Shown here piece after piece: positions 1 through 64,000 of a stretch of DNA of 64,000 nucleotides (its first letter is position 1; each line of letters opens with the position of its first letter). Source of the stretch: Psammoneis japonica. Lineage: Eukaryota. Made by a program: the position numbers and the translations under genes. The stretch covers positions 344,840 to 408,839 of the forward strand of contig QPGO01000016.1 of the NCBI GenBank assembly GCA_008632985.1. The letters are read 5' to 3'. The notes under the pieces were generated by a model. It had not been told where the DNA came from. It did no database searches and saw nothing but the letters and a program-made list of their open reading frames with translations.

Positions 1-576
1 CCACCTGCAACAACAATGCTCCAGTTCTTCATGACTGCCCACACCGTGAGGGTTGAGACACCATCAGGGTCCCAACAGGTGTGGCTGGCAATTATGATTC
101 TTGGTGTCCCCTCATGAAGGGATTTGAGGAACTCACACTTGAGTGGCACATCCCTCCTCTCGCTGTCTCCTGTGGGTCATTTTACTTGGGCACATGCACA
201 ATCCTAGTTGGATCTGGTGTGGGTTTGATTTCTTTCTCCAATGCGTTGAACGATTTCGCCAGAGGTTCTCCCACTAGTTGTTGTTCAAGGCAATGGCGTT
301 GATGTCATGGATCAAGAGTGCCACATTGCAGCCAATGCCAATCAATAAAAAGGCAGCCAAGCAGACCGCAAAAGGAAGGCGGCCAAGGAAGTTGCGAAAA
401 AAGAGGCGGGGAATCCGACGGAGGGCAAGTGAAAATGGCTATACTGCATAATCCTCATTGATTGGGATGAATTTTACTTTTCTTTCCGTGTAAATTCCCA
501 GCAAATTCCGGTCTCTAACACCTAGCTCTACCCTCTACTGAGAAGCTGATCCTTTAGCGCAAATCCAGCTCAATTC

Positions 577-1572
577 TCACACCACTCCTGTATTGACAAT
601 GTTTAGCTTCTGAAGTGGCTTGTTTTCGTTGCAGTACATCGGTCCACCATACCGGCAAGCACGGGTTGGAGCTGCTTTGGTTGTAGGCCCACCCGTCAAG
701 GCCATGTAATTGACCTTGGCACTCGCCACCACTGGGGCGTCGTTCAGGGCTTGCACAATATCCAAACCTTCCAAGACGCGTCCAACCACAATGTGATCCT
801 GATTCAAGTAGCCTGCTTCGCTGCCACCCGGGAAAATTGTAAAACCAAAACCACCGTCATTGCCCCGTCGTACAGAAACAACACCCGGTGCGTCATGAGT
901 CAAGGCGTTTTCTCCCTCCCACGTTGGATACAGTCGCGACACGAATTTGCCCGACACGGATCCTACATCGATACGTTCGTCCTTGACAATCCTCCAAACA
1001 GTCGAAAGATCATAGTTTACACCCTTGTCTTGCGATTCGATACACGAATTGTACACCTTGTTGGCCTCCAATTGCTCTCGTTGTAGCGTTCGAATTTCTT
1101 TTTCTTTGCACGGCGCAGGCAAACCCGATTTGGACACCAATTGCTTCAACATGGCTGTCGGCTGGGGGGCGTCCTTTCCAAACAGGCCAATGACAATGCG
1201 TGACGTTGTTGCTGCAACAGACGGATCTTTTTGTAAACCCTTGATTTCGATGAATATTTTATCCGTCACTTCTGCGTCTGCCGTTGTGCTGGCGGCGACC
1301 GACGATACTGGAAACGCAGTCAAGGTAGTCAATGTGGCAATAGCATTTCCTGATACTTGAAAGAGAGATCTTCTTGACAAATTATCAGCGAAACATTCTC
1401 CTATAGCGTCATTGTCGACTGAAAACAAAGCCCGAGTATCCGCTGAAACAGATTGTCGTGGAGAATGGGACGGCAAATCACGTTGCACCGGTGGAACCCA
1501 ACACGTCCCAGATCCTGCCCAGAAAACCAAGATGCCAAAAGAAAGAAAATACAATGGCAATAGATGTGCCAT
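577..1572 (-). CDS. Cyclophilin-type peptidyl-prolyl isomerase-like protein, probably plastid/thylakoid lumen
   Basis: 331-aa ORF with cyclophilin motifs VTDKIFIEI, RIVIGLFGKDAP, HDAPGVVS, GFGFTI and HIVVGRVLEGLDIV. It has an N-terminal signal peptide and a twin-Arg-like SRRSLF followed by a hydrophobic AxA segment. Confidence 0.8.
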   Translation of the reverse strand: MAHLLPLYFLSFGILVFWAGSGTCWVPPVQRDLPSHSPRQSVSADTRALFSVDNDAIGECFADNLSRRSLFQVSGNAIATLTTLTAFPVSSVAASTTADAEVTDKIFIEIKGLQKDPSVAATTSRIVIGLFGKDAPQPTAMLKQLVSKSGLPAPCKEKEIRTLQREQLEANKVYNSCIESQDKGVNYDLSTVWRIVKDERIDVGSVSGKFVSRLYPTWEGENALTHDAPGVVSVRRGNDGGFGFTIFPGGSEAGYLNQDHIVVGRVLEGLDIVQALNDAPVVASAKVNYMALTGGPTTKAAPTRACRYGGPMYCNENKPLQKLNIVNTGVV

Positions 1573-2121
1573 TGTGGGACGTGGTTCAGGAAAACCAGAA
1601 CCTACTTCTTTGTGCCGTTTGCAGCGCTGCTTTCTGCTTTTTCTAACGATGAGGATTCATCCGCCCGAGTTGAGATTCGGCTCAGGCGCCTCTTCAACAA
1701 AAAAGATTTCCTGCGTCACATACACGAGTTCTGCTCGCTCGAGCTCCTGACAAACAAAATATCAACGGTCATTGCCAACTCATCAAAAACTGTACACATC
1801 AGTATGACATATGTCATTGTGTTCAGAAACATTTATTGCTTAAATAAATGGTCATCTTTACTTAATAACAAATGTGTCTTCTAAGTGTTAGCAAAGTCGA
1901 GAGCATCACAAGAAGAATTATTGTTTAAAATTCCGGTCATCAATGACTCTTGTCAAAATTGTCCATCAAGGCAACGTTGTACTCGTAGATCTTCGATCAC
2001 ATTTTCGAATCCGGATTTGCCCACACACCATAAATAATCAAATGACAATCAAGAATCTCCCAGTTAGGAAAGATCACAAATCACAGTTTGATCGTTTCAT
2101 AAAATTCGATTTGTTGCAAAG

Positions 2122-3384
2122 ATGAAACTCACTGTTGGTTCGGGAGGGGTCCTCCTCATTGCTGTCGTGTCTCAGCTTGCGACCGGTGTGGTAGGTACCA
2201 CACATGTGATGTGCTAGTGTCGCTTATTTATTCTCCGTCTAACTGCTGGAAACGTTTCCGTCTCGTTTCGCTCTTCTTAGATTGGTGCCGCTTACAAGGG
2301 CGCTTGTTGCCCGGAAGCAGGATCCGGCAAGCATTGCTTCAAGGGAACATATGATGAATGCAAGGCCAATGGCGGAACTTACCAAGGCGACCACACAACG
2401 TGCGAAACCGTCTATTGTCCAACCTTGCCTCCGACCAAGTATCCTACTCCGTATCCCACTGTCACGGCTCCTACTCCTGTTCCTACCCCGAAACCATTCA
2501 CCAAGAAGCACTACCCTGGTGCCTGTTGCACCTTGTTTGATGGATGCAAGTTTTACTCGGAAGAGACTTGCAAGTTGCAAGGTGGTACATTTCAGGGTCC
2601 ATACGTTGAGTGTAAAAATACTGATTGTCCCATTAAAGGAGCCTGCTGCTTGAGTTACGGCTGTAAGATTACCTTCAAGAAGGAGTGCACCAACCAGCGC
2701 GGAGATTTCAAAGGTCTCGGTACAGATTGTACACCCGGCTTGTGTCCTACTCGTTATCCCACGCCGACCCCAGTCACTCATCCTCCTACCAAGAAACCCA
2801 CTATTTCGCCTCCGACTGGGGCGTGCTGTGATATTAATGCGGGAACCTGTTTGGACACAACTGCTTCCCACTGTGACTTGAAGAAAGATCTGTACCTAGG
2901 AGATGGTACCAAGTGCAAGCCGGGTATTTGTCCCACAAAGACTTCGCCAGGCGCGTGCTGTGTCAAGAGTGGAAGGTGCTACTTTTGGTCCCAAAAGACG
3001 TGTGCTAAGAATGGATACTTTCTTGGACCTGGTACAACCTGCGATAACGTTGTTTGCCCGATCGGGCCAATCGTAACGCCAGGCCCTACCCCTGCTTCCA
3101 CGTCGAAACCGGTAGGTGCTTGCTGCTTTTCAAACGGACTTTGCCGCAACCTCAGGCCTGGCGTGTGCAGGAAAAGGCACGGCAAGTTCTTGGGCATTGG
3201 CACCAAATGTAACTACGACAATACCTGTCCCCTTCCCCACCGTCCTATCACGGGCAAGAAGCGTGGAGCCTGCTGCTTCAAACATACTTGCCGCATGCTC
3301 AATGCGAAAAAGTGTCACAAGAAGGGTGGACACTTTGTGGGAGGTGGTACCAAGTGTAGCAAGCGCACCTGTTCATTCTATTAA
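2122..3384 (+). CDS. Secreted Cys-rich protein with 7 'GACC' repeats and Pro/Thr linkers (intron 2191-2280)
   Basis: ATG at 2122 gives the signal peptide MKLTVGSGGVLLIAVVSQLATGV. A phase-0 GTAGGT...TTAG intron joins it in frame to the 2425-3384 ORF. The repeat unit is GACC-x(3-7)-C-x(6-7)-C-x3-G-x-F/Y-x-G-x-GT-x-C. Confidence 0.75.
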
Positions 3385-4082
3385 AGAGATTGGAGAGTGC
3401 TTTAGGCAGAATGGCGAGTGTATGGGGTCGAGAGGTTGCAGTTTTGGATAGGAAATGGCAAGTTTAGGGTGATGCAGGAGAGTATGAAGAGCATCTGTCC
3501 GATTGATCCATGCTGTACCGCAAAAAGTGTAGTGTATTCGTTAACAGTTTAGAGCTTTTCAAAGCAAAAGTATGTTGATTAACAAATGCACATCAGTTAC
3601 TATTTTATCTTCATTCTTCTTGAAGAATCTTCATTCGACTATCATTGAGGTTGATACCAGCGATTTATGGGCACCGCTATGTAGGAACATTATTTTTGTT
3701 GGATGGCACTTGACACAAGAGAATGAAGTCGAAAACACAACATTTTCACACTCCCAAGTTGGGAGATCTTTGCTTCACTAAAAGCCCATACGGTAATATC
3801 CCTTCTCACTTACTTCGAAGTCATCACCAACAACTGGCCACTGGAATCTTGATCCTCCATAGCGGCTGCGGTCGCACGATTATTTCGCACCGGTTTGTTG
3901 AGCGATCGCACTTCATGCTCTGCGGCACTGGTAAGTTACGTGATCTTCGAGCTCTTCTCATTGGTATCTTTCGTTTCAACACCGCATCATGGCGCAACGC
4001 AATAAGCAACAATAACCAAACCAACAACTCTAACACGCACAGTTAATAAAACAAGAGGTTTAAAACTATCCCACAGGAAAGC

Positions 4083-5618
4083 ATGAGAAAGAACGCTTTT
4101 AAACTTCTTTCTCCTGTGCTGGCGTTGCTGTCCTTGCTACCGGCGAAGACGCATGCATTCAGCGCGTCACCTCTGCATCATCGGACCAGCACTTCTTTCG
4201 GTCGGACTCTTGAAACGGCAGCACCATACAGTCACTTCAGTTCGCAGCTATCGTCGACGCCTCGTTCTGCTGCTCATGAATTGCTCAAGGGAGGAGGTAG
4301 CGCTGCAGTTTCCACGTCGCTCGCGGGGCGTTTATGGCCAGCGATAAAGAAATTCAGAATCGGACCTGAAAAGTTCAAAGAGATTGTCAAAAATATAAAG
4401 GCCATAACGGACTGGCATGATCTAGTGTTTTTGAGTATCTTTGCCTTTGGATCTCTACCTCTGGTTCGATATTCGCTTCAACGAATGAAAAAAGCACAAG
4501 AGGAAGCAGGAGAGGAGGATTGGGAAACCGAGCTAGATAACGATTTTCTGGAAGAAGTCAAAGAAGACATTACGTTACGTAAACGCTACAGAATTGCCAA
4601 GCTTGTCAGTAGAGTCGCTCAACTCGCTCTGTCGGTATATGCAGCTGATGTCTTGAACGTTGTTTTTACAACGCTGGGCTTTCAGTTCTCGCAGCGGTTG
4701 AGACTTTCCACTCTCTATGCAAAAGTCTCGTACACCAGTCTCTTCCTCGTGAGTTTTTTGGAATTCAAAAAGCTTGCTCTCTGTGGATTCTTCAGAGTCA
4801 AACCGGATGACATGGGGCGTGTTGAAATCTTAAATCGACTACTCGATGGTGTTTCTGTGACGGTAGTTTCTCTTTTATTCCTTGATTGGATCCAAGTGCG
4901 TATGGGCATCGCAGCCAAGTCGATTTTTGCTCTTTCCAGTGTCGGTACGCTGACATTGTCCCTGGCAAGTAAAGACATTGTTGCATCCCTGTTGTCAGGG
5001 ATCTTTCTTACGGCCAGCAACAAAATGTACGTGGGTGACAATGTAAGATTTGGTGACGGAACGACCGGTAAAGTCATCAAGTTGGGGTGGTTGGAGACAA
5101 CCTTTCGTGGCGGAGACAATGTCGTTACTCGTGTGCCAAACACTCTGCTGTCTAACCAAAAGGTTAGCAATGTATCAAGAGTACGACAATCACAGGTAAA
5201 ACAGACTCTGCGCTTCCACTACGACGCGGCGGACAAAATTCCAGCTGTTTGTCAATCTATTCGCTCAGAAATCAAGGCGTCGTGTCCACGGTTAATCAAG
5301 GACAATTCGCGTCCCTTTCGCGTATTTTGGACCGATATCAATGAAGACCATTTGGAAGTAATGGTCGACACACACTTTAACATTGCACCAATTGGCGATG
5401 CGTACTGGCAGAACCGACAAGCTGTCCTTATGGCCATTCGGCGGGCCATCAAGAAACACCATGTGGAATTAGCTCAACTCGTTACGATAGCAAGCTTTAT
5501 GGGAGACGAGCCGGAACAAAGAGTACTTCCCAAGGCCTTCATACCAAGAAGTGGCGATGATGATGATGTTGATGATGAAGTCCCTGAAACAGGCGACGAT
5601 GAAGGTGACAAAAAATGA
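4083..5618 (+). CDS. MscS-family small-conductance mechanosensitive channel, probably plastid-targeted
   Basis: 511 aa with TM helices and MscS motifs (LSLASKDIVASLLSG, VGDNV, GKVIKLGWLETT, VPNTLLSNQKVSNVSR). The signal peptide ends in THA-F, resembling the ASAFAP motif. Confidence 0.85.
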   Translation: MRKNAFKLLSPVLALLSLLPAKTHAFSASPLHHRTSTSFGRTLETAAPYSHFSSQLSSTPRSAAHELLKGGGSAAVSTSLAGRLWPAIKKFRIGPEKFKEIVKNIKAITDWHDLVFLSIFAFGSLPLVRYSLQRMKKAQEEAGEEDWETELDNDFLEEVKEDITLRKRYRIAKLVSRVAQLALSVYAADVLNVVFTTLGFQFSQRLRLSTLYAKVSYTSLFLVSFLEFKKLALCGFFRVKPDDMGRVEILNRLLDGVSVTVVSLLFLDWIQVRMGIAAKSIFALSSVGTLTLSLASKDIVASLLSGIFLTASNKMYVGDNVRFGDGTTGKVIKLGWLETTFRGGDNVVTRVPNTLLSNQKVSNVSRVRQSQVKQTLRFHYDAADKIPAVCQSIRSEIKASCPRLIKDNSRPFRVFWTDINEDHLEVMVDTHFNIAPIGDAYWQNRQAVLMAIRRAIKKHHVELAQLVTIASFMGDEPEQRVLPKAFIPRSGDDDDVDDEVPETGDDEGDKK

Positions 5619-5823
5619 ATCTATCCAGAATGACTATTCCCGAAGCTTAGGAACTACGTAACAAATGTCTAGGAAATCCCGCCCTCTTACTGTACGTGAA
5701 ACGCTCTGCCAATTCCGATATGTCAGACTCGATATCTTATTGCAGGATTCGGATAGGGGCGAGCCATGCAGAATCAAATAATATGTACCCTCTCTTTACG
5801 GAATATCTTATGCCGTTAGCAGT

Positions 5824-7251
5824 CTACACGTTTTTCTTTTTCTGAGAGGCAGTCTGCAATCTTTTCCGCAACAGCAGCCAAACCGCCAAGATGACGCACG
5901 TGACTATAGCCATGCAGCATCGGACAAACAGGGGAATCAAGTGACCATCCATGCACGGGGCTACATGCTTCAACTCATCTTTCGTCAACATGTCGGTTCG
6001 CAATGATCTAGGTCCTGTTGACATGACTACTTGTCCGTCGGCATTATGAATATTCGCCTCCAGTGTATTGGCCTCCCAATCGATTTCAAGAGTTCCAAAA
6101 TTGCGCTTTATAAAAAAGAACGGGTTCTCTTGCTGGTCTTCCGTATGATAACGGTTTGTCCCAAAAGCCTCAAGCAGAGGCCGACACAACACTCCGTAAA
6201 ATGGCGTTGTACACGTGTGGGTCAAACCGCTACTCGTGACTTCCAGAAAAGACTGCTTCGTTTCGTTGCCTTGTATGGACGCTGTTGGATCCAAAAATTC
6301 GGCAAAATGCACGTCTCCGCTCAAGAGAATCAATCCTGGCACACCATTGAGGAGCTCCAGAAAGCGGTCGCGTTCTTGTTGAAAGAATCCCCACGATTCC
6401 AAAGCTGGGTTTGTAGTCAAGACTTGAACGGAGCTTACGACAACATGGACTTGGGCATCACTAGTCTTGATTTCGTTTTCGAGCCACAACCACTGCTCCT
6501 CTCCCAAGAGCGATGGGTTCTTGTGAGTTCGGCAGAGGGCAGGAACATTCTTGGGCAGGTTCAATCCAGCGGTAATCCATCGTGTGATGCAGCTAAGTGC
6601 TGCACCCAAGGGAATGATCGTCGCAAAGGACGGAATGCAGTGTGGTTCTCGATGCCAGCGTGTATCCAATAGGATTGCCTTTACTTTTCTGGGAGCTTCT
6701 CCCCACTCCACACTACCATAAACGCCCTGACGATTCTCATAAAAATTCGATACTTCTTTGTTTTTACTCAAGACAAACTTCATATACGCATCTCGTCGTT
6801 TCTCCTTGTCTGGCATTTCAATGCCCCAATCATTCCCACCATAATCATGATCATCCCACGTCCCATAAATACCAAAAGGCGGATTGAAATCGGTGTATCC
6901 CAAGCTCTTGTTGAATGACATGTGTTGATATTCTTCTTGTAAATCTTGCACAGACGCTACACCACGTTTGGAGGGATAAACGGTATCTCCCGTCCACAAG
7001 AATGCATCCGGCTGCGTCTCACGAATGGCCTTCCAAATGATGAGCGTTTGCCCAATGTACTTGCGTTTATGACACGAGCCAAACGCTAGTTTTGTAATTG
7101 TCGCGTCCTTGTGCTCCACGTCAGCTGCAGCTTGTACTCTACTGTTATAAACTGAGAGGGAGAGACATAACCACGAAAGCGACAAACGATGTATCCAAGA
7201 GGTCATGATCTTGTGCTTTGTTGAGGATGATTCGACGGCATGAGCGGTCAT
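5824..7251 (-). CDS. phoD: PhoD-type alkaline phosphatase with C-terminal membrane anchor
   Basis: Motifs AFGSC, FLWTGDTVY, WDDHDYG, LLDTRWHR, LLGEEQWLWLE, LSGDVHF, EVTSSGLTH and NFGTLEIDW. It also has a signal-like N-terminus and a C-terminal TM helix. Confidence 0.9.
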   Translation of the reverse strand: MTAHAVESSSTKHKIMTSWIHRLSLSWLCLSLSVYNSRVQAAADVEHKDATITKLAFGSCHKRKYIGQTLIIWKAIRETQPDAFLWTGDTVYPSKRGVASVQDLQEEYQHMSFNKSLGYTDFNPPFGIYGTWDDHDYGGNDWGIEMPDKEKRRDAYMKFVLSKNKEVSNFYENRQGVYGSVEWGEAPRKVKAILLDTRWHREPHCIPSFATIIPLGAALSCITRWITAGLNLPKNVPALCRTHKNPSLLGEEQWLWLENEIKTSDAQVHVVVSSVQVLTTNPALESWGFFQQERDRFLELLNGVPGLILLSGDVHFAEFLDPTASIQGNETKQSFLEVTSSGLTHTCTTPFYGVLCRPLLEAFGTNRYHTEDQQENPFFFIKRNFGTLEIDWEANTLEANIHNADGQVVMSTGPRSLRTDMLTKDELKHVAPCMDGHLIPLFVRCCMAIVTCVILAVWLLLRKRLQTASQKKKNV

Positions 7252-7902
7252 TGCGAGTGTTGCGTTTCTGCAATTTGGAAATCAGGATCCTGCAGCCTGC
7301 AGTGCCGACGCGATCGGAGATCGGCATCTGGACTTCTTGTGAGCTGTTGTTTTCATCATTCAGCTCAGATCAGATCAGATCAGCCAGCTCCGCAAGCTTC
7401 GTAGTTTGTACACAATAGATAGATTAGATAGATGATAGAGACTTATTCTACCTCTAGCTAGAGTAGAGAGCATCCCACTGTGTGACTGTATCGGTGTCTG
7501 CGGCTAGTTTGTGCTTGGTTGAGCCTTTCCATCGCAGTGGCAGCACATTTCACACGCTACAGTAGAGCGAGTAGCATTTGCTTTCTGCTAGCTCAGCAGG
7601 AGAGCAGATTTTTCGTAGGCCCTACAGGAGGTGCTTTGTTTCAATTGATTGTGAAGACACTCCTGTCTGGTTCTCGCTACAGCAATTCTACGGTCTACAG
7701 GTCAACAGCGCAAGTTGCTGTCGACTTTTCATGACTGTATTCATCATTTACAAGTTGGAGAGGTGCTATCTGCCTCTCTACTGACTAGGGGAGAAACTAA
7801 TGTTGCTATAGTATACTATCAAATATGGCAAATGAGATATGTCTCCTACGAAAAGTGCCACAGTAGAATCATTCTTCGCGGCGAAGTGCCATTGACCCTC
7901 CA

Positions 7903-8421
7903 CTATGGCTTTGACTGACGCCTGGCTCGTCGCTTCTTTTTTCCAAAAGAAAATAATCCAGGTCGCTTCCTGGTCGTCTTTTCAATCTGTTCTGGCTGTG
8001 TCTCTAGCTTGCTTTCGATTCGCAGCCATGCTCGACTTTCACTGTCGAGACCAACGCCAAAAAAAGGATTGCTCGAAGGAGAGTAGTGCTGCTGGGAAGG
8101 AGCCGAGGGTGGAGGAGTAGAAACATATTCTGGATTGTACGGGGGAGGTGGTCGATGCTGAATATCCACAATTGGGTCTGTAATTTCATATGATTCGTAC
8201 TCGTAACTTGCACTCTTGTTTTGGGACCGCCGATGAAGCTTCATGCTTTTGTTGATCTTGTCTGTCGTCGTATTGTAGTAGCGATAATGTCCAAGGAGAG
8301 ACGCAACGGAAGTCATTCCCTCTTCTGCGCTGCGAGGGGGTTCAACGTAAGAGAAGTTGTGTTCTCTCGAAGTAGAGTTCTTTGATAGAGCCGAAAAGTG
8401 ATCGAATGTTGCATCAGACAC
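7903..8421 (-). CDS. Hypothetical protein (start uncertain)
   Basis: 172-aa ORF with normal Tyr content, a PPPPY motif and a basic C-terminus. No recognised domain. Confidence 0.35.
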   Translation of the reverse strand: MSDATFDHFSALSKNSTSREHNFSYVEPPRSAEEGMTSVASLLGHYRYYNTTTDKINKSMKLHRRSQNKSASYEYESYEITDPIVDIQHRPPPPYNPEYVSTPPPSAPSQQHYSPSSNPFFGVGLDSESRAWLRIESKLETQPEQIEKTTRKRPGLFSFGKKKRRARRQSKP

Positions 8422-9359
8422 AACAGTGCGCTGTGTCGGGAATTTTCCCTCGGCATGAGACCGCGCATTTGAGTCCTGTCTCAGTCTTGTTCCACCGGTT
8501 TTTGCGAACTACCGTTATTTTCATAAATGAGAGTCGGAGATTCATTCGTGGATAAAGGCGGCTATTCTTCATATATACAAATTCGTGTATGAGGAATGAG
8601 AAAAACTAGAGAGCCGGACGAACATTTCTCAAATTTTCCTTCTCACTTTTTTCTTTTGTGTGTTGGAAAAGCCTAACTATCTACGCTATGCACATCCATC
8701 CCAGCGACTACTTCAGCAACTAAGAACAAAAGTCACCGTCATTGTTCATCACAAGATGTGGCTCACAACGCAAAGAAAAACGTTGCAAAAGATGGGCTTT
8801 CTTGCAGCTCGACTCCCATGCGCAGTCCCCACAACGACTGAGATTGCAGGACAAGCGAGCTTCAAAAAACCTCCATTGTCAACAGCAAAAAGAAAATCTT
8901 CCACAACAACGAGTGTGCGTGAAACAGGAGTGCCGATGGAACCAAAGTGGCACATTCTCCGTTCTCCCTGCAAAGAGCCCCACACACCTCAGCAGAAGCA
9001 GATGAGGCTGGCTTCTGAGGTTCCAAGGGTGAGGTGTCTGCGGCAAATGATGCACAAAACAAAGAGCTAAATTGTGACGTACCTTCCAGCACATGCAACA
9101 CAACACATTTTACTTGATGCCTCTGTGTCATGCTTCTTCTGTTTCTCTGGCATGATGCAAGAGACGGTTTCAACCCAACGATGGCGTGGAGCAGCGGTGT
9201 CCTTTGATTTGCAACGAGGAATTCTTTGATGTCAACAGCTTGCTGTCTTAATTCTATTTCTTGTTGCCATTGACTTCATTCATGCACTGACACAGAAACC
9301 CAAATGAGGCAACCTGCAACTCATTGTGCCTCAACACATGTGAAAATGGCAAGGTCACG

Positions 9360-10760
9360 TCAAGGCGACCATTGGAGCAAACTCCAAGGCTCTGTCACTG
9401 GAGCTTTCACTTCATTGCTGTCATCACTGCCATCTCTTCTCTTCAACCTCACGTTTCCCAACTCATCTGCAATGAGTGTTTTGTTCCCTGGCTCAAGGAA
9501 GATTTTTTCACCCTTGATGTAAATCTTGGTGAGGTCAGAAAGAGGACGGATTCTGAGAATGGTGCTTCTTCCATCGGCACTTCCTCCCAGAATCTGTGCC
9601 CAGCCACCACCCACCATGAAACCACTGGGAAGGTTGTTTGGCATGCTGCAAATCTGCTCACAGACAACTTGACTGCATTTGCCCAAGCATGTTTGAATGA
9701 CAAGCTTTGGGTCTGATTGCAATCGAAGGAGTTGAGGCGCTTCTTCCATCTCCAAGGTCTGTGAGCATTCCTGGGCTTTCTCTAGAGGAACAATGATCTC
9801 GTCATTGAAATGCCAAATCTTTTCGTCCTTGAGTTCCAACCATGATTTGCACGTGGCCCACAAGACTTCCACAACAGCGGCAACGATGCCCGCACTTCCC
9901 CCAAACACCGTCGATGCAATCGAAACGTCGCAGAGAACAAAGCCCATTTCACCAACGACCGAGCACCAAATCTGGAAATGAGGGGCATGGTGGTCAAGGC
10001 TTGATTCAACCACTGGCTTGCAAGCCACAGCAAACCCAAGGTTCAGAACAAGCTGTGCAACAAGGACTGTCCCTGCAGCAAGTGTCAGTGTTGCACTCAG
10101 TTTCCAGCTGTCTTTGCATTCCTTGACGCATGAATCCCTGCAGCCACAATGTGTGTTGTCCCCCACTTCCACTGCGGCCAAAAAGGTCATGATGATTCCG
10201 GCCATCCCATTTGTCAAAATGCAAGATGCAAGAAACTTTGACCATGTCTTCCTGTCCAAACCATCACCGCTGAAGTTGCCAGTTTGATGGTGAAGCAAAT
10301 CATGCAGAAAATCCCTGCCATGCCAGCAGCGTTTGCTCTTGAACTGAAATTCCTGCACACAGTGGAACGGAACTCTCCCAAAGATGTCTCATGCACACCT
10401 TCCCATGATGCATCAGTCTCACCAAACTGAAGTGATTGAACACCATTCAACAAAAGCATGATGATCTCCAGCAAGCATGTTCCCAGTGCAACTGCCCTCA
10501 GGCAATTGCGGTTGAACCAAATTGGCTCATCTCCACAGAGTGGGGTGAGAAAGCTTTTCGTTGGCGATGCATTTCCATTGCCAGACACCACATTGTGAGA
10601 CATGGAAGTGGTCAGAGAAGATGACAAGCTTTCTTCTGGCTCCTCTTTGGTCTCTTCTTCTGTTTTGTTGCCTTCCTCGTCTCTGCTGCCAATGATGTCC
10701 TTGGTGTCCTCTTTCTCAGAGTCACACTCATTGTCATTTTGTTGCAATCCTTTTTTTGTG
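9360..10760 (-). pseudogene. Degenerate membrane-protein gene, partly duplicated at ~12230-12640
   Basis: Frameshifted ORFs 10214-10747 and 9360-10358 have hydrophobic segments. The stretch ~9930-10240 aligns by eye with ~12240-12570 (e.g. ccctgcagcaa.tgtcagt, tttccagctg.ctttgca, aaaatgcaagatgcaagaaa). Confidence 0.55.
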
Positions 10761-12879
10761 ATTTTGTTTGGCTGGGTCCAACCAAAGCAAGTGCGAGTGT
10801 TTGCCCATGTCGTGTCATGCTTCCGATTTGTGCAATGCTGCTCGACCCTTCATTAAAGCTCCCAAAGCAAACACAGAAGTTTGATTCGTGCTGCTTCCTC
10901 GAAGCTGACTGACATTTGCTTCCCACCACTGGGGCCCCACTGTTGAATCTGCTCAAACTCAAGTCACAAATCATGCATCAGTGAGAAGTTTTGGACCTTG
11001 TTGTTGCGAGATGAATTTCTCCGCCAGAAGCAAAGAAATCCTTCAAGACCGAAAGAAGACACCAGAGCTCAATGGGAAGATTGGCGCGATTGTGTCAACA
11101 GAAAAGGAAGAGGTCGGTGTGAGACATCCAGACAAACCGGTTTCGTTTCATTCAAGCAGCTGTTGTCACCCAAGCAGTCAACACTGGGAGCGATTCCGTC
11201 AGTGACCCAAGATTCTTCCCAGGCTGAGAATGTGCCAAGGAATCTGTGGCATCCCACTTGAGTTGTCTGCATGGGTTTGGCCATGACAAGATTGCCAAGA
11301 CAGAATTCCACGCCAGCTGTGTTGTTGCAAACAGCCAAACAAAGATCACACCACCTCGTCCAGCACACACTGCTGCTTTTCTGCAACTCTGAGACAGCTC
11401 GTTCCAGGTGCATTGATGCCAGTGCAAATGCTGAGACTGCAAATGCTTTCATTGCAGCAGTCGGATTTAGTCAAGCTTGTTCAACTTCATTGAGTGATGC
11501 AGTGGCATTGCAAGGAGGCCTGTTGAATTGAATTTGTCTGGTGAAACGAACGGAATCCACCGTGCATTCTGACAGCTTCTGTTGCAAAAGTCCAGGAGCC
11601 AATGGCTGACTCCAAAGGGCAGCTCTTCCCTGTCTTTAATTTTCCAGTCAAAACAGCTTCAGTTCAAATGCTCGTTGCAATTGTTGCAGCTCTTTTTCGT
11701 GGCCATGAAACCCATCTGAGAAGCGGAGGGGCTTGGGCTCCATTTTCTTTTCAGTTTGAGCACTTTGTTGCACATGCAAAAACAATGAGGGTCACGACAA
11801 CAATGATGACAGCAGGCAACTGGAGCAGAAAGATGCAAATCTCAGTGGTGGGCTGGTGACATTGTTGCCCACATTCCGGTCCTTGTGTGTTGCATCCTTT
11901 GCCAGCACAACTCTCTCTGTCGAGGCTGGGCACAGTGTGCAAAACTGCAAACAACAACAACCACAATGACAACAGCAACAACAACTGCAACAATGACAGC
12001 AATGACACAAAAAAACTGAGATTTCAACACAAGTGCGACATTCAAAATCACCACCGTCAATGTAAAAAAAAAGTTGATCCATGGCAATGAGCGCAGGTGA
12101 GACAGGAGCACCAATGAAAGCAAAATGGCGCATTTTCCCTGGAAAGAGCTGTGCACACACACCTCATGGCAGGTGCTGAGGCTGGCTCCTGTGATGGGGA
12201 AAGAGATGTCTTTGTGCTTTTTTGTTTCTCCTCCAGCTCAGAGAACAAAGAGCCCCCTTTTCACCAATGGCCGACCCCACCAAATCTGGAGTTTGGGGGC
12301 ATCATGGCAAAGGTTTGATTTGACTTCTTGTTTGCAGGCCACTGCAAACCCAAGAGATTCAGCCAGAGCTGGCTGTGTCACAAAGGCCATCCCTGCAGCA
12401 AATGTCAGTTTTGAGCTCAATTTCCAGCTGCCTTTGCACACTCCTCCACATGCGAGCTCCCAGAGCCACACAATGCATTGTGTCCCCCACTTCTCTGATG
12501 TGGCCCAAAAGGTCAGGATGATGCTGGAAATCCCATCAATTAAAATGCAAGATGCAAGAAATTTAGAATCCTTCATGGCCAGTGTCACCCACTGTGTTTT
12601 TGTTTGGCCAGGTGGGTCACACCTTCCTGTTCAGACCATCTGAAAGCACTGCCAGTTTTCCATGATGAAGCAAACAACAATGTAGAAAATTCCTGCCTCG
12701 CCTGCAGCAGCATGTCATTCTCACACAGCAAAGTGGCTCTCTCCTGAACATGTTTTGTGCACAGTGCCTTTCCACAAAGTGTCAGTGCAGTCAAGCCAAA
12801 GCAACCAGCACTGCTCGTCAACAAAAGTGTGACAATCTGCCTGGCAAGCACGACAATCTCCTTTCCAGTCCAAGTCCAG

Positions 12880-13950
12880 CTCCAGCACCTGGACCTGCTC
12901 CAGTGCCACAAACCACTGCACAGCACCACCTTCTTTGGCTCTGACTCTGTGTCCCACACCAGCGCTGACTCCCTCTCTGCCTCTGCTTCAGTGCTGAACC
13001 CAGCTCCAGCACCAACGCCACCTGCTTTGACCCTCCCTCTCCAGTGCCACCCAGCTGGCTCCAGCTCCAGCACCAGCATCACCTGCTCTGGTGCCATTGC
13101 TGATTCCAGCACCATCTGCTCTGACTCTTTCTCCCATGCCAGCTCCAACACCAATGCCAACACCCGTGCTGGTGTGACTCCTTCCCCAATGCTGAACACA
13201 CACAGCTCCATCACACCAGCGCCATGCCAGGCATGGTTGCTTGTAGCACCTGCTTGGCACTGTGTGCACAACACATCCAGCCCAGCACCCAAAAGAAGCA
13301 CCAAGCACACCAAAGTGCCCAACACAGCATCTGGCATGCAGCACCCAAGCACTCAGCATCCAATGCAAAACACAGCTTCCAGCCCGGAATCTGGCACTGC
13401 ACTCAGTTCACAATCCAATGTGACATCCAGCCTCCCCAGCCCAGCATCCTGCTCCAAGCATCTGGCACCCCCAGCACCCAGCATTCAAGCACTCAGCACT
13501 CAACATGGCACCCAGGCAGCATCTGGTGCAGCAAACATCACCCAAGAAGCACTGGGAACACCCAGCATCCAGCATGTCACCCAGCACCCTTTTTGCAAGC
13601 ACCAGACCCGGCACCCAGCATCTGATGTGGCACCCAGTGTCCAGCCCAGCATCTCCCACACCTGAGCACCTGGCACTCAGCACCCAACAAAGCAGCCACC
13701 CAGCATCCAGTCCAGCACCCACACCAAGCATTCAGCACTCAACATGGCACCCAGCACCCAGTCCTGCACCAAAACACTGAGCCCCCAGCGTCCAACATGG
13801 CGTCCAGCACCCAAGCACCCAGCATCTGAAATCCAGCACTGTGCACCCAACATGGCATCAAGCATCCAACCCAGCATGTTCAGCACCTGAACACCCCCAC
13901 ACCCAGAGCACCCAACACAGCATCCAGTGCCCAGTGTCCAGCACACTTCC
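12880..13950. repeat. Low-complexity degenerate CCAGCA/CTGGCA/CCAGTG/CTGGTG repeat tract
   Basis: Dense recurrence of ccagca(c/t)c, ctggca, ccagtg and ctggtg hexamers over about 1 kb. Confidence 0.7.
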
Positions 13951-13959
13951 AGGTTTTGC

Positions 13960-15950
13960 CTTGAAGCTCACATCAAATCATTCAACATTTGACATGACTG
14001 GATCAGCTGTCATTGAAACAAAGCCCAGCTGGCACCACTGTTGCAACAGCAAAACCCTCACCTTCAAACCACATCTTTGCAACACAAGTTGTGCTCAGAT
14101 GGGCATTTTCCAGGTGTCAACAGCAGCAACCTCCACACCCCTCAACACCAGCTAAAAAAACAACTTGATCACTGGCATCCCTTGACACAGAACACTTGAA
14201 CATGTGGTGGCTGGCACCAACTGGGGCATCTGCAGCATGACCACCAGCAACAAATCTTGCTTTCCTCACAAAGCCCATTTTGTGTTGAGAGCCAAGTGAC
14301 ATGGAGCCTCTTGACACCCCACCACTCATCTTTGCATTTCCCTCGTCAAACATGCATGCTCCAGTGCATGCCCTTTTTTCTTTTCATTTCATGCAACCTC
14401 AACCTTTCACATTTCGTTGTTGATGGCCTTCCTTGAATGACCAGCCCCCATTTCCTCATCAAGCTGCAGAGCTCCATCCATGCTCATGGTCAATTTGACC
14501 CCAAAAGTGATGCATCTGTGCTGACTTTTGACACAGGAGCACCACTTCTCTTTTGCATCAACAACATGGCTTGCTGCTGCACACTCAACTGCCATTGTCA
14601 GATTTGATGCCATGGGGTCCTCCACAAGCTTGATTTGCTCAGTGGACCAATCTCTCTTTCCATTGTGCTGACAGCTCCCAACAGTGGTTGGCAAGCAATC
14701 CCCCTTGCCTTTCTTCTTGTTGTCTGCTCTTGCTCCCAATCATCCCATCTGAGATTGGGTGCTGTCTTTTCACTCTGATGTTGGCCCCACATTTCCTCCA
14801 AAATAAAAAAAAGATGCCAAGAGTTGCCCACCTGCTCAAAGACATTTTTTCAGCAATCATGCTCACACAGTGCACTCAACTGTGGACCCATCTGCACAGG
14901 CAATCTCACTTGTGTTCTTGTGGGTCAATGACGGGGGGGGGGTTGAGCACCTCCTGCAATTGGCTGACCATCCAGCCCCACAATGCAAGTTGTTTGTTGC
15001 CACCCTCTTTCCCCCCACATTTGTGCAGCTCCCTGCTCAAGTGTTTGTCAGTGGCACCCTCATTGTCATTGCCAGGCCTCTCATCAAACAGTGCATGTTC
15101 CCAAGCGCTTCTTGCTCTGCTGGAGCTGGCCCTTTTTCATGCTCCACACCAGTGTTCTCACCTGAAACAGCGCTGCCCAGCACAAAAGCAAACCAATCTC
15201 CCACCAGCTCCAGCAGGAAATTTGTGCCATCAAGTTCAGTTTCCAACATCTGGCCAAATGAGTCAGCCTTCTTCTTGGCATCATCATTTGAGCAGTGCTC
15301 AAAAACCAAATGTTCTGCTGGTGTCTCAGAAATCAGTTTCCCACCTGGGCAATCAAAGCAACAACACATGTCAGAACCAACAACATTGTGCAACACACCA
15401 AGCCAATGAGCAAACCTCCTGGCAAGCAAATCACAAAGCAGCTGCTGCATCTGGTTTGTTGGGCAAGCCCACCACCTGTGCTGCCAACAAGACAAAATAA
15501 AAAAAACTCAAAATCCAAGTGTTTCCTGCGTTGGTTGTTTGCACTCTGACCTTGATCATTCATGCCCACCCACAGAAATGCGTGACAGATTTTGTGCTTT
15601 GTTGCGCCATTTGACAAAAAAGAGCCAGCCAGCTGCTGCAAACACCTGGCTTTTTTGCTGCCACAGTGACTGAGAGCTGTGGGTGTCTTGTGCAGTGAAT
15701 CCAAAGAAAGGGTCAATGCGACATGTTCGATGCAGAGAGCTGGACTTCTGGTTGTTTGGGCAGCTCAGCACAAGATAAAAAACTGCATGCTGTCATCAAA
15801 TTTTTGCATGCCAACAACTGCAGCAAGGAGTGTGTTTGCTGGAACTGGCCTGGTGCCAGACTCTCTCCAAAATTGTCAAGTGCAACCTCTGCACTGCTGG
15901 TGTTCACATCATTGCAGACATCATCTGCTGCTGAAAAAATCTGCTGCAAG
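13960..15950 (-). mobile_element. Degenerate Ty1/copia (CoDi-like) pol remnant
   Basis: Minus-strand translations give KMGFVRKARFVAGGH (copia RT RKARFVAGGH), SVSRDAS..VFLA, ENAHL (from GNAYL), TFGVKLTMSMDGALQLDEEMG..RKAINNEM and SNLTMAVECAAAS (from NP.EVAEYA). Confidence 0.8.
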
Positions 15951-16345
15951 ACGCGTTCCAGACGTAGGTGGGAATCCGTGTGACATTGGGCCCGTAGACT
16001 TCTACGTGCGAGCTCCGTAGTAAAATTATACGGTAATTAAAATGTCAATGATCGCCAACAGAAAATGAGGCAATTTTGCGAACGCACAAACTCGCACATG
16101 ATTGAAGTACATCATTTTTTACTTAGCCAGTTACATTCTTCAGACATTGAAGAATGTAACTGGCGCATTATTGTTTCTATAAATTTGTTATATAAAACGT
16201 CTGGGGCTTCGCAAAACAGCGAGTCTGGACAATTTTTTTTAAATATCACACGTAGAAATCTACGTACGAAACATACGACGGATGATAAAAATTATTGTTG
16301 TCACACGTCAGTACTACGAGCTCCCACCTAGGGCTGGAACGCGTC
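15950..16345. mobile_element. MITE-like foldback element, unmutated
   Basis: Inverted repeat gacgcgttccagacgTAggtggga (15950-15973) / tcccaccTAgggctggaacgcgtc (16322-16345). Inner IRs are cgtgtgaca/tgtcacacg and cgtagacttctacgtg/cacgtagaaatctacg. The interior is rich in TA and CG. Confidence 0.65.
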
Positions 16346-16514
16346 GCAAATGCAACTTGGACAGCTGGCGGTTTTGATCACAAAAACAATGGTCCTCTGG
16401 TGCTCAATTGACAATGAGACCTGGTGCACAATGCACGTGCCAGGGCGACTGCATGACGCCACACACGCATGGACAATGCGCTGCTCATGGGGGGGGGGGG
16501 GGGGGGGGAATCGA

Positions 16515-17045
16515 TTCTTGTCACAACGTCAATTTGCAATCTGCTCTCGCTCCAGCAGAGAGAGTTGCAGCAGCGTTTGACTCCACTGGATTGTTGCAAT
16601 CTGTGCACCGGTGAAACTGCTTCATTTGTCCAGTCTGGACCACAGCACAATCTCCCTGACCTGGCCAAACCTTTCCGTCAATGCTGCGCGACACAACATC
16701 AATTCTGCAATCTGCTCTCTCTCCAGCAGAGAGAGTTGCAGCAGCATTTGCTTCCACTCTAGACTGTTGCAACCCATGCACCATCAGAGCTGATTTGTGT
16801 TCATCCAGAGTCTGAGCCACAGCGCAATCTCCCTGACCTGACCAAACCTTTCCATCAGTGCTGCTCGACACAACATCAACTCTGCAATCTGCTCTCTCTC
16901 CAGCAGAGAGAGTTGCAGCAGCATTTGCTTCCACTCTAGATTGTTGCAATCTGTGCACCGGCAGAACTGCTTCATGTTTGTCCAGAGTCTAAACCACAGT
17001 ACAATCTCCCTGACCTGACCAAACCTTTCCATCAATGCTGCATGA
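16515..17045. repeat. Tandem repeat, about 3 units of 171-177 bp
   Basis: tccagcagagagagttgcagcagc recurs at 16551, 16722 and 16899, and aatctccctgacctg.ccaaacctttcc recurs three times. Confidence 0.9.
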
Positions 17046-17419
17046 CCACCTGTGAGTTTGCATTATTTATGAAAGTCTCAGGAGAGTCATTTGTTAAATC
17101 AACAAATGACTGTTGTAGGTCATTTCCTGGAATGTTCCAGACATTTGACCGTCAAGCGGGAAAGTGTTCGCGGATGCCTTCAACTTGACGTCAAGCAGCT
17201 AAAATCTAAACGAGGCATAAATCTGTGTTAGTACAATAGAATTGATTCGGGGAGCACAACATATCCGCGACTTCTATTCTCTCGACTCGAGCATCCACAA
17301 TACGAGGCTACAGCATAGCACTGCATGTCTGAACTGCATGACCTTTGACTGCTCCTTCCCCAACATCAACGAACGACAACGCCATTGAAACACTAATCCG
17401 TTTGCACTTCGAGCAGAAA

Positions 17420-20209
17420 ATGAGCAAGACACTTGTGATCATCTTGTTGTTCTTGATGGCTGCTGCGGTGCCGATTTGTGGAGAAAACAATATTTTTCTC
17501 CACAAGCCATCAAACCAGCGACAGTGCATTCGACAGAAAACCAGGAAGTGCAAGCGTCTAAACAGGATTTGCAGGAAGGCTAGTAAGATGTTTCCAGTCT
17601 GCATACACCTGAATGCCTTCTGCAACGCTCAGGGGAATTCGAATGCCATAAGGAATGCCAGAAAATGCAGAAGCATGAGAGAGGCGTGTACCACCCGTAG
17701 GTGCCAGGGGGACAAGCAAGGGAGGTTGTGCCGCGCCTCCGGTAGGCTGTGCTCATCATGTGCAAATTTCCCCAGATCAGAAACGAAGAAATGGGATTGC
17801 CGTCCAGACGATACCCCCAAAACGCCTGCGCAGTACCCCGCAGACCCTTATTGCCGTAACAACTGCGGCGATGACTCTGCGGCATCATTTGGCGACCCTC
17901 ACCTTGTCACGTTTGACAACTATCGTTATTCGTGCATGGCAGAAGGGGAGTTTGTTCTGGTCAAATCGCTGGATTCAGGCCTTGTGATTCAGTCTCGCTT
18001 CAAGAAAGTCGGAACATTGGTGAGCGTCGCTCGCGGATTTGTGGCTCGAGAAAGCGATTCGGCGGGTTCTCCCGTGGTGCAGCTTACTGTTCCTGAAAAT
18101 GACGCCACACCGATATTGTATGTTGATTCTGTGATCCAAGATACTCTTGCCTCCTTTGAAGATGAACGTGTCTCTTACGTCCCATCGCCGGATGGGATGG
18201 TCTTTACCGTAACGTTCAAGGAGAGAGGTCTGTCCATTGTGGGCGAGTGGAACGGAGGTTTCGTGCTCAATGTGAACGTTGCGCTCCCCATTTCCTACCG
18301 TTCTGAGCGTATCGTGGGTTTGCTTGGCACCAACGATGATGACTCGACCAATGACTGGATGGCTCCGAATGGCACCACCATCGAGGCTACGGCAATTGGC
18401 GGAATCTTTCAGGGAGGTATCAACTACTACGAGTACTGCGTTGCGAACTGGTGCATTACCAACGAAAACCAGTCCTTATTTACATATGATCAAGAGCATG
18501 ACTTTTCATATTACTTTGGCTGTGATCAGCCTTATGCCGGTGATATTGATGTCTCTGGAGTTACATCAGATTTGATGGATCTTTGTGGTATAGATGAAGA
18601 ATGCTTGGTGGATGGGGTTGAACTGGGCATTGGCGCAGCGCAAAGGGCTCTCGAGGCAAAGGCCGCGGCGCTGCGAACGTCCTCCGAAGCAAAGTTCAGA
18701 ATCTCTCCGTATCTCTGGGTCCACAATGTTCATTACAACGTCACGTTTACGTTGAATATCTCGGGAATTCTTCCTCCAGATGACGCGTCCTCGATTGAGT
18801 CCTATTCGATCTATCAATTGGATTTAGCAACGAAATATCTCGGTGAAGCTCTGGAAGAGTCACCAGGGAGTAACATATTTGCTTTGGTCTCTCAGATTCA
18901 ATCCGACACGGTCGGCAAAAGTTTCGATTTTCAAGCTGTTCCAGTTATTGGCGGGCTAGACGATCCGACATCCCCTTATGTCTTCACTCGTCTAAATGGC
19001 GCAGTATGCTTTTCTTATGCTTCGGGTATTGGATTGGTAGACATGTTTTTCGACAATTTTGCTATCCTTCCCGAAGCGGCTACGGTCTCAGTCTTAGACG
19101 TTGAAGATAAACGCATTGTGGCGAGGTGGAGCAACACGGGAAATAGCCCTCGGAGCCTCAGCGTTCCTACCACGTTGCTTTTAGTATTTGTGCGGGAATT
19201 CTCGGCATTTGTTTTCAAAGAAGTGGACTGCTTGTTTAGTGCTTGTAGATTGGAGGGAGTTACTGCAACATTGGAAGTCAACCTTTCAAGAATAGATGGA
19301 TACGTCCTGAAGGTTACGCTTGCTGTGTTGGACAGATTCGTCGTCGTCGCCGGTGGAACAAACGTCACCTTCAACATCCTTGCCATTCCTGACTTGACTG
19401 TGAAGATAACGGAGTCTGCCGGGTTTGGGTATGTCAGCCCTTTTGCCATTCCCAACGTGAATTGTTCTTCAGGGTCTTGTCGTGTGGAAGATGTGACGAA
19501 CGACCTCTTTGTCAACACGACCGGACTTGTGGAAGACATTGACGTTTACCTATACGATTCCGTCGCGGGTGGAAGAGTTCGGTTTTTACCTGATGTTGGT
19601 GGAATTGAGTTCACAACCGCAGTCTTACCTTTCGTTTATGATATTCATGTGGAAGACGGCTCGTCGATCCTTATTGCTAAAGACATTGATTGTTCTTTGG
19701 GCCCGTGCTCTTTCGGCCCAGTGACTGCAAACTTGTTGGTTAATCTGACCGGCTTACCTGGCGGCGATTTGAGCGTGATGCTTCAAACGGCCTCTGGTAG
19801 CACTTTTCGGAGCTACACCAATGTTGATGGCACTGCCCAAGTATATCAGATTCTTGCCCTCCCTGATCTTTCGGTGCATATAACGGAACGAGGAGCGGGA
19901 CAAGTGAGCTCCCTGCTCATTGAAAATGTCAACTGTACCACAGGCGAATGCAGTGCCGGTCCTCTCACCAGCAGTCTCTCTATAGATCTAGACTTGGACG
20001 ACTCCTCAGAAGACACTGTCGATGTTGAATTGGTTGATCCAGAGAATGGTGGCATTGTTCGTCGTATCGTGGATCAGGGAGGTTTGCAGCTGGACCTTTC
20101 GGTACTTTGTGGTCTTGCGTACATTGTCCGTGTTTTCCGCATTGTGATATCGGAAGAAACCACTGGGGTCTGTCCATGTGGAGGGACGTGCGGACATCTC
20201 TCCTTCTAG
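17420..20209 (+). CDS. Large secreted protein with a von Willebrand factor type D (VWD) domain
   Basis: Likely start MSKTLVIILLFLMAAAVP (signal peptide). VWD motifs SFGDPHLVTFD, GEFVLVK and VGLLGTNDDDSTNDW are present. The N-terminus is basic and Cys-rich, and the C-terminus has ~80-aa beta-rich repeats containing a C-x3-C motif. Confidence 0.8.
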   Translation: MSKTLVIILLFLMAAAVPICGENNIFLHKPSNQRQCIRQKTRKCKRLNRICRKASKMFPVCIHLNAFCNAQGNSNAIRNARKCRSMREACTTRRCQGDKQGRLCRASGRLCSSCANFPRSETKKWDCRPDDTPKTPAQYPADPYCRNNCGDDSAASFGDPHLVTFDNYRYSCMAEGEFVLVKSLDSGLVIQSRFKKVGTLVSVARGFVARESDSAGSPVVQLTVPENDATPILYVDSVIQDTLASFEDERVSYVPSPDGMVFTVTFKERGLSIVGEWNGGFVLNVNVALPISYRSERIVGLLGTNDDDSTNDWMAPNGTTIEATAIGGIFQGGINYYEYCVANWCITNENQSLFTYDQEHDFSYYFGCDQPYAGDIDVSGVTSDLMDLCGIDEECLVDGVELGIGAAQRALEAKAAALRTSSEAKFRISPYLWVHNVHYNVTFTLNISGILPPDDASSIESYSIYQLDLATKYLGEALEESPGSNIFALVSQIQSDTVGKSFDFQAVPVIGGLDDPTSPYVFTRLNGAVCFSYASGIGLVDMFFDNFAILPEAATVSVLDVEDKRIVARWSNTGNSPRSLSVPTTLLLVFVREFSAFVFKEVDCLFSACRLEGVTATLEVNLSRIDGYVLKVTLAVLDRFVVVAGGTNVTFNILAIPDLTVKITESAGFGYVSPFAIPNVNCSSGSCRVEDVTNDLFVNTTGLVEDIDVYLYDSVAGGRVRFLPDVGGIEFTTAVLPFVYDIHVEDGSSILIAKDIDCSLGPCSFGPVTANLLVNLTGLPGGDLSVMLQTASGSTFRSYTNVDGTAQVYQILALPDLSVHITERGAGQVSSLLIENVNCTTGECSAGPLTSSLSIDLDLDDSSEDTVDVELVDPENGGIVRRIVDQGGLQLDLSVLCGLAYIVRVFRIVISEETTGVCPCGGTCGHLSF

Positions 20210-22027
20210 TTGTTCCTCACTCACTTAGGTACTCCGCAAGTACTTCTCCAACACTATCCGGCACAAAGTACTTTACGGGGTTCCACCGTCCATGACTCCG
20301 TGTCCATTTCCTCCCAGTGTTCGTCACTATCTACCGGTACTGTAGAGCTTCCTCGAGCAGCGTCACACAGTGTGGGCTAACGAGATGCACACAGTGACAA
20401 GCGGCAGCATTCAGCTCTTCAAGAACAACACAAACATTTTCGTCACGATTCTCAATATGGGATAAAAGCCAAGCTGCCCACTACATGGCTTGCTGGGAGG
20501 GGTCGTCAAATGGTTCTGGAGGCTCAGGCTCAGGCTCAGCAATGGCCCTCATGAAAACGTCATGGAGTACAAGCGAGGAAGCTACCTTTGGAAACACTAG
20601 TGCGTCTTGTCCTTTTCCAATAATAAACGTGAGAAATGCCTCGGGCTCTTGTTAGGGTTCTTCCAACGGGCACATGATGTTATTACGCAGAATGGCATCC
20701 CGTCCATCCCCATGAAGGCTGCGGCCATGTTTCACCAGACATCCCATCGAATGAAAATGTGCCGGTTCACTGCCCATTCACGATGTTGCTCGCCATAATT
20801 GTCGCAGCAAAACAAGGGTGCAACGGTATTCGCTGCGGTTGTCGTAAACCACAGCCATGCAGTACCGAAGCCGGATCCGTTCCCTTTTGCTAATCTGCTC
20901 CGATGCTAAGCCCTTTGCCGTTCGACTTTGTCGTTCTTCAATGGGCACTTTTGGAATTTTTGGTAGCACTCTGAAGGTGTTTATTCTTTCACGAGACACC
21001 TCTGCCTGAAGAATGTCAAAGATTTCAAGACGCACGCCACCACCATCCCGGTCCACCAAATTGTCCCAAAGAGAATGAGGTCAAGCCACTCTTTTCATCT
21101 TTATCCAGGTGGTCGAAACGGGGTTGACTGTAGGCCCGCTCGTAGCTGTATCCTTGCATTACAAGGATACTCCGTGCGCGACAAGATTACCATGCCGCTG
21201 GGGTGGTGCTCATGCCGAGTGCTCGAGAAAGACATGCCCCGTGGCATATGATGGTTGATGCCTTCCCAGTGGACGGTGCAAGGTTGTTGCGTCCGCCGCA
21301 GCTTGCAAACGTAGGAACGGTTACCTTCAAGGACTGGGCACGACGTACCGGAGAATCAAGTGCGCTCTTCCTGATAAGCCAGGCGTGTGTTGCTGGAAGA
21401 GTGGCAAGCGTCTCACGTTGACAAAGTCAAAGAGGGGAGGCTTGTTCAAGGGGCAGTTCAAGAAATGATGCTCTTTACAAGTGTGCAGCGCTTGAGTCAT
21501 TAGTGTTGAGTTGCTCGCTCGCTCTGGAATGACGTATTGCAAGAATACTCTTGCCCTCTGGATTTTGATTTTCCAGGCGAGCGCATCCACCGATGAGTCA
21601 ATTCTGGGATTGCATTTTACATACCAGTAGATAATTTAACGAATAGTAGAAATACTCGATAGAAGTAGAGTCCAGAATATACCAATCTGTCAGGAATAAG
21701 CAAGCCTGGAAACCATAGAGAGCCGCTAGTAAAAGTGAGACATTGTATCAAGTAAACAAATGGAATCCAACGGGAGTTTTGTTACCATGCTTGTTTGGTG
21801 TGGTTTTTGTTGCCTACTATTGCACACTGGATGCCTACGGTACTGTCTCTGCCCCACACCGACCAAATGATGCTCGCCAATGAGTTCTCACGGCTTCCTG
21901 AAGATGCATGTAAATGTAAAGTAGTTTAGTGAATCGTTGCTTTATACATCGAGCGGAATTGCTAGTTGTCTACTTACTCATCTGCTCGTTTCTCTTTCTC
22001 GGTCATGGCTGCTCCTCCATCAATTTC

Positions 22028-22708
22028 TTATGTTGCATCGTTCTTGAGCTCGTCGATATCGAAATCACCTTCATCAAACTCCCATCCATGCTCCTGCGCA
22101 TAAACCTTCATTTTCACCTTCAAGAAATCCATGATGCAAGGCACAATCCGTTCGTCACGAGTAAAGACGTCGTTTTCTTGTTGCGCCGCATGGAGAGCCC
22201 TTTTCATGTGTCTCATCCAAAGTTTGGCACCACGTGCATTCATTATTTCCGCTGCATTGTGCTCGTGATGAAAGGAAATACGATAACTCCCACCGTGATA
22301 GTATTTTCCACCTCCCATGACATCCATCCAATAAAGTGTTTGTGTCAATACGTGATGCTCCACCGGTGCAATGCGTTCAAAGACACGACGAAACCAATCG
22401 TTCTCCTCATCCTCAAACACATACTCATAAAATGTCTTGACAATCTTGTAAATGACGTCTTGACCCAACAACGAGTAGAGCTGCCAAAAATAAAGTGGCT
22501 GGGATGTATCCATGTCGGCGTCGAGTGATGTGCTAATTTCATTGGCTTGCTGTCGATTGTATCCTCGGTCCAATAACCATTCCCGTCGGCCTTGGGTTGT
22601 TGCATAGCCTTCTTTTGTGCCAAAGGGGCATTTTTTGTCTTTGCTTCCGTCGAGACTGCAGAATCTGTTTTCGAGGTCATTAGCTTTCTGTTGTTCTTTT
22701 TTGCTCAA
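22028..22708 (-). CDS. Truncated (2/2) haemoglobin-like protein; true start probably upstream (~22877) across a frameshift
   Basis: LYSLLGQDVIYKIVKTFYEYVFED..WFRRVF, YWMDVMGGGKYYHG, HH and LWMRHMKRAL match the group II truncated globin pattern. Confidence 0.65.
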   Translation of the reverse strand: MSKKEQQKANDLENRFCSLDGSKDKKCPFGTKEGYATTQGRREWLLDRGYNRQQANEISTSLDADMDTSQPLYFWQLYSLLGQDVIYKIVKTFYEYVFEDEENDWFRRVFERIAPVEHHVLTQTLYWMDVMGGGKYYHGGSYRISFHHEHNAAEIMNARGAKLWMRHMKRALHAAQQENDVFTRDERIVPCIMDFLKVKMKVYAQEHGWEFDEGDFDIDELKNDAT

Positions 22709-23015
22709 AGATTTTATGAAGCTTCTTGGTCGAAGGATTTTGGAATTTTGGATCGCGGAGCGAGTTCGGCGTTGTCGGCGATCTTGAATCTGTCGGCGGA
22801 GGGAACAGCAAAGAACAATTTCGAACTCGCGTCGACTCTGTTGTCCACGCGACGGTCTGTGTCTGTTTGTCTACCATCTTGCATCTTGCGGTACTTACTA
22901 TCGATGAAAGGACGTCATGCTTCAGCGAGATCGAAAACGAAAATAAAAAATCAAAAAATCAAATCTCAATCTACACACTGACGATGCCGCAGTAGTTTGA
23001 TGGTGGCAAGAGACA

Positions 23016-23915
23016 ATGATTATGAAACATCGACACGTTCCTAACCCGCTGCTGATAGCAGTATGGTCACTAGTATTGATAGTGTCACTGTGTCTAGCGT
23101 CACAGCAGTCAAATCAGAATGCTCTGTACACTTCTGTATCCGCCCTGAATCAGTACGGAGAATCGGTGCAATTGCGTCACGCTCGTGCCTCTTCTCTTCG
23201 CTACGGCACTTGCGTGGTGGCTGCCAAGAGTCATTGTAACGATGTAATTGTCGTTTCTCTCTTTGTTCCTCGTCCCGGTGTACTTTCTGAGAAGAACGTG
23301 TTGGAACGAGTCGTCGCCGTTGTTTCCGACAATGATGATTCTTCGTTTCCCGTCTACATGGCGTGTACAGGAGTCAAGGCGGATGCCACGTGGCTGATTC
23401 AAACCATTCGCGAATACAATACAAGGACATGGGAACGCTACAATGTATCGCCATCGCAGTCACGTGTCGCCAATGCCTTGTCGGAGGCACTCTTGAATTT
23501 TATGGGCTATGATCGTTCGGAAGAATGGCACGATGGAGTCGGACCTATCATTGTAAATGGGGACAACGATAATGAAGACAATATTCCATGGTCGAGACCG
23601 CTGGGCTTGCAAACACTGGTCTTGTCACCGACAGCACAAAACGTTATTTTGGTAGAGCCGTCTGGGATTCAACATGCATATTTAGCCCAAGCCATTGGAC
23701 GGGAAAGCGACGCTGTCAACAGGGAGTTACAGAAACACTACAAGCCGAATCTGGATACTCAAGAGCTAAAGGAATTATTGGTGGACATAGTTCGAAAGGC
23801 AATGGAAGATTCTAATGAAAAGATCTCCGAAAAGGCTGAAATTGTCATTGAAATGGTATCGGAGCAGGGTGTTCAGCTCTCAACTGAGCCGTTTGCAATC
23901 AAGAAGACTCAGTAG
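23016..23915 (+). CDS. Divergent 20S proteasome alpha-subunit-like (Ntn-fold) protein with N-terminal signal peptide
   Basis: [14 protein letters not shown] resembles FSPxGxLxQVEYA. Other matches are [28 protein letters not shown] and AQAIGRES. A hydrophobic leader [17 protein letters not shown] precedes these. Confidence 0.65.
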
Positions 23916-23985
23916 TCAATAGGTACTCGGGAGTCTCCACCCACACAACTAGTTACAAACATTTTGCTAGAAATATGATTTTTGT

Positions 23986-25299
23986 CTACACGTCTGTCAA
24001 TGCAGCTACACCAGGAAGTTCCTTACCCTCGAGCAATTCGAGGCTTGCTCCTCCACCCGTACTAATGTGGGAAACCTTATCGCCGAGTCCAGCCTGATTC
24101 ACAGCCGCAACGGAATCACCTCCGCCCACAATGGTAGTAGCGCCCCGTTCTTCTGTAGCCTTGGCCAACATTTTTGCAACCTCAATAGTTCCCTCGGCAA
24201 AGTTTGGCATTTCAAAGACACCCATGGGTCCGTTAAAGACAATGGTGTTGCTCTTGCCAATCTCCTCGGCAAAGGTCTTGATGGTGTCGGGTCCAATGTC
24301 AAGACCCATCCAATCACCGCTAATGTCCGTCACCTTGGCTACGGCCGAATTGGCATCATTGTCAAACTTGTCGGCCAACACCACGTCGGTGGGCAAAATG
24401 AGTTTGACACCCTTTTCTTCCGCCTTTTTCCTCAAGTCATTGGCCAAGTCTACCATGTCTTCCTCGACAAGAGATTTGCCAATATTGTATCCCATGCCCT
24501 TGTAAAAGGTAAAAATCATTCCACCACCAATCAAAATGGTATCGCATTTGTCAAGGAGCGATTCGATCACTGGAATCTTTGTCGAAACCTTGGCTCCTCC
24601 GACAATGGCCATCATGGGGCGTTTGGGACTGTCCACAGCTCCCTTGAGGTACTTGAGTTCCTTTTCCATAAGGTACCCGGCAGCACTGAGTTTCATGTGT
24701 TCGGCAACACCCGCCGTGGAGGAATGGGCACGGTGAGCGGTACCAAAGGCATCCATGACAAAGTAGTCCGCCAGCTTGCCCAATCCAGCGCTGAGTTCAG
24801 GGTCATTCTTGGTTTCTCCAGCGTAGAATCGAGTGTTTTCCAAAAGCAACACATTGCTCTTGTCCAAAGATTTGGCAGCCTCTTCCACTTCAGGTCCCAT
24901 GCAATCATCCACTTTTGTAACACTCGTTTCCAACAATCGCTCCAAATGCGGCACAACCGGCGTCAGACGTCCGTTCTTTCCCTTTTCAATAATTTCACCC
25001 TTGGGTCGGCCAAAGTGAGAACAGAGAATGACATTGGCACCCTTGTCGAGCAAATACTTGGCGGTGGGGACAATGGCTCTTAATCGGGTATCGTCCGTCA
25101 CAGTCACATCGTCGTCCTTGGAGAGTGGCACGTTCAAATCGACACGCATCAACACGTTTTCGCCCTCGAGATTGACGCGATCGGCCAAGCCTTCGACATT
25201 GAGTTTTTCCAATGTCAATGGAGAAGCATGAAAGAATCGACTGCCCACGACGACCGGACGAGACGATGTAGCAACACGACGAGCAAAGGAGGATAACAT
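23986..25299 (-). CDS. PGK: Phosphoglycerate kinase, mitochondrion-targeted
   Basis: Motifs [43 protein letters not shown] and [15 protein letters not shown]. The start [14 protein letters not shown] is a typical mitochondrial presequence. Confidence 0.95.
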
Positions 25300-25671
25300 G
25301 GTTTTGCACGAAAAGTGATTTATAGAGACAATGACGAAAGTGATGTTGTTGCTCCAACAACAAAAGCGTTCGTCTGCAGCGAGAAAAAAACGTGAGCACA
25401 TGCGTGGTGACCAAAAATATGTTCATCGTTTCCGAAGAAAAACATGAGATAAATGACGTCAGTCTCGGTCAAAGGACGGACTCTAAGTTGTGACGAGAGA
25501 GTGACGTTGCACTAATGACGTCTCAACGTCCGGGTTTGTTTAGGAGCTACAGTAAACGAAGAGCCTTTTGATCCAATGCAGTCAAAAGTAAGCAGTATGT
25601 AATTTATTCCTTTAGATCGTGAAGTAGCCACGTATTCGTTTTAGTCAAAAGCAAAATGGCAATCAGTGAAT

Positions 25672-27312
25672 TCACTCTTTGTTTTGATCATGCAACTTTT
25701 TGAGCATAAAGATGTTTCCCAACGACTCTTGCACGGCAGCGTCCGGAGTAGAGGCACCCGACGTGACACCCATGTTCACCTCCTTGTCAAGATCCAAAAT
25801 GAATGGTTCGGTCACAATTTCTCCCTTCATGTTGCGGTGTGTAATTGTATTGTCGGCACCAATGCATTCGGCCCGGTTAATGTGAAAGGCTCGGACGCCG
25901 GCATTGACGGGAATCTCCAACAAGTGTGCCGTGTTGGACGAGTCCCATCCACCCACAACCAAAATAAAGTCCAGTCCCAACTTTTCCTTGTTCTCCACCA
26001 ACTCGTGGACAGCGTCTTGGCGTTCCTGTAAAAAATATAGAATGAGTCATGAGGGTAGAAAATCCGAAAGCTAAACCCAATAAACAATCCACAGTTATAA
26101 TATCTCGTACCTGAGTTGCGTCACAAATCGTATCAAACTCCATGTAATGATCTTTCGAGTCGACGGGACCAAACTTTTTCATCATGGCCTTTTGAAACAA
26201 CTGTCCAATCGCCCTGGTTTCCTTTTTGTACATTGTCGTTTGATTGGCCAATCCGACCTTGTCCAGCATGGTATCGGGATCAAATCCCTCCGACACGGCA
26301 TTCTTGAAATGCTCCAAAAATGCCTCCTTGTCACCACCATTGACAATGTAATCCACCACCATTTGGGCTTCGTCCAAATTCTTGACACAAATGTAATCCT
26401 CACAAAAGCTAGTCGTGGCCACGGTTTCCTCGTGTGCGTACTTGCCGTGAATGATACTGGTCAGGCCCTTTTTCTGGTGCGTATCGACCGTGTTCCAAAC
26501 CTTGGATACCCACGGGCATGTCGTGTCGACCACATCGACATTCTGAGAAAATCAAAAAAGAGAGAAGTAGAGAGCAGTGAGACAAAACATGATTTGCTCT
26601 CTTTTTCAATACATCACGATGCATACAACAGACACAGTAAAACCGCACCTTATCATTGAGCAGTTTCATTTCTTCGAAACTCGCTCCAAACGCGGGCAAA
26701 ATCACAACATCACCCTCGCCAACGGTATCAAATCGCTTTCCACCGCCCTCCATCTTTTCAATAAACTTGACCTCCATCTCATCCAACTTGTCATTGACTT
26801 CGGGATTGTGAATGAGTTCGTTGGTAATGTGAACCGTCCGGTCAGGAAAGTGCTCCACAGCCTCGTATGCCAAAGCAATGCTTCGTTCGACGCCCCAGCA
26901 AAAACCAAAGTCCTGTTTTGCGAAATATATATAAAGTCATGATGATAAGTGAGAGAGATTGCAGTGATACCGAGACTTGCTTTTCATACACTTACCTTTG
27001 CTAAATGCACAGTCACACCGTCACGTTCCAATACGTATTCGTTGCTTTTCAATTCATCCACCAATTCACTCTTGTATTCTTGATCCATGGTTTGTTCTAC
27101 CTTTTCACGTTCTTCCTTGAAACCCTTACGATAAAATTGTTTCGACTTCATGAATCGCAATCGTTCGGCCTTTTTCGTGGGAGACTCTTCAGTGGTTGAC
27201 ATTTTTTGGGTAACAACAAAGGTTCGTCGATGATTTGTGGTGGAAGGAACAAAGCCCTCACGACGGCTGTGGCGCCGAGTGCCGCTACGACGGCTAGTGA
27301 AGTAAACTTCAT
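25672..27312 (-). CDS. ispH: 4-hydroxy-3-methylbut-2-enyl diphosphate reductase (plastid MEP pathway); 3 introns
   Basis: Exons encode [66 protein letters not shown] and [10 protein letters not shown]. The leader [21 protein letters not shown] needs one frameshift. Confidence 0.92.
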
Positions 27313-27676
27313 GATCAATTAAATGAGTTGTGACAATATACAAAACAGACAGAGCCCGTCTCCATCAAAATCACTTCACTCAAAGCAACAAACTTCGGAA
27401 GGAGCAAAACGGCATGCACGGGTTGCCTGCCACCTGGAGTTGGGTGGTACGTAGGTTTGTACCAGGAATCACGTAGAAATCCCAAGATCCAGTCAGGAGG
27501 TTCCAACTTTTGCGTCATGCTTCAACTTGAGTGTTTCCGGGTTCTCATACTGCGCAACATTTCGCGCAAGTCTCTGATTCGGCCGACGTACAGACTGAAG
27601 CCAACGGAATCCACTCACTTTTTTTTTTTGCGGCGCTCACTTTTTTTTCTCCAGCAAAGAAAAACGACTTGCGACC

Positions 27677-29417
27677 ATGACGAGCTCAACAACAACTGCC
27701 TCTTACGGTAGTGGAACAAGAATACGGGTGGTATTGCTTGGGCTGGAAGTTTGGTTGGATCACAGAATCCCAACAATCTCGGATACCGTTATTCTCACAA
27801 GCGTTACAAACGAACTATTGATAATGACGACTCCGCAAAAAAGCTTCCATCCAACATTATTGTTCAATTTCACAATCGTGACGGTGAACAAGTGGCCAGT
27901 CAATTGGATGTACCCACCAATTCGTCTGTTGATGATTTGGGTGCTCTGTTGCATTCCTTGTTGGAAGAAACAAATAACGACAACAACAACAAGCGAATTC
28001 CCTATGCCTTTTATGCCAAGGTTCAACGAGACAATCATGACGACCAGATCGAAGTCACTACGACTCTATCCAAGCTCTTGTTGGATCATGACTTGTCGAC
28101 GGAAGAAATTTTGGACTTGACATATCAACCACTGGCGGTCTTTCGTGTACGGCCCGTGACGAGATGTACCGATACCATGCCGGGACATGCAGAGGCAATT
28201 TTGCATGTTTCGTACAGTCCTGATGGTGAGAGAATGAGTAATTATTGTTTTTGTGGACACGTGTATGCTTGTGCTCATCACTTTCTTTTTATAAATTTTG
28301 ATTCTCTCTCTACATAACAACAGGCCGCCACTTGGCCTCGGGTGGTGGTGATGCAACGGTACGTTTTTGGGATGTCAACACATGTCTTCCCAAACACACA
28401 TGTCATGGTCACAAGAACCACGTACTGTGTACGGCATGGTCTCCGGATGGTACTCGGTTTGCCAGTTGCGACAAAAATGGCGTTTTGTTACTGTGGGATC
28501 CAATCACGGGCAAGATGGTTGGAAATCGACCCATTCGAGCGCACAAACAGTACATTACCAGCATGGCGTGGGAACCACTTCACGCATCACCGACCGGCAC
28601 GTCGTGTGAACGGCTCGTCACATCCAGTAAGGATGGGACGGCCAAGATTTGGAACGCCAGGACACAATCGTGCATCATGACGTTGTCGGGTCATGCCGAC
28701 AGTGTCGAATGTGTCAAATGGGGTGGAGAGGGTTTGATCTACACGTGTAGTCGTGATCGTTTGATCAAGGTATGGACCGCCGAGGGCAAGACGGATTTGG
28801 GAAAGTTGGTACGAACACTCAAGGGACATGGTCACCGAATCAACACATTGGCCCTGTCCACGGATTATGTATGCCGGACGGGACCCTTTGATTACAAGTG
28901 TGAAAAATACGAATCGCCTGAAGAAGCGTACAAGGCTGCCGTGGAAAAGTACAAGAATTTCAAGAGTAGCAAAGAACAAGAAGTGTTGGTTTCCGGTAGT
29001 GATGATTTCACCTTGTACTTGTGGCATCCCAAAACAAGCAAACATCCCATTAAACGATTGACTGGACATCAACAAGCGGTCAATCACATTGCCTTTAGTC
29101 CCGACGGACGGTACTTTGCCAGTGCATCCTTTGATAAAAAGGTGAAAATCTGGAATGGCAAGAGTGGAGACTTTCTCGCGACACTGACAGGTCACGTCGG
29201 AGCGGTCTATCAAGTGGCGTGGAGTTCCGATTCACGATTTCTCGTGAGTGCCAGCAAGGACAGCACGGCCAAATTGTGGGAAATGCCCTCGGGCAAACGA
29301 GCCAGAGAAACGTTGCCGGGACATGCGGATGAAGTGTATGCGCTAGATTGGAGTCCCAATGGAAGCAGTGTTGCGACGGGGAGTAAGGATCGAACGATTA
29401 AAATATGGAAACATTGA
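27677..29417 (+). CDS. NLE1: Notchless/Rsa4 WD40 ribosome biogenesis protein (intron ~28227-28324; 5' frameshift)
   Basis: NLE ubiquitin-like domain ending YQPLAVFRVRPVTRC, followed by WD40 repeats (SGSDDFTLYLW, GHQQAVNHIAFSPDG, LPGHADEVYALDWSP). Confidence 0.92.
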
Positions 29418-29449
29418 GTTGGTTCTATTAGAGGTCTTCCGCATATTAG

Positions 29450-30461
29450 TTAATTATGGGACTTTTCTCTTGTTGCAAAAGTTTGTTTGACAATATCATC
29501 AAACCCTAGAAAGGAGAACCCAACTAGTTTCTCAAGCTTGCTGCTATCCATGGCAATATCCAATGGACTTGGAACTTTGGGTGGCGGGGTTTGGTCCTGC
29601 TTCTTCTTGGCAACCACGCATGTTTCGTCATGGCCAAAGAACTTTGCGACACCCATGGCCATGTCGTATCGTGACACGCGATCCTTTCCACCCATATTGT
29701 AAATGCCCGGTGAGGAAATTCCATTATCCACAAAGTACAAGAGTATCGAAACAACATCCGATACTGCAATGACGGATCGGCATTCGTCTGTAAAGAAATC
29801 CGTTGCTTGGTCGTGCCGAGACTTGCAAAAATGCAAAAAGGTTCCGTGAGCATTTCCAAAGGGAGCTTCTGGACCTGCAATAATGGAACTTCGAAGAGCT
29901 ACATAATTGTTTGGAAACATGTCTGCCAAAGCTTTTCCATGTCAACTTTTGTTTGCCCATACACATTGATGGGGTCCGCGTTATTATTGCTGCCGCTCTC
30001 GGGTCAGTGTAGGGAGCCTCCTTTCCATTGTACACTTGATCGGTAGAAATAGCAACGACTGAAGCTCCGGCATTGGACAGTGCTTGAAAGAAGGTTGTTG
30101 GACAGTTAATCGCTTGTGCCAAATTGGGGTCGTCTTGACATTTAGCTGGACTCGACATGGCGGCGAGATGCAAACACAAATCAATCGGCTGGTTATTATT
30201 CTGAGAAGCGACCCATTCGTTGACTTTTTCTTCGCTTGTCAAGTCCAATCGATCAAACGTGACAGTCACATGAGATAATGGCCGTCGACAAGCTGCAATC
30301 ACACTACTGGCAAACGTTTCTCCATTGCGGTAGAGAGCAACGATTTCGTAACAAATCTTATTGGCATCGGAACCTTCTTCTCGCGTAAGAAGCGCATGTA
30401 AAACGTGTTGACCGAGATATCCAGAGGCCCCTGTAATTACGATTCTTTTCATTGTGCTCAT
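29450..30461 (-). CDS. RmlD/MAT2B-like NAD(P)-binding extended SDR, one frameshift near 29960
   Basis: IVITGASGYLG, HLAAMSSP and STDQVYNG occur in ORF 29724-30482. LRSSII, FFTDECRS, GIYNMGG and SPLDIAMDSSKL occur in ORF 29450-29929. Confidence 0.8.
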
Positions 30462-30633
30462 TACAAGTTGTTCTGTCGACAAAGAAGCACTGTTAGATTT
30501 TGAGTGTGGTGATCTTTTTATACGGCGGCACCAAAGCCGGTGGTGTCATCGTAGTTTCCTGTTTGCCATACAGCAGAGAAAAGATGAGTGAGGGATACAG
30601 ATATAAAAATATTCGAGTCGGAGGATGCGTTAA

Positions 30634-31562
30634 CACGGGATCCGCGGATGCACCAGGGGAATCTGCGAAATGCGGGATGAAAGGGGAAAAGGGGCAAATG
30701 TGAATGGTGGAAAAGTGACATGCTATTATTTTACCTTGAGGGACCCTTTAGTCAGCCAAACACGCTTGTTACCGATTTGACCCTCGTAGGTCCGTCCTTT
30801 CGGGGGTCGTTAAATTGTGAGAGCAGACGCGGTCTCGAGAAATAATTTTATATATTTTATTAGACCATTAATATTATATAAATCTGAAAACGACACACAT
30901 GAAAAAAGTGAATTTTCAACTTTATATAACCTACATAGCCAAATATATTATATAACGATTAATCCTCAAGACGCGTCCCGTCACAACATTTTGACACCCC
31001 CCATTAAGGCGGGTCATCCCCCACTTTTTTTAGCTCGAATTTGGCCGAATAGCTCGTGATTTGCATGATTTTTCTTGAATTTCACCGTGCTTCACCGTGG
31101 TGAAAACATCAAGCCATAAGTCTGTGACGGAGGTGGGCCGTGCGTCAACTTTCATTTATTTTATGCTTGTTGTGTATCTAAGGTCACATATACATCAAAT
31201 GTTTGCGCACGGACAACTACGTTTTTTGGACTTATGTCGATATTACCGTCATCGTCGTGCTTCGATCACGGTGCCTGATGTTCTCGTTTTCGTGCGCGAT
31301 CGGGGGTGAATGTAAATAATTTTTGTATTCAAAAATAAACACTATAAATATCCTTATTCAAATGCCACGATAATTTCTAGGATAAACGCGGGGATGACCC
31401 GCCTTAAGACGGACCTATGATGGTCAGATGAGAAATGTGCGTGTTCGGCTCACTAAAGGGACCCTTTTAAGGCACAATGATAGCCCCTCACTTTCCCACC
31501 ATTCCCATTTGCCCCTTTCCCCTTTCATCCCGCAATTCCCAGGTGCACCCGTGGATCCCGTG
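30634..31562. mobile_element. Non-autonomous piggyBac-like foldback element with TTAA TSD
   Basis: TTAA|CACGGGATCC at 30630-30643 and GGATCCCGTG|TTAA at 31553-31566. Imperfect inverted repeats of about 160 bp span 30634-30797 and 31408-31562. Confidence 0.8.
31008..31403. mobile_element. Nested MITE with perfect 14-bp TIRs flanked by TTAA
   Basis: ttaa|GGCGGGTCATCCCC ... GGGGATGACCCGCC|ttaa. A second, mutated copy lies at ~48230-48631. Confidence 0.85.
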
Positions 31563-32039
31563 TTAAAACAAAGCGTGCCTTCAGGCAAAAAGGTTCAAAA
31601 CAGTCGACGCGCCGCAAAACTCGACACAGAATCATGGTGCAAGACTGTCAAAAAGCTGACAATTAAATATGTTGTTAGACTTCTTTCACGACACCTGGTG
31701 CTGTTTTGTTTCGATGGAACTGCCGGAAAACGAACTCGAATGAGCGAGCACTGCAAAGCAACGATGTTGCCTTCGCCACATCCCTGCGAGAAACACGGAT
31801 GCGATCCGCCGCAGTTGATTTTTTGTGCACAGGCAAATGATGGAAATGAGTTCCTCAATCTCAACCATGCACTCGGCTCTCGAGAAAACTTGGTGCATCC
31901 GAAGCGCAAGCGCACTGGAGACATCCCGGCACCGATGCTTGAGGATGATTCGGAAGGAGAACCGTGTGTCGTTAAAAGAGGAGTCAGCAGCCCAACCGAC
32001 AACAGTGTCACTGTCGACCCTGTTCTGACAAGGCAAACG

Positions 32040-35000
32040 TCACGACTTTACGGTGCTCATGCAAAGAGCTTTGTGAGTCACAGTAGAGAGTTTCTCGAGC
32101 CGAGTGCGGGCCATGAGCTTTCCGCCATGCGAAGCTGATCCCGGCTTCCCTGACAAGAACTCGGCATGCTTTGTTTCAAGCTGAGTGACTTTTGCAAAAG
32201 CACCCCACTCTAGAAACAAATCTCGGGAAAGCACCAGATAGTGTGATGCTAGTTCTGTGTCGTTCAGATCGATGCAGTAGATGCCGGCCCTTTCAGCGGC
32301 GATTGTCTGGTTGTTTAAGAGTCCCAGTCTTGCTGAAGCGGTCAAAGCGTCGTCATGTGCCTTCATGACGACTCTCGAGTCCATCTTGTTGGCGCACGAC
32401 AACTGTTCGGCCCGCAACAGCAGCAATTTGGGATGACAGTTCACATTTCCCTTCTTCACCCAATTCTCCATGACACTAATGACGCTCTGACCTTTTCTTT
32501 TGTGTTTTCGCTTGCCAGTCGATTTTGCAAGCGCAAAGGCTGTGAGTCCTTCGCACATTAATCGGAAAGCATTCCAAAGCAGCGGACCATCGTAACGGTA
32601 GGGGATTAGCTTGGAAGCATTGTCTTGGGCAGCTTCCAAATCGTCAAAGATGTATGCAACAATCATTCGACACAGACAAAGCATTTGTACTCGTTTATCA
32701 CTGCGCGAATCGTCATTCCATTCTGTATCACATGTCTTCTGATCCAAGAACTCGCCTCTAAAGGTGGCACCATCCGGCTCCTGCGCATCTTGTTGAGTCA
32801 GGTTTGCCACCATCTGGAAGAAACTTGCCCCTGTGTCATAAAACTGTGCGCACTTGTAGTCATTCAAATGCCCAGCGTACCTCCTGATATCATCCATCAA
32901 AGGTTTCAAGTTAAGACCGCAAAGAAAATATGACCAAAGATAAATGGGCGAGTACATAAAGTAGATTTCAAGCCATCCACCGTCCCAGAAATACTGAATA
33001 CTTCTGGCGAGAGGCTATAGGCTTTCATTGTATGGCCGCTGTAAGTGTGCAAGCATAGCGTAGTGCACATAAGTCCCAAGGACATCAAAGAAACCACCAA
33101 TACCACGTTCAGCCATCTTCACGCTTAGCATCCCATACCGGTAGGCTTCCGCAAAGGAACCAAAGTAACCCAGCACAATTCCCCAACAACCAAAGCGCGA
33201 GATACTCGATTTTGTCATGCCTTGCTTGATAGAGTCAGGAACACCACGAAGGAGAGCAAGCGGATAATATGCATCGTGACCTGAACCTGTCATTGACGTC
33301 ATTTCCGACAGTCTCAAGTAAAAGAAGATCCGGTCTTCAGCATTCTTGTCGTCGACTATGGGGATACTCAGAAGCTGCTCATCAGATAGTCCTCGGAGAG
33401 TTCGCCGACACCGGACAATGGCCCGAACAGCGTGGAGCGTTACAAACCTTCTTGGAAGTTTGTCTCCTAATTCTTCAAGTCCAAGAAGCACGATCAAGTG
33501 CTTCCTTCGCCTCATTTGTCTGCATAAGATAAATTATCTTGGTGTGATACGTAGTGCGCTTGTTTTCAAAGCTCGTTGCACGACTCAAGACTGTGTCAGC
33601 GAGAGCAACACTCTCCTCCAGACGACCACAACAGTAATGGCACCGGGTTTGTGCAATTGCAATCTTGAGCATTGAATCGTGATTCTCCACCCACGGGTCG
33701 TTCCCAAGCAGATTCACGGCCATTTGAAGAAAATCTATAGCGGGGAAAAATGAAGCTCTCTTCATTGCACGTAATGCGGCATTGTAATTTGTCTCAGAGA
33801 GTCCAAGCCTCTCGTGGGCATCTTCTATGAGTGACGAGCCACGATTTAGCTGGCCCGCCGTCTGGAAGAGGAGATTATCTCTTGAAACACCGACGCTTGT
33901 TTCCTCTAATGATATTCCCGTCAAAAGCGTCATCAGTTTCCTTCCAATTGCTAGGTGCAAGACTTGTCGACTCTTGTCATCAGGGAGTATCGACTAAGAA
34001 GCCTCGCGAATTCGATCATGGGCAAACTTAGTCACTGCAGGACGGATCTTTTCCAAGAACCCACGTGCGACCGCAGCGTCAAGAGTCTCGTTCAAGTCTT
34101 CTGCGCTCACAATTTCAATTTTGCTTGCATCTACCGTGTGAACAGGCAAGGGCGACAATACTGCCAAGAGGGTGGACGAGTCGAATCGGGAGAGCCCCAG
34201 GCAGGCAGCATTCACCAGCACAACCTGTTGATCATAAGGCAGTGTCTGGATCTTTCTCGAAACGAACTCAAGAACGTTGGTAGAAATATCCGTCTCTGAA
34301 ATGATTCGGTCCATGTGCCACCCAGCGATAGAAACTCGTTGAGTAGAAAACGAATTCTCGCTGTTCCAACAGCCTCAAAAACTGGACCGCGAAGAAAGCA
34401 TTGCCTCCAGTCTTTTGGTGTATGACACGAGCTAGTTCTCTGACTTCATCCTCGTCTCTTCGAAAGAGCTTTGAGACTATAAGAACCAAATCCTCTGACG
34501 ACAAATTACCAAGCTTGATGTGTATGTTTTCTTTTCTTGCTGAAATTATCCGGATGGGAGCGTTTTCTGGATAGGGTCGATGTGCGCCCACAAACAATAG
34601 CTTTCGATGCAACGTTGCTTGAGAATCCTCTAGCAGTGCTTCAATCAGAGAAACAGAGCCTGTTCCTGCCCACTGAATATCGTCAAGCACAAGGACAACC
34701 GTTCTTTCGGTACAAATTGCAGTCAAGAATGCTCGGAGCGCAAATCTCAACCTGTCAAACGCCCATCCCTGTTGGGAAGTACTACCAACGTCTTCTGCTT
34801 CGGCTGTCTCGGTGGCTTTATTATCGCTATTGCTCATCAGTAATTCCGATAAACGAGGTAATACGCTTTCGACAATATCAATATCAGTCTGTAGAGCGCT
34901 TTTTATCTTTCTTCTCCATGTTTCCTTGTCATCATTACTCTCCATTGCGAGACTTTCGACTACCATTTGCATGGCATCGAGAACCGCCGAATACGGTTCA

Positions 35001-35248
35001 GAAGCATCTCGTCCTTCATCAAACTTGCCGCTGCAAAAAAGAGTTGTTGTGGGCGGTAGTTGCATACGAAATTCATTTATCAAGGTGCTCTTGCCAGATC
35101 CCGACTCTCCTTGAACAAAGACACAAGCCGGCTGTTGAGACGTCGAGTCAAAAGCCTTGTTGAGAATGCCAATTTCTCGTTTTCGTCCGCAGAAAACGAG
35201 CCTTGAAAAATCAAGCTTCATAACATTATGAGAGTCGACTTGCACCAT
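32040..35248 (-). CDS. AAA (NACHT/AAA_16-like) ATPase plus helical/TPR-like protein, split by several frameshifts
   Basis: GRKREI, Walker A GESGSGKST, SGKFD, Walker B VLVLDDIQWA, KTGGNAFF, FAHDRIREA, QLNRG and WGAFAKV occur across five consecutive ORFs. Confidence 0.75.
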
Positions 35249-36804
35249 GCTGATCGATACTTCTAAATTAGCTGGGGTATCACACTACGGTATCTTGGCA
35301 TTAGACCACCACTAGCAATCAGCTACACCATCGCATCTCCCGACTCCCGATTGAATGTCACGCCTTTTTTATGATGCGAGATGCGACGCGACCACCCGCC
35401 CGCGACCTTGGCATTCTGCAGAAGAAACTATCTCGTAAACGTATGTTTCTTATGCTCTACCAATTCTGGCTCCGACAGCAAGCAAATCGCGATCTGATAG
35501 AGTCTTCGTTGTATTTTTCGTCTATTGCCTTCTCTAGTTCAGTGCCAAAAAAATGTTTGCAGTTAGACTCTATCTACCGTCTACCGGCTCATAATAAGCT
35601 CTGCGGCTCCAGCTCTCAGATGAGATGATGCAAGGGCGGGGGAGAGAGATGATGCTGTCGCGTCGCTCTGCCCATCAAAAAATGAGGCATATATTTTTAT
35701 TCAAGGCTTCATACATTTCAATAGATCGTAGGAATCAAATTTTCAAAAAATCTGCGAGACGGGCTCTCGCTACAGTACCGGTATGGAAGGAATATCTCCA
35801 GCTAGAGTGCTGTGTGCCTCCCGAGGAAATAATGACACCGTCACTTACTGGTTAGAACAGGCAAATGGAGCTTGTCGGAATCTCGAGCAAGTACGTTTCC
35901 GATACAAAATTCGTCAGCAAGGTGAAGAGTGTGCATTGGCAGCTCTCTCACATATTATGGAACCTCGGGTGAGGAGATTATCAACAAGGAGGGACAAAAA
36001 GTTTGTCCTTCAGGTCTCCACATGAGGTTGTACTGCAAGGTTAAAAATAGAACGAATTGTCCACCGCCGTAAGGAGGGCGGGAAAGAAAGCGTCCTCGTC
36101 ATCTGCGGCATGTCATTCCAAGCGGCTGATTCTTGAGGTACAAAATGAAGTTTGGAAAGAGTTTTTTTGTTCAATATGAGCATCTTTGAAAGCTGTGGCG
36201 AAGTCTACCCAGACGGACTCTTAGTCTAATGGTATATGCTCGAAAGTGCGAGCCGCTAGGATCAGACTTTGACGCTCGCCGAATTTCTTCAAGTGTGAAT
36301 GCCAACAGATGTACGTTTTGAAGCCTCTTCAAGTAGGGACTAGGCAATGATTTACGATATCCTTATTCCTATACAGATACAGAAAAATGTTGTTTCCGTG
36401 CTGTTAAGGTACTTGACTACACTATGTTCTACTAGTACCAAAGAAGATACCTCATGCGTGTGGGGCGTGAGAATGCAGATCCCCAGTTTCTATTGTTGAG
36501 GAGCAACTTCTGAGGATGTCATCTTTCGTAGATCGCTACACCAGCTTGCTTCCAGAATAAGTGGAGGAAGTAAGCTTCGAAGAAGGAAACTGAAGAGATG
36601 GCGTGCCAAACTGAACCATGATCAGAAGAAGCAACGGCAGAAGGTGTGCCGCACGGTACCGTATCCAGCAAGCCTTGTAAGATGTGGGCAACCAAGGGCT
36701 TCCGACTGCCTCCAGGTACCAACAAGGCACTCAGTAGGTATTGATGAGAGAACCAAGTCGACTCAAAACAAGCACCACCTTTTCAAGCGCAAGCGTGGAC
36801 AAAT

Positions 36805-38660
36805 CTAATTCAATAGGTCTGTCCGTTTCAAACGCCCCAAGGCTTTCATTGCTTCATCTCGATGTATCAGCCCATCACCGGCCAAGTCGATACTGTCTCG
36901 TATTTGTTCCACCATGTCTTTGACTTGGTCGTGTGATGGGTGCATGCCGAGAACATTGGCAGCTACATCCTTCAACACCTTGAGCTCGTCTTGCGTACAC
37001 ACGTGATCGATAGCGTCTGTGGCGCAAAAATGTACAATCATCATCTCAAGCGGCGTAATGGTTCCGTCGTTGTTCATGTCTGCGACCGACATGATGGAGT
37101 TCAGCATCAAATCCGCAACGCTTTCGTGGCCGTACATATGCACCAGACGTTCCTTGACTTCGTCTCGGCACAAGATTCCGTCTTTTGTTGTATCAATGTC
37201 GGAAAAGGATCCCATTTGAAGCCATATCAACGAAGCGAACACTTGTACAAGCACATTTTCGCTGGAATCGCGGCTTCCTCGTCAATGTGGCTCTCTTGAG
37301 TTGTCCACCAGTCGAGTAGCGGTTTGTGATTATCAATTCCACTAAAGAAGTTCACAGGGAGCGCAGTCAAATAAAGCCTTGACGGATCAAACGGCTTTCC
37401 TTGGATTGATTCTATTCTGTTCTTGTTAAGCTTGATGTTGTTGCAGCAATGGATATACCCACCGGAGGCTCTTGGTGGTTTGCCTTGTGCACCCCTTCGA
37501 GAATACGCAATAGTGTCTTGCAGAACTTTTCCGGGTAGGTAGCACGCCGTCATGTCAGTCGGAAACGGAATCTCTGCCTTGAGATCCGACCACGTAAAGT
37601 ATTCGTCGTCTGGACCATTGTATACCTTGTTGGCTCGAATTGATCCGGCGTTGATTATTCCACACTGTGCTCGCATCCCCATTCGAATCATGGTACAGAG
37701 AGCTTTCGTTCCAGTGGATGGCCCAAGGCGATTGTTGTGCGTGGAAAACACGTTGCTGGCCATATCGTTATGGTCGACCCAATCTTTGATAGAAAAGAGT
37801 TGTGCTTGGTCGAGCTCTCGTAAAATCAACTGATGACCCTTAACTCGTGCAACCATGTCGGCGTCGGGCGCAAAGTCTTTGGTCGGAAACAAGTCGATAG
37901 CAATCGTAGGTTTCTTTTCATTCGAGTTCCATTGAATATCAATAACTGCACCATTTTGTGCATCCATACCAGCCTTGATAATGCGACTGCCGTTGACAGT
38001 TTCGTCGTAAACTTCGTGATCGTGGCCGCCACAAACCACTGGAAAGAGGTCACCTCCAAACTCTGTGCAAAAAAGTCGATCGTCTCGCATTGATTGATGC
38101 GACAGGGGAACAATCAAATCAACATGAGATATTTTCTCTAAAACATTTTTTGTAGCATCAATTACTGGTTCCATCTTCGCACCCGCAAAAGCCCCTGGTC
38201 TGTACAAACTCGGATCGTTGGTGAGCAAACCGAGTAGTGCAACAACTTTCTTACAAGTAGAGTCCTCGTTAGACTCCACCACAATTTCTACATATTCCGG
38301 TGTCTCCACTCCAAGCTTTTCATCGAGTTGACGCATATTTGTATTGATCCATGCAAAGTTGCTCTGTTCCATACGTTGCTTGAGAGCATCCAACGTCACG
38401 TCGGCTTCGTGGTTGCCAAAGCACGCGTGTGTCACACCAGCCGCTTTCAAACAATCAACCATGGAAGCGCCCTGATCAAGACTTGATAATAAGGAAGGCG
38501 ATAAGAAATCCCCCGCGCAAATTACTATCGTCTTGTCGGGGCCCTGCTTCTTTTCCTTGACGAGTGTTTTGAAACCTGCAAAAGAATCTAGCTCGTAAAC
38601 ATCGTTGATTTGAATGATGCGAAGCCATGATGTAAACAATGCACTTATCAGAAACCTCAT
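36805..38660 (-). CDS. 5'-nucleotidase/metallophosphoesterase with C-terminal EF-hands, one frameshift near 37240
   Basis: INDVYE, AGDFLSPSLLS, GNHE, GGHDHE and INAGSIR are present. The downstream ORF has EF-hand loops DTTKDGILCRDE, DMNNDGTITPLE and DLAGDGLIHRDE. Confidence 0.8.
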
Positions 38661-39105
38661 CGACTTAAAAAATGGGTCTGATGTGACACGTTGATTAGCA
38701 GACGATATGATTCAGTGTGTCTAAGTGTGTCAGTGAAAACATCGTCTCCGCTGTGGCGACAACGATGCGATCGTCGCGATCTGCGATCTGCGATCTGCGG
38801 GTTCTGGATCCTGGATCTTACCGATCTTCGCAAAAAACTGGTAAAAAAGCTATGAAAGTTTGGTGAACAAGTCAAAAATAGGGGCAATCTGAAATTGAAA
38901 AAACGTCGAATGCACAGAAAATCATGCACCATTTTCTCACACCCCGCCTCCTGCATGCCTTAGCCCTAATTGGTCTGCCTTCATTTATTTTCCTCTACGA
39001 AGTACCAAAATCAACCCACAAGATAGTCATGGTGTCTACGACTTAGCCTTTGTTGAAGGCATGCATCTAAAAAGGGTTTATTCAACATCAAACAATGCTT
39101 CCTAC

Positions 39106-42100
39106 CTACACATTTTGGTCCACGATTTTCGCTTCTTGAAGCTGCACCGCTTCTCCAAGCCGAAACCAGCCATCCGTCCTCAAGACGGAAACGTAATGAT
39201 AACGGTGCGCCTCAAAGTCGGTCTCGGACATGTGAAATTTGACAAGATTCGACTCCCTAGAGTCCCTCATTTCCCATTCCATGCAAGAGAGTACTTGAAA
39301 GCCCTTCGAGCCCTCGGAGAGAATGTCGTTTCGAATCGATGGCCTCGCTTGAGGCATCATTTGCCTCATCATCGTCGAAAAGAAATCGCTGTGATGGTCA
39401 AAACCTCTGGATTCGTCAACTTCTTCGTTACTTGGTTTTGTTGGCTCAAGCACCAGACCAAGGCAATTGGAGTTGAGGAGTCCATGAGATAGGCTCTGCT
39501 CATTCAGGCGGATGCTTTCAGAAAAGGTCATTTGGTATTGCCTAATGCGTCCCTGTGGTAGGTGGGATATTTCCAATGGAAGAAGCTGGCTTTTGTGGAC
39601 ACGTTGTCGCGCCTCAGGTAGTGCTAACGCCAGTTGTGTTCTAAGGTCGAGGCAGAAAGCGGTCACGTTGAACTTTGACTTCGGAATACCACGCTCCACG
39701 TTATTATCACAGGGAGACTCTGTCAAAAGATCGGCTTTCGTCTTGAGAGTCTTGCTCAGTGTTGCACAGACAATGTCGTCGAGAACACACGAAACCCAGT
39801 GAATGGGATAATTCAGCCATTCGACGCAGAATACGCAGACTCGAACGAAGAGCGCCATTGTGTTGGGGTAGTTCCCTCGAATGGGTTTTGAATATTGCCT
39901 TTCTGGAGGTAGCACCACATGGAGAAAGAGCCGCTGCAACCATAAGCAAAATTCGTCCTTTGTTACCTTTGTGGTCGACTCTTTCGACCCCGTCCAAAAG
40001 TAGTAATGCCTCCAGGTATCTACATTCGGGTCTCCAAAGTATTTTACGCCCAGAATTCTTCCACCTTGTCGAGGCCTAAGACTGCTGTCGAACTGTAAAT
40101 GTAGTGCGCATAGTCCTGCCACAGTTGGCAATTCAATAGTATGTTGACATCCAACCGTGTCGTAACATGATGACTAGTTTCGTGCAGCAACGGTACGACT
40201 TCGGTGAAGAATGCCAACATGCCGGTATAGTCTGGAATATTACTGGCATGAATCCGATGAAAACGGCGGGGCGGCGTAGCGGCTGTTTGTTCACTTGAAC
40301 GAATCATCTGGCACACTGAAATAATGTCGCCAACGTTCCATTCCAGACTTAGGACTTGCTCCTTCTCGCCCATGGTAACAAGGGCGTGAGCCGCATTCCA
40401 AAAATAGCAACGGGTCCAGTCGGCAAACTCTGTCACGTCATTTTGCTCCTTTCCCTCCAGGGCAGCCCGCACGGCATCCTCATTAATCGGCGTCTCGAAA
40501 TGTTTGCTTACGCCATAATCGACAATGAAGTCGTCAACGGGGTTGAATTCGTGGCATGCGACGCCACCAAAAGCGGCATAGTAACATGGATCAAACATGA
40601 GAGGGTTCGTAGCCCATGTGGCTTCGACTACGTTCCGAGCTTTGTCCAGATCCGCTTGCTCAATGAATTGGTTTGTCATCCAATCGTCATCGCCCTTCGT
40701 CTTCTTCCTTCGTATCTCCTCCTTTTCGTAAATTTCGGTAAAAACAGGGTCGTCGCACTGGTCTCTCGGAGGAAGAATCGCCTTGGTTCTTTTGACAAAC
40801 TCCATAGCCAAACCGATTCCAGGAACAGAGAGCCTTGCTTCTTTCATGGCTTCATTCTGGTTCAAGTCAAAATCAGGGCTATCCAAAGTTTCATGGAGAA
40901 ACGTCATCATACCCTCGTCTGAAACGTCGTAACCCAGTTCGATTTTGACTTTTTCTTTCATTTCAGGCGGCCAGCTGTCCATGTCGCTATACATTTCCTT
41001 CATCATGTCTTTGATGGCATTGGATTTTTCGCGAATGCGTTCAGGAACGGCGATAATGCTATTACCCATTCCATTTCGAAGAGGAGTGACTTTGAAGTGA
41101 GAATCAATGCTTTCACAGACATTGGGAATGTCCTTCCAGTGGATGTCATATGTTTCCGTCTTGTTCTTCTTGCTCGCTACACCACGCGTCGCTTGTTGGA
41201 TCCAATACGACAAGACCGGTTGGATCCGCTCCCAGTCTCGATGCGACGTACATGGCAACCAAGGATAGACCTTTTGGAACGCCTCGTGTCCATCAAAGGC
41301 GTGGATTTCTTCCATGACGTCCACCAGCCATTCATTGACCCATGATGGCATTGCATAGCTCAAGTGAAGGTATTGCAACACTGTACACCACCGAGCGGCG
41401 GTCTCGTTCGTTTCCAGGTCCGCCAAGCATGGTGCCGACGCTCCAATTTTCTGTAAAACGACACAAACAACGACAAAGCGTGCTAAGGATGAAGCACAAA
41501 TATCGTTGCACATAATGACCAATCGGACTCGTTCTCATTGTTTCTTTTGTAGCTGCTTGTATTGTTCCAACATGTGCATGGCAGTATAGAGCACGTGACG
41601 TCCATCGTTAATACCAGCAAAGAGAATGGAAAGATTCGGTGTGGCTTCCAATCGTACTTCCACGGATGATTCCTTCATCTCATTTTTTCCATCCACTTCG
41701 TGATTGTCCAAGGCCGACATGAGAGAGTCATGACCATATTTGTAGTATTCGACAATCGGATTCACCAAGCCAGATCGGAGCAAACGAGGAGGCGGACCAT
41801 CACTGATCAATTCCTTACGCTGACGATCTCATTCAGGTAGTACGAAACTTGCTGTAGCATGCGACGTGCACGCTTCACATAAGTGGTGTTTTCTTGTGCA
41901 TATGGATCACTCATGAGCTTGTTCAAAGCCTCACATGCTTCACCCCAGAATTCCAGATAAAACAGGGCTCGAGCTTTGCGCAGCAGATTCTTACAAGCAA
42001 GCGTCTTGAGTTTCGTTGCATGGTTCTTATCGTCGTTCTGAAGGAGACAGGATTCCTGCTCTGAAATGAGCTTCATACACTTGTCTGCGTCTTGTCGACA

Positions 42101-42377
42101 AGCCTCGTATTGTCCCATTTCAAAAAGACAATTCGACTTGTTGGAAACACAAACAGCCAACAGGTACATCTCTCGAAATCATCTACCAAATAATTTTCCT
42201 TTTGTTCCATGAGTTGAATAGCTGTAGAATAACATATACAAGCTTCTTGATATTTGCCTGCGGAAAATGCTTGGTTACCGCGATCCTTCATGGCTTGAGG
42301 CGTTTTCGTTTTACTCGTTTGGTGCTGCTTCCCAGCGGAGCAAGACGACGGCTTTTCTCGTCCTTGTCGTTCGTCAT
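39106..42377 (-). CDS. TPR + DUF4470-like protein, split by frameshifts
   Basis: TPR motifs KDRGNQAFSAGKYQEA..YSTAI and SNKSNCLFEMGQY. DUF4470-like motifs ILFAGINDGRHVLYT, NDICASSLAR and FHRIHASNIPDYTG. Confidence 0.7.
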
Positions 42378-42999
42378 GACGACACAAGAGGGAGTGCTGA
42401 AACTGAAAATCAATAGAGGAGCAGACTTATGCAGTGACAGAGGCTTTCAATACAGTAGTTCTTGCTTTGATATAAGACACAACAGAGCAAGATACAGCGG
42501 GTTGGCAGGCACTCGCATGCCATGGCGAGTGACGAGTGATCATGATGCCGCATTGGCTTTCTGCGCGCACGCGGCACGCGAGCAACACTTTTTGCCACTT
42601 TCCAACTTCCTCTCTCTCTTTTTTTCGAAAAACGAGTGAAAAACGGGAAAACGTGTTGCCAGCGCGGCGCTTTTCCAACCGTAACTCGCAATGTGAAACC
42701 AGCATTTCATTGCCATCATGCCATGACTTGTGTAGATTCCACAGTGTCAGATGCAATCCAAGATGGCACACAGGAGGTGTTTCCTGCTCTGGGGCGCATC
42801 ATGTGGGGAGCCAGTGGGCGAAAGGGAGAGCCAGGCACCATGCTTGCCAGCACCATCGCCCCCTGCCAGAGCATGCATCGCAGCACTCTTTCGGTCATTT
42901 CCCTGCACAAAACAAATGTGCTGACACATGGCACAATGGCAATTTGTGAAGAGATGAGCAGTGCCAGTGTGACAACTCAGCTGTTGCTCATGCTCAATG

Positions 43000-45800
43000 T
43001 TGTCACAATGCAAGAGCTGCCCTTTTGCCGTGTGCTGCTGCCGTTGCCGTCGGCAGCATTGCTGTCCTTCATGACACCACAAGTTGCTCATTGCCAATCA
43101 TCTTCATGAGACATTGACCAACTCAAGGAATGGCCACAAAAAAAGAACAAGGACAAGTGGCTCCAAGAGAATGCCGGCAGCACTGAAATCCTCAGAATCA
43201 CCGCGGATGACAAAAAGGCACTCCCTGAAGAATTCTCTGTCTTCATCAAGTGCAAAAACAAAAAAGGAAAGTCGTTTGCGAGGAAGGCATCAAATTCCTT
43301 CAAGAGACTGCCCAAGCACCCCATTGCATCAATCGAAGCAAAGAGCAAAGATGCGCTGCGTTCATTGTTGGACGATCCTGACATCAACTTCGTTGAGGCA
43401 AATCACAAGATGCGTGCATTGCAGCCATTGGACCATTCCACAAAGCCATTGTCTCCCAAGGAACGAAACTGGAGTCTTGTGGAACTTGTCAGGTGCGGCG
43501 TCAAACTGGTTCAGGTGGACCAGATGTGGAACATTCCAAGAAGCTCTTGACAAGCAGCAAACATGACAGTGTGCGTCATTGACAGTGGCCACACATTTGG
43601 ACATCCAGATCTCCTGACCAAAGGTGTCACTGGGACAAATGCAGGAATCAGTGATTGGAAGGTCAATGATTGTGGGCATGGGTTGCATGTGTGCATGTTG
43701 CTTGTGTTGTTGTTGTCCCAATTTCCTGAAAGAGATTCCTTCTCTCCACCATCCTTTTGAATGACGGATGCTCAGACAGTCCCGCTCATGCCTGTTGACT
43801 TGTGCTTGCCCTTGCCCTTGCAGGTGGCAGGAACAACAGCAGCACTCAGAAACAACAATCTTGGTGTCAGCAATGTCCTTGGAAACTCAAATGGTTTCAA
43901 CCTGCATGTTGGCAAGGCATTGAACAACAGAGGTGATGGCTCTGAATTCTCCTGGTGTTGAAGGCCCTTGACGGATGCATGGCGGCAGGTTCAATGGTCA
44001 CAAGTGTGAGCATTGGGGGTCCAAGAGCAAGTGACCTGACCTGCAATGCATTCCAGAAGGTGCATGATGCCAGTGCCTTGCTTTTGACTGCATCCAGCAA
44101 TGCTGGTGACACTGCACATTCTTTTCCAGCCTTGTTCTCTGATGTCATGTTGGTGTCTGTAGTTGGAGAAGACAAAGACGTTGCAACTTTTGCCCAGCAC
44201 AATGACCAGGTGGAGATTGCTGCTCCTGGTGTCCACATTTTGTCTGCAGTCCCTGCATCTGGGGGACAATGCAGCATTGGTTCCTGGAGTGGTGCGTGTG
44301 TTGAAAGCCAGATGGACCAATGTTGTGGTGCGCCTGCACTGTGCCCTTCTTCTCTTTCTTCTTTCCACCAGGTGCAAGCATGGCAACACCTTTTGCAGCT
44401 GGCATTGCTGCCATGGTTTGGTCTCATTTTGAAGATTGTGCTGATCACCAAATCAGGAATGTTCTGATCTGAACCCACAAGAGACTTGGGAGAATCAGGT
44501 TGCGGCCACGACACCGGTTTTGGTGTTGTGCAAGCAAAGGCTGCGCATGATCTTTTGAAACGTGAAGAATGCACAGCAGGTGGTGAGTCTCCACAGCCAC
44601 TTTCAAAAGGAGCCGTGGGTGGTTGCCAGCAAGACCCTTCCTGTGCCCAGCCTCCCACTCCATCCCCTGCAGAGTTTCCACGTGACAAAAAGGTTTTCGT
44701 GCTCAATCTGACAACAGATGAGTGGGGCGAGGAGACCTGTTGGATGCTCATGAATTCAACAAAGGGCATCATCAATTCGGGGTCACATCGTGAAGCAAAT
44801 AAAACACACACCACACAGCTCTGTTTGCCCCTTGATGGCTGCATCTTCACCACAGAAGACACAGAGGGTGTGATGGAATCTGTTGCAAATGTGGAAACAG
44901 CAGCCACTCCCTGCACTTTGATGGGGAGCTTGAGAAAACTGGTGGCAAATTTGGAAGCAGGGAAGCAGTCAAGTTTGGTGCAAAAAGATCGTCTGACAAT
45001 GTTTTGTCCAAAGATGGTTCACCTCCCATGACTGGGATGCCAACTCCTTCACCTTCAAGCCCACATGTGCCCAACTCAAAGATGCCAAATCAGTCAATGG
45101 TTGATGGATGTGCAGATGATCCATTTTGGATTTTCAAGACAAAAAGAGGCATTGACAAGCCATGCAGATGTTTGAAATCCAAATCTGTGTCAAGATGCAA
45201 GCTGCTTGGCAAACGTGCAAACGGGGACCCAGCACATGGGATTGAAGGTTGTCCAGTCACTTGTGGGTCCTGCTCAGAACCGGGTGCAACTGACACAGTT
45301 TTGCCTTTGCCAAAACCGGCTCTGCCACTCTCTCCTGATTGCTCATCAACAATGACATCATCAATTCAGCCTGCAGCACCACGGACACTTTCCCCCTGCT
45401 CAAAGGCAAATGGTGCTCCCAACAAAAGCTCCAACATCATCTCCAACATCTGTGCCAATGATTTTGCCCACACTGTGACCAACATCTGCTCCAACGTTGG
45501 AGCCAGCTCCAGCAGAGCAAAATGTGGAATGTCGCAATGGCCCACTGGGCTGCTGGCACGATGCTGATGGAGAGCAGCACAACTGCAAATGGCATGGACA
45601 GGATGACAATTGTGAACAACATGGGACCTTCTTTGAAAACTTTGGTGCCATCATGATGGACGCCTGCTGCACATGTGGTGGCAGCCAAATGGTTGCAAAG
45701 ACTGTGGGTGCAATTTTGCTCCCTGCAAGGCCACCCACATCATCCCCAATGCCTTGGCCTGCTTCACCAACTTCAACTCCAGCATGTCAGCCTTCTTAGT
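43000..45800 (+). pseudogene. Subtilisin (S8) serine protease pseudogene
   Basis: Catalytic-triad remnants VCVIDSG..GHPDL (Asp), GHG/VAGTTAAL (His region) and SMATPFAAGIAA (Ser), plus NDQVEIAAPGV and DTGFGVVQAKAA. The C-terminal region has LTTDEWGEETCW and GDGICC. Frameshifts and TGA stops are present. Confidence 0.85.
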
Positions 45801-45867
45801 TGCCAACCATGCCTCCAACAAGCAAGCCAACTTTGATGCCTGTGAAATGTCTGGTTTCAACCCCACT

Positions 45868-46384
45868 TGCTTGTGAAAGCCACAATGGCAAAGATTTTTG
45901 ACTTTGCAATGTGGAGGGGGGAACTGCATGTTCAGCCTGTGTTGAGAGCTGGATGGTGACAGCTGTGACGATTGCTGTGAGTCCCGAGGGGGGCACGTGT
46001 CTGTCCTTGGAAACTGCAGCTGGCTGGGGAGTCTCATGCTGAGACACAGGTGGAGGGTCCTGCCGTGACAGAGTTCACAGCAGAATGTGCTCATGCTCCT
46101 TTGAGAATGCCCAGGTGAAACGACCGGTTTCTACCACATTTGCTTGTGAAAGCCACAATGGTGGAGATTTTCAACTTTGCAACATGGAGGGGGGAACTGC
46201 ATGTTCAGCACATGTTGAGCTGGATGGCGACAGCTGCAACGATTGCTGCGAGTCCCGAGGGGGGTCATGTCTGTCCTTGGAAACTGCAGCTGACCGGGGA
46301 GTCTCATGCCGAGACATGGGAAGAGGGTCCTGCCGTGACAGAGTCCACAGCAGAATGTGCTCGTGCTCCTTTGAAAATGTCCAG
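45868..46384 (+). repeat. Direct tandem duplication (period 273 bp) of a Cys-rich coding module
   Basis: tgcttgtgaaagccacaatgg at 45868 and 46141, with near-identical sequence through cagaatgtgctc.tgctcctttga. Confidence 0.9.
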
Positions 46385-47029
46385 AAACGACAACTGCACC
46401 AACACATGGATGTGCATGGAGGAGGAAACAGAGTGCTCCACATGCATCAAGTCACCAAGCAGCAGCTGCGATGATTTTTGTGAGCAACAAGGCGCAACCT
46501 GTGTTTCTGCCAAGAGAATCTCTGGCAATGAACCCAGCTGGTGGGGTGTGACAGGTGGCATGCATTTTGCAGAGAGAGTGCTGGGGATGGCTTCCTTTGC
46601 ACATGTCCATTGCCACAATCATGAAACCCAAGCCAAAGAAGCTCTGCATGCACAAAGCTCCTCTCTGAAGTGAAGCATGAGACCACAAAATGCCACTCGG
46701 CAGCTGCAGTGGGTGCTCTTCTATGATGTGCAGCTTGTCTGTTTCAGCTCAAATCACAGCACATTCTTCACAGTTTGCAGGCCCAATCATCTGTGATGCT
46801 CGCCGCACCCAACATTTTAAAATGACAAGAACATGCTTGACAATGCTCAACAGGGAGTCAACAAATTTTCAAGATGTCTGCTTCTGCCAGACGTTGCTCT
46901 TCCTGGTGTGTCAACCATTCCAAAACGCACGTGCACCTCGACCAGTGGAATGACGTGCGCCATTGAACAAAGGGCTCACAACTTGGACTGGCTCTGAGCC
47001 ATGGCTTCAGCAGCCTCCTGGGCTTCCTT

Positions 47030-48100
47030 CCTTTTCGCTTCTGACATGTTGATGCGGAACATCAGGGTCAAACGATCCACCTCCATGCTGACAGGGGCAG
47101 CCTGGATTCCGTGATTTGATTTGCAGTTGTGTGCTTGCCGCAAGGCTTGGTGTTGATCCAGGTCACTGTCATTCCCTTCTTGGGAGCAATGACAGTTTCA
47201 GTCTCCATGCAGGGAAAGAAGATGCTGGCACCACCATTGCTGAGGCACAAGACAGTTGTGGTGGTGGCAGAAGACTGGTTGTGATGGTTGACATTGTGGC
47301 ACATCTTGGTGGGTCCACAACCGGGCTTGGCACACTGGGCACACATGCAGTCCTGCTGCTCCTCTTGGCTTGGCCAGAGGGTGGCAATTTCATCCATGAC
47401 TCGACCCACCAATTTAATGTCATCCTCGTGACTTGCAGACATGGAGAAACGGAAGCATTCCTTGTCTTTGAGGTGCTTGTGAGAGACTCCAGCACAACGT
47501 CCAAAGAGCTCCACATCATCTCCAGCACAAAGGATGGCATCCGTCAACTCATCAATCACCTTGTCATCAAAAACGCTGGAAATGGTCCAGATTCCAGGGT
47601 CTTGGGTGACAAGCTCAGATTGAGCAGACTCCTTGACGTGTGGATGCATCCAAGGAGCAATGGTGTTTTCTTCATTCTTGGAGTCAGATCCTCCAAGACA
47701 ACGATGGTCGATGCAGCACTGTTCGCAGGTGACGCACTTGGACATGTCCCCACCACAGAATGACCTCAACTTGTTGCCAAGCAGTCTCCGGTCATCAAGC
47801 TCATCTTCTGACAAGAGAGCAAACTTCAAGTCACCAAGCAGGTGACATCATTCTGAGCAGCATTTGTCGCAGAGCCACATGTCCCCACTGCAGATGCTCG
47901 AACCAGGGCGGCACTCTGGACACCACTTGTTGAACAGAAGGCAGGTGGCATGGGGGCAAAAATGCCAAAGAAACCCATCTTTGTTGAAGTGTCAAGGCCC
48001 GGAGGGTTGCAACACAGTTCTGGCAACAAGGTTGTGTTCAAAGCAGCTGTCTGCATGTGAAAGTTGAACAGAGGACTGAGCAACTCGTCGTTCACCAGAA
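47030..48100 (-). pseudogene. Prolyl 4-hydroxylase-like 2OG-Fe(II) oxygenase remnant
   Basis: LVTQDPGIWTISSVFDD and TTVLCLSNGGASIFFP...VIAPKKGMTVTWIN resemble the P4H pattern T.L.YL....GG.T.FP....V.PK.G.A..W.N. Confidence 0.55.
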
Positions 48101-48229
48101 GATCCTGTTTTTTCCGTCAGCGTCATTTCTGCTGAAAGGAAGAATTGAAACAGTGGCGGGTCAATTCTTGTGTGCACATTGATGCATGAAGTCGAAAATG
48201 TGTGGCAATGCTGCACATGCAAATGTTCA

Positions 48230-48631
48230 AGGGTGGTTGGTTGCTGCTGTTTTTAGCTTGAATTCGGCTGAATGGCTCATGTTTTGCATCGTGATTCTTC
48301 CTGAATTTCACCGTGCTTCACCGTGGTGAAAACAACAAGCCACAAGTCTGTGATGGAGGAGGTCCGTCTGCCAACTCTTGTTCATTTTATGTTTGTCATG
48401 CATCAAAGATTGCACACACCTGAAAAGTTGGCAGATGGCAAACTGCATTTTTGAGAAACATCGATGATTGTCATTGTCATCATGCTTTGATTGCAGTGCT
48501 GATGGTTCTCATTTTTGTGCACAATTGGGTGTGACTGTGAACAATTCTTGCACTCAAAAACAAACACTGCAAAAAACCTCATTCAAATGCAATGGCAATT
48601 TTGGGGGATGGGCAAGGAGATGACCCCCCTT
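48230..48631 (+). mobile_element. Mutated copy of the 31008-31403 MITE
   Basis: It shares tgaatttcaccgtgcttcaccgtggtgaaaaca and is collinear to the gatgaccc TIR remnant. Confidence 0.88.
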
Positions 48632-49299
48632 CTTGAGACTGAACAAAGATGTTTTTTGAGCTGCAGATTCCCGCGCAAATGATGAATGAGGTTCATCCCT
48701 TTTTCATCACATGAAGGAACATCACTGCTTTTGGATCACACAACCATGGTGAGGCCAACATCGTCCTTGCATGCTGATGGGTGTGGTTGAAAAAGATGCT
48801 GCTGCTGAAGCAGCGTGTCATTTGGTCGTCCACTGTCACATCATGCATGCCATGAAAGACATGGATGACAGTTCAAAAAAGGCACCAAAGAGTTTGGCCA
48901 CTTTTTTGCTCATCTCGACAACATGACTTGCATGGGTGATGAGCACTCAACACAAGTCAACGACCAAGTCAGGGGCATCAGTTTTTGGGCAGATGGACGG
49001 CATTGGAGCCATGGATGATGCCAAGCATGTTTCATCAAATTTTGAGCAGCAACTAAAAATGACATGTCTGTTGGTGTGTGTGCTTTTTGCAGCAATCTTG
49101 GGTGCTGCTGAAGCCAATGAGCAAGCATTGCTGGGACACATGGGTGGCTGGACATGTTTCTCAACAATTGGCCAAGAGCAGTGTGCCATGAGCAGTTTGT
49201 GTTCTCAACAGCGGGTGACTGTCAATTCAAACCCTGCGATCCTTGTGGTGAGTGCACCATTTTTTTAATTTGCTGCACAGGTGGTTGTTGGGTGAAACA

Positions 49300-51950
49300 T
49301 CTGGCACGTGTTGTTTCATTCCTGTGGCTGGGAGTCACGTTTTCCAATGCACGCTTCTGCGGGATCAGCATCGCTGCGGGGACAGCCTGCAGACACAGGA
49401 AAGCAAGTTGCATCATTGGTGGCTGCAGTGGGGATGCCTGCTGCATCCCAGTTTCATCATCAGGTCTGAGGAATGACAAAACATGAAAAAAATGCAAACT
49501 TGTCAGCCACTCTTGTCTCATCGAAATGGCTCTGTCAACCAAGCACGATTTGCCATGCAGCAGCAATGCCACACGCCAGCAGCATCGCAAAGAGCATGAG
49601 CAAGAAGGAGAGAAATGGCTTTGCAAATGATTTTCATCTTTTTTGTTCAAGATTTGGCTCAATGCTGTTTTGTGGACCTCAAGTGGATGAGACTCAACAG
49701 TGGCCAGAGAGACACTCGACTCTTGTTTTTCATTTTGAGACTCTTTGTCACAACACTTTTTAATTGCCGGAATCACAAAAACAACTGTTCAAACAGACAT
49801 TTCAAAGACTTTTAAACCACCAGCAGAAAGCTTCCAGTTGACTGCTGTGCACAATTGTGCAATCTGATGTGGAATTGGCATTTTTTGTGTCTGCTTTTGG
49901 GGTTCTTTCCTGGGGTTTCAAAAAACACATTCCAGATGGGATGAATTGATGTGGTCTCAAGTTTTGGCTCAGCTTCCTCATGCGGTGCTTTCTTTTTGCT
50001 TCCATTTTACTGCCAAAGCACAAGGCAGTGTGAGACACTGGGTCCCACATGTTTCCTGAGGCAACCAGTTGCATTTGTGGTCATCGGGGTTGTGGGTTTT
50101 GTCACCAGGGCAGTCACATGCCCAATGAAAGTGGTTCACTTGGTTCTGAGCACACACTTTGCATTGCTGTGCCAATGCACAAGAGCCAAGAAGTCCATCA
50201 GAAATGCACACACAAGGGTGGGTGCAATGACACTTTCTTCACTGCCTGTCCAGCAAACACCCAGGTGCACACGGGTTCTTTGCTGCAATTTGTGGAAACT
50301 CCTGAGTGGCGCTGCTTGGAGCTGTTGGTGACCACAGTTCCTGCGCTGAAAACCTGTCAGCAACTTTGTCCTTTTGCTTCCCAGCTTGGCAACTTTGGAA
50401 GATGACAGGTGCACAGAGGCGACATGTCCCAAGATCAGCCAGGCTTCCAGCTGGTTCCCGGCAGCCTGCTTCATGCACGACAATTCACTGACCGCAAGTT
50501 CATGTGCAAATCTCTCATTTTGGGTCACCTGGGTTTTGCCCATGTGTGGGAGCATGCCAACCACAAAGTCTTCTCAAGGAGGCAGGTGTCACAACAGCAA
50601 GTGCCCAAAGTGATCTCCAACATGCAACAGCTCTCCACACAAATGTGCTGCTGGTGGCAACTGCTTTCCGCCTCAAGCTTGCCATCATGTTGCTTGCCAG
50701 GTCTGCAGGCACCATTTTTCTTTTGCATGGTTGACCAACCATGAACTTAAGGCAATTCCAGCTGCTTTCATGAGAGAGAGAAGTTTTTGGGGTCATTTTG
50801 ACACTCAACTCAAAAACAACATTGCCAAATCTGTGGGGTGATCTGGGTTTGCTCGCACAGTTGGTTTTGCACTGCTTGGGTTCATTTCAGCAACCTTGTG
50901 CATCAACTTTTGAGTGATGCATCAAGACTTGCAAAATCTTTTGAATGCAACAGGCCCACATTTTGGGGTGGAGTGTGCCGCGATTCGACATTTTCTTCTG
51001 CACACAGAGAAGCCACATGTGATCTGCTTTCTCACATTGTTGTCAACATTGGCAGCACTGCTTTTGCAATGTCACAATCAAAGTTTTGTTAAAATGGCTG
51101 CATGCCATCATGCAACTTGCACACAAAAATGGCAGTCGATGCTCAACTCTGCTCGCAGATCAGCAAACGGAGTTGCTTTGCCACATGTCTCGCAGCACGG
51201 GAGCTTTTGTCACCCCCAGCTTGAAAGCAGCTGGCGCTCTTTGAGAAAAAGAGTGCACTGTCTGATTTGCAATGTCCCAAGATCCCAATGAACAAGTCTT
51301 TTGATGGTTGGGAGCTTTTGTCAAAACTTGTGAAAACTTGCATGAAAACAAACAAAACTTCGATCTCAAGATCAGAAGCCTTTTGTGTTGCTGGTGCGGC
51401 GCAGCTGGTGGCGGAGCAATTAAAAAAAAAAATGGAAAAAGAAGAGCAGCCACCTGTTTTGACACACTGCAGCAGGTCTTGTTGGTGCACCAAAGCATTC
51501 CCAAGTGAGTGAAAATGTTGTCCTCTGTTCAATCGCTGCATGTGCTGGCCGCCAAAAATTGTGTGGCTGCACCCACAGAAATGTGTTTTTTGAATCATGC
51601 ACACGTGGTGCTGCTGAGAAACCTGAAACACATCTGCTGCTGCTGCTCTTGTGATGCACCACAATGCCATGACTTGCATTTTGCCATTTTTTTCTCTTGC
51701 CATTTTTTTCTCTTTTGTTGGGAGCAAAAAACTCATGGAAAACATCGATGCTCAGCAACTTGGCTGGTCCTCTGTTTTGCCATGGCTTCTCTTGTTGGTG
51801 TGGCACAACACACCAAGAACCAGACCATCAAACTGACCTCGGGTTCTTCTTCTTCAACAGAAGAATTGCTCGGAGGAGTTGAGGAGGACATGGTGTGGGA
51901 CAGTTTCACAGAGACATGTCCATGCAGGTCAGAGTGCGCTCTCTTGGTGC
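49300..51950 (-). mobile_element. Possible degenerate hAT-like transposase remnant
   Basis: Minus strand ~49500-49620 reads PFLSFLLMLFAMLLACGIAAAWQIV..SHFDETR, loosely like the hAT dimerisation motif FP.L..LA......A..ERVFS. The support is weak. Confidence 0.3.
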
Positions 51951-52230
51951 CGAGCTTTTCTTGTGCCGGGTCCCGTGTCGCCGCTGGGAACAGTCTGTTG
52001 CCGCAAAAACAAAAATTTAAAAACATGTGACTAACGGAAAATGCCAAAAATGCCATCTACAAAGCTTAATACTTTACAAATAGCATATAAAAATTCATTC
52101 ATGTTTATGTCAGTCTTGTTTATGACATAAATATCGGGAATAGCTCGGCGTTTTCAATGTGCATGATCGATGATCCGAGTAAGTACGGTGTGGGGGCTGT
52201 CAACGTTTTTCTTTTATGTATTGTTGCTGG

Positions 52231-52648
52231 CAGCGTTATAAAATCGTTAACTTTCTCCCAACAATCACGGATTGCAACCATCGATTGCGCGCGGCTTCGC
52301 AGCAATCGAAAGATCGCAACACGCGCGCGCTTGCCACGTGCAACAATCGATTGCAATCCCGATCGCGATTGGCCCCCGCGCGGAATTCGCGCGCCCCACG
52401 CAGGGGCGCCCCACGCATTTTTCGTGAATGAACACCACGTTTCGGTCAATTTTTAGTCCCGTGTGCGCTGAAAATCCCGATTCACGACTAAATTTTAGAC
52501 ACGAATCGATCGCGATCGATCGCGAACGCGATTGCGATCTTTGTGACCAGCGCCAGACAAACAATCAGCAGATTGCAATCATTTCGATCGCGATCCGCAA
52601 TCGAATTGCAAACAGGATTGCAATCGAGTTAGCGATTTTATAACGCTG
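52231..52648. mobile_element. hAT-type MITE with 22-bp TIRs and 8-bp TSD, unmutated and CpG-rich
   Basis: TIR CAGCGTTATAAAATCG(T/C)TAACT at both ends and TSD GTTGCTGG at 52223-52230 and 52649-52656. The interior has CGATCGCG/CGATTGC subterminal repeats. Confidence 0.92.
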
Positions 52649-52685
52649 GTTGCTGGTGAGAGCTGCTGCTCATTTTGACCTTTGA

Positions 52686-53288
52686 TTGATCGAGTCATTC
52701 TGCCAGTCTGTTGATCTGGACGAGGACGTCATGTCTATCAAGGAAGATGCAAAATTCTATTGGGTCAGGTGCTCCGACGGAGTCTGCCTGGCCATGAGCG
52801 AGGAAAGGTTGGAGCGCATCTTTGATCTCATGCCGACGCTTCGGTATCTACTCGTGGGACACCCTATATGAAAGCAAAGGAGCCACGAGAACTCCCGGAT
52901 GGTACTCTTATCCTCGATATTCCCAGTGAGTTAAAGTTTCGCAAAAGGCGTTTTTGCAATTGATCAATTGCATCTTGGAAGTAGAGCCTCTTCCCCCTCG
53001 TGTAAACCAGAACGATGACAACAGTAGTTTGTCGATGCTGACGCATACCATGGCCACTTGGGTGGATGCGAGGTTCTCGAACAGCGTCTCAAGGATCATC
53101 ATGCTAACCCTTTGACTCCTGAAGAGGATATCAACAACGACTACGATTGGCACGTTGTGGGAATGGAGGACACGGGTGACATCCGAACGAACGAGATGAC
53201 TCAACTTGCCGACGCCGGATACACATGCACCAAAAGCACTTTCGATGGAGTCACGGTATCCCATCTCTATCGAAAGAAACGTGGATAA
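52686..53288 (+). CDS. Possible small hypothetical gene (frameshifted fragments)
   Basis: Two collinear ORFs (52686-52871 and 53058-53288) have protein-like composition in normal-composition DNA. Confidence 0.3.
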
Positions 53289-54399
53289 CTGCTTGAACTT
53301 TGGGGGTTGCGTGTCCTTTGGCTCCTGCGATTGAGCTCTGTGGGGGTAATAAAGCGCGAGAATACCTGTTGTCTCAAGTTCCAATTTAGCTATGTAGATG
53401 CCGGACGTGGTGGAATAGTAGCACTATCTTAGCATGATTATGTACGCCTTAGAAATCACAGATGTGGATCACAAGGTGGTGCATCTGTTCCAGGGCTTGA
53501 TAAGGTTATCGTGTATCACGAAGACTTGAGAATGCTAGCGAGATTCTCCTTTCAGCCCGGCACTGCTCAGTGCCGGTAGAACTTTGCATTTGGTCGATAA
53601 AAGTGGTGAAGTCGCTATAACCACGGTGCCTGCATTGAAGACGGAAGGCTCCGCCCGATCAGATGGCAAAGGAAAGGATCATGCTCGCAGCACCTTCTTC
53701 AACCACCACCCCCAGAGATATTTCCATGCTTGAGGCAGAGTCAAATGGTTTCTTTTAAAAATGTTCTTCTTACTGTTTGCTGAGAAACGGTGCTCAAAGC
53801 TGTAAAAATCAACAACTCCCTTTCAACAATTCCTCAAGGATTCAAAACTGGAACAATGACAACTTTCTCTAGCCTGGTCCTTCTCAACGTAAGCCTCTTT
53901 TGCATTTCTTCACCGCCAATGAGAAAAAAACTCAACTCAAAACAGAGGCACTCCACACCACAAATGGACAACTGTTTTGCATGACAGCTTTTTTCTGCTG
54001 CCAGATTTTGTGTCATTGGTGTGATGAGCAAAAAGAAAAAGACCAGCAGATGGTGGCAACTCTGTGGGTTGAGTCTTGGTTCTTGGATGAGCAAGAACAG
54101 GGAGCTGGGATCATTGGCAAGCCTCATCTGCATCCTTGCTGATTTTTTTATGCGCCAAAGAATGCATCAACCAAAAGGTCACCTGTGCACTTTGTTCTAC
54201 TTGCTGACATTGAGCAACTCCTGACTGAGTTTGAAGCTTTTCAGCTGGAGCATGCTCCATCTGTCATTGACAGTCTCAACAACTGGGACATTTTGTCTTT
54301 TGTCACAGTGTGGAGTGGCCAAAAAGGAAGCGTGAAAGTCAGACAATTTGGGGAAGTTAGTCCAGGGTGGTTTGGGAGGTGGAGGTGGAACAGAGAAAA

Positions 54400-55345
54400 A
54401 GAGCTGTTGTTGTGGGAGCAGTGACCTAAAAGGAAGGTGCAGAAATGATGGTGTCCAGCACTGCCCACCAAGTGATGGAGGGTGAAGGGGAGAAAGAAGA
54501 AGCCAGCTTTGTCAACAGCAGCAATGGCAGAAGAGCCATTGGCAAAAGCAGTGTTGCATTGCTGAAGTTTGTCCAGCAGGGCACTCCTCAGGTGAGCTTT
54601 GGCAAGAAGGTTGGGAGACAAGCAAACCAGGTGCAGGGCAGGAAAGAGCTGCAGGAACAGTGACATCAATGGCAAGGATGGGACAGTGACATTTGCAGCA
54701 GGAATGATTGCACCAGTGCTCTCTGTGTGCAGTGTTGGGCTTGAAATTGTTGCTGAAGCTGCAATTTTGTTGGTCAGGGACTGTCTGCCCAGATGCACAT
54801 GTGATGAGTTCATGTGTGCCATTGTCATCTGGCAGTGCATTGTGGATGACAGACAATGCAGCAGGATGAAAGTGGGTCATGCAGACAGAAAATGAGGGGT
54901 TTGGGAGAGGGACAGAGTGGCAAGGTGTGTGTGCAATTTGGTCAAATGGTGGGCAAGTTGATCAGGCAGCAAGGGACCTGTTGGCCACAAGACCAAGGCT
55001 TTGGAGGTGTTGCTGGAGTGGGGCTTGGTGGGAGGCCAAAGCGGGTTGCTGAAAACGCATCCTTTCACTGCAAGGAGGATCCCTGGAGGCAAGCATTGGG
55101 CACAGGTGCATGCAGCGTGGGCAGCTGGGGGTGCTGAAAGGAGGGCTTGGGCTGCCCAGCTGTCCAAGGCAGAGCAGGAAGGGATGGGGTGGTTTTGGTT
55201 GCAGCAGCAAACTTGCTGTGGGTTTTGTGATTGCTTCTGAACTTCTGCTTGGTGCTCACATTGTGTGCACCCTTGGCAAAAGGGTCAAGAGTGTGAGCAG
55301 ACCAACTGCTGCACATGGTCAGACTGCGTGCAGATGACAGTCAGA
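54400..55345 (-). mobile_element. Degenerate non-LTR (RLE-type, CRE/R2-like) retrotransposon 3' part; probable 5' part at ~60850-61400
   Basis: LAIDVTV ... AH ... FLPFT ... G.AG...FL resembles the C-terminal restriction-like endonuclease, and TCASGQ is a zinc-knuckle remnant. 61230-61260(-) reads FRFCCPVHP, like an N-terminal zinc finger. Confidence 0.45.
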
Positions 55346-58300
55346 TGTTTTAGATTGACAAGCAGATCTCTCTGAGATCTGCTTCTCTCACTCTTTCTTG
55401 TCAGTGCATGCGTTGTCACTGTTGCCAGGTTGCAGGGAGGACCCTTGCACTTGTCATCACTCTCAGCCACCACCATTCTGACAGGTCATGGCCCTGCAAG
55501 GTTCGCATTTTTTTGCACTGCAGTCCTCGCTGTGATCCACTCAATTTGTGAGCCAATCAAGCCAGCATCATTTTTGATCCTGGCAGAGATGTTTGCTTGG
55601 AGCCAAGATGATTTTTTAGCCACAGGACAATGCTGTGCTGGCTTCTGCATCTGTTTGATCAAAAACAGTTGCAAAACTCCCACCATCTTGTCAAGATCAC
55701 CATGGTGTTCCAACCACACCCTCACTGCAACAAGGCTTCCAAGCACCTGAAACATCTGTGTGGTGGTTCTAAACCTGCAGAATCAAAAGATGGTGTCATT
55801 GATCTCACTCTCACAAGAGCACACCACCAATCACATGATCCCCCAGAGACTGGAGACCCCCAAGGACAAACTGCCAGTTGCAGCATCCCTCCATCAGAAG
55901 TTGCCTCTTGGGATCATGACTCCAGCCAGTGACTGTGCTCCATCTCATCTCTCTAAAGAGACAAATGCTGGATCACAAGATCAAGACTGCTCTCAAAATC
56001 TGCATCCCTGAAGGCAATCATTCAGATTGGTGCTGGACATGTCTGCTTCAGTCCAGACATGTGGCGTGCTTGTTGGGGCTGGAGTGAGTTTTCTGATGCA
56101 GCTTCCCCCCCCCAAGCATGCACCCAAGACCCCAGCATCATCATCTGCAGGATCAGGGTCAGCCAACATCTCTGATTTGATCAATGCACTGAGTGACAAC
56201 CATGCAACTTCAAAAAAAGCACCCCCCTTCTGGTGGGTGGCCACACATGTGTCACCCCTTCTGCACAACTGCAACTTTGTCATCCAAACATTTGTTGAAC
56301 CTGGATGCTCTGCCAACAAAGGACATCCACCAATGTTTTGATCACAAGTTTGCCAAAAGAGTGATTCCCCAGAACTCACTTGGGCCTTTTGATGATGGAA
56401 ATTTGTGCCATTTGGATGGCACAAACTGCCTCATGTTGGCTGATGGACTGCTGTTTGTGATGGATCTCATGCCAGACCACAAGGTGGCACCCCCTTGTGA
56501 GCCAAGTCTGTGTCATGACAACTTGCCACATGGCATGCACCAGTGGTGTCTGAACGTTTAGAGGCATGCAAGTGATTGTGGGTGCTGTGCTGCTCACCAT
56601 TGTGGAGCTTCGTGCACAACCACGGTGGTGACTGGGGCTTTGCTGTTGGAAACAAAACACTTCCAATGATCTCCCACAATGAGCGCAACACATTCATTGC
56701 CTTGAATCATTGTGCATGATTCACAAGCTCCTCTTGCACTCAGATGGCTTCCCCAAGAACAGCCAGCCATGTCACATTGTTGCCTCTTGCTGTTGCAGTG
56801 GGTGCAATTCATTGAAGCAGATTCCATGTCAAGCACACCCACCAGCATTCTGTGATGAAGTGCCCAGCTTGGTGGACTCACATCCAAAACAAGGCAACCT
56901 GTCAATCATGGACTGCTCAGTTCCATTCAATGATTTTTTGCAGCTCTGTGCCTTCATTTTTGACACTGACTTCTCTTTGGATGACAACCAAGTGATCAGC
57001 ATCTTTGTCAAGAATGCCAAGTGCTCTTGAAGTTCTCGATGTGTGTCACCAAGAATGACCGTGCATCTCCAGCTCATCAATGCAAGTGAACTGCAAAGCA
57101 AATTTTGAGCAATGAAATGTTGGTGCAAACAATGGTCTTCAAGTGTTGGATCCTCCTGAACCAGATCCCAATTCTCCAGACCTGGTCCCAGATGATGTGT
57201 TGGCTCCACATGACAACACTTTTGAGATGTCATGCAAAGAGTTGGAAGCAACAGATTCAAGATGTTCCTCCTGCAGATGACAATCATCTCCTGCATCATG
57301 CCCACTCAGCTTTGGTGCACAAGCTCAAGGCATTGGCTGCCAGCCAAAGCTGCCAAACATCCACGATGTTTTGTGTGTGGCTGCTGGCAATCATCTGTTT
57401 GATGATTGCCCCATTCTCCAGAATGACCCACATGTCAAGGGTGTTCACACTCAGCTCTGCCAATTTTTGAAGTGCAAGGCTGCTCAACATGATGCAACCT
57501 TTGCTGGCAACCAAGGTGACTTGCCTGCTGGACAGAATGGGCAGGCTGTCCTTCTGACTGAAGCTCCACTGCCAGGTTTGTGTGGGCCATTGCAGCTGCC
57601 AGCAGTTTCAGATCCATGATGCAGCCCATTCTCTCCTTCCTGAGACACAGCCAATGATGGTGTGGCAACTGAGAAAAAAGGACTCACAATTCTGTTGCCC
57701 TTCCACTGACACAAACCACTTTCTTCACATGTTGACATTGGCCAGAATCAACTCACCAGTCCTCTGACAAAACCTGTTGTTGCACAACTCTCCCTGACAA
57801 AAATCCCATGGGAGGGCTGAGGAAACTGTTGAGCTTTTCAATTTGGAGTGTTCCAAATGTTGCAAGGACTCAGGGTTTGCCATGCTTGACTCAATTTGAG
57901 TCTGGCTCTCCATCCATGCCACAGTGGATTTCACCAAGCTGAGCATCATGAAGCTTTTGAAGTCAATGCTGTCAATTTTTTGAATGATGAATGTGGTGTG
58001 CAGTTTGACACTGGGGCCTGTGTCTCCTGCACCAATGAGTGAGATCTCCTCTGCCATCATCAGGCAAATGGTGCCCCCAAAAATCCATGCCCATTCAAGG
58101 TCAATCCAGTGCCCAGACAAGCTGCTGTCCCTCACAGCTGCAGCTGTCTGTGTGCTCCAGCAGAAACCAAAGAGGGTCATGTTGCCATCCATGCATGCTG
58201 CCACCCCAAGCTGCAATTGACTTTGGCAGACAAAAATGCTTTTTACATGGCTGGTGGCAGGCACAAGCAAGATTTCATGGCAGATTGTTTGTTGAAGTTC

Positions 58301-60845
58301 CACGACCATGGTGCGCACAAGCATGTTGCAAAAGCATCACTTCCATGCCACTCAAGACACACTGTCCATGGTCAGCTGATTGACAGCAAGCACCTTGCTC
58401 ATCCCTTGATCCTCCCAGAATTGGATGACATGCTAGATGAAGCAGCATTGGACCTCAAGAGCACAGACCCTGATTTTGCCAAGGAATGCAACATGCTGGT
58501 GGTGCATGTGATTGATGCCTGCAAGGAAAATCAAGAAAACACCCTCATGGAGCAATGAAAACTCATTCCATGCACATGTTAAGATGTGCCTTTTGAGACT
58601 TGCCTTGAAGATCAAGCACCCATCCAGCTGCTCAAGGCCAGTGCAGAACACTTGCTTTGGCATCAACACCTCAGACATCCCAGTGACCATTGTTTGCACA
58701 ATGCACACAAATGCATCAAGGTTGCTCCCAAGTTTGCTCATGGCACTTCCCCTTTGTTGGACACTTGCCCTGCTTGCAACTGAGCAAAGCAGACAAAAGA
58801 CCCTGCCAGCCCCAACTTGATGCACTCAATGACTCAGCCATGCCAAGGTCCAATGGTGGATTTTGCCTTCTCTGGTGTCAAATTGAAGAATGAAGAGTGT
58901 GCTGTGGGGACCATGCAGGACTCAACAGTGAGACTTGTTGGGCTCCTGTTCATGACCGCTGCACCAGTTGTCTCCATGGTGCTGCTCATGTTTCCAAGGC
59001 CATGCCAATTGAATGCACCCATCATTTTTTGGAGGACCACTCACCACAATGTCAAGACAAATGTGTGGCTGTTGATCAAGGTGGTGATCAGCACAGAAAT
59101 CCAGCAGTGCAAAGACTTTTTGAGCAAGATTTTTGGCACACTGTGAGCCCTTCTCTGTCACAGATGCCTCCAATCAGAGTGGCATCATTGAGCACAGTTG
59201 CTCCACCATGCAGAACACAATCCAAGTCATGCTCATCAGAGCAGATTTGCTGGTCAAGTTTTGACCACCACATGCTTTCCATCATCATTGCACTCATGTC
59301 AAGAGTGCAGCTCCATTAAAAGATCAACATGTTGCTCCCATTGCTCTTGCCACAGGAAAGGCCAAGGACTTGGTGATGTTTTTTGCACATTTGGTTGCCA
59401 TGCACAAGCTTGCAAGAATGCCAAACACCCTGCTGTGATGTGCTCCAACTCCAAAAAGGGCATCTTCCTTGAGCACATGCTGGACAGACACTGCCAAGAG
59501 TGCTGTGTGGCATGACCCTGAGTCCAGCCTCATCAAGGTGGACAATCATTTTTGCTTTGACAAAGGCATGAATGCCCTTCCCCACAATCAAGCACTGCCA
59601 GATCATGTCATCCATCTTCAACTGACACAGAATGGCAAATCATTCCCAGCCAAGGAGAGGAAACTTCAATGGAAAAATTTCATTTTTCTGGTGTTCCCTT
59701 TGCCAAGACTCCAACACACACACTGCAACAGCCCACATCGGATCCAATGTGTGGCACCACTTTAAAGGTTGATTAGCTGTTTGATCTTGCACACTTGTCA
59801 CATGTCAAACATGGCAGTCCCATGGCTCACCTGCCCTTCAAGGCTGCTCAGAACAAGATCGTGGGTGGGTGCATTGGTTTGACCAATGGCACAGATGTTT
59901 TCACTCAGCATCATGCTGAAGCAGAGCTCCAAGAATGACTGCATGATTTGGGCACCCCTTTTTTCAAAATTGTTTTTGTGCTGAGGCAGCACTCCAATGT
60001 GCTTTGATTGAATCTGAGCTGCCCCCTCCCAAAGAGGAGCATGTGCCTTGACTGCAATGGCGGTTGTGCATGCTGTTGCAGCTTTGCATTTTCCTGATGT
60101 TGATTTCTCCACTTTGGATGATGTGGAGCCCAAGTTGTTGCCAACAATTGACAATGAATGTTGCACACTCAACAATTTTGTGATTTTGTCCCATGCTGTC
60201 ACCCCAGAGGAGCAGGCCTTGGATGGTTTTGCCCATGACAAGCTCAAGCATCAACTGCCCATGTGGGAAAAATGGCAGGACGAGCGTGAGCTCACTCAAC
60301 TTGACCATTTTCATGTGTTGGGAATGTTTGGGTGAGCCCAGGCACCAATCAAGCAACTGAAGGATGCTGCAATGCTCTGGCCACATTGGCGGTGCAATGG
60401 TGCTCTTGATGCTCTTGATGCTGTTGTGATGGACCCTCTGTGCTGCTCCTGCTTTTGCTCATCATGTGTGGAGCAACCCGCTCAACAATTTTTTTGCACT
60501 GTCAGAATTGATGGGTTGTGGAGTGTGCTCAAGCAACATCCAAGATGCTTGCACTCACTTGCCAAGTCTTTCGACTCCAGTGTGCACTCAGACAAATGAG
60601 GCTCGCGCTGCTTCGCATGAAAGCTGCTTTGGCATTGAGCTTGATTGACCCATGGCAGGACACACATGCAATCAAGATTTTTGATGCTGATGGCAAAACA
60701 CTTCACCAACCCATCAAAGACATGGCTCTGTTCAAGTGCCTTCTTGGACTTTGTGCTGGTTTCAGCAGCACCCACTCCAACCCGCATCACGGCACTGCAT
60801 CAGCTGCGTGTCACATCTGCGTTTGCCGGGCTCTCAAGTCATGAA
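55346..60845 (+). mobile_element. Degenerate Ty1/copia (CoDi-like) LTR retrotransposon, 3' truncated
   Basis: Putative LTR TG..CA at 55346-55483, then GGTCATGGCCCTG (copia PBS is GGTTATGGGCCCAG). Integrase-tail remnants FGC...SKKGIFLEH and HFCFDKGMN follow. RT remnants are ELTQLDHFHVLGMFG, LWPHW, CCDG, SSCVEQP and THAIKI. Confidence 0.8.
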
Positions 60846-61816
60846 GGTGGATTGATTCTTGAGCTGCTCCCCTCTCAGTTGAGCACACTTCCAAGTTGCA
60901 CTTGGACATTGGGCCTTTTGATGGCTGTCCAAAGCACAAGGAGCTTGCTGTGTGTTGGTGTGCTGTCACGGGGGAGAGCCAAAGGAGCAGCCACAGAGGT
61001 CCAGAGGGGGTTTGTTGGAGGATGAGGCACACCAGGTCATTGGTGGAAGTGTGCACGTGAGTGGTGAGGATGCAGCGGGCTTGCAAAGGGGCTTGGTTCA
61101 TGCATGTGGAGCAATTCCTGGGCAGGTGAGGTGGGCAGCTTCAGTGGGCGTGGAGGGTGGTGCCGTGAGTGTTGTGTCATGACAAGCACAGATGGAGAAG
61201 GAGCTGAAGGGCTTAAATGGTTGCTGGGGTGCACTGGACAGCAAAAGCGAAATGACCCGTTGGTAGTTGTCTCGGTCATTATTGGGTTCTCTGTGGGCAT
61301 GTCTCGTCTGTGGGAGGAAATGACTCGTCGAACATCATCGAGCACGGCTCGGGGGAGGAGCGGAGTGGTTCTTTGGAGATGTTCGATCGGTCATCGATCG
61401 GGTCATTGATCAGGGGGCTTCAATGGAGGGAAATAAAGGGCGGGCGACAAGCGACGGTGGCGGCAAAGGAAGGCGAAAGTAATGATGCGCGTTGTGGTGG
61501 TCTGGGGGCGGATCAGGGGGGCAGAGCAAAGTACGAGTGCGTGCTCTGTGATAGCTCTACTCTCTAGTAGCTAGAGCTCTATTCTACTCTCTTGCTCTAG
61601 AGAGTAGAGAGCGCCGTCATCATGGAGGGTCATCGCAATTCTGAACGGTCGAACGCGGCAATAGGAATCGGGGATACTTAAAAGAATTTTTTGTCCTCAT
61701 TCTGTAGAAGTAAATACTGTAGTTCGTCCGATGACCAAATTTTCATTTTGAAAGTTTGACTCTTTCAATTCCCCGAAGACCCATCATGAAACGCGACACG
61801 GCCAACAAAAAGCGTC

Positions 61817-62766
61817 ATGAGATTGTCTACATCAAGCGCCCTATTCATTGCGGCTAGCTTCCAACTTGTCCAACATAGCTTTGGCCAGGAATGCGAAGTA
61901 AAAGGGTGCTGCGAGGGCGATTGCTGTTCCCAAGGTCTATACTGGGACTTTACCCAGAACTTATGCTTACCGGGTTAGTTTCTAGTCTGGAGATATGTGA
62001 CTCGATGATGAAGTTGGTTGATTCCTTAGGTAGCTTACCTCCTTTTCTTCTTGGTCTTATAGATCCATGGTCGCCAGGTTTTCAAGGCGATTATGACCCA
62101 GACTTTGACTTTGGCTGTGCAAATCGCTTTTGCTGCGACATGGATTGCTGCGGCGACGGCGCCATCTACGATGAGGATCTGCAGTGTTGCGTCCCAGAAG
62201 ATGGTGAAATCTTTACTGTTTCTCCCACAATGGCCCCAACTACAAATGGCACAAACGAAACAGTCCCTTCTACTCCGAAAAAGCCCTTGAAGAAGATTCG
62301 GATCTCGAAATTCTGCATTGAGGGAAGTCCGAGATTTCTTGAAGCGTTTGGCGGTGATCTCGAAGTGTATCTCCATCTCAATGCAGACCGAAGGTACTAT
62401 CCAAAAATGGGACAAGATCCTGCTGAAGTAGATTTCAATGATTGCCTTGATGTGCCGCTGGCTGACTCCGGTGGCTTCGTTAACCACCCTAACTGGAAGT
62501 CAATTTTTGTCGGTGTTGAAGACGTCGACGATTTGTCTTCAAATGACGTTGGGTCTGCAAATGCTCCTCCAGCCAAATGGTTCAATCCCATTTGCACGCC
62601 TTACGAAGTTAGAATCTATTTAACATTTACCCCTGAAAAGCAGGTCACCCAGTGCTACTCTGTCAACATTACAACTTCGGGATTCTCTGCGGGTTTCCAA
62701 CGTTGCGAAAACTTCACAGCTCCTGCAGAGAGTTTGCTCTGGATAGTTGAAGTGCACCCGCGCTGA
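61817..62766 (+). CDS. Secreted Cys-rich hypothetical protein (intron 61974-62062)
   Basis: ATG 61817 gives MRLSTSSALFIAASFQLVQHSFG-QECEVKGCCEGDCCSQG. A GTTAGT..ATAG intron joins it in frame to DPWSPG. The CCxxxCCxxGxx(W/Y)D motif occurs twice. Confidence 0.7.
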
Positions 62767-62984
62767 GGAACTTTCTTTTTTTTTTCACCGTTGGTATGCT
62801 TTTGTCGAATGTGATTCAGTATCCATAACGCGCGGTACGGGACCCGGTTCAAGCAGGGACAATCCGAGAAAGACAGTTGAAGCGAACGATTGCTATGTTG
62901 ATCTATTTATCTGCATTATAAGATATATGTTAGAAGAAAAGCCGATAGCAGCTATAGAATTTTACCCAATGTGCTGTTGAGCTA

Positions 62985-64000
62985 TCAACTTGGCTCGGCT
63001 ACGTCCCAGCCGAGACAAGTCGAATTCCTGCCTGTTGTCGCCGGGTCAGCTCTACTCCGGAAGCAAGGTAGCACATGATGGTCCCACACCGGTCGCGGAG
63101 CCGTAGGGAGGAGCCGCGAGAGTGCTTGACGACTGCATCCATGCTTCAAACGCGAACATGTCAAAATTACTTTTCGCTTTTCGCGGGCTGATCGGGAACC
63201 GCCTGCAAGGCCGCTTTCATTGCCCAAGCCCTCCCCCGACAACACACCCACCTCAAGGACAAACAAACCCAAAGCACACTCTTCCAATGATGTGCTGTCA
63301 CTTCGATCACTCACCTCCTCACCATGGATGTTTGCTTCCAGTCCTCCAGCAATCTGGACCCATTCCACTGGGCCTCCTCCCCTTTGCCAACGCCGTTGTT
63401 GGTGACTCTCTCTGCTTTGTGCCCCACCCGACTGCCACCTCTTTGCCTCCTCCGACAACAGCTCAACTGACAATCTTCCTTCCAGCCAATCTTGGCAGTG
63501 TTGGCTGCCAAGGCATTCCCACCTTGGCTGTCCCCTTTTCCCTTTTATCTCCCTCACCCATGCTCTCCGTGGTGTTGCCAAACAGGGCGTGTTCTCAATC
63601 TGCGACCAGAGCTTTGAAGCACCACCCAGCCAATCCTCTGTTCTTTCCTTCTTGGACTCATTCTCAACTCTGCCTTCATCTCTGCACCATCTTCTGCCTT
63701 CTCTTCCCAACACTCTTTCAACTTGACTCCCGCAGTTGCTCTGTGCTGTCCTCAACCACAACCTCTGAGGCTTGTCTCAATGTGCCCCTTTTTCAATGCC
63801 ACCCACCCTTCAGCTGGTCCTTCTCTCCCCTCACCAGCCTTTGCCTCCACTCTCTTTCTTGAGCCTTCCCAAGTTGCTGCCTCTCATCAACTCAGTTTGC
63901 TCTTCTCCTCTGCAACTCTGCAACTCTGCCTCCCTGCCATTCCTCCCAGTCCATGGAACCTCCGTTTCTCCTGTGGACACTCCCACCCTGACCCCTTTGG
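62985..64000 (+). mobile_element. Probable 5' part of a degenerate non-LTR element entering a hypermutated domain
   Basis: C-rich strand. RFHCP resembles the FRFCCP segment at 61230-61260(-). TpA is almost absent after ~63170. Confidence 0.35.

What the first reader, a model, noticed from the sequence alone, without database searches (positions are those of the whole stretch)
42690..52030. Candidate undescribed genome-defence mutator: region-targeted TpA->TpG/CpA hypermutation together with CpG decay
Seen: about 40% of the window (~1-430, 8720-15950, 16345-17060, 42690-52030, 53900-61250, 63170-64000) has almost no TpA, reduced CpG and a large excess of TpG/CpA, while the intervening genes are normal. 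These domains coincide with transposon debris and duplications. TpA loss looks more complete than CpG loss. Established: CpG->TpG/CpA follows 5mC deamination (DNMT5-type CG methylation marks diatom TEs), and fungal RIP goes the other way, CpA->TpA. Neither removes TpA. Inference: a second activity makes A:T->G:C transitions specifically at TpA in repeat/heterochromatic DNA, in effect an inverse RIP. Candidate mechanisms are a TadA/ADAT-like DNA adenine deaminase, a modified T or A that mispairs, or error-prone (Pol eta-like) repair triggered by T:G mismatches. I know of no description of this, but I cannot search the literature.
Basis: partly seen in the sequence, partly recalled or inferred. 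Interest (0 to 1): 0.95.

Follow-up and report, generated by a model that had tools for sequence, protein, structure and literature searches.

The report
TpA-erasing hypermutation domains in a diatom
Several multi-kilobase stretches of this diatom DNA have had nearly every TA step and most CG steps rewritten to TG or CA, the mark of a locally aimed mutation process reported only once before, in an unrelated alga, and whose enzyme is unknown.

Summary
Six stretches (26,022 of 64,000 bases) have TpA O/E 0.03-0.19, CpG 0.09-0.44 and TpG/CpA about 1.4-1.9, with borders sharp to about 50-200 bases. In 42494-52017 there are 19 TpA against 372 expected.

It is mutation, not native composition. A dispersed repeat has an unmutated copy at 31.0 kb. 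Its copy inside the domain carries TG/CA where the other has TA or CG. Duplicates inside domains differ by transitions with TG<->CA swaps. High-depth exact contigs of a public run carry the same letters.

Surviving TpA are mostly YTAR, and RTAY is gone (0 against 431). This fits a strand-symmetric preference for 5'-TAY.

It is not undescribed. A 2026 preprint shows de novo TpA->TpG/CpA hypermutation of integrated viruses in Bigelowiella natans. My searches found nothing on diatoms.

New here are the host lineage, saturation, the added CpG decay, the flank preference, and targeting by region rather than by repetition. The enzyme is unknown.

The scan's index held one superficially similar note, from a phage.

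The parts
42494..52017 (.). TpA-erased, CpG-poor domain 1 (the finding)
   Evidence: TA is 19 against 372 expected, CG O/E 0.33, TG 1.75, CA 1.81. Run X1 contigs match it exactly at about half the flank depth.
48235..48631 (+). Mutated copy of a dispersed repeat inside domain 1
   Evidence: 74.5% identical to 31024-31405, but 91% in a purine/pyrimidine alphabet. Of 24 TA steps in the outside copy, 18 are TG/CA here. Of 27 CG steps, 20 are TG/CA here. k-mer depth reaches about 14,000 in X1 against about 59 for single-copy flank.
30630..31566 (.). Unmutated copy of the same repeat in a normal, genic region, with inverted ends of about 170 bases (30630-30798 / 31408-31566)
   Evidence: Local TA O/E is 0.77-0.91 and CG 1.19-1.26.
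45842..46396 (+). Tandem duplication (about 273 bases) inside domain 1, its two copies mutated independently
   Evidence: 86% identical, 96.5% in the R/Y alphabet. There are 28 transitions and 5 transversions, with 6 CA<->TG swaps and 8 CG<->TG/CA steps.
8722..15964 (.). TpA-erased, CpG-poor domain A (C-rich tract around 13000-14000)
   Evidence: TA is 19 against 282.9 expected and CG O/E is 0.25. The internal duplicate 9931-10241 / 12239-12567 has 45 transitions and 25 transversions.
15965..16329 (.). Unmutated TA-rich island between two mutated stretches
   Evidence: 30 TA in 365 bases, CG O/E 1.52, G+C 0.39.
16330..16989 (.). TpA-erased stretch ending inside a 177-base tandem array (16522-17046)
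   Evidence: TA is 2 against 25.8 expected. The last, partial repeat unit (16986-17046) keeps two TA. One of them is in GTAC. The same positions read TG/CA/CG in the two units inside the stretch.
52018..53890 (.). Normal island between domains 1 and 2
   Evidence: TA is 74 against 73.2 expected and CG O/E is 1.15.
53891..61213 (.). TpA-erased, most CpG-poor domain 2
   Evidence: TA is 15 against 286 expected and CG O/E is 0.09. X1 contigs lie at full depth (62.1 and 59.6) with 7 and 6 other letters.
63169..64000 (.). TpA-erased stretch running off the window
   Evidence: TA is 1 against 32.5 expected and CG O/E is 0.34.
1..440 (.). Weaker TpA/CpG-poor edge of a stretch that starts before the window
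   Evidence: TA is 5 against 17.2 expected (P 6e-4) and CG O/E is 0.43.

Best explanation
These stretches are regions of a diatom nuclear genome in which a locally directed DNA mutation process has converted nearly every T:A pair at TpA steps to C:G, giving TpG or CpA depending on the strand hit. A second, slower and separable process has converted most CpG to TpG/CpA. That second process is most likely deamination of 5-methylcytosine in silenced, methylated DNA.

The TpA process is strand-symmetric. It chooses the strand independently at each site. It works about 3.5 times faster when the adenine is followed by a pyrimidine (5'-TAY, which reads 5'-RTA on the other strand). It is aimed at a region with sharp borders rather than at repeated sequence as such.

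Shown: the composition, the borders, the direction of change at the sites that can be compared, and the flank preference among survivors.

Inferred: that the process acts on DNA in place in vegetative cells and independently on the two homologues. Also inferred: that silent chromatin sets the target.

The enzyme is also inferred. I think a TadA/ADAT2-type adenine deaminase acting on DNA (A to hypoxanthine, read as G) is the single most likely one, at about 0.4.

The same signature has been seen arising de novo in Bigelowiella natans.
For: Composition and borders. The total YpR share is unchanged at 0.2415 against 0.2432.

Direction of change: in the one repeat with a copy outside and a copy inside a domain, 18 of 24 TA steps of the outside copy are TG (6) or CA (12) inside, and 20 of 27 CG steps are TG/CA. 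Transitions hit 20 of 50 positions in TpA against 16 of 178 other A/T positions. Loose ends of other family copies in run X1/X2 also read TA and CG there (table 7).

Differences between duplicates are mostly transitions. Identity rises from 74-86% to 88-96.5% in a purine/pyrimidine alphabet. Copies inside domains show CA<->TG swaps at one step, 3, 6 and 6 of them.

Of the 29 best-supported variant rows that lie inside domains, 8 turn the window's TG/CA into TA and 12 into CG.

Flank classes of surviving TA, in domain cores of 22.8 kb against normal parts of 36.5 kb: RTAY 0 against 431, YTAY 7 against 376, RTAR 10 against 406, YTAR 30 against 213. Fisher P for the YTAR share is 1.4e-13. A two-rate strand-symmetric model (kY/kR 3.5) predicts 1.4 surviving RTAY.

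Regional, not repeat-induced: the high-copy repeat at 30630-31566 is unmutated, while domain 1 lies mostly at single-allele depth.

Real letters: X1 contigs at word depth 30-62 match the domains. One of them covers 3,704 letters with no difference.

Two processes: CpG O/E ranges from 0.0 to 0.69 among 500-base windows that all have TpA O/E of 0.1 or less.

Precedent: 231 of 302 new mutations in B. natans lines fell in two integrated-virus regions. Nearly all (230 of 231) were A>G or T>C, and all of those fell at TpA.

Deaminase context: wild-type TadA edits UACG, and evolved TadA editors prefer TA/UA (passage in PMC12265680).
Against: No new mutation was observed here. Everything is comparative.

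Direct copy-to-copy comparison rests on one repeat of about 380 bases and three small duplications.

The composition arguments assume the ancestors resembled the normal parts of the window.

The runs are one sample and one study, may be the data the assembly came from, and have no library type on record.

Among the 11 variant rows outside the domains, 4 are also CA->CG, so only the ->TA class (8 of 29 against 0 of 11) is specific to the domains, and the numbers are small.

In the repeat pair, the direction of products by flank class is only 9 for and 6 against the 5'-TAY model (my count from the list).

No transposon or viral gene was recognised, so 'silenced foreign DNA' is not shown.

Nothing in the window identifies the enzyme. 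Sequence alone cannot tell an adenine-targeted event from a thymine-targeted one.
Confidence: 0.72

Rival explanations
1. Same regional TpA process, but the primary target is thymine. A TET/JBP-type hydroxylase makes 5-hydroxymethyluracil (or a further modified base) at TpA in silenced DNA. This base mispairs with G at replication and gives T>C.
For: In dinoflagellates a TET/JBP homologue makes 5hmU, 5hmU is enriched on repeats, and blocking it activates marked transposons (abstract and passages of PMC11572971). Early work reported 5hmU preferentially in TA and TC contexts (quoted in PMC11071213). 5'-RTA on one strand is the same site as 5'-TAY on the other, so the flank data fit equally well.
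Against: Base-resolution mapping in Breviolum found no sequence preference. That 5hmU:G mispairing would be efficient enough to erase 95% of sites is my inference, not a cited result. No 5hmU has been reported for diatoms in anything I saw. No TET/JBP gene is in the window.
Confidence: 0.18
2. One activity causes both losses. It could be a deaminase that acts on both A and 5mC/C in DNA. Or it could be an oxidase of 5-methylpyrimidines acting on T in TpA and 5mC in CpG, since both are methylated pyrimidines before a purine in a palindromic step.
For: Both losses occupy exactly the same stretches with the same borders. ADAT2 enzymes of amphioxus and Trypanosoma are cited as acting on A and/or C in DNA (preprint Results).
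Against: The extent of CpG loss varies widely (O/E 0.0-0.69) where TpA loss is uniformly complete. In B. natans, 230 of the 231 mutations in the two hypermutable regions were A>G/T>C. The single other change gives a GC>AT rate there of 3.9e-9, against 3.4e-10 in the rest of that genome. The preprint never mentions CpG. The target base sits on different sides of the step (T[A] against [C]G). CpG retention shows no flank effect (0.18-0.27) where TpA does.
Confidence: 0.1
3. Sequencing or assembly artefact: modified bases in heterochromatin are miscalled, and the real DNA has TA.
For: The pattern is regional, as a DNA modification would be. The library type of the runs is not on record, and they may be the assembly's own data.
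Against: Contigs built from exact 31-letter words at depth 30-62 reproduce the domains. One has 3,704 letters without a difference. Noisy signal-based reads would not give this. An artefact would not leave different outcomes (TG in one copy, CA in the other) in tandem copies. Nor would it create a 10% divergent second version at complementary depth. The same signature was found with Illumina reads in B. natans.
Confidence: 0.03
4. RNA-level A-to-I hyperediting (ADAR-like) of retroelement transcripts before reverse transcription and insertion.
For: A>G with a 5' U preference is the ADAR signature (preprint Discussion).
Against: TG and CA products alternate at random along the domains, with no strand-coordinated runs (z -1.4 to 0.9, like the normal parts). 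One border cuts through a tandem array. The mutated repeat has inverted ends and no reverse transcriptase. No retroelement proteins were found. A divergent second version sits at the same place. That ADARs are known from animals only is recalled, not checked.
Confidence: 0.03
5. Native composition or selection: foreign DNA (for example viral) that never had TA and CG, or selection against TA and CG in these stretches.
For: No homologues were found that could show what the DNA once was.
Against: The repeat copy, the tandem units and the variant rows show TA and CG at the homologous positions of less altered copies. Selection cannot plausibly remove 95% of one dinucleotide from non-coding DNA while leaving total YpR unchanged.
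Confidence: 0.03

Closest known systems
TpA-specific local hypermutation of integrated viral DNA in Bigelowiella natans (Mettrop et al., bioRxiv 10.64898/2026.01.13.699255; I read the abstract, Results and Discussion and ran term searches; supplements not seen)
   Same: A:T>G:C transitions at TpA giving TpG and CpA on either strand. The changes are confined to discrete regions, and the rest of the genome is ordinary. The long-term footprint is low TpA with high CpA+TpG in clusters of windows, mostly unannotated.
   Different: There it was seen arising de novo in mutation-accumulation lines at about 6e-7 per site per generation. It hit recognisable giant-virus and virophage insertions that still hold many TpA (rho 0.45), with no CpG effect reported and no flank preference reported. 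Here it is inferred from comparison and taken to near-saturation (O/E 0.03) in a diatom. It comes with strong CpG decay, a 5'-TAY preference and no recognisable viral or transposon genes.
Repeat-induced point mutation (RIP) of fungi
   Same: A genome-defence-like hypermutation by transitions at one dinucleotide. It leaves sharply bounded, gene-poor, compositionally odd blocks and unrecognisable repeats.
   Different: RIP changes C:G to T:A, mostly CpA to TpA, so it makes TpA and AT-rich DNA. Here TpA is destroyed and G+C is unchanged. RIP is triggered by duplication. Here a high-copy repeat outside the domains is untouched, and low-copy sequence inside them is mutated.
CpG decay by deamination of 5-methylcytosine in methylated repeats
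   Same: CpG to TpG/CpA loss confined to the silent stretches. No flank preference.
   Different: It accounts for only about half of the TpG/CpA gain and for none of the TpA loss. Methylation itself was not measurable here.
TadA/ADAT2 adenine deaminases, including ADAT2 enzymes reported to act on DNA
   Same: The target is an A preceded by T/U. The natural TadA site is UACG, with a pyrimidine after the A, as in the 5'-TAY preference inferred here.
   Different: These are tRNA enzymes. Action on chromosomal DNA domains is a hypothesis in the preprint and here. No such gene could be examined.
Thymine hydroxylation by TET/JBP enzymes (5hmU of dinoflagellates, base J of kinetoplastids)
   Same: A DNA-level mark on T that is enriched on repeats and linked to transposon silencing. 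Older reports describe a TA context.
   Different: It is an epigenetic mark, not known to erase its own sites by mutation. It is not reported from diatoms in what I saw.
ADAR/APOBEC hyperediting of retroelements and viruses
   Same: Enzyme-driven transition clusters in selfish DNA.
   Different: Those are strand-coordinated and act on RNA or single-stranded intermediates before insertion. Here there is no strand coordination, and the change is tied to the locus.

Membership tests
TpA-targeted local hypermutation (Bigelowiella natans type) | Changes are A>G/T>C at TpA, giving TpG or CpA | tested here: met
   18 of 24 TA steps of the outside repeat copy are TG/CA inside the domain. Transitions hit 20 of 50 TpA positions against 16 of 178 other A/T positions. 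TA retention is 0.05 with matching TG/CA gain.
TpA-targeted local hypermutation (Bigelowiella natans type) | Confined to discrete regions while the rest of the genome is ordinary | tested here: met
   Six stretches with borders sharp to about 50-200 bases. Normal parts have TA O/E 0.54-0.62.
TpA-targeted local hypermutation (Bigelowiella natans type) | Targets are integrated viral or other foreign sequences | tested here: inconclusive
   0 of 259 stop-free frames and 0 of 3 read-through frames reach a Pfam cut-off. phmmer of the longest frame gave 0 hits. One dispersed repeat fragment lies inside.
TpA-targeted local hypermutation (Bigelowiella natans type) | Arises de novo at about 1000 times the background rate in growing cultures | not testable with these tools
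   Only indirect evidence. Collinear contigs about 10% divergent from domain 1 lie at complementary half depth. 8.5% is expected if two copies mutated independently, while flanks and domain 2 differ by 0.2-0.3%.
Fungal RIP | C:G to T:A transitions, mainly CpA to TpA, making AT-rich DNA | tested here: not met
   The direction is opposite: TpA is lost, CpA/TpG are gained, and G+C is 0.49 against 0.47.
Fungal RIP | Triggered by sequence duplication | tested here: not met
   The high-copy repeat at 30630-31566 is unmutated. Domain 1 contigs lie at single-allele depth.
5mC-driven CpG decay | CpG lost to TpG/CpA in the affected DNA | tested here: met
   20 of 27 CG steps of the outside repeat copy are TG/CA inside. 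CG O/E is 0.09-0.44.
5mC-driven CpG decay | The DNA is CG-methylated | not testable with these tools
   No methylation data are available. That diatom repeats are methylated is recalled, not checked here.
ADAR-type RNA hyperediting fixed by retrotransposition | Strand-coordinated clusters of A>G within discrete retroelement insertions | tested here: not met
   The runs test of TG against CA order gives z -1.42, 0.9 and -0.09 in the three domains. No reverse transcriptase was found.
TadA/ADAT2-like DNA adenine deaminase as the agent | Preference for A after T and before a pyrimidine (UAC-like) | tested here: inconclusive
   Survivor classes fit a 3.5-fold preference for 5'-TAY. The same data fit a T-targeted 5'-RTA preference. 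No enzyme was examined.
TET/JBP thymine hydroxylation as the agent | 5hmU or base J present at TpA of the affected DNA | not testable with these tools
   No modification data and no genome to search.

The most novel reading that the evidence does not exclude
A chromatin-region-directed DNA mutator with 5'-TAY (RTA) specificity is shared by diatoms and chlorarachniophytes, and so is old within the SAR supergroup. It is active in vegetative cells. It erases essentially every TpA of silenced DNA at a thousand or more times the background rate. It acts independently on the two homologues of a diploid cell. It is not triggered by repetition. This would be a class of eukaryotic genome defence distinct from RIP. 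Its enzyme would be a natural A:T-to-G:C editor of chromosomal DNA, either an adenine deaminase or a thymine hydroxylase.
Probability: 0.4. Interest if true: 0.92.

Novelty: new member of a known kind. Interest (0 to 1): 0.78.

Why it matters
If this holds, TpA-directed hypermutation is not a peculiarity of one chlorarachniophyte. It would be a wider way in which algae disable DNA.

A diatom case widens the search for the enzyme, which would be a natural chromosomal A:T-to-G:C editor. Some diatoms can be transformed and gene-edited (recalled, not checked here).

It would also explain why a large part of such genomes shows no recognisable transposon or viral genes.

It creates long false reading frames by removing TAA and TAG.

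It distorts dinucleotide-based and homology-based annotation.

It can create extreme local heterozygosity.

Tried and rejected
Whole-genome search: no genome is held for this window. Genome-wide profiles, transposon consensus spectra and a proteome search for deaminases or TET/JBP could therefore not be done.

What the domains once were:
- Pfam on 143 stop-free frames of 90 aa or more and on 116 frames of 60-89 aa gave only 9 weak matches, all below the curated cut-offs.
- The one suggestive match (gag_pre-integrs, E 0.0047, 58583-58780) was not backed by read-through translation of 57500-61401 in the three + frames, which matched 0 families.
- phmmer of the 373-aa frame 43900-45018(-) against 1.84 billion proteins gave 0 hits.
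- The long frames are about what loss of TAA/TAG gives by chance. Observed maxima were 342/373/211 aa against simulated 95th percentiles of 350/348/293.

Rfam and tRNA scans of the window found nothing.

Strand-coordinated mutation clusters were not seen.

Sequencing runs:
- No RNA holder is listed.
- Run X3 laid nothing, and run X2 leaves many bins of the domains without cover.
- I draw nothing from these blanks.

I considered reading the uneven depth of X2 as expression and rejected it, because contigs cannot show levels.

Literature:
- Seven full-text searches found no paper on TpA-directed mutation in diatoms.
- The 'YAC' hits in PMC9399415 were yeast artificial chromosomes.
- PMC11884799 was not relevant.

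Earlier notes of this scan: none on this genome. One note on a phage island has a similar composition. I did not test it.
Full report
THE OBSERVATION

Six stretches have lost nearly all TpA: 1-440, 8722-15964, 16330-16989, 42494-52017, 53891-61213 and 63169-64000. Together they are 26,022 of 64,000 bases, or 40.7%.

In 42494-52017 there are 19 TpA. The window's normal parts (0.0391 TpA per base) would give 372 (Poisson P 1.7e-130). CpG O/E is 0.33, TpG 1.75, CpA 1.81 and G+C 0.491.

The other long stretches give 19 against 283 and 15 against 286 TpA, with CpG O/E 0.25 and 0.09. Normal parts have TpA O/E 0.54-0.62, CpG 0.92-0.98 and TpG/CpA 1.0-1.2.

The four YpR steps together take the same share of all dinucleotides in domains (0.2432) and normal parts (0.2415). 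The TpA and CpG deficits are therefore balanced by the TpG/CpA gain, as transitions within YpR steps predict.

The borders are sharp.
- On the right of the stretch in question, the last residual TpA is at 51421, and dense TpA starts at 52018.
- On the left, dense TpA ends at 42493, followed by single TpA at 42682, 42733 and 44160.
- The left 200 bases are TpA-free but still CpG-rich.

THE ORGANISM AND ITS GENES

No genome is held. The normal parts carry ordinary, mostly unspliced genes. These include phosphoglycerate kinase, PhoD, an MscS channel, a VWD protein, a proteasome subunit, a Notchless-like WD40 protein, LytB, a globin, an epimerase, an EF-hand protein and a 5'-nucleotidase. In one search, 9 of 13 frames from normal parts matched Pfam. 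In one search, 7 of 33 did.

The kinase is 77-84% identical to proteins of many named diatoms, and no identical protein is listed. The source is therefore a diatom whose proteins are not in that collection.

The domains gave no credible Pfam match:
- 0 of 143 frames of 90 aa or more and 0 of 116 frames of 60-89 aa reach a curated cut-off.
- Three read-through frames across 57500-61401 matched nothing.
- The longest frame (373 aa) has no relative among 1.84 billion proteins.
- Such long frames are close to what loss of TAA and TAG produces by chance.

'Transposon debris' is therefore not demonstrated by homology. What is there is a fragment of a dispersed repeat, two tandem duplications and one internal duplication, plus a few segments with very high word depth in a public run.

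WHY IT IS MUTATION AND WHICH WAY IT RAN

A repeat with inverted ends lies unmutated in a genic region at 30630-31566, where local TpA O/E is 0.77-0.91. A copy of its inner part lies in the domain at 48235-48631. The two are 74.5% identical, but 91% identical once purines and pyrimidines are merged.

Fates of steps in the outside copy, as read in the domain copy:
- Of 24 TA steps, 6 read TG, 12 read CA, 2 are kept and 4 are otherwise changed.
- Of 27 CG steps, 9 read TG, 11 read CA and 3 are kept.
- Transitions hit 20 of 50 positions within TpA, against 16 of 178 other A/T positions.

Loose ends of other copies of this family in the public runs also read TA and CG at these places (table 7). The domain copy is therefore the derived one.

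Copies that both lie inside domains differ mainly by transitions: 17 to 3, 28 to 5 and 45 to 25. They show CA against TG at the same step 3, 6 and 6 times. This is the expected result when an ancestral TA (or CG) was resolved independently in each copy.

At 16522-17046 a 177-base tandem array straddles a border. The last partial unit keeps two TpA, one of them in GTAC. The two units inside the stretch read TG, CA or CG there.

PUBLIC READS

One sample of one study holds the stretch. It may be the source of the assembly, and its library type is not on record, so it is not independent support for the assembly. It does bear on the artefact question.

Contigs built from exact 31-letter words match the domains. 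One matches over 3,704 letters without a difference, at word depth 30-37 in domain 1 and 60-62 in domain 2. The flank depth is 58.7. Noisy, signal-based reads would not give that.

Changes among all laid contigs are mostly transitions: 537 of 669 in X1 and 320 of 382 in X2.

The 40 best-supported variant rows were shown, and 662 more were not. Of the 29 rows inside domains:
- 8 turn the window's TG/CA into TA.
- 12 turn it into CG.
- 1 turns CG into CA.
- 8 are other changes.
- Two of the first 20 rows (57490 and 57491) are adjacent in one contig and together make a TG-to-CA swap.

Of the 11 rows outside domains, 4 are CA to CG and none makes TA. The TA class is therefore the one specific to the domains, on small numbers.

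TWO VERSIONS OF DOMAIN 1

All domain-1 contigs that match the window lie at about half the flank depth. A collinear contig over 46656-47840 at depth 27 differs at 122 of 1,185 letters. In X2, five contigs between 43.6 and 47.8 kb differ by 7.6-13.5% (pooled 10.2%), at about half that run's flank depth.

If two copies of an unmutated ancestor were mutated independently to the observed retention, 8.5% difference is expected. The flank and domain 2 differ from the reads by only 0.2-0.3%.

My reading, at about 0.6, is that these are the two homologues of a diploid cell. On this reading domain 1 was mutated after they separated. That would mean a recent, fast process acting on DNA in place. A paralogue elsewhere, with a hemizygous domain 1, is the alternative. 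I could not lay reads a second time to settle this.

ANATOMY OF THE PROCESS

The 47 surviving TpA in the domain cores are not a random sample. By flanks they are:

Flank class | Domain cores | Normal parts | Retention
YTAR | 30 | 213 | 0.225
RTAR | 10 | 406 | 0.039
YTAY | 7 | 376 | 0.030
RTAY | 0 | 431 | 0

The Fisher P for the YTAR share is 1.4e-13.

This is what a strand-symmetric process gives if the A of 5'-TAY is hit faster than the A of 5'-TAR. RTAY offers the good context on both strands, YTAR on neither. Two rates with a ratio of 3.5 reproduce all four classes and predict 1.4 surviving RTAY.

The products agree in bulk. RCAR (1.72-fold) and YTGY (1.49-fold) rise more than RTGR and YCAY (1.35-fold each). 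In the single repeat pair the direction is only 9 for and 6 against (my count from the list).

The same data can be read as a preference for T in 5'-RTA.

TG and CA products follow each other at random (runs test z -1.4 to 0.9, as in normal DNA). The strand is therefore chosen site by site. The power of this test is limited by pre-existing TG and CA.

CpG retention shows no flank effect (0.18-0.27). CpG O/E varies from 0.0 to 0.69 among windows whose TpA is uniformly gone. This points to two processes, the TpA one being faster.

Targeting looks regional. The high-copy repeat outside is untouched, while low-copy sequence inside is mutated.

WHAT IS KNOWN

Seven full-text searches found one directly relevant paper: the 2026 bioRxiv preprint 10.64898/2026.01.13.699255 (abstract, Results and Discussion read).

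In 15 mutation-accumulation lines of Bigelowiella natans:
- 231 of 302 new nuclear point mutations fell in two integrated-virus regions.
- 230 of them were A>G or T>C, and all of those were at TpA.
- The rate was about 6e-7 per site per generation, a thousand times the background.
- Only some of the lines were affected.

The authors also found clusters of TpA-poor, CpA+TpG-rich windows, and they propose an ADAT2-like DNA adenine deaminase. The text does not mention diatoms, CpG or flanking bases.

I found nothing on diatoms.

For the enzyme, two leads fit the 5'-TAY/RTA site.
- TadA-type deaminases: wild-type TadA edits UACG, and evolved TadA editors prefer TA/UA (one passage of PMC12265680).
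- TET/JBP thymine hydroxylases: in dinoflagellates these make 5hmU on repeats and silence transposons (passages of PMC11572971). Older reports describe a TA/TC context, which base-resolution mapping in Breviolum did not reproduce (passages of PMC11071213).

VERDICT

The best explanation is a regionally aimed TpA-to-TpG/CpA hypermutation of DNA, together with separate CpG decay (confidence 0.72). It is the same kind of process as in B. natans, here in a diatom and at saturation.

Among enzymes I favour a DNA-acting adenine deaminase (about 0.4) over thymine hydroxylation (about 0.2) and a single dual activity (about 0.1). An artefact, RNA editing before insertion, and native composition are each at about 0.03.

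I class it as a new member of a known but barely described kind.

The scan's own index had no note on this genome. It had one superficially similar note on a marine phage, which I did not test.

Noticed in passing
window 30630-31566: A 937-base element with inverted ends of about 170 bases (30630-30798 against 31408-31566, 78% identical). It sits unmutated between genes. Words of its family reach depth of about 14,000 in run X1 against about 59 for single-copy flank, so it is a high-copy, MITE-like repeat.
   Followed up: partly
window 43900-45018 (-), 9363-10388 (-), 12748-13662 (+): Stop-free frames of 373, 342 and 305 aa inside the domains have no homologues. They are about as long as chance allows once TAA and TAG are gone, so gene callers are likely to annotate false proteins here.
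   Followed up: yes
window 15965-16329: A 365-base island with 30 TpA, CpG O/E 1.52 and G+C 0.39 lies between two fully mutated stretches. It is either a later insertion or a protected element.
   Followed up: no
window 13000-14000: A C-rich tract (G+C 0.57, GC skew -0.40, CA far above TG) with many degenerate internal repeats that are visible only in a purine/pyrimidine alphabet.
   Followed up: no
window about 16490-16520: A run of about 20 G sits inside the unit preceding the 177-base tandem array (seen in alignment A2). It may be a homopolymer assembly problem.
   Followed up: no
window 53074-53392: In run X2 a 319-letter contig here has word depth 474, against 11 for the flanking gene in the same run. 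In X1 the region is near single-copy depth. X2 is clearly not an even genome library, and I draw no conclusion from it.
   Followed up: no
window 25880-26936 (-): A LytB (IspH) gene is split over two frames (25880-26551 and 26412-26936). The cause is an intron or a frameshift.
   Followed up: no
window 42494-42700 and 52270-52330: Both borders of domain 1 abut short CpG-dense tracts (for example GCGCGC runs). These may be unmethylated islands that mark the edge of the targeted region.
   Followed up: no

Follow-up and report, generated by a model that had tools for sequence, protein, structure and literature searches.

Nearly TA-free blocks in diatom nuclear DNA with the signature of position-targeted TpA and CpG conversion

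Targeted hypermutation of DNA is an established genome defence in fungi, where RIP introduces CpA/TpG-to-TpA transitions and is triggered by duplication, and it is likewise established as a defence against retroelements in animals. Deamination of 5-methylcytosine is the familiar cause of CpG decay in the methylated transposons of vertebrates and plants. For protists, to our knowledge, the case for targeted DNA hypermutation rests on one 2026 preprint and one species.

That species is the chlorarachniophyte Bigelowiella natans, in which TpA hypermutation has been described in integrated NCLDV and virophage (Mettrop et al., bioRxiv 10.64898/2026.01.13.699255). According to the portions of the preprint drawn on here, 231 of the 302 nuclear mutations in mutation-accumulation lines fell in integrated NCLDV and virophage; the de novo mutations were nearly all A-to-G or T-to-C, all of them on TpA, and the rate in the silenced integrated viruses was about 6e-7 per site per generation. 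The authors propose that a DNA adenine deaminase resembling ADAT2 serves as a defence, and they cite ADAT2 enzymes whose deamination of DNA extends to A as well as C. Their Discussion also recalls that ADAR and APOBEC edit animal retroelements on RNA or single-stranded cDNA, with one strand marked. Within the diatoms, CpG methylation of transposable elements by DNMT5a is on record in Phaeodactylum, as are RID-related DNMT4 genes of unknown function (PMC9998398, in the parts used here).

Here we describe four nearly TA-free blocks in a single 64-kb stretch of nuclear DNA from Psammoneis japonica (the window), with the second haplotype represented by summary counts only. The signature of these blocks is the same in kind as the TpA hypermutation of B. 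natans, as far as the available text of that preprint describes it. In both systems, TpA becomes TpG or CpA according to strand, the affected DNA forms discrete regions beside normally mutating DNA, 1-kb windows combining TpA depletion with CpA+TpG enrichment are clustered, and the affected genes are largely unannotatable. What is new relative to B. natans is the host, a diatom (Stramenopiles) rather than a rhizarian, together with the saturated TA loss, the loss of CpG and a flank rule for the surviving TA.

Further differences concern spectrum, targets and type of evidence. A spectrum limited to A:T-to-G:C characterises B. natans in the preprint as available, whereas in the diatom blocks CpG is depleted alongside TpA; the same text makes no mention of CpG, of context or of diatoms, and the CpG loss may be a separate, superimposed process. 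The surviving TA of the diatom blocks lie in a T/A-run context, for which the main text of the preprint offers no analysis. The converted sequences here include a DNA transposon and what was once an ordinary gene, as against integrated viruses in the B. natans material consulted. Finally, the B. natans rate is drawn from de novo mutations, whereas the process in the diatom is read from substitution patterns. A literature search with little coverage of subscription journals turned up no account of such blocks in a diatom.

Extent and composition of the blocks

The dinucleotide profile of the window delimits four blocks, totalling 24.7 of the 64 kb. Block 1 (8800..16000) contains 21 TA and 106 CG in 7.2 kb, block 2 (42734..52017) contains 18 TA and 170 CG in 9.3 kb, and block 3 (53900..61213), the lowest in CG among the blocks, contains 15 TA and 42 CG in 7.3 kb. 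Block 4 starts at 63105 and continues past the end of the window, with 3 TA and 23 CG in the 0.9 kb up to 64000. Outside the blocks, the intron-free ORFs of the normal part of the window include those of PGK, a WD40 protein, a proteasome subunit, PhoD and an MscS-type channel, and the closest relatives of the PGK are diatom proteins with 79-84% identity.

At the rate of the other 39.3 kb of the window, the blocks together would contain 948 TA and 1324 CG; they contain 57 and 341, respectively. The observed/expected ratio of TA in the blocks is 0.04, which is saturated when compared with the 0.45 given for the B. natans NCLDV region in the preprint text consulted; the corresponding ratios are 0.23 for CG, 1.83 for TG and 1.78 for CA. 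Stretches lacking TA extend up to 1685 bp. The block edges are sharp to about 200 bp, and at the 52.0-kb edge the count passes from 0 to 16 TA per 200 bp in a single step. Block 1 also holds diverged internal duplicates and, at 12800-14400, a C-rich low-complexity stretch.

Summed over all pyrimidine-purine steps, the frequency inside the blocks (0.2415) matches that outside them (0.2411), the loss of TA+CG (0.0759) being balanced by the gain of TG+CA (0.0763). As transitions alone leave this total constant, its conservation points to transitions as the means of loss. Furthermore, non-ORF DNA beyond the blocks, 12.1 kb in all, retains both dinucleotides, with observed/expected ratios of 0.65 for TA and 0.95 for CG. 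Thus, selection has not preserved the genes as islands in a generally depleted sequence, and the process is targeted.

When the thresholds of the B. natans study were applied (a Rho TpA of 0.43 or less, together with a Rho CpA+TpG of 1.52 or more, in 1-kb windows), 23 of the 64 1-kb windows fell within them, in three runs of 7, 9 and 7. Forward simulation of the conversion on neighbouring normal DNA reproduced the pyrimidine-purine changes and did not reproduce the other dinucleotide shifts (r = 0.17). Block G+C was 0.495 observed against 0.463 simulated, and the shifts left unmatched by the simulation were GC (+0.018), AT (-0.011) and CC (+0.0125). Either the source DNA was unlike the neighbouring genes, or an additional A:T-to-G:C component is involved; given this mismatch, a derivation of the blocks from neighbour-like DNA is not claimed here.

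A MITE family inside and outside a block

Block 2 is host to a MITE copy of roughly 400 bp (48231..48629, forward strand) in which 2 TA and 6 CG are left. A second, unconverted copy of the same family (31008..31403, forward strand, 396 bp) carries 26 TA and 27 CG. The first-pass annotation had drawn attention to this pair as a before-and-after control, in which TA and CG were converted to TG/CA in the 48-kb copy, and all of the changes that it listed by eye are present in our alignment. The two copies share 294 identities over 406 alignment columns (74.5% identity over 388 bases by BLAST), and no homology was detected between their flanks outside the element.

The fate of each dinucleotide was scored from the 31-kb copy, as reference, to the 48-kb copy. 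The 25 aligned TA yielded 13 CA and 6 TG, with 2 retained and 4 changed in other ways, while the 27 aligned CG yielded 9 TG and 11 CA, with 3 retained and 4 others; the earlier proposal that both strands were hit is borne out by this distribution. Conversely, the 51 aligned TG/CA of the 31-kb copy gave rise to no TA and a single CG, together with 7 flips between CA and TG. Single transitions from TA/CG to TG/CA thus account for 39 of 52 sites, as against 1 of 51 in the reverse direction, and among the 47 TA/CG that were lost there are 39 single transitions and 8 other changes.

Transition rates per site were 0.40 at TA, 0.38 at CG, 0.165 at TG/CA and 0.092 elsewhere (Fisher test for TA/CG against the rest, p = 5e-9). 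The TA rate is 4.4 times that at non-YR sites, contrary to the possibility, raised in the annotation, that TA transitions were no commoner than others. Transversion rates, however, were flat at 0.07-0.12 in every context class (p = 1), and transversions made up 14 of the 32 changes at non-YR sites. Taken with the flat transversion rates, the excess is one of transitions only, is specific to TA and CG, and lies far above chance. About 20% of the sites outside TA/CG likewise differ between the two copies, from which we conclude that they belong to different sublineages of the family.

The TIR of the 31-kb copy is perfect over 14 nt (GGCGGGTCATCCCC and its complement), and TTAA target duplications can be read directly on either side of it, at 31004-31007 and 31404-31407. 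At the 48-kb copy the 5' duplication reads TCAA (48227-48230), a single transition away from TTAA, and the 3' duplication is ambiguous, being either TTCT or, past a 3-nt insertion, TTGA. One read contig omits 31002-31412 and so represents an empty-site paralogue of the 31-kb insertion. The word depth of the family is 3000-5000, compared with about 59 for single-copy DNA, which makes it a multi-copy family at 50-90 times single copy. The TIR, the TTAA duplication, the small non-coding size and the many copies, as seen in the 31-kb copy and the read contigs, are those of a MITE with TTAA target sites. On the TTAA alone, the family would be assigned to a piggyBac-like, non-autonomous group. The 31-kb copy is itself nested within another inverted-repeat element. 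A metagenome scan for the conserved core of the MITE, with two CG positions made degenerate, returned 0 matches.

The direction of change was assessed against the family in the read contigs, where the consensus is visible at a few sites only. The family majority has C at 48354, forming a CG where the 48-kb copy has TG, and T at 48383, forming a TA where the 48-kb copy has CA; at 48379-48380 the family reads CA and the 48-kb copy TG. A family consensus of TG/CA, which would have reversed the polarity, was not seen, the majority being TA/CG at the visible sites. The 31-kb copy is not itself the family consensus: its letters at 31059 and 31075 are minority ones, and at the 5' end its terminus is unlike the majority terminus found in loose ends of contigs. 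Elsewhere in block 2, other contigs restore TA or CG at 12 of the 14 listed variant sites, beyond which there are 582 further variant sites.

The annotation had further held that genomic position, and not the sequence of the element, decides conversion. This is upheld by the location of the two copies, as the 48-kb copy lies inside the 9.3-kb block between TA-free flanks and the 31-kb copy lies in normal DNA. Additionally, the family is multi-copy and its 31-kb member is nonetheless unconverted, so repetitiveness is insufficient as a trigger. Fungal RIP is similar in being a regional, transition-only and dinucleotide-specific hypermutation with irreversible inactivation and a strong dinucleotide signature. 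The direction differs, TpA being enriched by RIP and destroyed here, where none of the 51 TG/CA in the MITE became TA; the trigger differs also, since RIP responds to duplication and the 31-kb MITE, for all the copies of its family, lies untouched outside a block with 26 TA and 27 CG. The MITE is a mere passenger, and the main feature, which goes beyond the annotation, is the set of TA/CG-poor blocks.

Context, content and read support of the converted DNA

Both strands of the blocks were hit about equally, with 2680 TG and 2887 CA overall and 1999 and 1963, respectively, when block 1 is left out. The sole strong CA skew coincides with the C-rich low-complexity stretch. A runs test on the order of TG and CA gave no sign of strand-coordinated tracts (|z| < 1.8 in all three blocks, as in normal DNA). 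Editing by ADAR and APOBEC, as treated in the Discussion of Mettrop et al., is comparable in being a deaminase-type transition hypermutation that depends on context (5' U/T before A) and is directed against selfish or viral nucleic acids. It differs from the present case, in which a DNA transposon and the entire block flanking it are affected, on both strands and without strand-coordinated runs.

TA loss is even across the blocks, at 0-3 TA per 400 bp, whereas CG survival differs about five-fold among them (42 CG remain in the 7.3 kb of block 3, and 170 in the 9.3 kb of block 2). This combination of uniform TA loss and variable CG survival points to two rates. The two dinucleotides also depend on their neighbours in different ways. 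Of the 57 surviving TA, 36 have a TT-TA or TA-AA context, compared with 236 of 1510 outside the blocks (p = 4e-15). TTAA survives at 0.43 of its normal density and ATAC, ATAG and ATAT at none of 301 sites, and both TA retained by the converted MITE belong to TTTTA. Such flank dependence of the surviving TA is as expected for an enzyme. CG survival, on the other hand, is 0.15-0.45 across contexts and slightly higher with G/C neighbours.

The conversion of CpG to TpG/CpA on both strands, with survival somewhat higher in G/C flanks, resembles the decay of 5-methylcytosine. The loss of TA, however, is left unexplained by 5-methylcytosine and is faster and fuller than that of CG. Given that methylation of transposable elements by DNMT5a and the presence of DNMT4 genes are on record for diatoms, in the source as used here (PMC9998398), deamination of 5-methylcytosine would be the simplest source of the CpG loss.

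Of the alternatives, the one that survives best retains the same regional conversion and ascribes it to a single chemistry, either a dual A/C DNA deaminase (ADAT2-like) or TET/JBP-type oxidation of thymine and 5-methylcytosine, the products of which would mispair and cause T-to-C change at TpA. The losses of TA and CG have common edges, they are equally complete in the MITE (2 of 25 TA and 3 of 27 CG retained), and TA and CG are both self-complementary pyrimidine-purine steps, hit on both strands. In addition, oxidised thymine is mutagenic. The ADAT2 enzymes that act on A and C in DNA, cited by Mettrop et al. in the text available, would supply a precedent for the dual deaminase. We nevertheless consider a single chemistry unlikely. 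It is difficult to reconcile with CG survival that varies about five-fold by block when TA loss is uniformly saturated, or with flank rules that differ, T/A runs protecting TA while CG survival is roughly uniform. Moreover, the de novo mutations of B. natans fell on TpA only, CpG being unmentioned in the preprint as consulted. Two components acting on the same DNA remain our preferred reading.

In a TA-free block, tyrosine is beyond the coding capacity of every frame. The Pfam cut-off was reached by none of the 131 block ORFs (stop-to-stop frames of at least 90 aa), although weak codon periodicity is left in a few block frames. A decayed ORF in block 2 (47071..47847, reverse strand), which contains no tyrosine, has a prolyl-4-hydroxylase-like relative: its homologue P0122 (48% identity, E = 1e-56) matches solved prolyl 4-hydroxylases weakly (E = 1e-4). 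Relative to P0122, none of the five aligned Tyr is kept in the decayed frame and three have become Cys; Arg is kept at four of ten positions and replaced by Cys, His or Gln at another four; and Cys rises from 7 to 17. An open frame in block 1 (9363..10388, reverse strand) shows weak codon periodicity and has one distant homologue of unknown function, with a diverged partial paralogue at 12239-12567. A homologue search with the ORF at 43900-45018 (reverse strand) found none, and an Atlas search with that at 57728-58336 (reverse strand) gave no usable match. P0121 and P0122 matched no Pfam or NCBIfam family, and a metagenome scan for P0122 DNA gave no confirmed match.

These observations bear on the possibility that TA and CG were removed from the blocks by selection, through the fixation of variants that escape a nuclease, a TA/TTAA-targeting transposon or an RNA-level sensor. 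By definition, a lack of TA and CG affects the two strands symmetrically, so that even a strand-specific constraint could cause it, and TTAA-targeting MITEs are present in the genome. Selection would, however, also tolerate transversions, and yet the pyrimidine-purine total is constant and the TA/CG lost from the MITE were removed nearly all by transitions (39 against 8 other changes). The decayed frames, devoid of Tyr and without a Pfam domain, resemble degradation and not constraint, and block 2 still took in a TTAA-type MITE. We therefore judge selection to be very improbable as the cause.

An equally improbable alternative is that the blocks were acquired horizontally, from a virus or another source, already free of TA/CG on arrival, and carried the MITE and repeats along. 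The sharp borders and the absence of recognisable host genes in the blocks would agree with such an origin, as would the integrated viruses that are the targets in B. natans according to the preprint text available. In four pairs of diverged duplicates within the blocks, however, double differences of CA against TG number 6, 6, 6 and 4, as against 1.7, 1.4, 0.6 and 1.2 in shuffles, an excess of 3.4 to 10 times. This excess is expected if each duplicate resolved an ancestral TA or CG independently, and paralogues that resolved common ancestral sites differently do not fit DNA that was TA/CG-free on arrival. Nor does the MITE, which belongs to a resident multi-copy family with TA/CG as its majority letters at the visible sites, nor do the related genomic contigs with TA/CG at 12 of 14 listed sites. 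Viral contigs scanned with P0122 and P0121 yielded no relatives and no viral hallmark. A foreign origin of the blocks is, all the same, compatible with in-place conversion after arrival.

Read k-mer contigs from one run, which may be the source of the assembly, contain 98% of the sampled 31-mers of 42200-52199. Contig pieces from the normal part have a depth of 58.7-65.2, compared with 30.6-36.9 for five listed identical pieces within block 2. A second piece, covering 46656-47840 at a depth of 27, differs at 122 of 1185 letters, with 12 gaps. Pieces from run X2 show differences at 123 of about 1228 letters within the block, compared with 3 of 7037 over four pieces lying outside; in a fifth piece, which spans the left edge (41777-42468), 15 of 692 letters differ. 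Run X3 contributed no piece. Transitions and transversions stand at 469:114 in X1 and 317:63 in X2, in totals that include MITE paralogues. This suggests two homologues that are about 10% diverged inside the blocks. The second version of block 2 could be a paralogue rather than the other haplotype, and stretches of the block lie at two to four times single-copy depth; the depths of 34 and 27 against 58.7 favour alleles, without proving them.

The least probable explanation is a sequencing or assembly artefact, for although base modifications give transition-type miscalls on some platforms and the supporting run is possibly the assembly's own source, the read contigs hold nearly all of the sampled words, the calls at each site are consistently TG or CA where a strand-specific miscall would yield a mixture, the substitutions in the MITE, the paralogues and relative to the protein homologue are coherent and fixed, and two distinct half-depth versions fit real alleles.

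Proposed process and its significance

Thus, we hold it to be highly probable that the blocks arose by position-targeted, in-place conversion of TpA and CpG to TpG/CpA. This would be a nearly all-transition mutation at two self-complementary pyrimidine-purine steps within defined chromosomal blocks of diatom nuclear DNA. Everything in the blocks was converted alike, be it a copy of a DNA transposon, genes that once encoded proteins or tandem repeats, while DNA a few hundred bases outside was untouched; the process therefore tracks position, and not sequence or repetitiveness. We interpret the blocks as the product of a region-targeted mutational genome defence rather than of selection or artefact, the enzyme being an inference.

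The complete account, in which conversion takes place in silenced DNA, proceeds by a two-component deamination and is linked to methylated chromatin, is on balance the one that we favour, with less assurance than the conversion itself. Its first component would be a fast mutator that makes A:T-to-G:C changes specifically at TpA, comparable to that described in B. natans, most simply a DNA adenine deaminase that acts on either strand of TpA and is hindered where the TA adjoins a run of T or a run of A. The second component, acting on CpG in the same DNA, would be the deamination of 5-methylcytosine at a slower rate. That the loss of CpG is co-extensive suggests that the blocks are chromatin methylated and silenced over the long term, and this mark may be what directs the TpA mutator to them. 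The likely role of the process would be the irreversible inactivation of silenced or foreign DNA, as all Tyr codons are destroyed and Arg codons are scrambled.

A broader reading can be offered tentatively, and we think it rather less probable than its being wrong. A chromatin-directed 'palindromic-step eraser' of diatoms may combine TpA editing (of adenine or thymine) with CpG deamination and strip committed, methylated heterochromatin of TA and CG. It would act on each homologue independently, whether the DNA is viral, transposon or a former host gene, and the same TpA activity would operate in Rhizaria, as exemplified by B. natans.

The occurrence in a diatom of the same TpA signature would mean that the phenomenon is no quirk of one alga and is not confined to insertions of giant viruses. 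In the window the signature is saturated over more than a third of the 64 kb and ends a few hundred bases from housekeeping genes. It has practical consequences as well. Gene prediction is defeated in the blocks, where long false ORFs appear because TAA and TAG are absent; TA-free blocks also inflate apparent heterozygosity and conceal the origin of their DNA. Several handles on the mechanism are available: sharp borders that can be set against chromatin marks, the flank rule, a CpG signal that points to methylation and a MITE family that can serve as a genome-wide dosimeter. If the eraser reading is true, the process would be an ancient genome defence common to the SAR lineages, a functional mirror image of fungal RIP, and simply scanning dinucleotides would be enough to detect it in the genome of any protist.

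Repeats and composition in and around the converted blocks

A 273-bp tandem duplication (45842-46391; 86% alike) lies within block 2, one of the sharp-edged stretches that are almost without TA, depleted in CG and enriched in TG/CA. Its two copies differ at 33 positions, 20 of which fall at pyrimidine-purine steps. These 20 include six CA/TG flips (CA in one copy and TG in the other at the same step, as expected if each had resolved an ancestral TA or CG independently) and eight steps at which CG is opposed to TG or CA. Directly adjoining the right edge of block 2, on its outer side, is a very CpG-dense island (52200-52700; 47 CG in 400 bp), which belongs to the 1.9-kb normal stretch separating blocks 2 and 3.

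Upstream of the 954-aa VWD-domain ORF, a 177-bp tandem repeat of three units, 85-89% alike, occupies 16400-17050. TA is scarce here (0-3 per 200 bp), and CA/TG flips distinguish the units. The repeat may represent a small, partly converted block in its own right, with a TA-rich 400-bp spacer between it and block 1.

Within block 1 itself, a low-complexity stretch (12800-14400) is C-rich, with a GC skew of approximately -0.38, and favours CA over TG (137:62 and 145:57 per 800 bp). Nowhere else is the balance of TG and CA upset. Degenerate internal repeats lie within the stretch at 13471-13941.

The outer element and the PGK ORF

The intact MITE (31008-31403) sits nested within a second element formed by two inverted arms (30630-30796 and 31408-31566; 78-82% complementary). 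In a contig built from sequencing reads, 31002 runs directly into 31412 and the MITE is missing; thus, this outer element, too, is present in more than one copy in the genome.

The PGK ORF (23986-25401, minus strand) encodes 471 aa, compared with approximately 435-445 aa in the best diatom relatives, and its Pfam domain begins only after approximately 74 residues. The extra N-terminal part may be an organelle-targeting extension, or the ORF caller may simply have taken an upstream start codon.

Open frames in the blocks

TAA and TAG are absent from both strands of blocks 1 (8800-16000), 2 (42700-52000) and 3 (53900-61200). Consequently, the blocks contain many long, overlapping open frames, with 131 of at least 90 aa in 24.7 kb, which an automatic annotator would probably call as genes.

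Follow-up and report, generated by a model that had tools for sequence, protein, structure and literature searches.

The TpA dinucleotides that remain in TpA-erased domains of Psammoneis japonica DNA are distinguished by their flanks: the true signals are YTAR as opposed to RTAY and run length, counted in the T directly before or the A directly after the TA. Within the window, the whole stretch of 64,000 nucleotides that we analysed, we observed survival that depends on context, a dose-response to run length, recurrence of both in three domains, product asymmetry that matches, and, in one polarised pair of repeat copies, ancestral TA that was kept. We consider it probable that this flank bias arises from the way in which the process converting TpA to TpG/CpA in the silent repeat DNA of this diatom selects its substrates.

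Domains erased of TpA and their composition

Four sharp domains, 24.3 kb in sum, were found in the window, with a TpA observed/expected ratio (O/E) of 0.03 inside and 0.55 outside; at their edges, 30-50 TA per kb gave way to 0-4 over a few hundred bases. The domains and the repeat copies used below are as follows.

9000..15900 (about), no strand: TA-erased domain D1, 19 surviving TpA
42734..52017, no strand: TA-erased domain D2, 17 surviving TpA
53891..61213, no strand: TA/CG-erased domain D3, 7.3 kb, the region of the preliminary description, 15 surviving TpA (54149, 54198, 54358, 54427, 55351, 55617, 55770, 55954, 56559, 58244, 58434, 58580, 59317, 59763, 59774)
63169..64000, no strand: TA-erased domain D4, truncated by the window end, 1 survivor (63546, tttTAt)
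31024..31405, + strand: unmutated copy of a ~390-bp high-copy element (the "MITE"), outside the domains, blastn self-hit
48247..48631, + strand: mutated copy of the MITE, inside D2, blastn self-hit with 31024-31405
12239..12567, + strand: D1 repeat copy retaining the TpA at 12541 (aatTAaaat), from paralogue comparison

When the ten strand-collapsed dinucleotide classes were compared, the domains departed from their surroundings only in TA, CG, and CA/TG. CpG O/E was 0.22 in the four domains, and CpA/TpG was raised 1.5-fold (O/E 1.81 inside and 1.20 outside). Per-kb values in D3 were 0.00-0.07 for TA O/E and 0.04-0.24 for CG O/E, whereas CpG erasure was less complete in D2 (O/E 0.19-0.40); the graded left edge of D1, at 9068-9255, carried 5 of its 19 survivors. 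AA/TT O/E was 1.21 inside, 1.04 times the 1.16 measured outside, AT was nearly the same, GA/TC stood at 0.86 and CC/GG at 1.03 times their outside values, and A/T runs of 3-8 bases were equally frequent per kb inside and outside, so that A-runs are indeed not eroded, as had been noted beforehand. A+T was 50.6% in the domains and 52.8% outside; with AA/TT and AT nearly unchanged, this speaks against generic GC-biased gene conversion and bears out the earlier argument against it.

None of the 129 domain ORFs of at least 90 aa reached the Pfam cut-off. The domains contain one high-copy element, and contig depth was raised within them, with 1100-2780 at 48247..48631 as compared to about 40-130 nearby. 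Contigs from short reads of a public run were identical to 48557-52260 with zero differences, and therefore the eight survivors in that stretch are not assembly errors. At window CA/TG sites the contigs, which came from one sample, revealed further copies or alleles carrying TA or CG, an observation that does not amount to a rate.

Flanks of the surviving TpA

Taking the four domains together, 42 of the 52 survivors had a 5' T or a 3' A, as compared to 621/1515 (41%) outside (p=1.2e-8); in D3 alone 13/15 were TTA or TAA (Fisher p=7e-4 versus outside), the exceptions being CTAC at 54198 and CTAG at 58434. The preliminary description was thus accurate in stating that the remaining TpA are mostly TTA or TAA. 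Its proposal that the process disfavours TpA with a 5' T or a 3' A held insofar as the context lay far from chance and was specific to TA; as a rule, however, it was an oversimplification. An isolated T or A present on just one of the two flanks was not protective (3/52 survivors and 354/1501 outside TA; odds ratio 0.20); a 3' G or 5' C was as protective as a single T or A; and neither TTAT/ATAA (7 observed, 6.4 expected) nor TTAC/GTAA (5 observed, 6.7 expected) was enriched. Survivors were YTAR in 32/52 cases and outside TA in 227/1501, with 9/19 in D1, 11/17 in D2, and 12/15 in D3 as compared to 15.1% outside. The sample is small, with 52 survivors in total.

The comparison of NTAN contexts had been suggested at the outset, equal depletion after normalisation for composition being the outcome that would speak against a context effect. 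We normalised each flank class by its YR-step total, which is unaltered by TA>TG/CA and CG>TG/CA changes, and found that the contexts were unequally depleted (G=89.9, df 9, p=2e-15). Survival on this scale was 0.52 for TTAA, 0.20 for CTAA/TTAG, 0.06 for ATAA/TTAT, 0.04 for GTAA/TTAC and for CTAG, 0.03 for CTAC/GTAG, 0.02 for ATAG/CTAT, and 0.01 for GTAC; there were zero survivors for ATAC/GTAT (0/~138) and ATAT (0/~62), and RTAY as a whole survived in 1 of about 292 cases.

A logistic model of survivors versus outside TA, with both strands summed and 3' T as the reference, gave coefficients of +1.79 for 3' A, +1.82 for 3' G, +0.38 for 3' C, +0.92 for AA, and +1.49 for AAA, with likelihood-ratio p values of 2e-16, 8e-8, and 2e-4. 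A 3' G (equivalent to a 5' C) was therefore as protective as a single 3' A, with survival odds about six-fold those of 3' T; sites with 3' C and 3' T were lost equally fast and those with G and A more slowly. For the dinucleotide at +1+2, GG was not protective (0.32) and GA was (1.9). TACG had 1 survivor strand-reading and 173 outside readings, where about 6 survivors were expected by our arithmetic. The flank signal was present at positions -1, -2, and -3 and had vanished by -4. It was not found for TG/CA within the domains, and a search for context bias among the 323 surviving CpG of the same domains found none; nor were TA survivors nearer to CpG survivors than random positions were. No two of the survivors shared homologous flanks.

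Run length, ancestral copies, and products

The A/T-specific component of the bias is a dose effect of T-runs 5' or A-runs 3' of the TA. With run length defined as the longer of the 5' T-run and the 3' A-run abutting TA, and the original number of TA in the domains estimated from genes nearby, whose composition may not be that of repeats, estimated survival was 1.7% (10/~605) for run 0, 2.7% for 1, 14.7% for 2, 35% for 3, 32% for 4, and about 100% for at least 5 (9 survivors, 7.9 expected). Runs of at least 2 were carried by 36/52 survivors and 234/1501 outside TA (odds ratio 12, p=4e-17), with 13/19 in D1, 12/17 in D2, and 10/15 in D3 as compared to 15.6% outside. Where a one-sided run of at least 3 faced a pyrimidine on the opposite flank, 11 of an estimated ~41 sites survived (27%). 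Note that for runs of at least 3 the survivors plus the inferred products surpass the estimated ancestral TA number. One site, 55051, speaks against the sparing of an A that heads an A-run: the window reads TG before AAAA there and the sole read contig reads TA, which represents either a hit in an unfavourable context or a gain of TA through run extension.

The MITE pair allowed the same contexts to be followed from an unmutated copy. The two copies aligned by blastn at 74.5% over 388 bp, and the unmutated copy has 26 TpA in the aligned part, of which 13 became CA, 7 became TG, 4 were changed otherwise, and 2 were kept. The kept sites, which follow T5 at 48254 and T3 at 48388, read ttttTAg and atttTAt, in agreement with the earlier reading of this pair. 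Thus TA with a T-run of at least 3 were kept in 2/2 cases and all others in 0/24, a split with a chance of 1/325 by our arithmetic. The mutated copy had no TA that was absent from the unmutated copy in the aligned pair. Mismatches comprised 48 at TA/CG and 53 others, among them only 2 A>G at AA. These polarised data consist of one copy pair with 26 TA. A further comparison came from D1, where the paralogue at 9931-10241 has CA at the position homologous to the TA retained at 12541.

The products differed between the strands. In the RTAR/YTAY classes the excess of RCAR/YTGY was 611 and that of RTGR/YCAY was 339, with 477 TA and 472 CG lost; the A of 5'-TAY (equivalent to the T of 5'-RTA) was therefore changed ~3.6 times more often, if CpG decay is assumed to be symmetric with respect to flanks. 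The CpG products of the MITE pair leaned the opposite way (8 versus 3), and so the TA asymmetry would be larger. Its sign was the same in D1, D2, and D3 and did not track CpG loss, and its size, as (P-Q)/lost TA, ranged from 0.31 in D3, the weakest, to 0.83 in D1. In the MITE pair the orientation of products relative to the TAY rule was 8 to 6 by our own count, which is not significant. After T-runs the TG excess far exceeded the CA excess (120 versus 44 for runs of 2, 52 versus 10 for 3, and 24 versus -3 for at least 4), showing that the T beside the run is hardly ever altered.

A substrate rule, its alternatives, and known systems

We infer that one enzyme recognises roughly three bases adjoining the TpA. 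Its fastest target would be the A of 5'-T-A-Y-3', the same event as a hit on the opposite-strand T of 5'-R-T-A-3'; a purine 3' of the target A would slow the hit about six-fold in odds, and an A heading an A-run (TAAA), which is the T ending a T-run (TTTA), would rarely be hit. The two strands are attacked about equally, and a TpA would therefore survive only where both strand readings are poor substrates, so that YTAR would be left, above all T(n)TA/TA(n)A and TTAA. The chemistry could be adenine deamination (TadA/ADAT-like) or thymine oxidation (TET/JBP-like) followed by mispairing, and the sequence fits both.

The stepwise gain of protection with run length might also arise from DNA mechanics, if the mutator took whichever TpA base was easiest to open or unstack and A-tracts, by their structure, hindered the opening of the abutting pair; moreover, the 27% survival at one-sided runs facing a pyrimidine is above the ~6% expected if the run-side strand alone were protected (our arithmetic from the RTAY survival). 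We regard this as unlikely, since the strong strand asymmetry of products at runs means that the partners within one base pair fare differently, T before A is absolutely required while AA, CA, and GA steps are untouched, GG at +1+2 is unprotective where GA protects, and nearest-neighbour duplex stabilities would rank the contexts differently from what was observed. The main error of pol eta is A>G. Error-prone repair synthesis of this kind, with dGTP placed opposite T after a T primer end and extension efficiency setting the 3' context, would accord with the reported preference of pol eta for 5'-WA motifs, TA being a hotspot (PMC9723645). However, WA includes AA, and with AA/TT unchanged, A-runs intact, and few A>G at AA in the MITE pair, the plain WA signature is excluded, as had been argued from the start; the 97% loss of one dinucleotide, alongside 53 ordinary and 48 TA/CG mismatches in the MITE pair, is also unlike a broad low-fidelity spectrum. 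We give the pol eta explanation very little weight.

The survivors themselves might have another origin. Lengthening of homopolymer runs is a known polymerase misalignment bias, and the remaining TpA could be new, made by run-lengthening substitutions (TTTTCA>TTTTTA, TGAAAA>TAAAAA) during or after erasure: survivors at runs of at least 5 exceed the estimated ancestral number, site 55051 could be such a gain, and four sites (14804, 15498, 15776, and the 44800 region) resemble A-runs broken by one T. Against this, both run-flanked TA of the mutated MITE are also in the unmutated copy, and the mutated copy made no TA of its own despite 53 other mismatches; the TTAAAA site of the D1 pair has TA in one copy and CA in its paralogue; and a loose-end consensus of other copies keeps TTTTATG while the adjoining TA is TG (agreement 0.73). 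Run extension also leaves unexplained the enrichment of run-less CTAA/TTAG, the near absence of RTAY, and the product asymmetry at run-less sites, and context-blind creation of TA would give runs of at least 3 in 5% and YTAR in 25% of sites, where 25/52 (48%) and 32/52 were observed. We find this origin quite improbable. It is harder still to credit that the bias was inherited, the repeats having held their TA mostly in TTAA or T-run contexts before mutation. The control is indeed gene-dense DNA with a TA O/E of 0.55 and few TTAA (56/1515), and the unmutated MITE, with 2 TTAA among 26 TA, has about twice the outside share; but shifts of 8- to 100-fold in context share would be needed, the effect persists after normalisation by the domains' own invariant YR totals, domain TG/CA flanks are unbiased, A/T runs are equally frequent inside and out, and 24 of the 26 ancestral MITE TA lay outside runs of at least 3 and none of these 24 was kept. 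Substrate specificity of the TpA-converting process remains the explanation that we prefer.

The process would be a mutator that strips silenced DNA of a single dinucleotide and runs opposite to RIP. The substrate rule, by which the process senses about three bases adjoining the TpA and works on each strand separately, excludes ADAR-like, plain pol eta, and gene-conversion explanations; it explains the persistence of TA words (TTAA target sites, TAAA-type signals) in hypermutated DNA, gives a cheap and sharp prediction for de novo mutations in Bigelowiella and for candidate enzymes in vitro, and could serve as a flank fingerprint that helps to find the mutating enzyme.

RIP, in Neurospora and other ascomycetes, is aimed at repeats and makes dinucleotide-specific transitions, CpA to TpA, by which mobile DNA is inactivated. 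The process described here resembles it in being dinucleotide-specific and in leaving a footprint in composition, and it may likewise be directed at repeats and inactivate mobile DNA. In contrast, RIP enriches TpA, whereas here TpA is destroyed and CpA/TpG enriched, and the TA and CA/TG ratios given above exclude it. ADAR editing of dsRNA, as described in PMC11276115, shares the A-to-I change (read as G) and 5' U as the best neighbour, with preferences of U>A>C>G on the 5' side and G>C~A>U on the 3' side; editing of the ADAR type is excluded, as ADAR tolerates a 5' A nearly as well, while AA is untouched here, and prefers the 3' G that here protects.

TadA/ADAT and the base editors derived from TadA prefer the motif UACG(A)/TACG (PMC8052359). 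Like them, the present process requires T directly 5' of the target A, only TpA being lost, and the motif fits T before and pyrimidine after, TACG being among the most erased contexts; this is compatible with the motif and not specific to it. Unlike in the TadA motif, a 3' T is here as good as a 3' C, and TadA naturally acts on tRNA loops. A run-length effect is not known for TadA. Oxidised thymine (5-formyluracil) can pair with G, which would give T>C. Dinoflagellates mark repeat and transposon DNA by TET/JBP thymidine hydroxylation (5hmU), with an enzyme that prefers single-stranded, nucleosome-free DNA, and older work cited in the same paper reported that the replacement of thymine favoured TA and TC (PMC11572971). 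The likeness would lie in a SAR-group alga, transposon DNA, and the targeting of TA; the dinoflagellate case is a modification and not a reported mutation footprint, and TC, a dinoflagellate target, is barely affected here, with CC/GG showing no gain.

In the literature consulted, a TpA-to-TpG/CpA mutator has so far been described only in one 2026 preprint on an unrelated alga, the chlorarachniophyte Bigelowiella natans, where integrated giant-virus and virophage DNA undergoes TpA-restricted hypermutation, an ADAT2-like adenine deaminase is proposed, and de novo events occur in mutation-accumulation lines at ~1000 times the background rate (Mettrop et al., bioRxiv 10.64898/2026.01.13.699255). 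The main text of the preprint makes no mention of bases beyond the dinucleotide (context, flanking, tri-/tetranucleotide). We suggest, tentatively, that the flank rule is the footprint of a natural DNA adenine deaminase (or thymine-modifying enzyme) acting in diatom defence against mobile DNA, the same system as in this rhizarian and so widespread and old in the SAR supergroup. Three elements would make up such a footprint: T is strictly required before the A, a pyrimidine follows it, and A-runs block the reaction; if this is true, the rule is a ready assay read-out for choosing the enzyme among candidates. Both systems change A:T to G:C at TpA only, yielding TpG/CpA (20/26 TA became CA or TG in the MITE pair), act in discrete regions (there silent or foreign DNA, here with normal neighbouring DNA), and leave depleted TpA and raised CpA+TpG as a long-term footprint. 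They differ in host, a chlorarachniophyte there and a diatom here, and in extent, TpA being only 1.8-fold depleted in Bigelowiella, whereas the domains described here stand at an end state in which 97% of TpA, and CpG too, has been erased.

TA/CG-erased domains of the window

The window is gene-dense and eukaryotic, with intronless long ORFs for phosphoglycerate kinase, PhoD phosphatase, an MscS channel, WD40, a proteasome subunit and cyclophilin; among named relatives, those closest to the phosphoglycerate kinase are without exception diatoms, at ~80% identity. Embedded in this DNA, with sharp borders, are four domains summing to 24.3 kb:

D1, ~9000-15900, TA/CG-erased domain
D2, 42734-52017, TA/CG-erased domain
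D3, 53891-61213, TA/CG-erased domain
D4, 63169-64000, TA/CG-erased domain, running to the window end

TpA fell from 30-50 per kb outside the domains to 0-4 per kb inside them, CpG fell to 2-27 per kb, and TpG plus CpA reached about twice the outside level. With observed/expected (O/E) ratios strand-symmetrised before comparison, TA was 0.03 inside vs 0.55 outside, CG 0.22 vs 0.96 and CA/TG 1.81 vs 1.20; for every remaining dinucleotide class the inside/outside ratio lay between 0.86 and 1.19, and A+T was 50.6% inside vs 52.8% outside. A/T runs of 3-8 bases were equally common inside and outside, in agreement with the preliminary description, which had stated that A-runs are not eroded. Rfam at gathering thresholds gave no match across the window, and Pfam searches with 129 domain ORFs of at least 90 amino acids gave five weak matches that all fell short of the curated cut-off, so that no transposon family was assigned.

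A high-copy element of ~390 bp (called a MITE in the preliminary description) is present in unmutated form outside the domains (31024-31405, + strand) and as a TA/CG-changed copy within D2 (48247-48631, + strand), from which we concluded that the domains arose by mutation and not from a foreign composition. The 26 TpA of the unmutated copy read CA at 13 positions, TG at 7, TA at 2 and something else at 4 in the D2 copy, and 20 of its CpG read TG or CA; 48 of the 101 mismatches fell in TA or CG. A CACCGTG word that occurs in duplicate (alignment columns 96-113; 48300-48335 and 31105-31140) holds two CpG that were kept in both copies while the element's 20 other CpG decayed; these two may be under protection or have a function. 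CpG decay products in this pair were RTGR/YCAY in 8 cases vs RCAR/YTGY in 3, a flank bias opposite to that of the TA process and too few to judge. Scans of metagenome contigs with the element's conserved core gave no match.

We compared the window with read contigs from three public runs, all of one sample and one study, and found 426 variant places; among the 40 of these that were listed, other copies or alleles carried TA or CG opposite CA/TG of the window. At 57490-57491 the window TG was CA in the sole read contig, which would represent one ancestral TA or CG with opposite outcomes in two alleles or copies. At 46656-47840 in D2 there were two read contigs, one identical to the window (depth 34) and one differing at 122 letters plus 12 gaps over ~1.2 kb (depth 27); the latter may represent another allele, or a closely related paralogue, that was hypermutated independently. 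Contig depth was 1100-2780 over the 390-bp element (47708-49009) and ~970-19000 at 55340-55400, where there is a short inverted repeat near 55379, vs 40-130 nearby; both sequences are very high-copy and embedded in erased domains.

Several stretches differed locally. A C-rich tandem repeat at 13000-14500 in D1 had 28-43 TG vs 74-105 CA per 500 bases and a GC skew of -0.4, so that conversion there, in contrast to other domain DNA, is nearly one-stranded. Just beyond the right edge of D1, the units of a ~170-bp tandem repeat (16522-17041) differ at TA/TG, CA/CG and CA/TG, and this repeat is possibly a border zone in which mutation was partial. The 1.9-kb island between D2 and D3 (52018-53890) had normal TA (O/E about 0.5), the highest CpG of the window (80 CpG/kb at 52001-53000, O/E 1.46), raised contig depth (up to 514 and 394 in read-contig sets X1 and X2, respectively) and several indel variants; it gave no Pfam match with 7 ORFs and no Rfam match.

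Sequence context of the surviving TpA

The preliminary description had noted that the few TpA left in D3 are mostly in TTA or TAA contexts. This held for 13 of 15 (p=7e-4 vs outside) and extended to all domains, with 42/52 survivors vs 621/1515 outside TA (p=1.2e-8). As the sum TA+TG+CA+CG for each flank pair is constant under both the TA and CG processes, we estimated the ancestral TA from it and the outside TA share, a normalisation independent of base composition. Estimated survival was 0.52 for TTAA and 0.20 for CTAA/TTAG, and descended to 0 for ATAT and ATAC/GTAT; equal depletion of all NTAN contexts was rejected after this normalisation (G=89.9, df 9, p=2e-15). The context bias of the survivors is thus confirmed as real and highly significant.

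The further proposal, that a 5' T or a 3' A disfavours loss, agreed with the enrichment but not with the single-base contexts, since a lone T or A on one side occurred in 3/52 survivors vs 354/1501 outside TA (odds ratio 0.20), and TTAT/ATAA and TTAC/GTAA were not enriched. YTAR, in contrast, accounted for 32/52 survivors vs 227/1501 outside TA, and RTAY for a single survivor out of ~292 expected ancestral sites. A logistic model that summed the two strands and took 3' T as reference gave coefficients of 1.82 for 3' G, 1.79 for 3' A and 0.38 for 3' C, G protecting as well as A. Survival also rose with run length, taken as the longer of the T-run 5' and the A-run 3' of TA, from an estimated 1.7% without a run to 2.7%, 14.7%, 35%, 32% and about 100% for runs of 1, 2, 3, 4 and at least 5. 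AA and AAA terms improved the model (p=8e-8 and p=2e-4), and in the position profile the signal was confined to the three bases -1 to -3, being absent at -4 and beyond. The YTAR and run-length effects appeared in D1, D2 and D3 separately, and no homologous flanks were common to any two survivors. The one-base rule is therefore a pyrimidine before and a purine after TA, the T/A-specific part being a run-length effect, and YTAR plus run length should take the place of the TTA/TAA rule, in the per-strand order TAY >> TAR >> TAAA.

Copy pairs bear on whether the surviving TA were retained or newly made. Both TA kept in the D2 copy of the 390-bp element, as the preliminary description had reported, follow a T-run of at least 3 and are TA in the unmutated copy too. 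They are the only 2 of its 26 TA so preceded; of the remaining 24 not one was retained, 20 having become CA or TG, a split with a probability of 1/325 by our own arithmetic. No TA was present in the mutated copy that was absent from the unmutated one. In a second repeat pair, both copies lying in D1, one copy has aatTAaaat and the other CA at the same site; TG-vs-CA sites numbered 5-7 per repeat pair examined. A loose-end consensus of further copies retained TTTTATG, the adjacent TA reading TG (agreement 0.73). At 55051, where the window has TG before AAAA, the sole read contig has TA, which is contrary to the retention reading or ambiguous. The main weaknesses of the analysis are that the ancestral state is inferred, survivors are few, there is one polarised pair, and the symmetry of CpG decay is assumed.

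The survivor contrasts also held against in-domain TG/CA sites, whose flanks show no bias. A model in which survivors are new TA, each arising through one substitution of any kind in the domain sequence as it now stands (transitions weighted 1-6), expects runs of at least 3 in 5% and YTAR in 25%; we observed 48% and 62%. The 323 surviving CpG showed no flank or tract bias, and TA survivors were not closer to them than random positions were (median 28 vs 32.5 bases, p=0.29), indicating that survivors are not located in patches escaping everything and that only the TA process has the context effect.

The context rule acts per strand

TG and CA were about equal in most 500-bp windows; therefore, both strands were hit. 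For flanks that are unequal between strands (RTAR/YTAY), a process hitting A before a pyrimidine predicts RCAR/YTGY. The excess of these products was 611 vs 339 for the opposite ones, with 477 lost TA and 472 lost CG, which on the assumption of symmetric CpG decay gives ~375:103, or 3.6:1, close to the rate ratio implied by the survivors. The asymmetry was seen in D1, D2 and D3 and was smallest where CpG loss was largest, so CpG decay is not its source. When preceded by T-runs of 2, 3 and at least 4, TG and CA were in excess by 120 vs 44, 52 vs 10 and 24 vs -3, the CA share being no greater than that from CpG decay alone; so the T ending a T-run, which is the A heading an A-run, was rarely changed. 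Where a one-sided run of at least 3 faced a pyrimidine on the other flank, survival was 11 of ~41 estimated sites (27%), vs the ~6% that we calculate if protection were confined to the run-side strand, which suggested a smaller protective effect on the strand opposite the run. The context rule thus acts per strand and spans ~3 bases.

Candidate mechanisms and known signatures

The enzyme-like specificity proposed in the preliminary description stands, and the per-strand rule would represent the substrate preference of the mutator, the process rewriting TpA to TpG/CpA in silent repeat DNA. The A in 5'-TAY would be hit and the A heading an A-run spared or, identically, the T in 5'-RTA would be hit and the T ending a T-run spared; the sequence itself does not discriminate between A and T as the attacked base. 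GC-biased conversion (gBGC) is excluded, as had been proposed. A purely mechanical reading, in which survival is set by the lifetimes of A:T pairs, described as long in A-tracts (PMC5393899), fits in part: it accounts for the run-length dose-response but not for the strand asymmetry of the products. We rejected nucleosome exclusion by poly(dA:dT), since runs of 2-4 already protect, single flanking bases count, products are strand-asymmetric and CpG survivors have no tract association. On the values for positions +1+2 (GG 0.32 and AG 1.15 vs AA 4.7) we also rejected a generic purine-run (stacking) rule, and an AnTm-type W-run was a poorer predictor than the pure T-run (log-likelihood -172.7 vs -166.8).

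Thymine oxidation rather than adenine deamination is a live alternative. Thymine, once oxidised, can mispair with G. For dinoflagellates, placement of 5hmU on repeat DNA by a TET/JBP homologue is described, with older work giving TA and TC as preferred (PMC11572971); a literature search linking 5-hydroxymethyluracil, dinoflagellates and TpA found nothing.

On the loss of TpA from transposons, of diatoms or otherwise, we found only fungal RIP papers and a 2026 preprint on Bigelowiella natans (Mettrop et al., bioRxiv 10.64898/2026.01.13.699255), which is the sole description found of a TpA-restricted A:T>G:C mutator; its main text makes no mention of bases beyond the dinucleotide. The plain WA signature of pol eta, as summarised in PMC9723645, does not fit and is excluded, as the preliminary description had argued, AA being untouched in the domains. 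ADAR, as outlined in PMC11276115, takes a 5' A and prefers a 3' G, and owing to both features does not fit. In contrast, for TadA the motif is given as UACG(A) (PMC8052359), and TadA/ADAT-like adenine deamination fits the 5' T that the mutator requires and is compatible with its rapid action on A before C.
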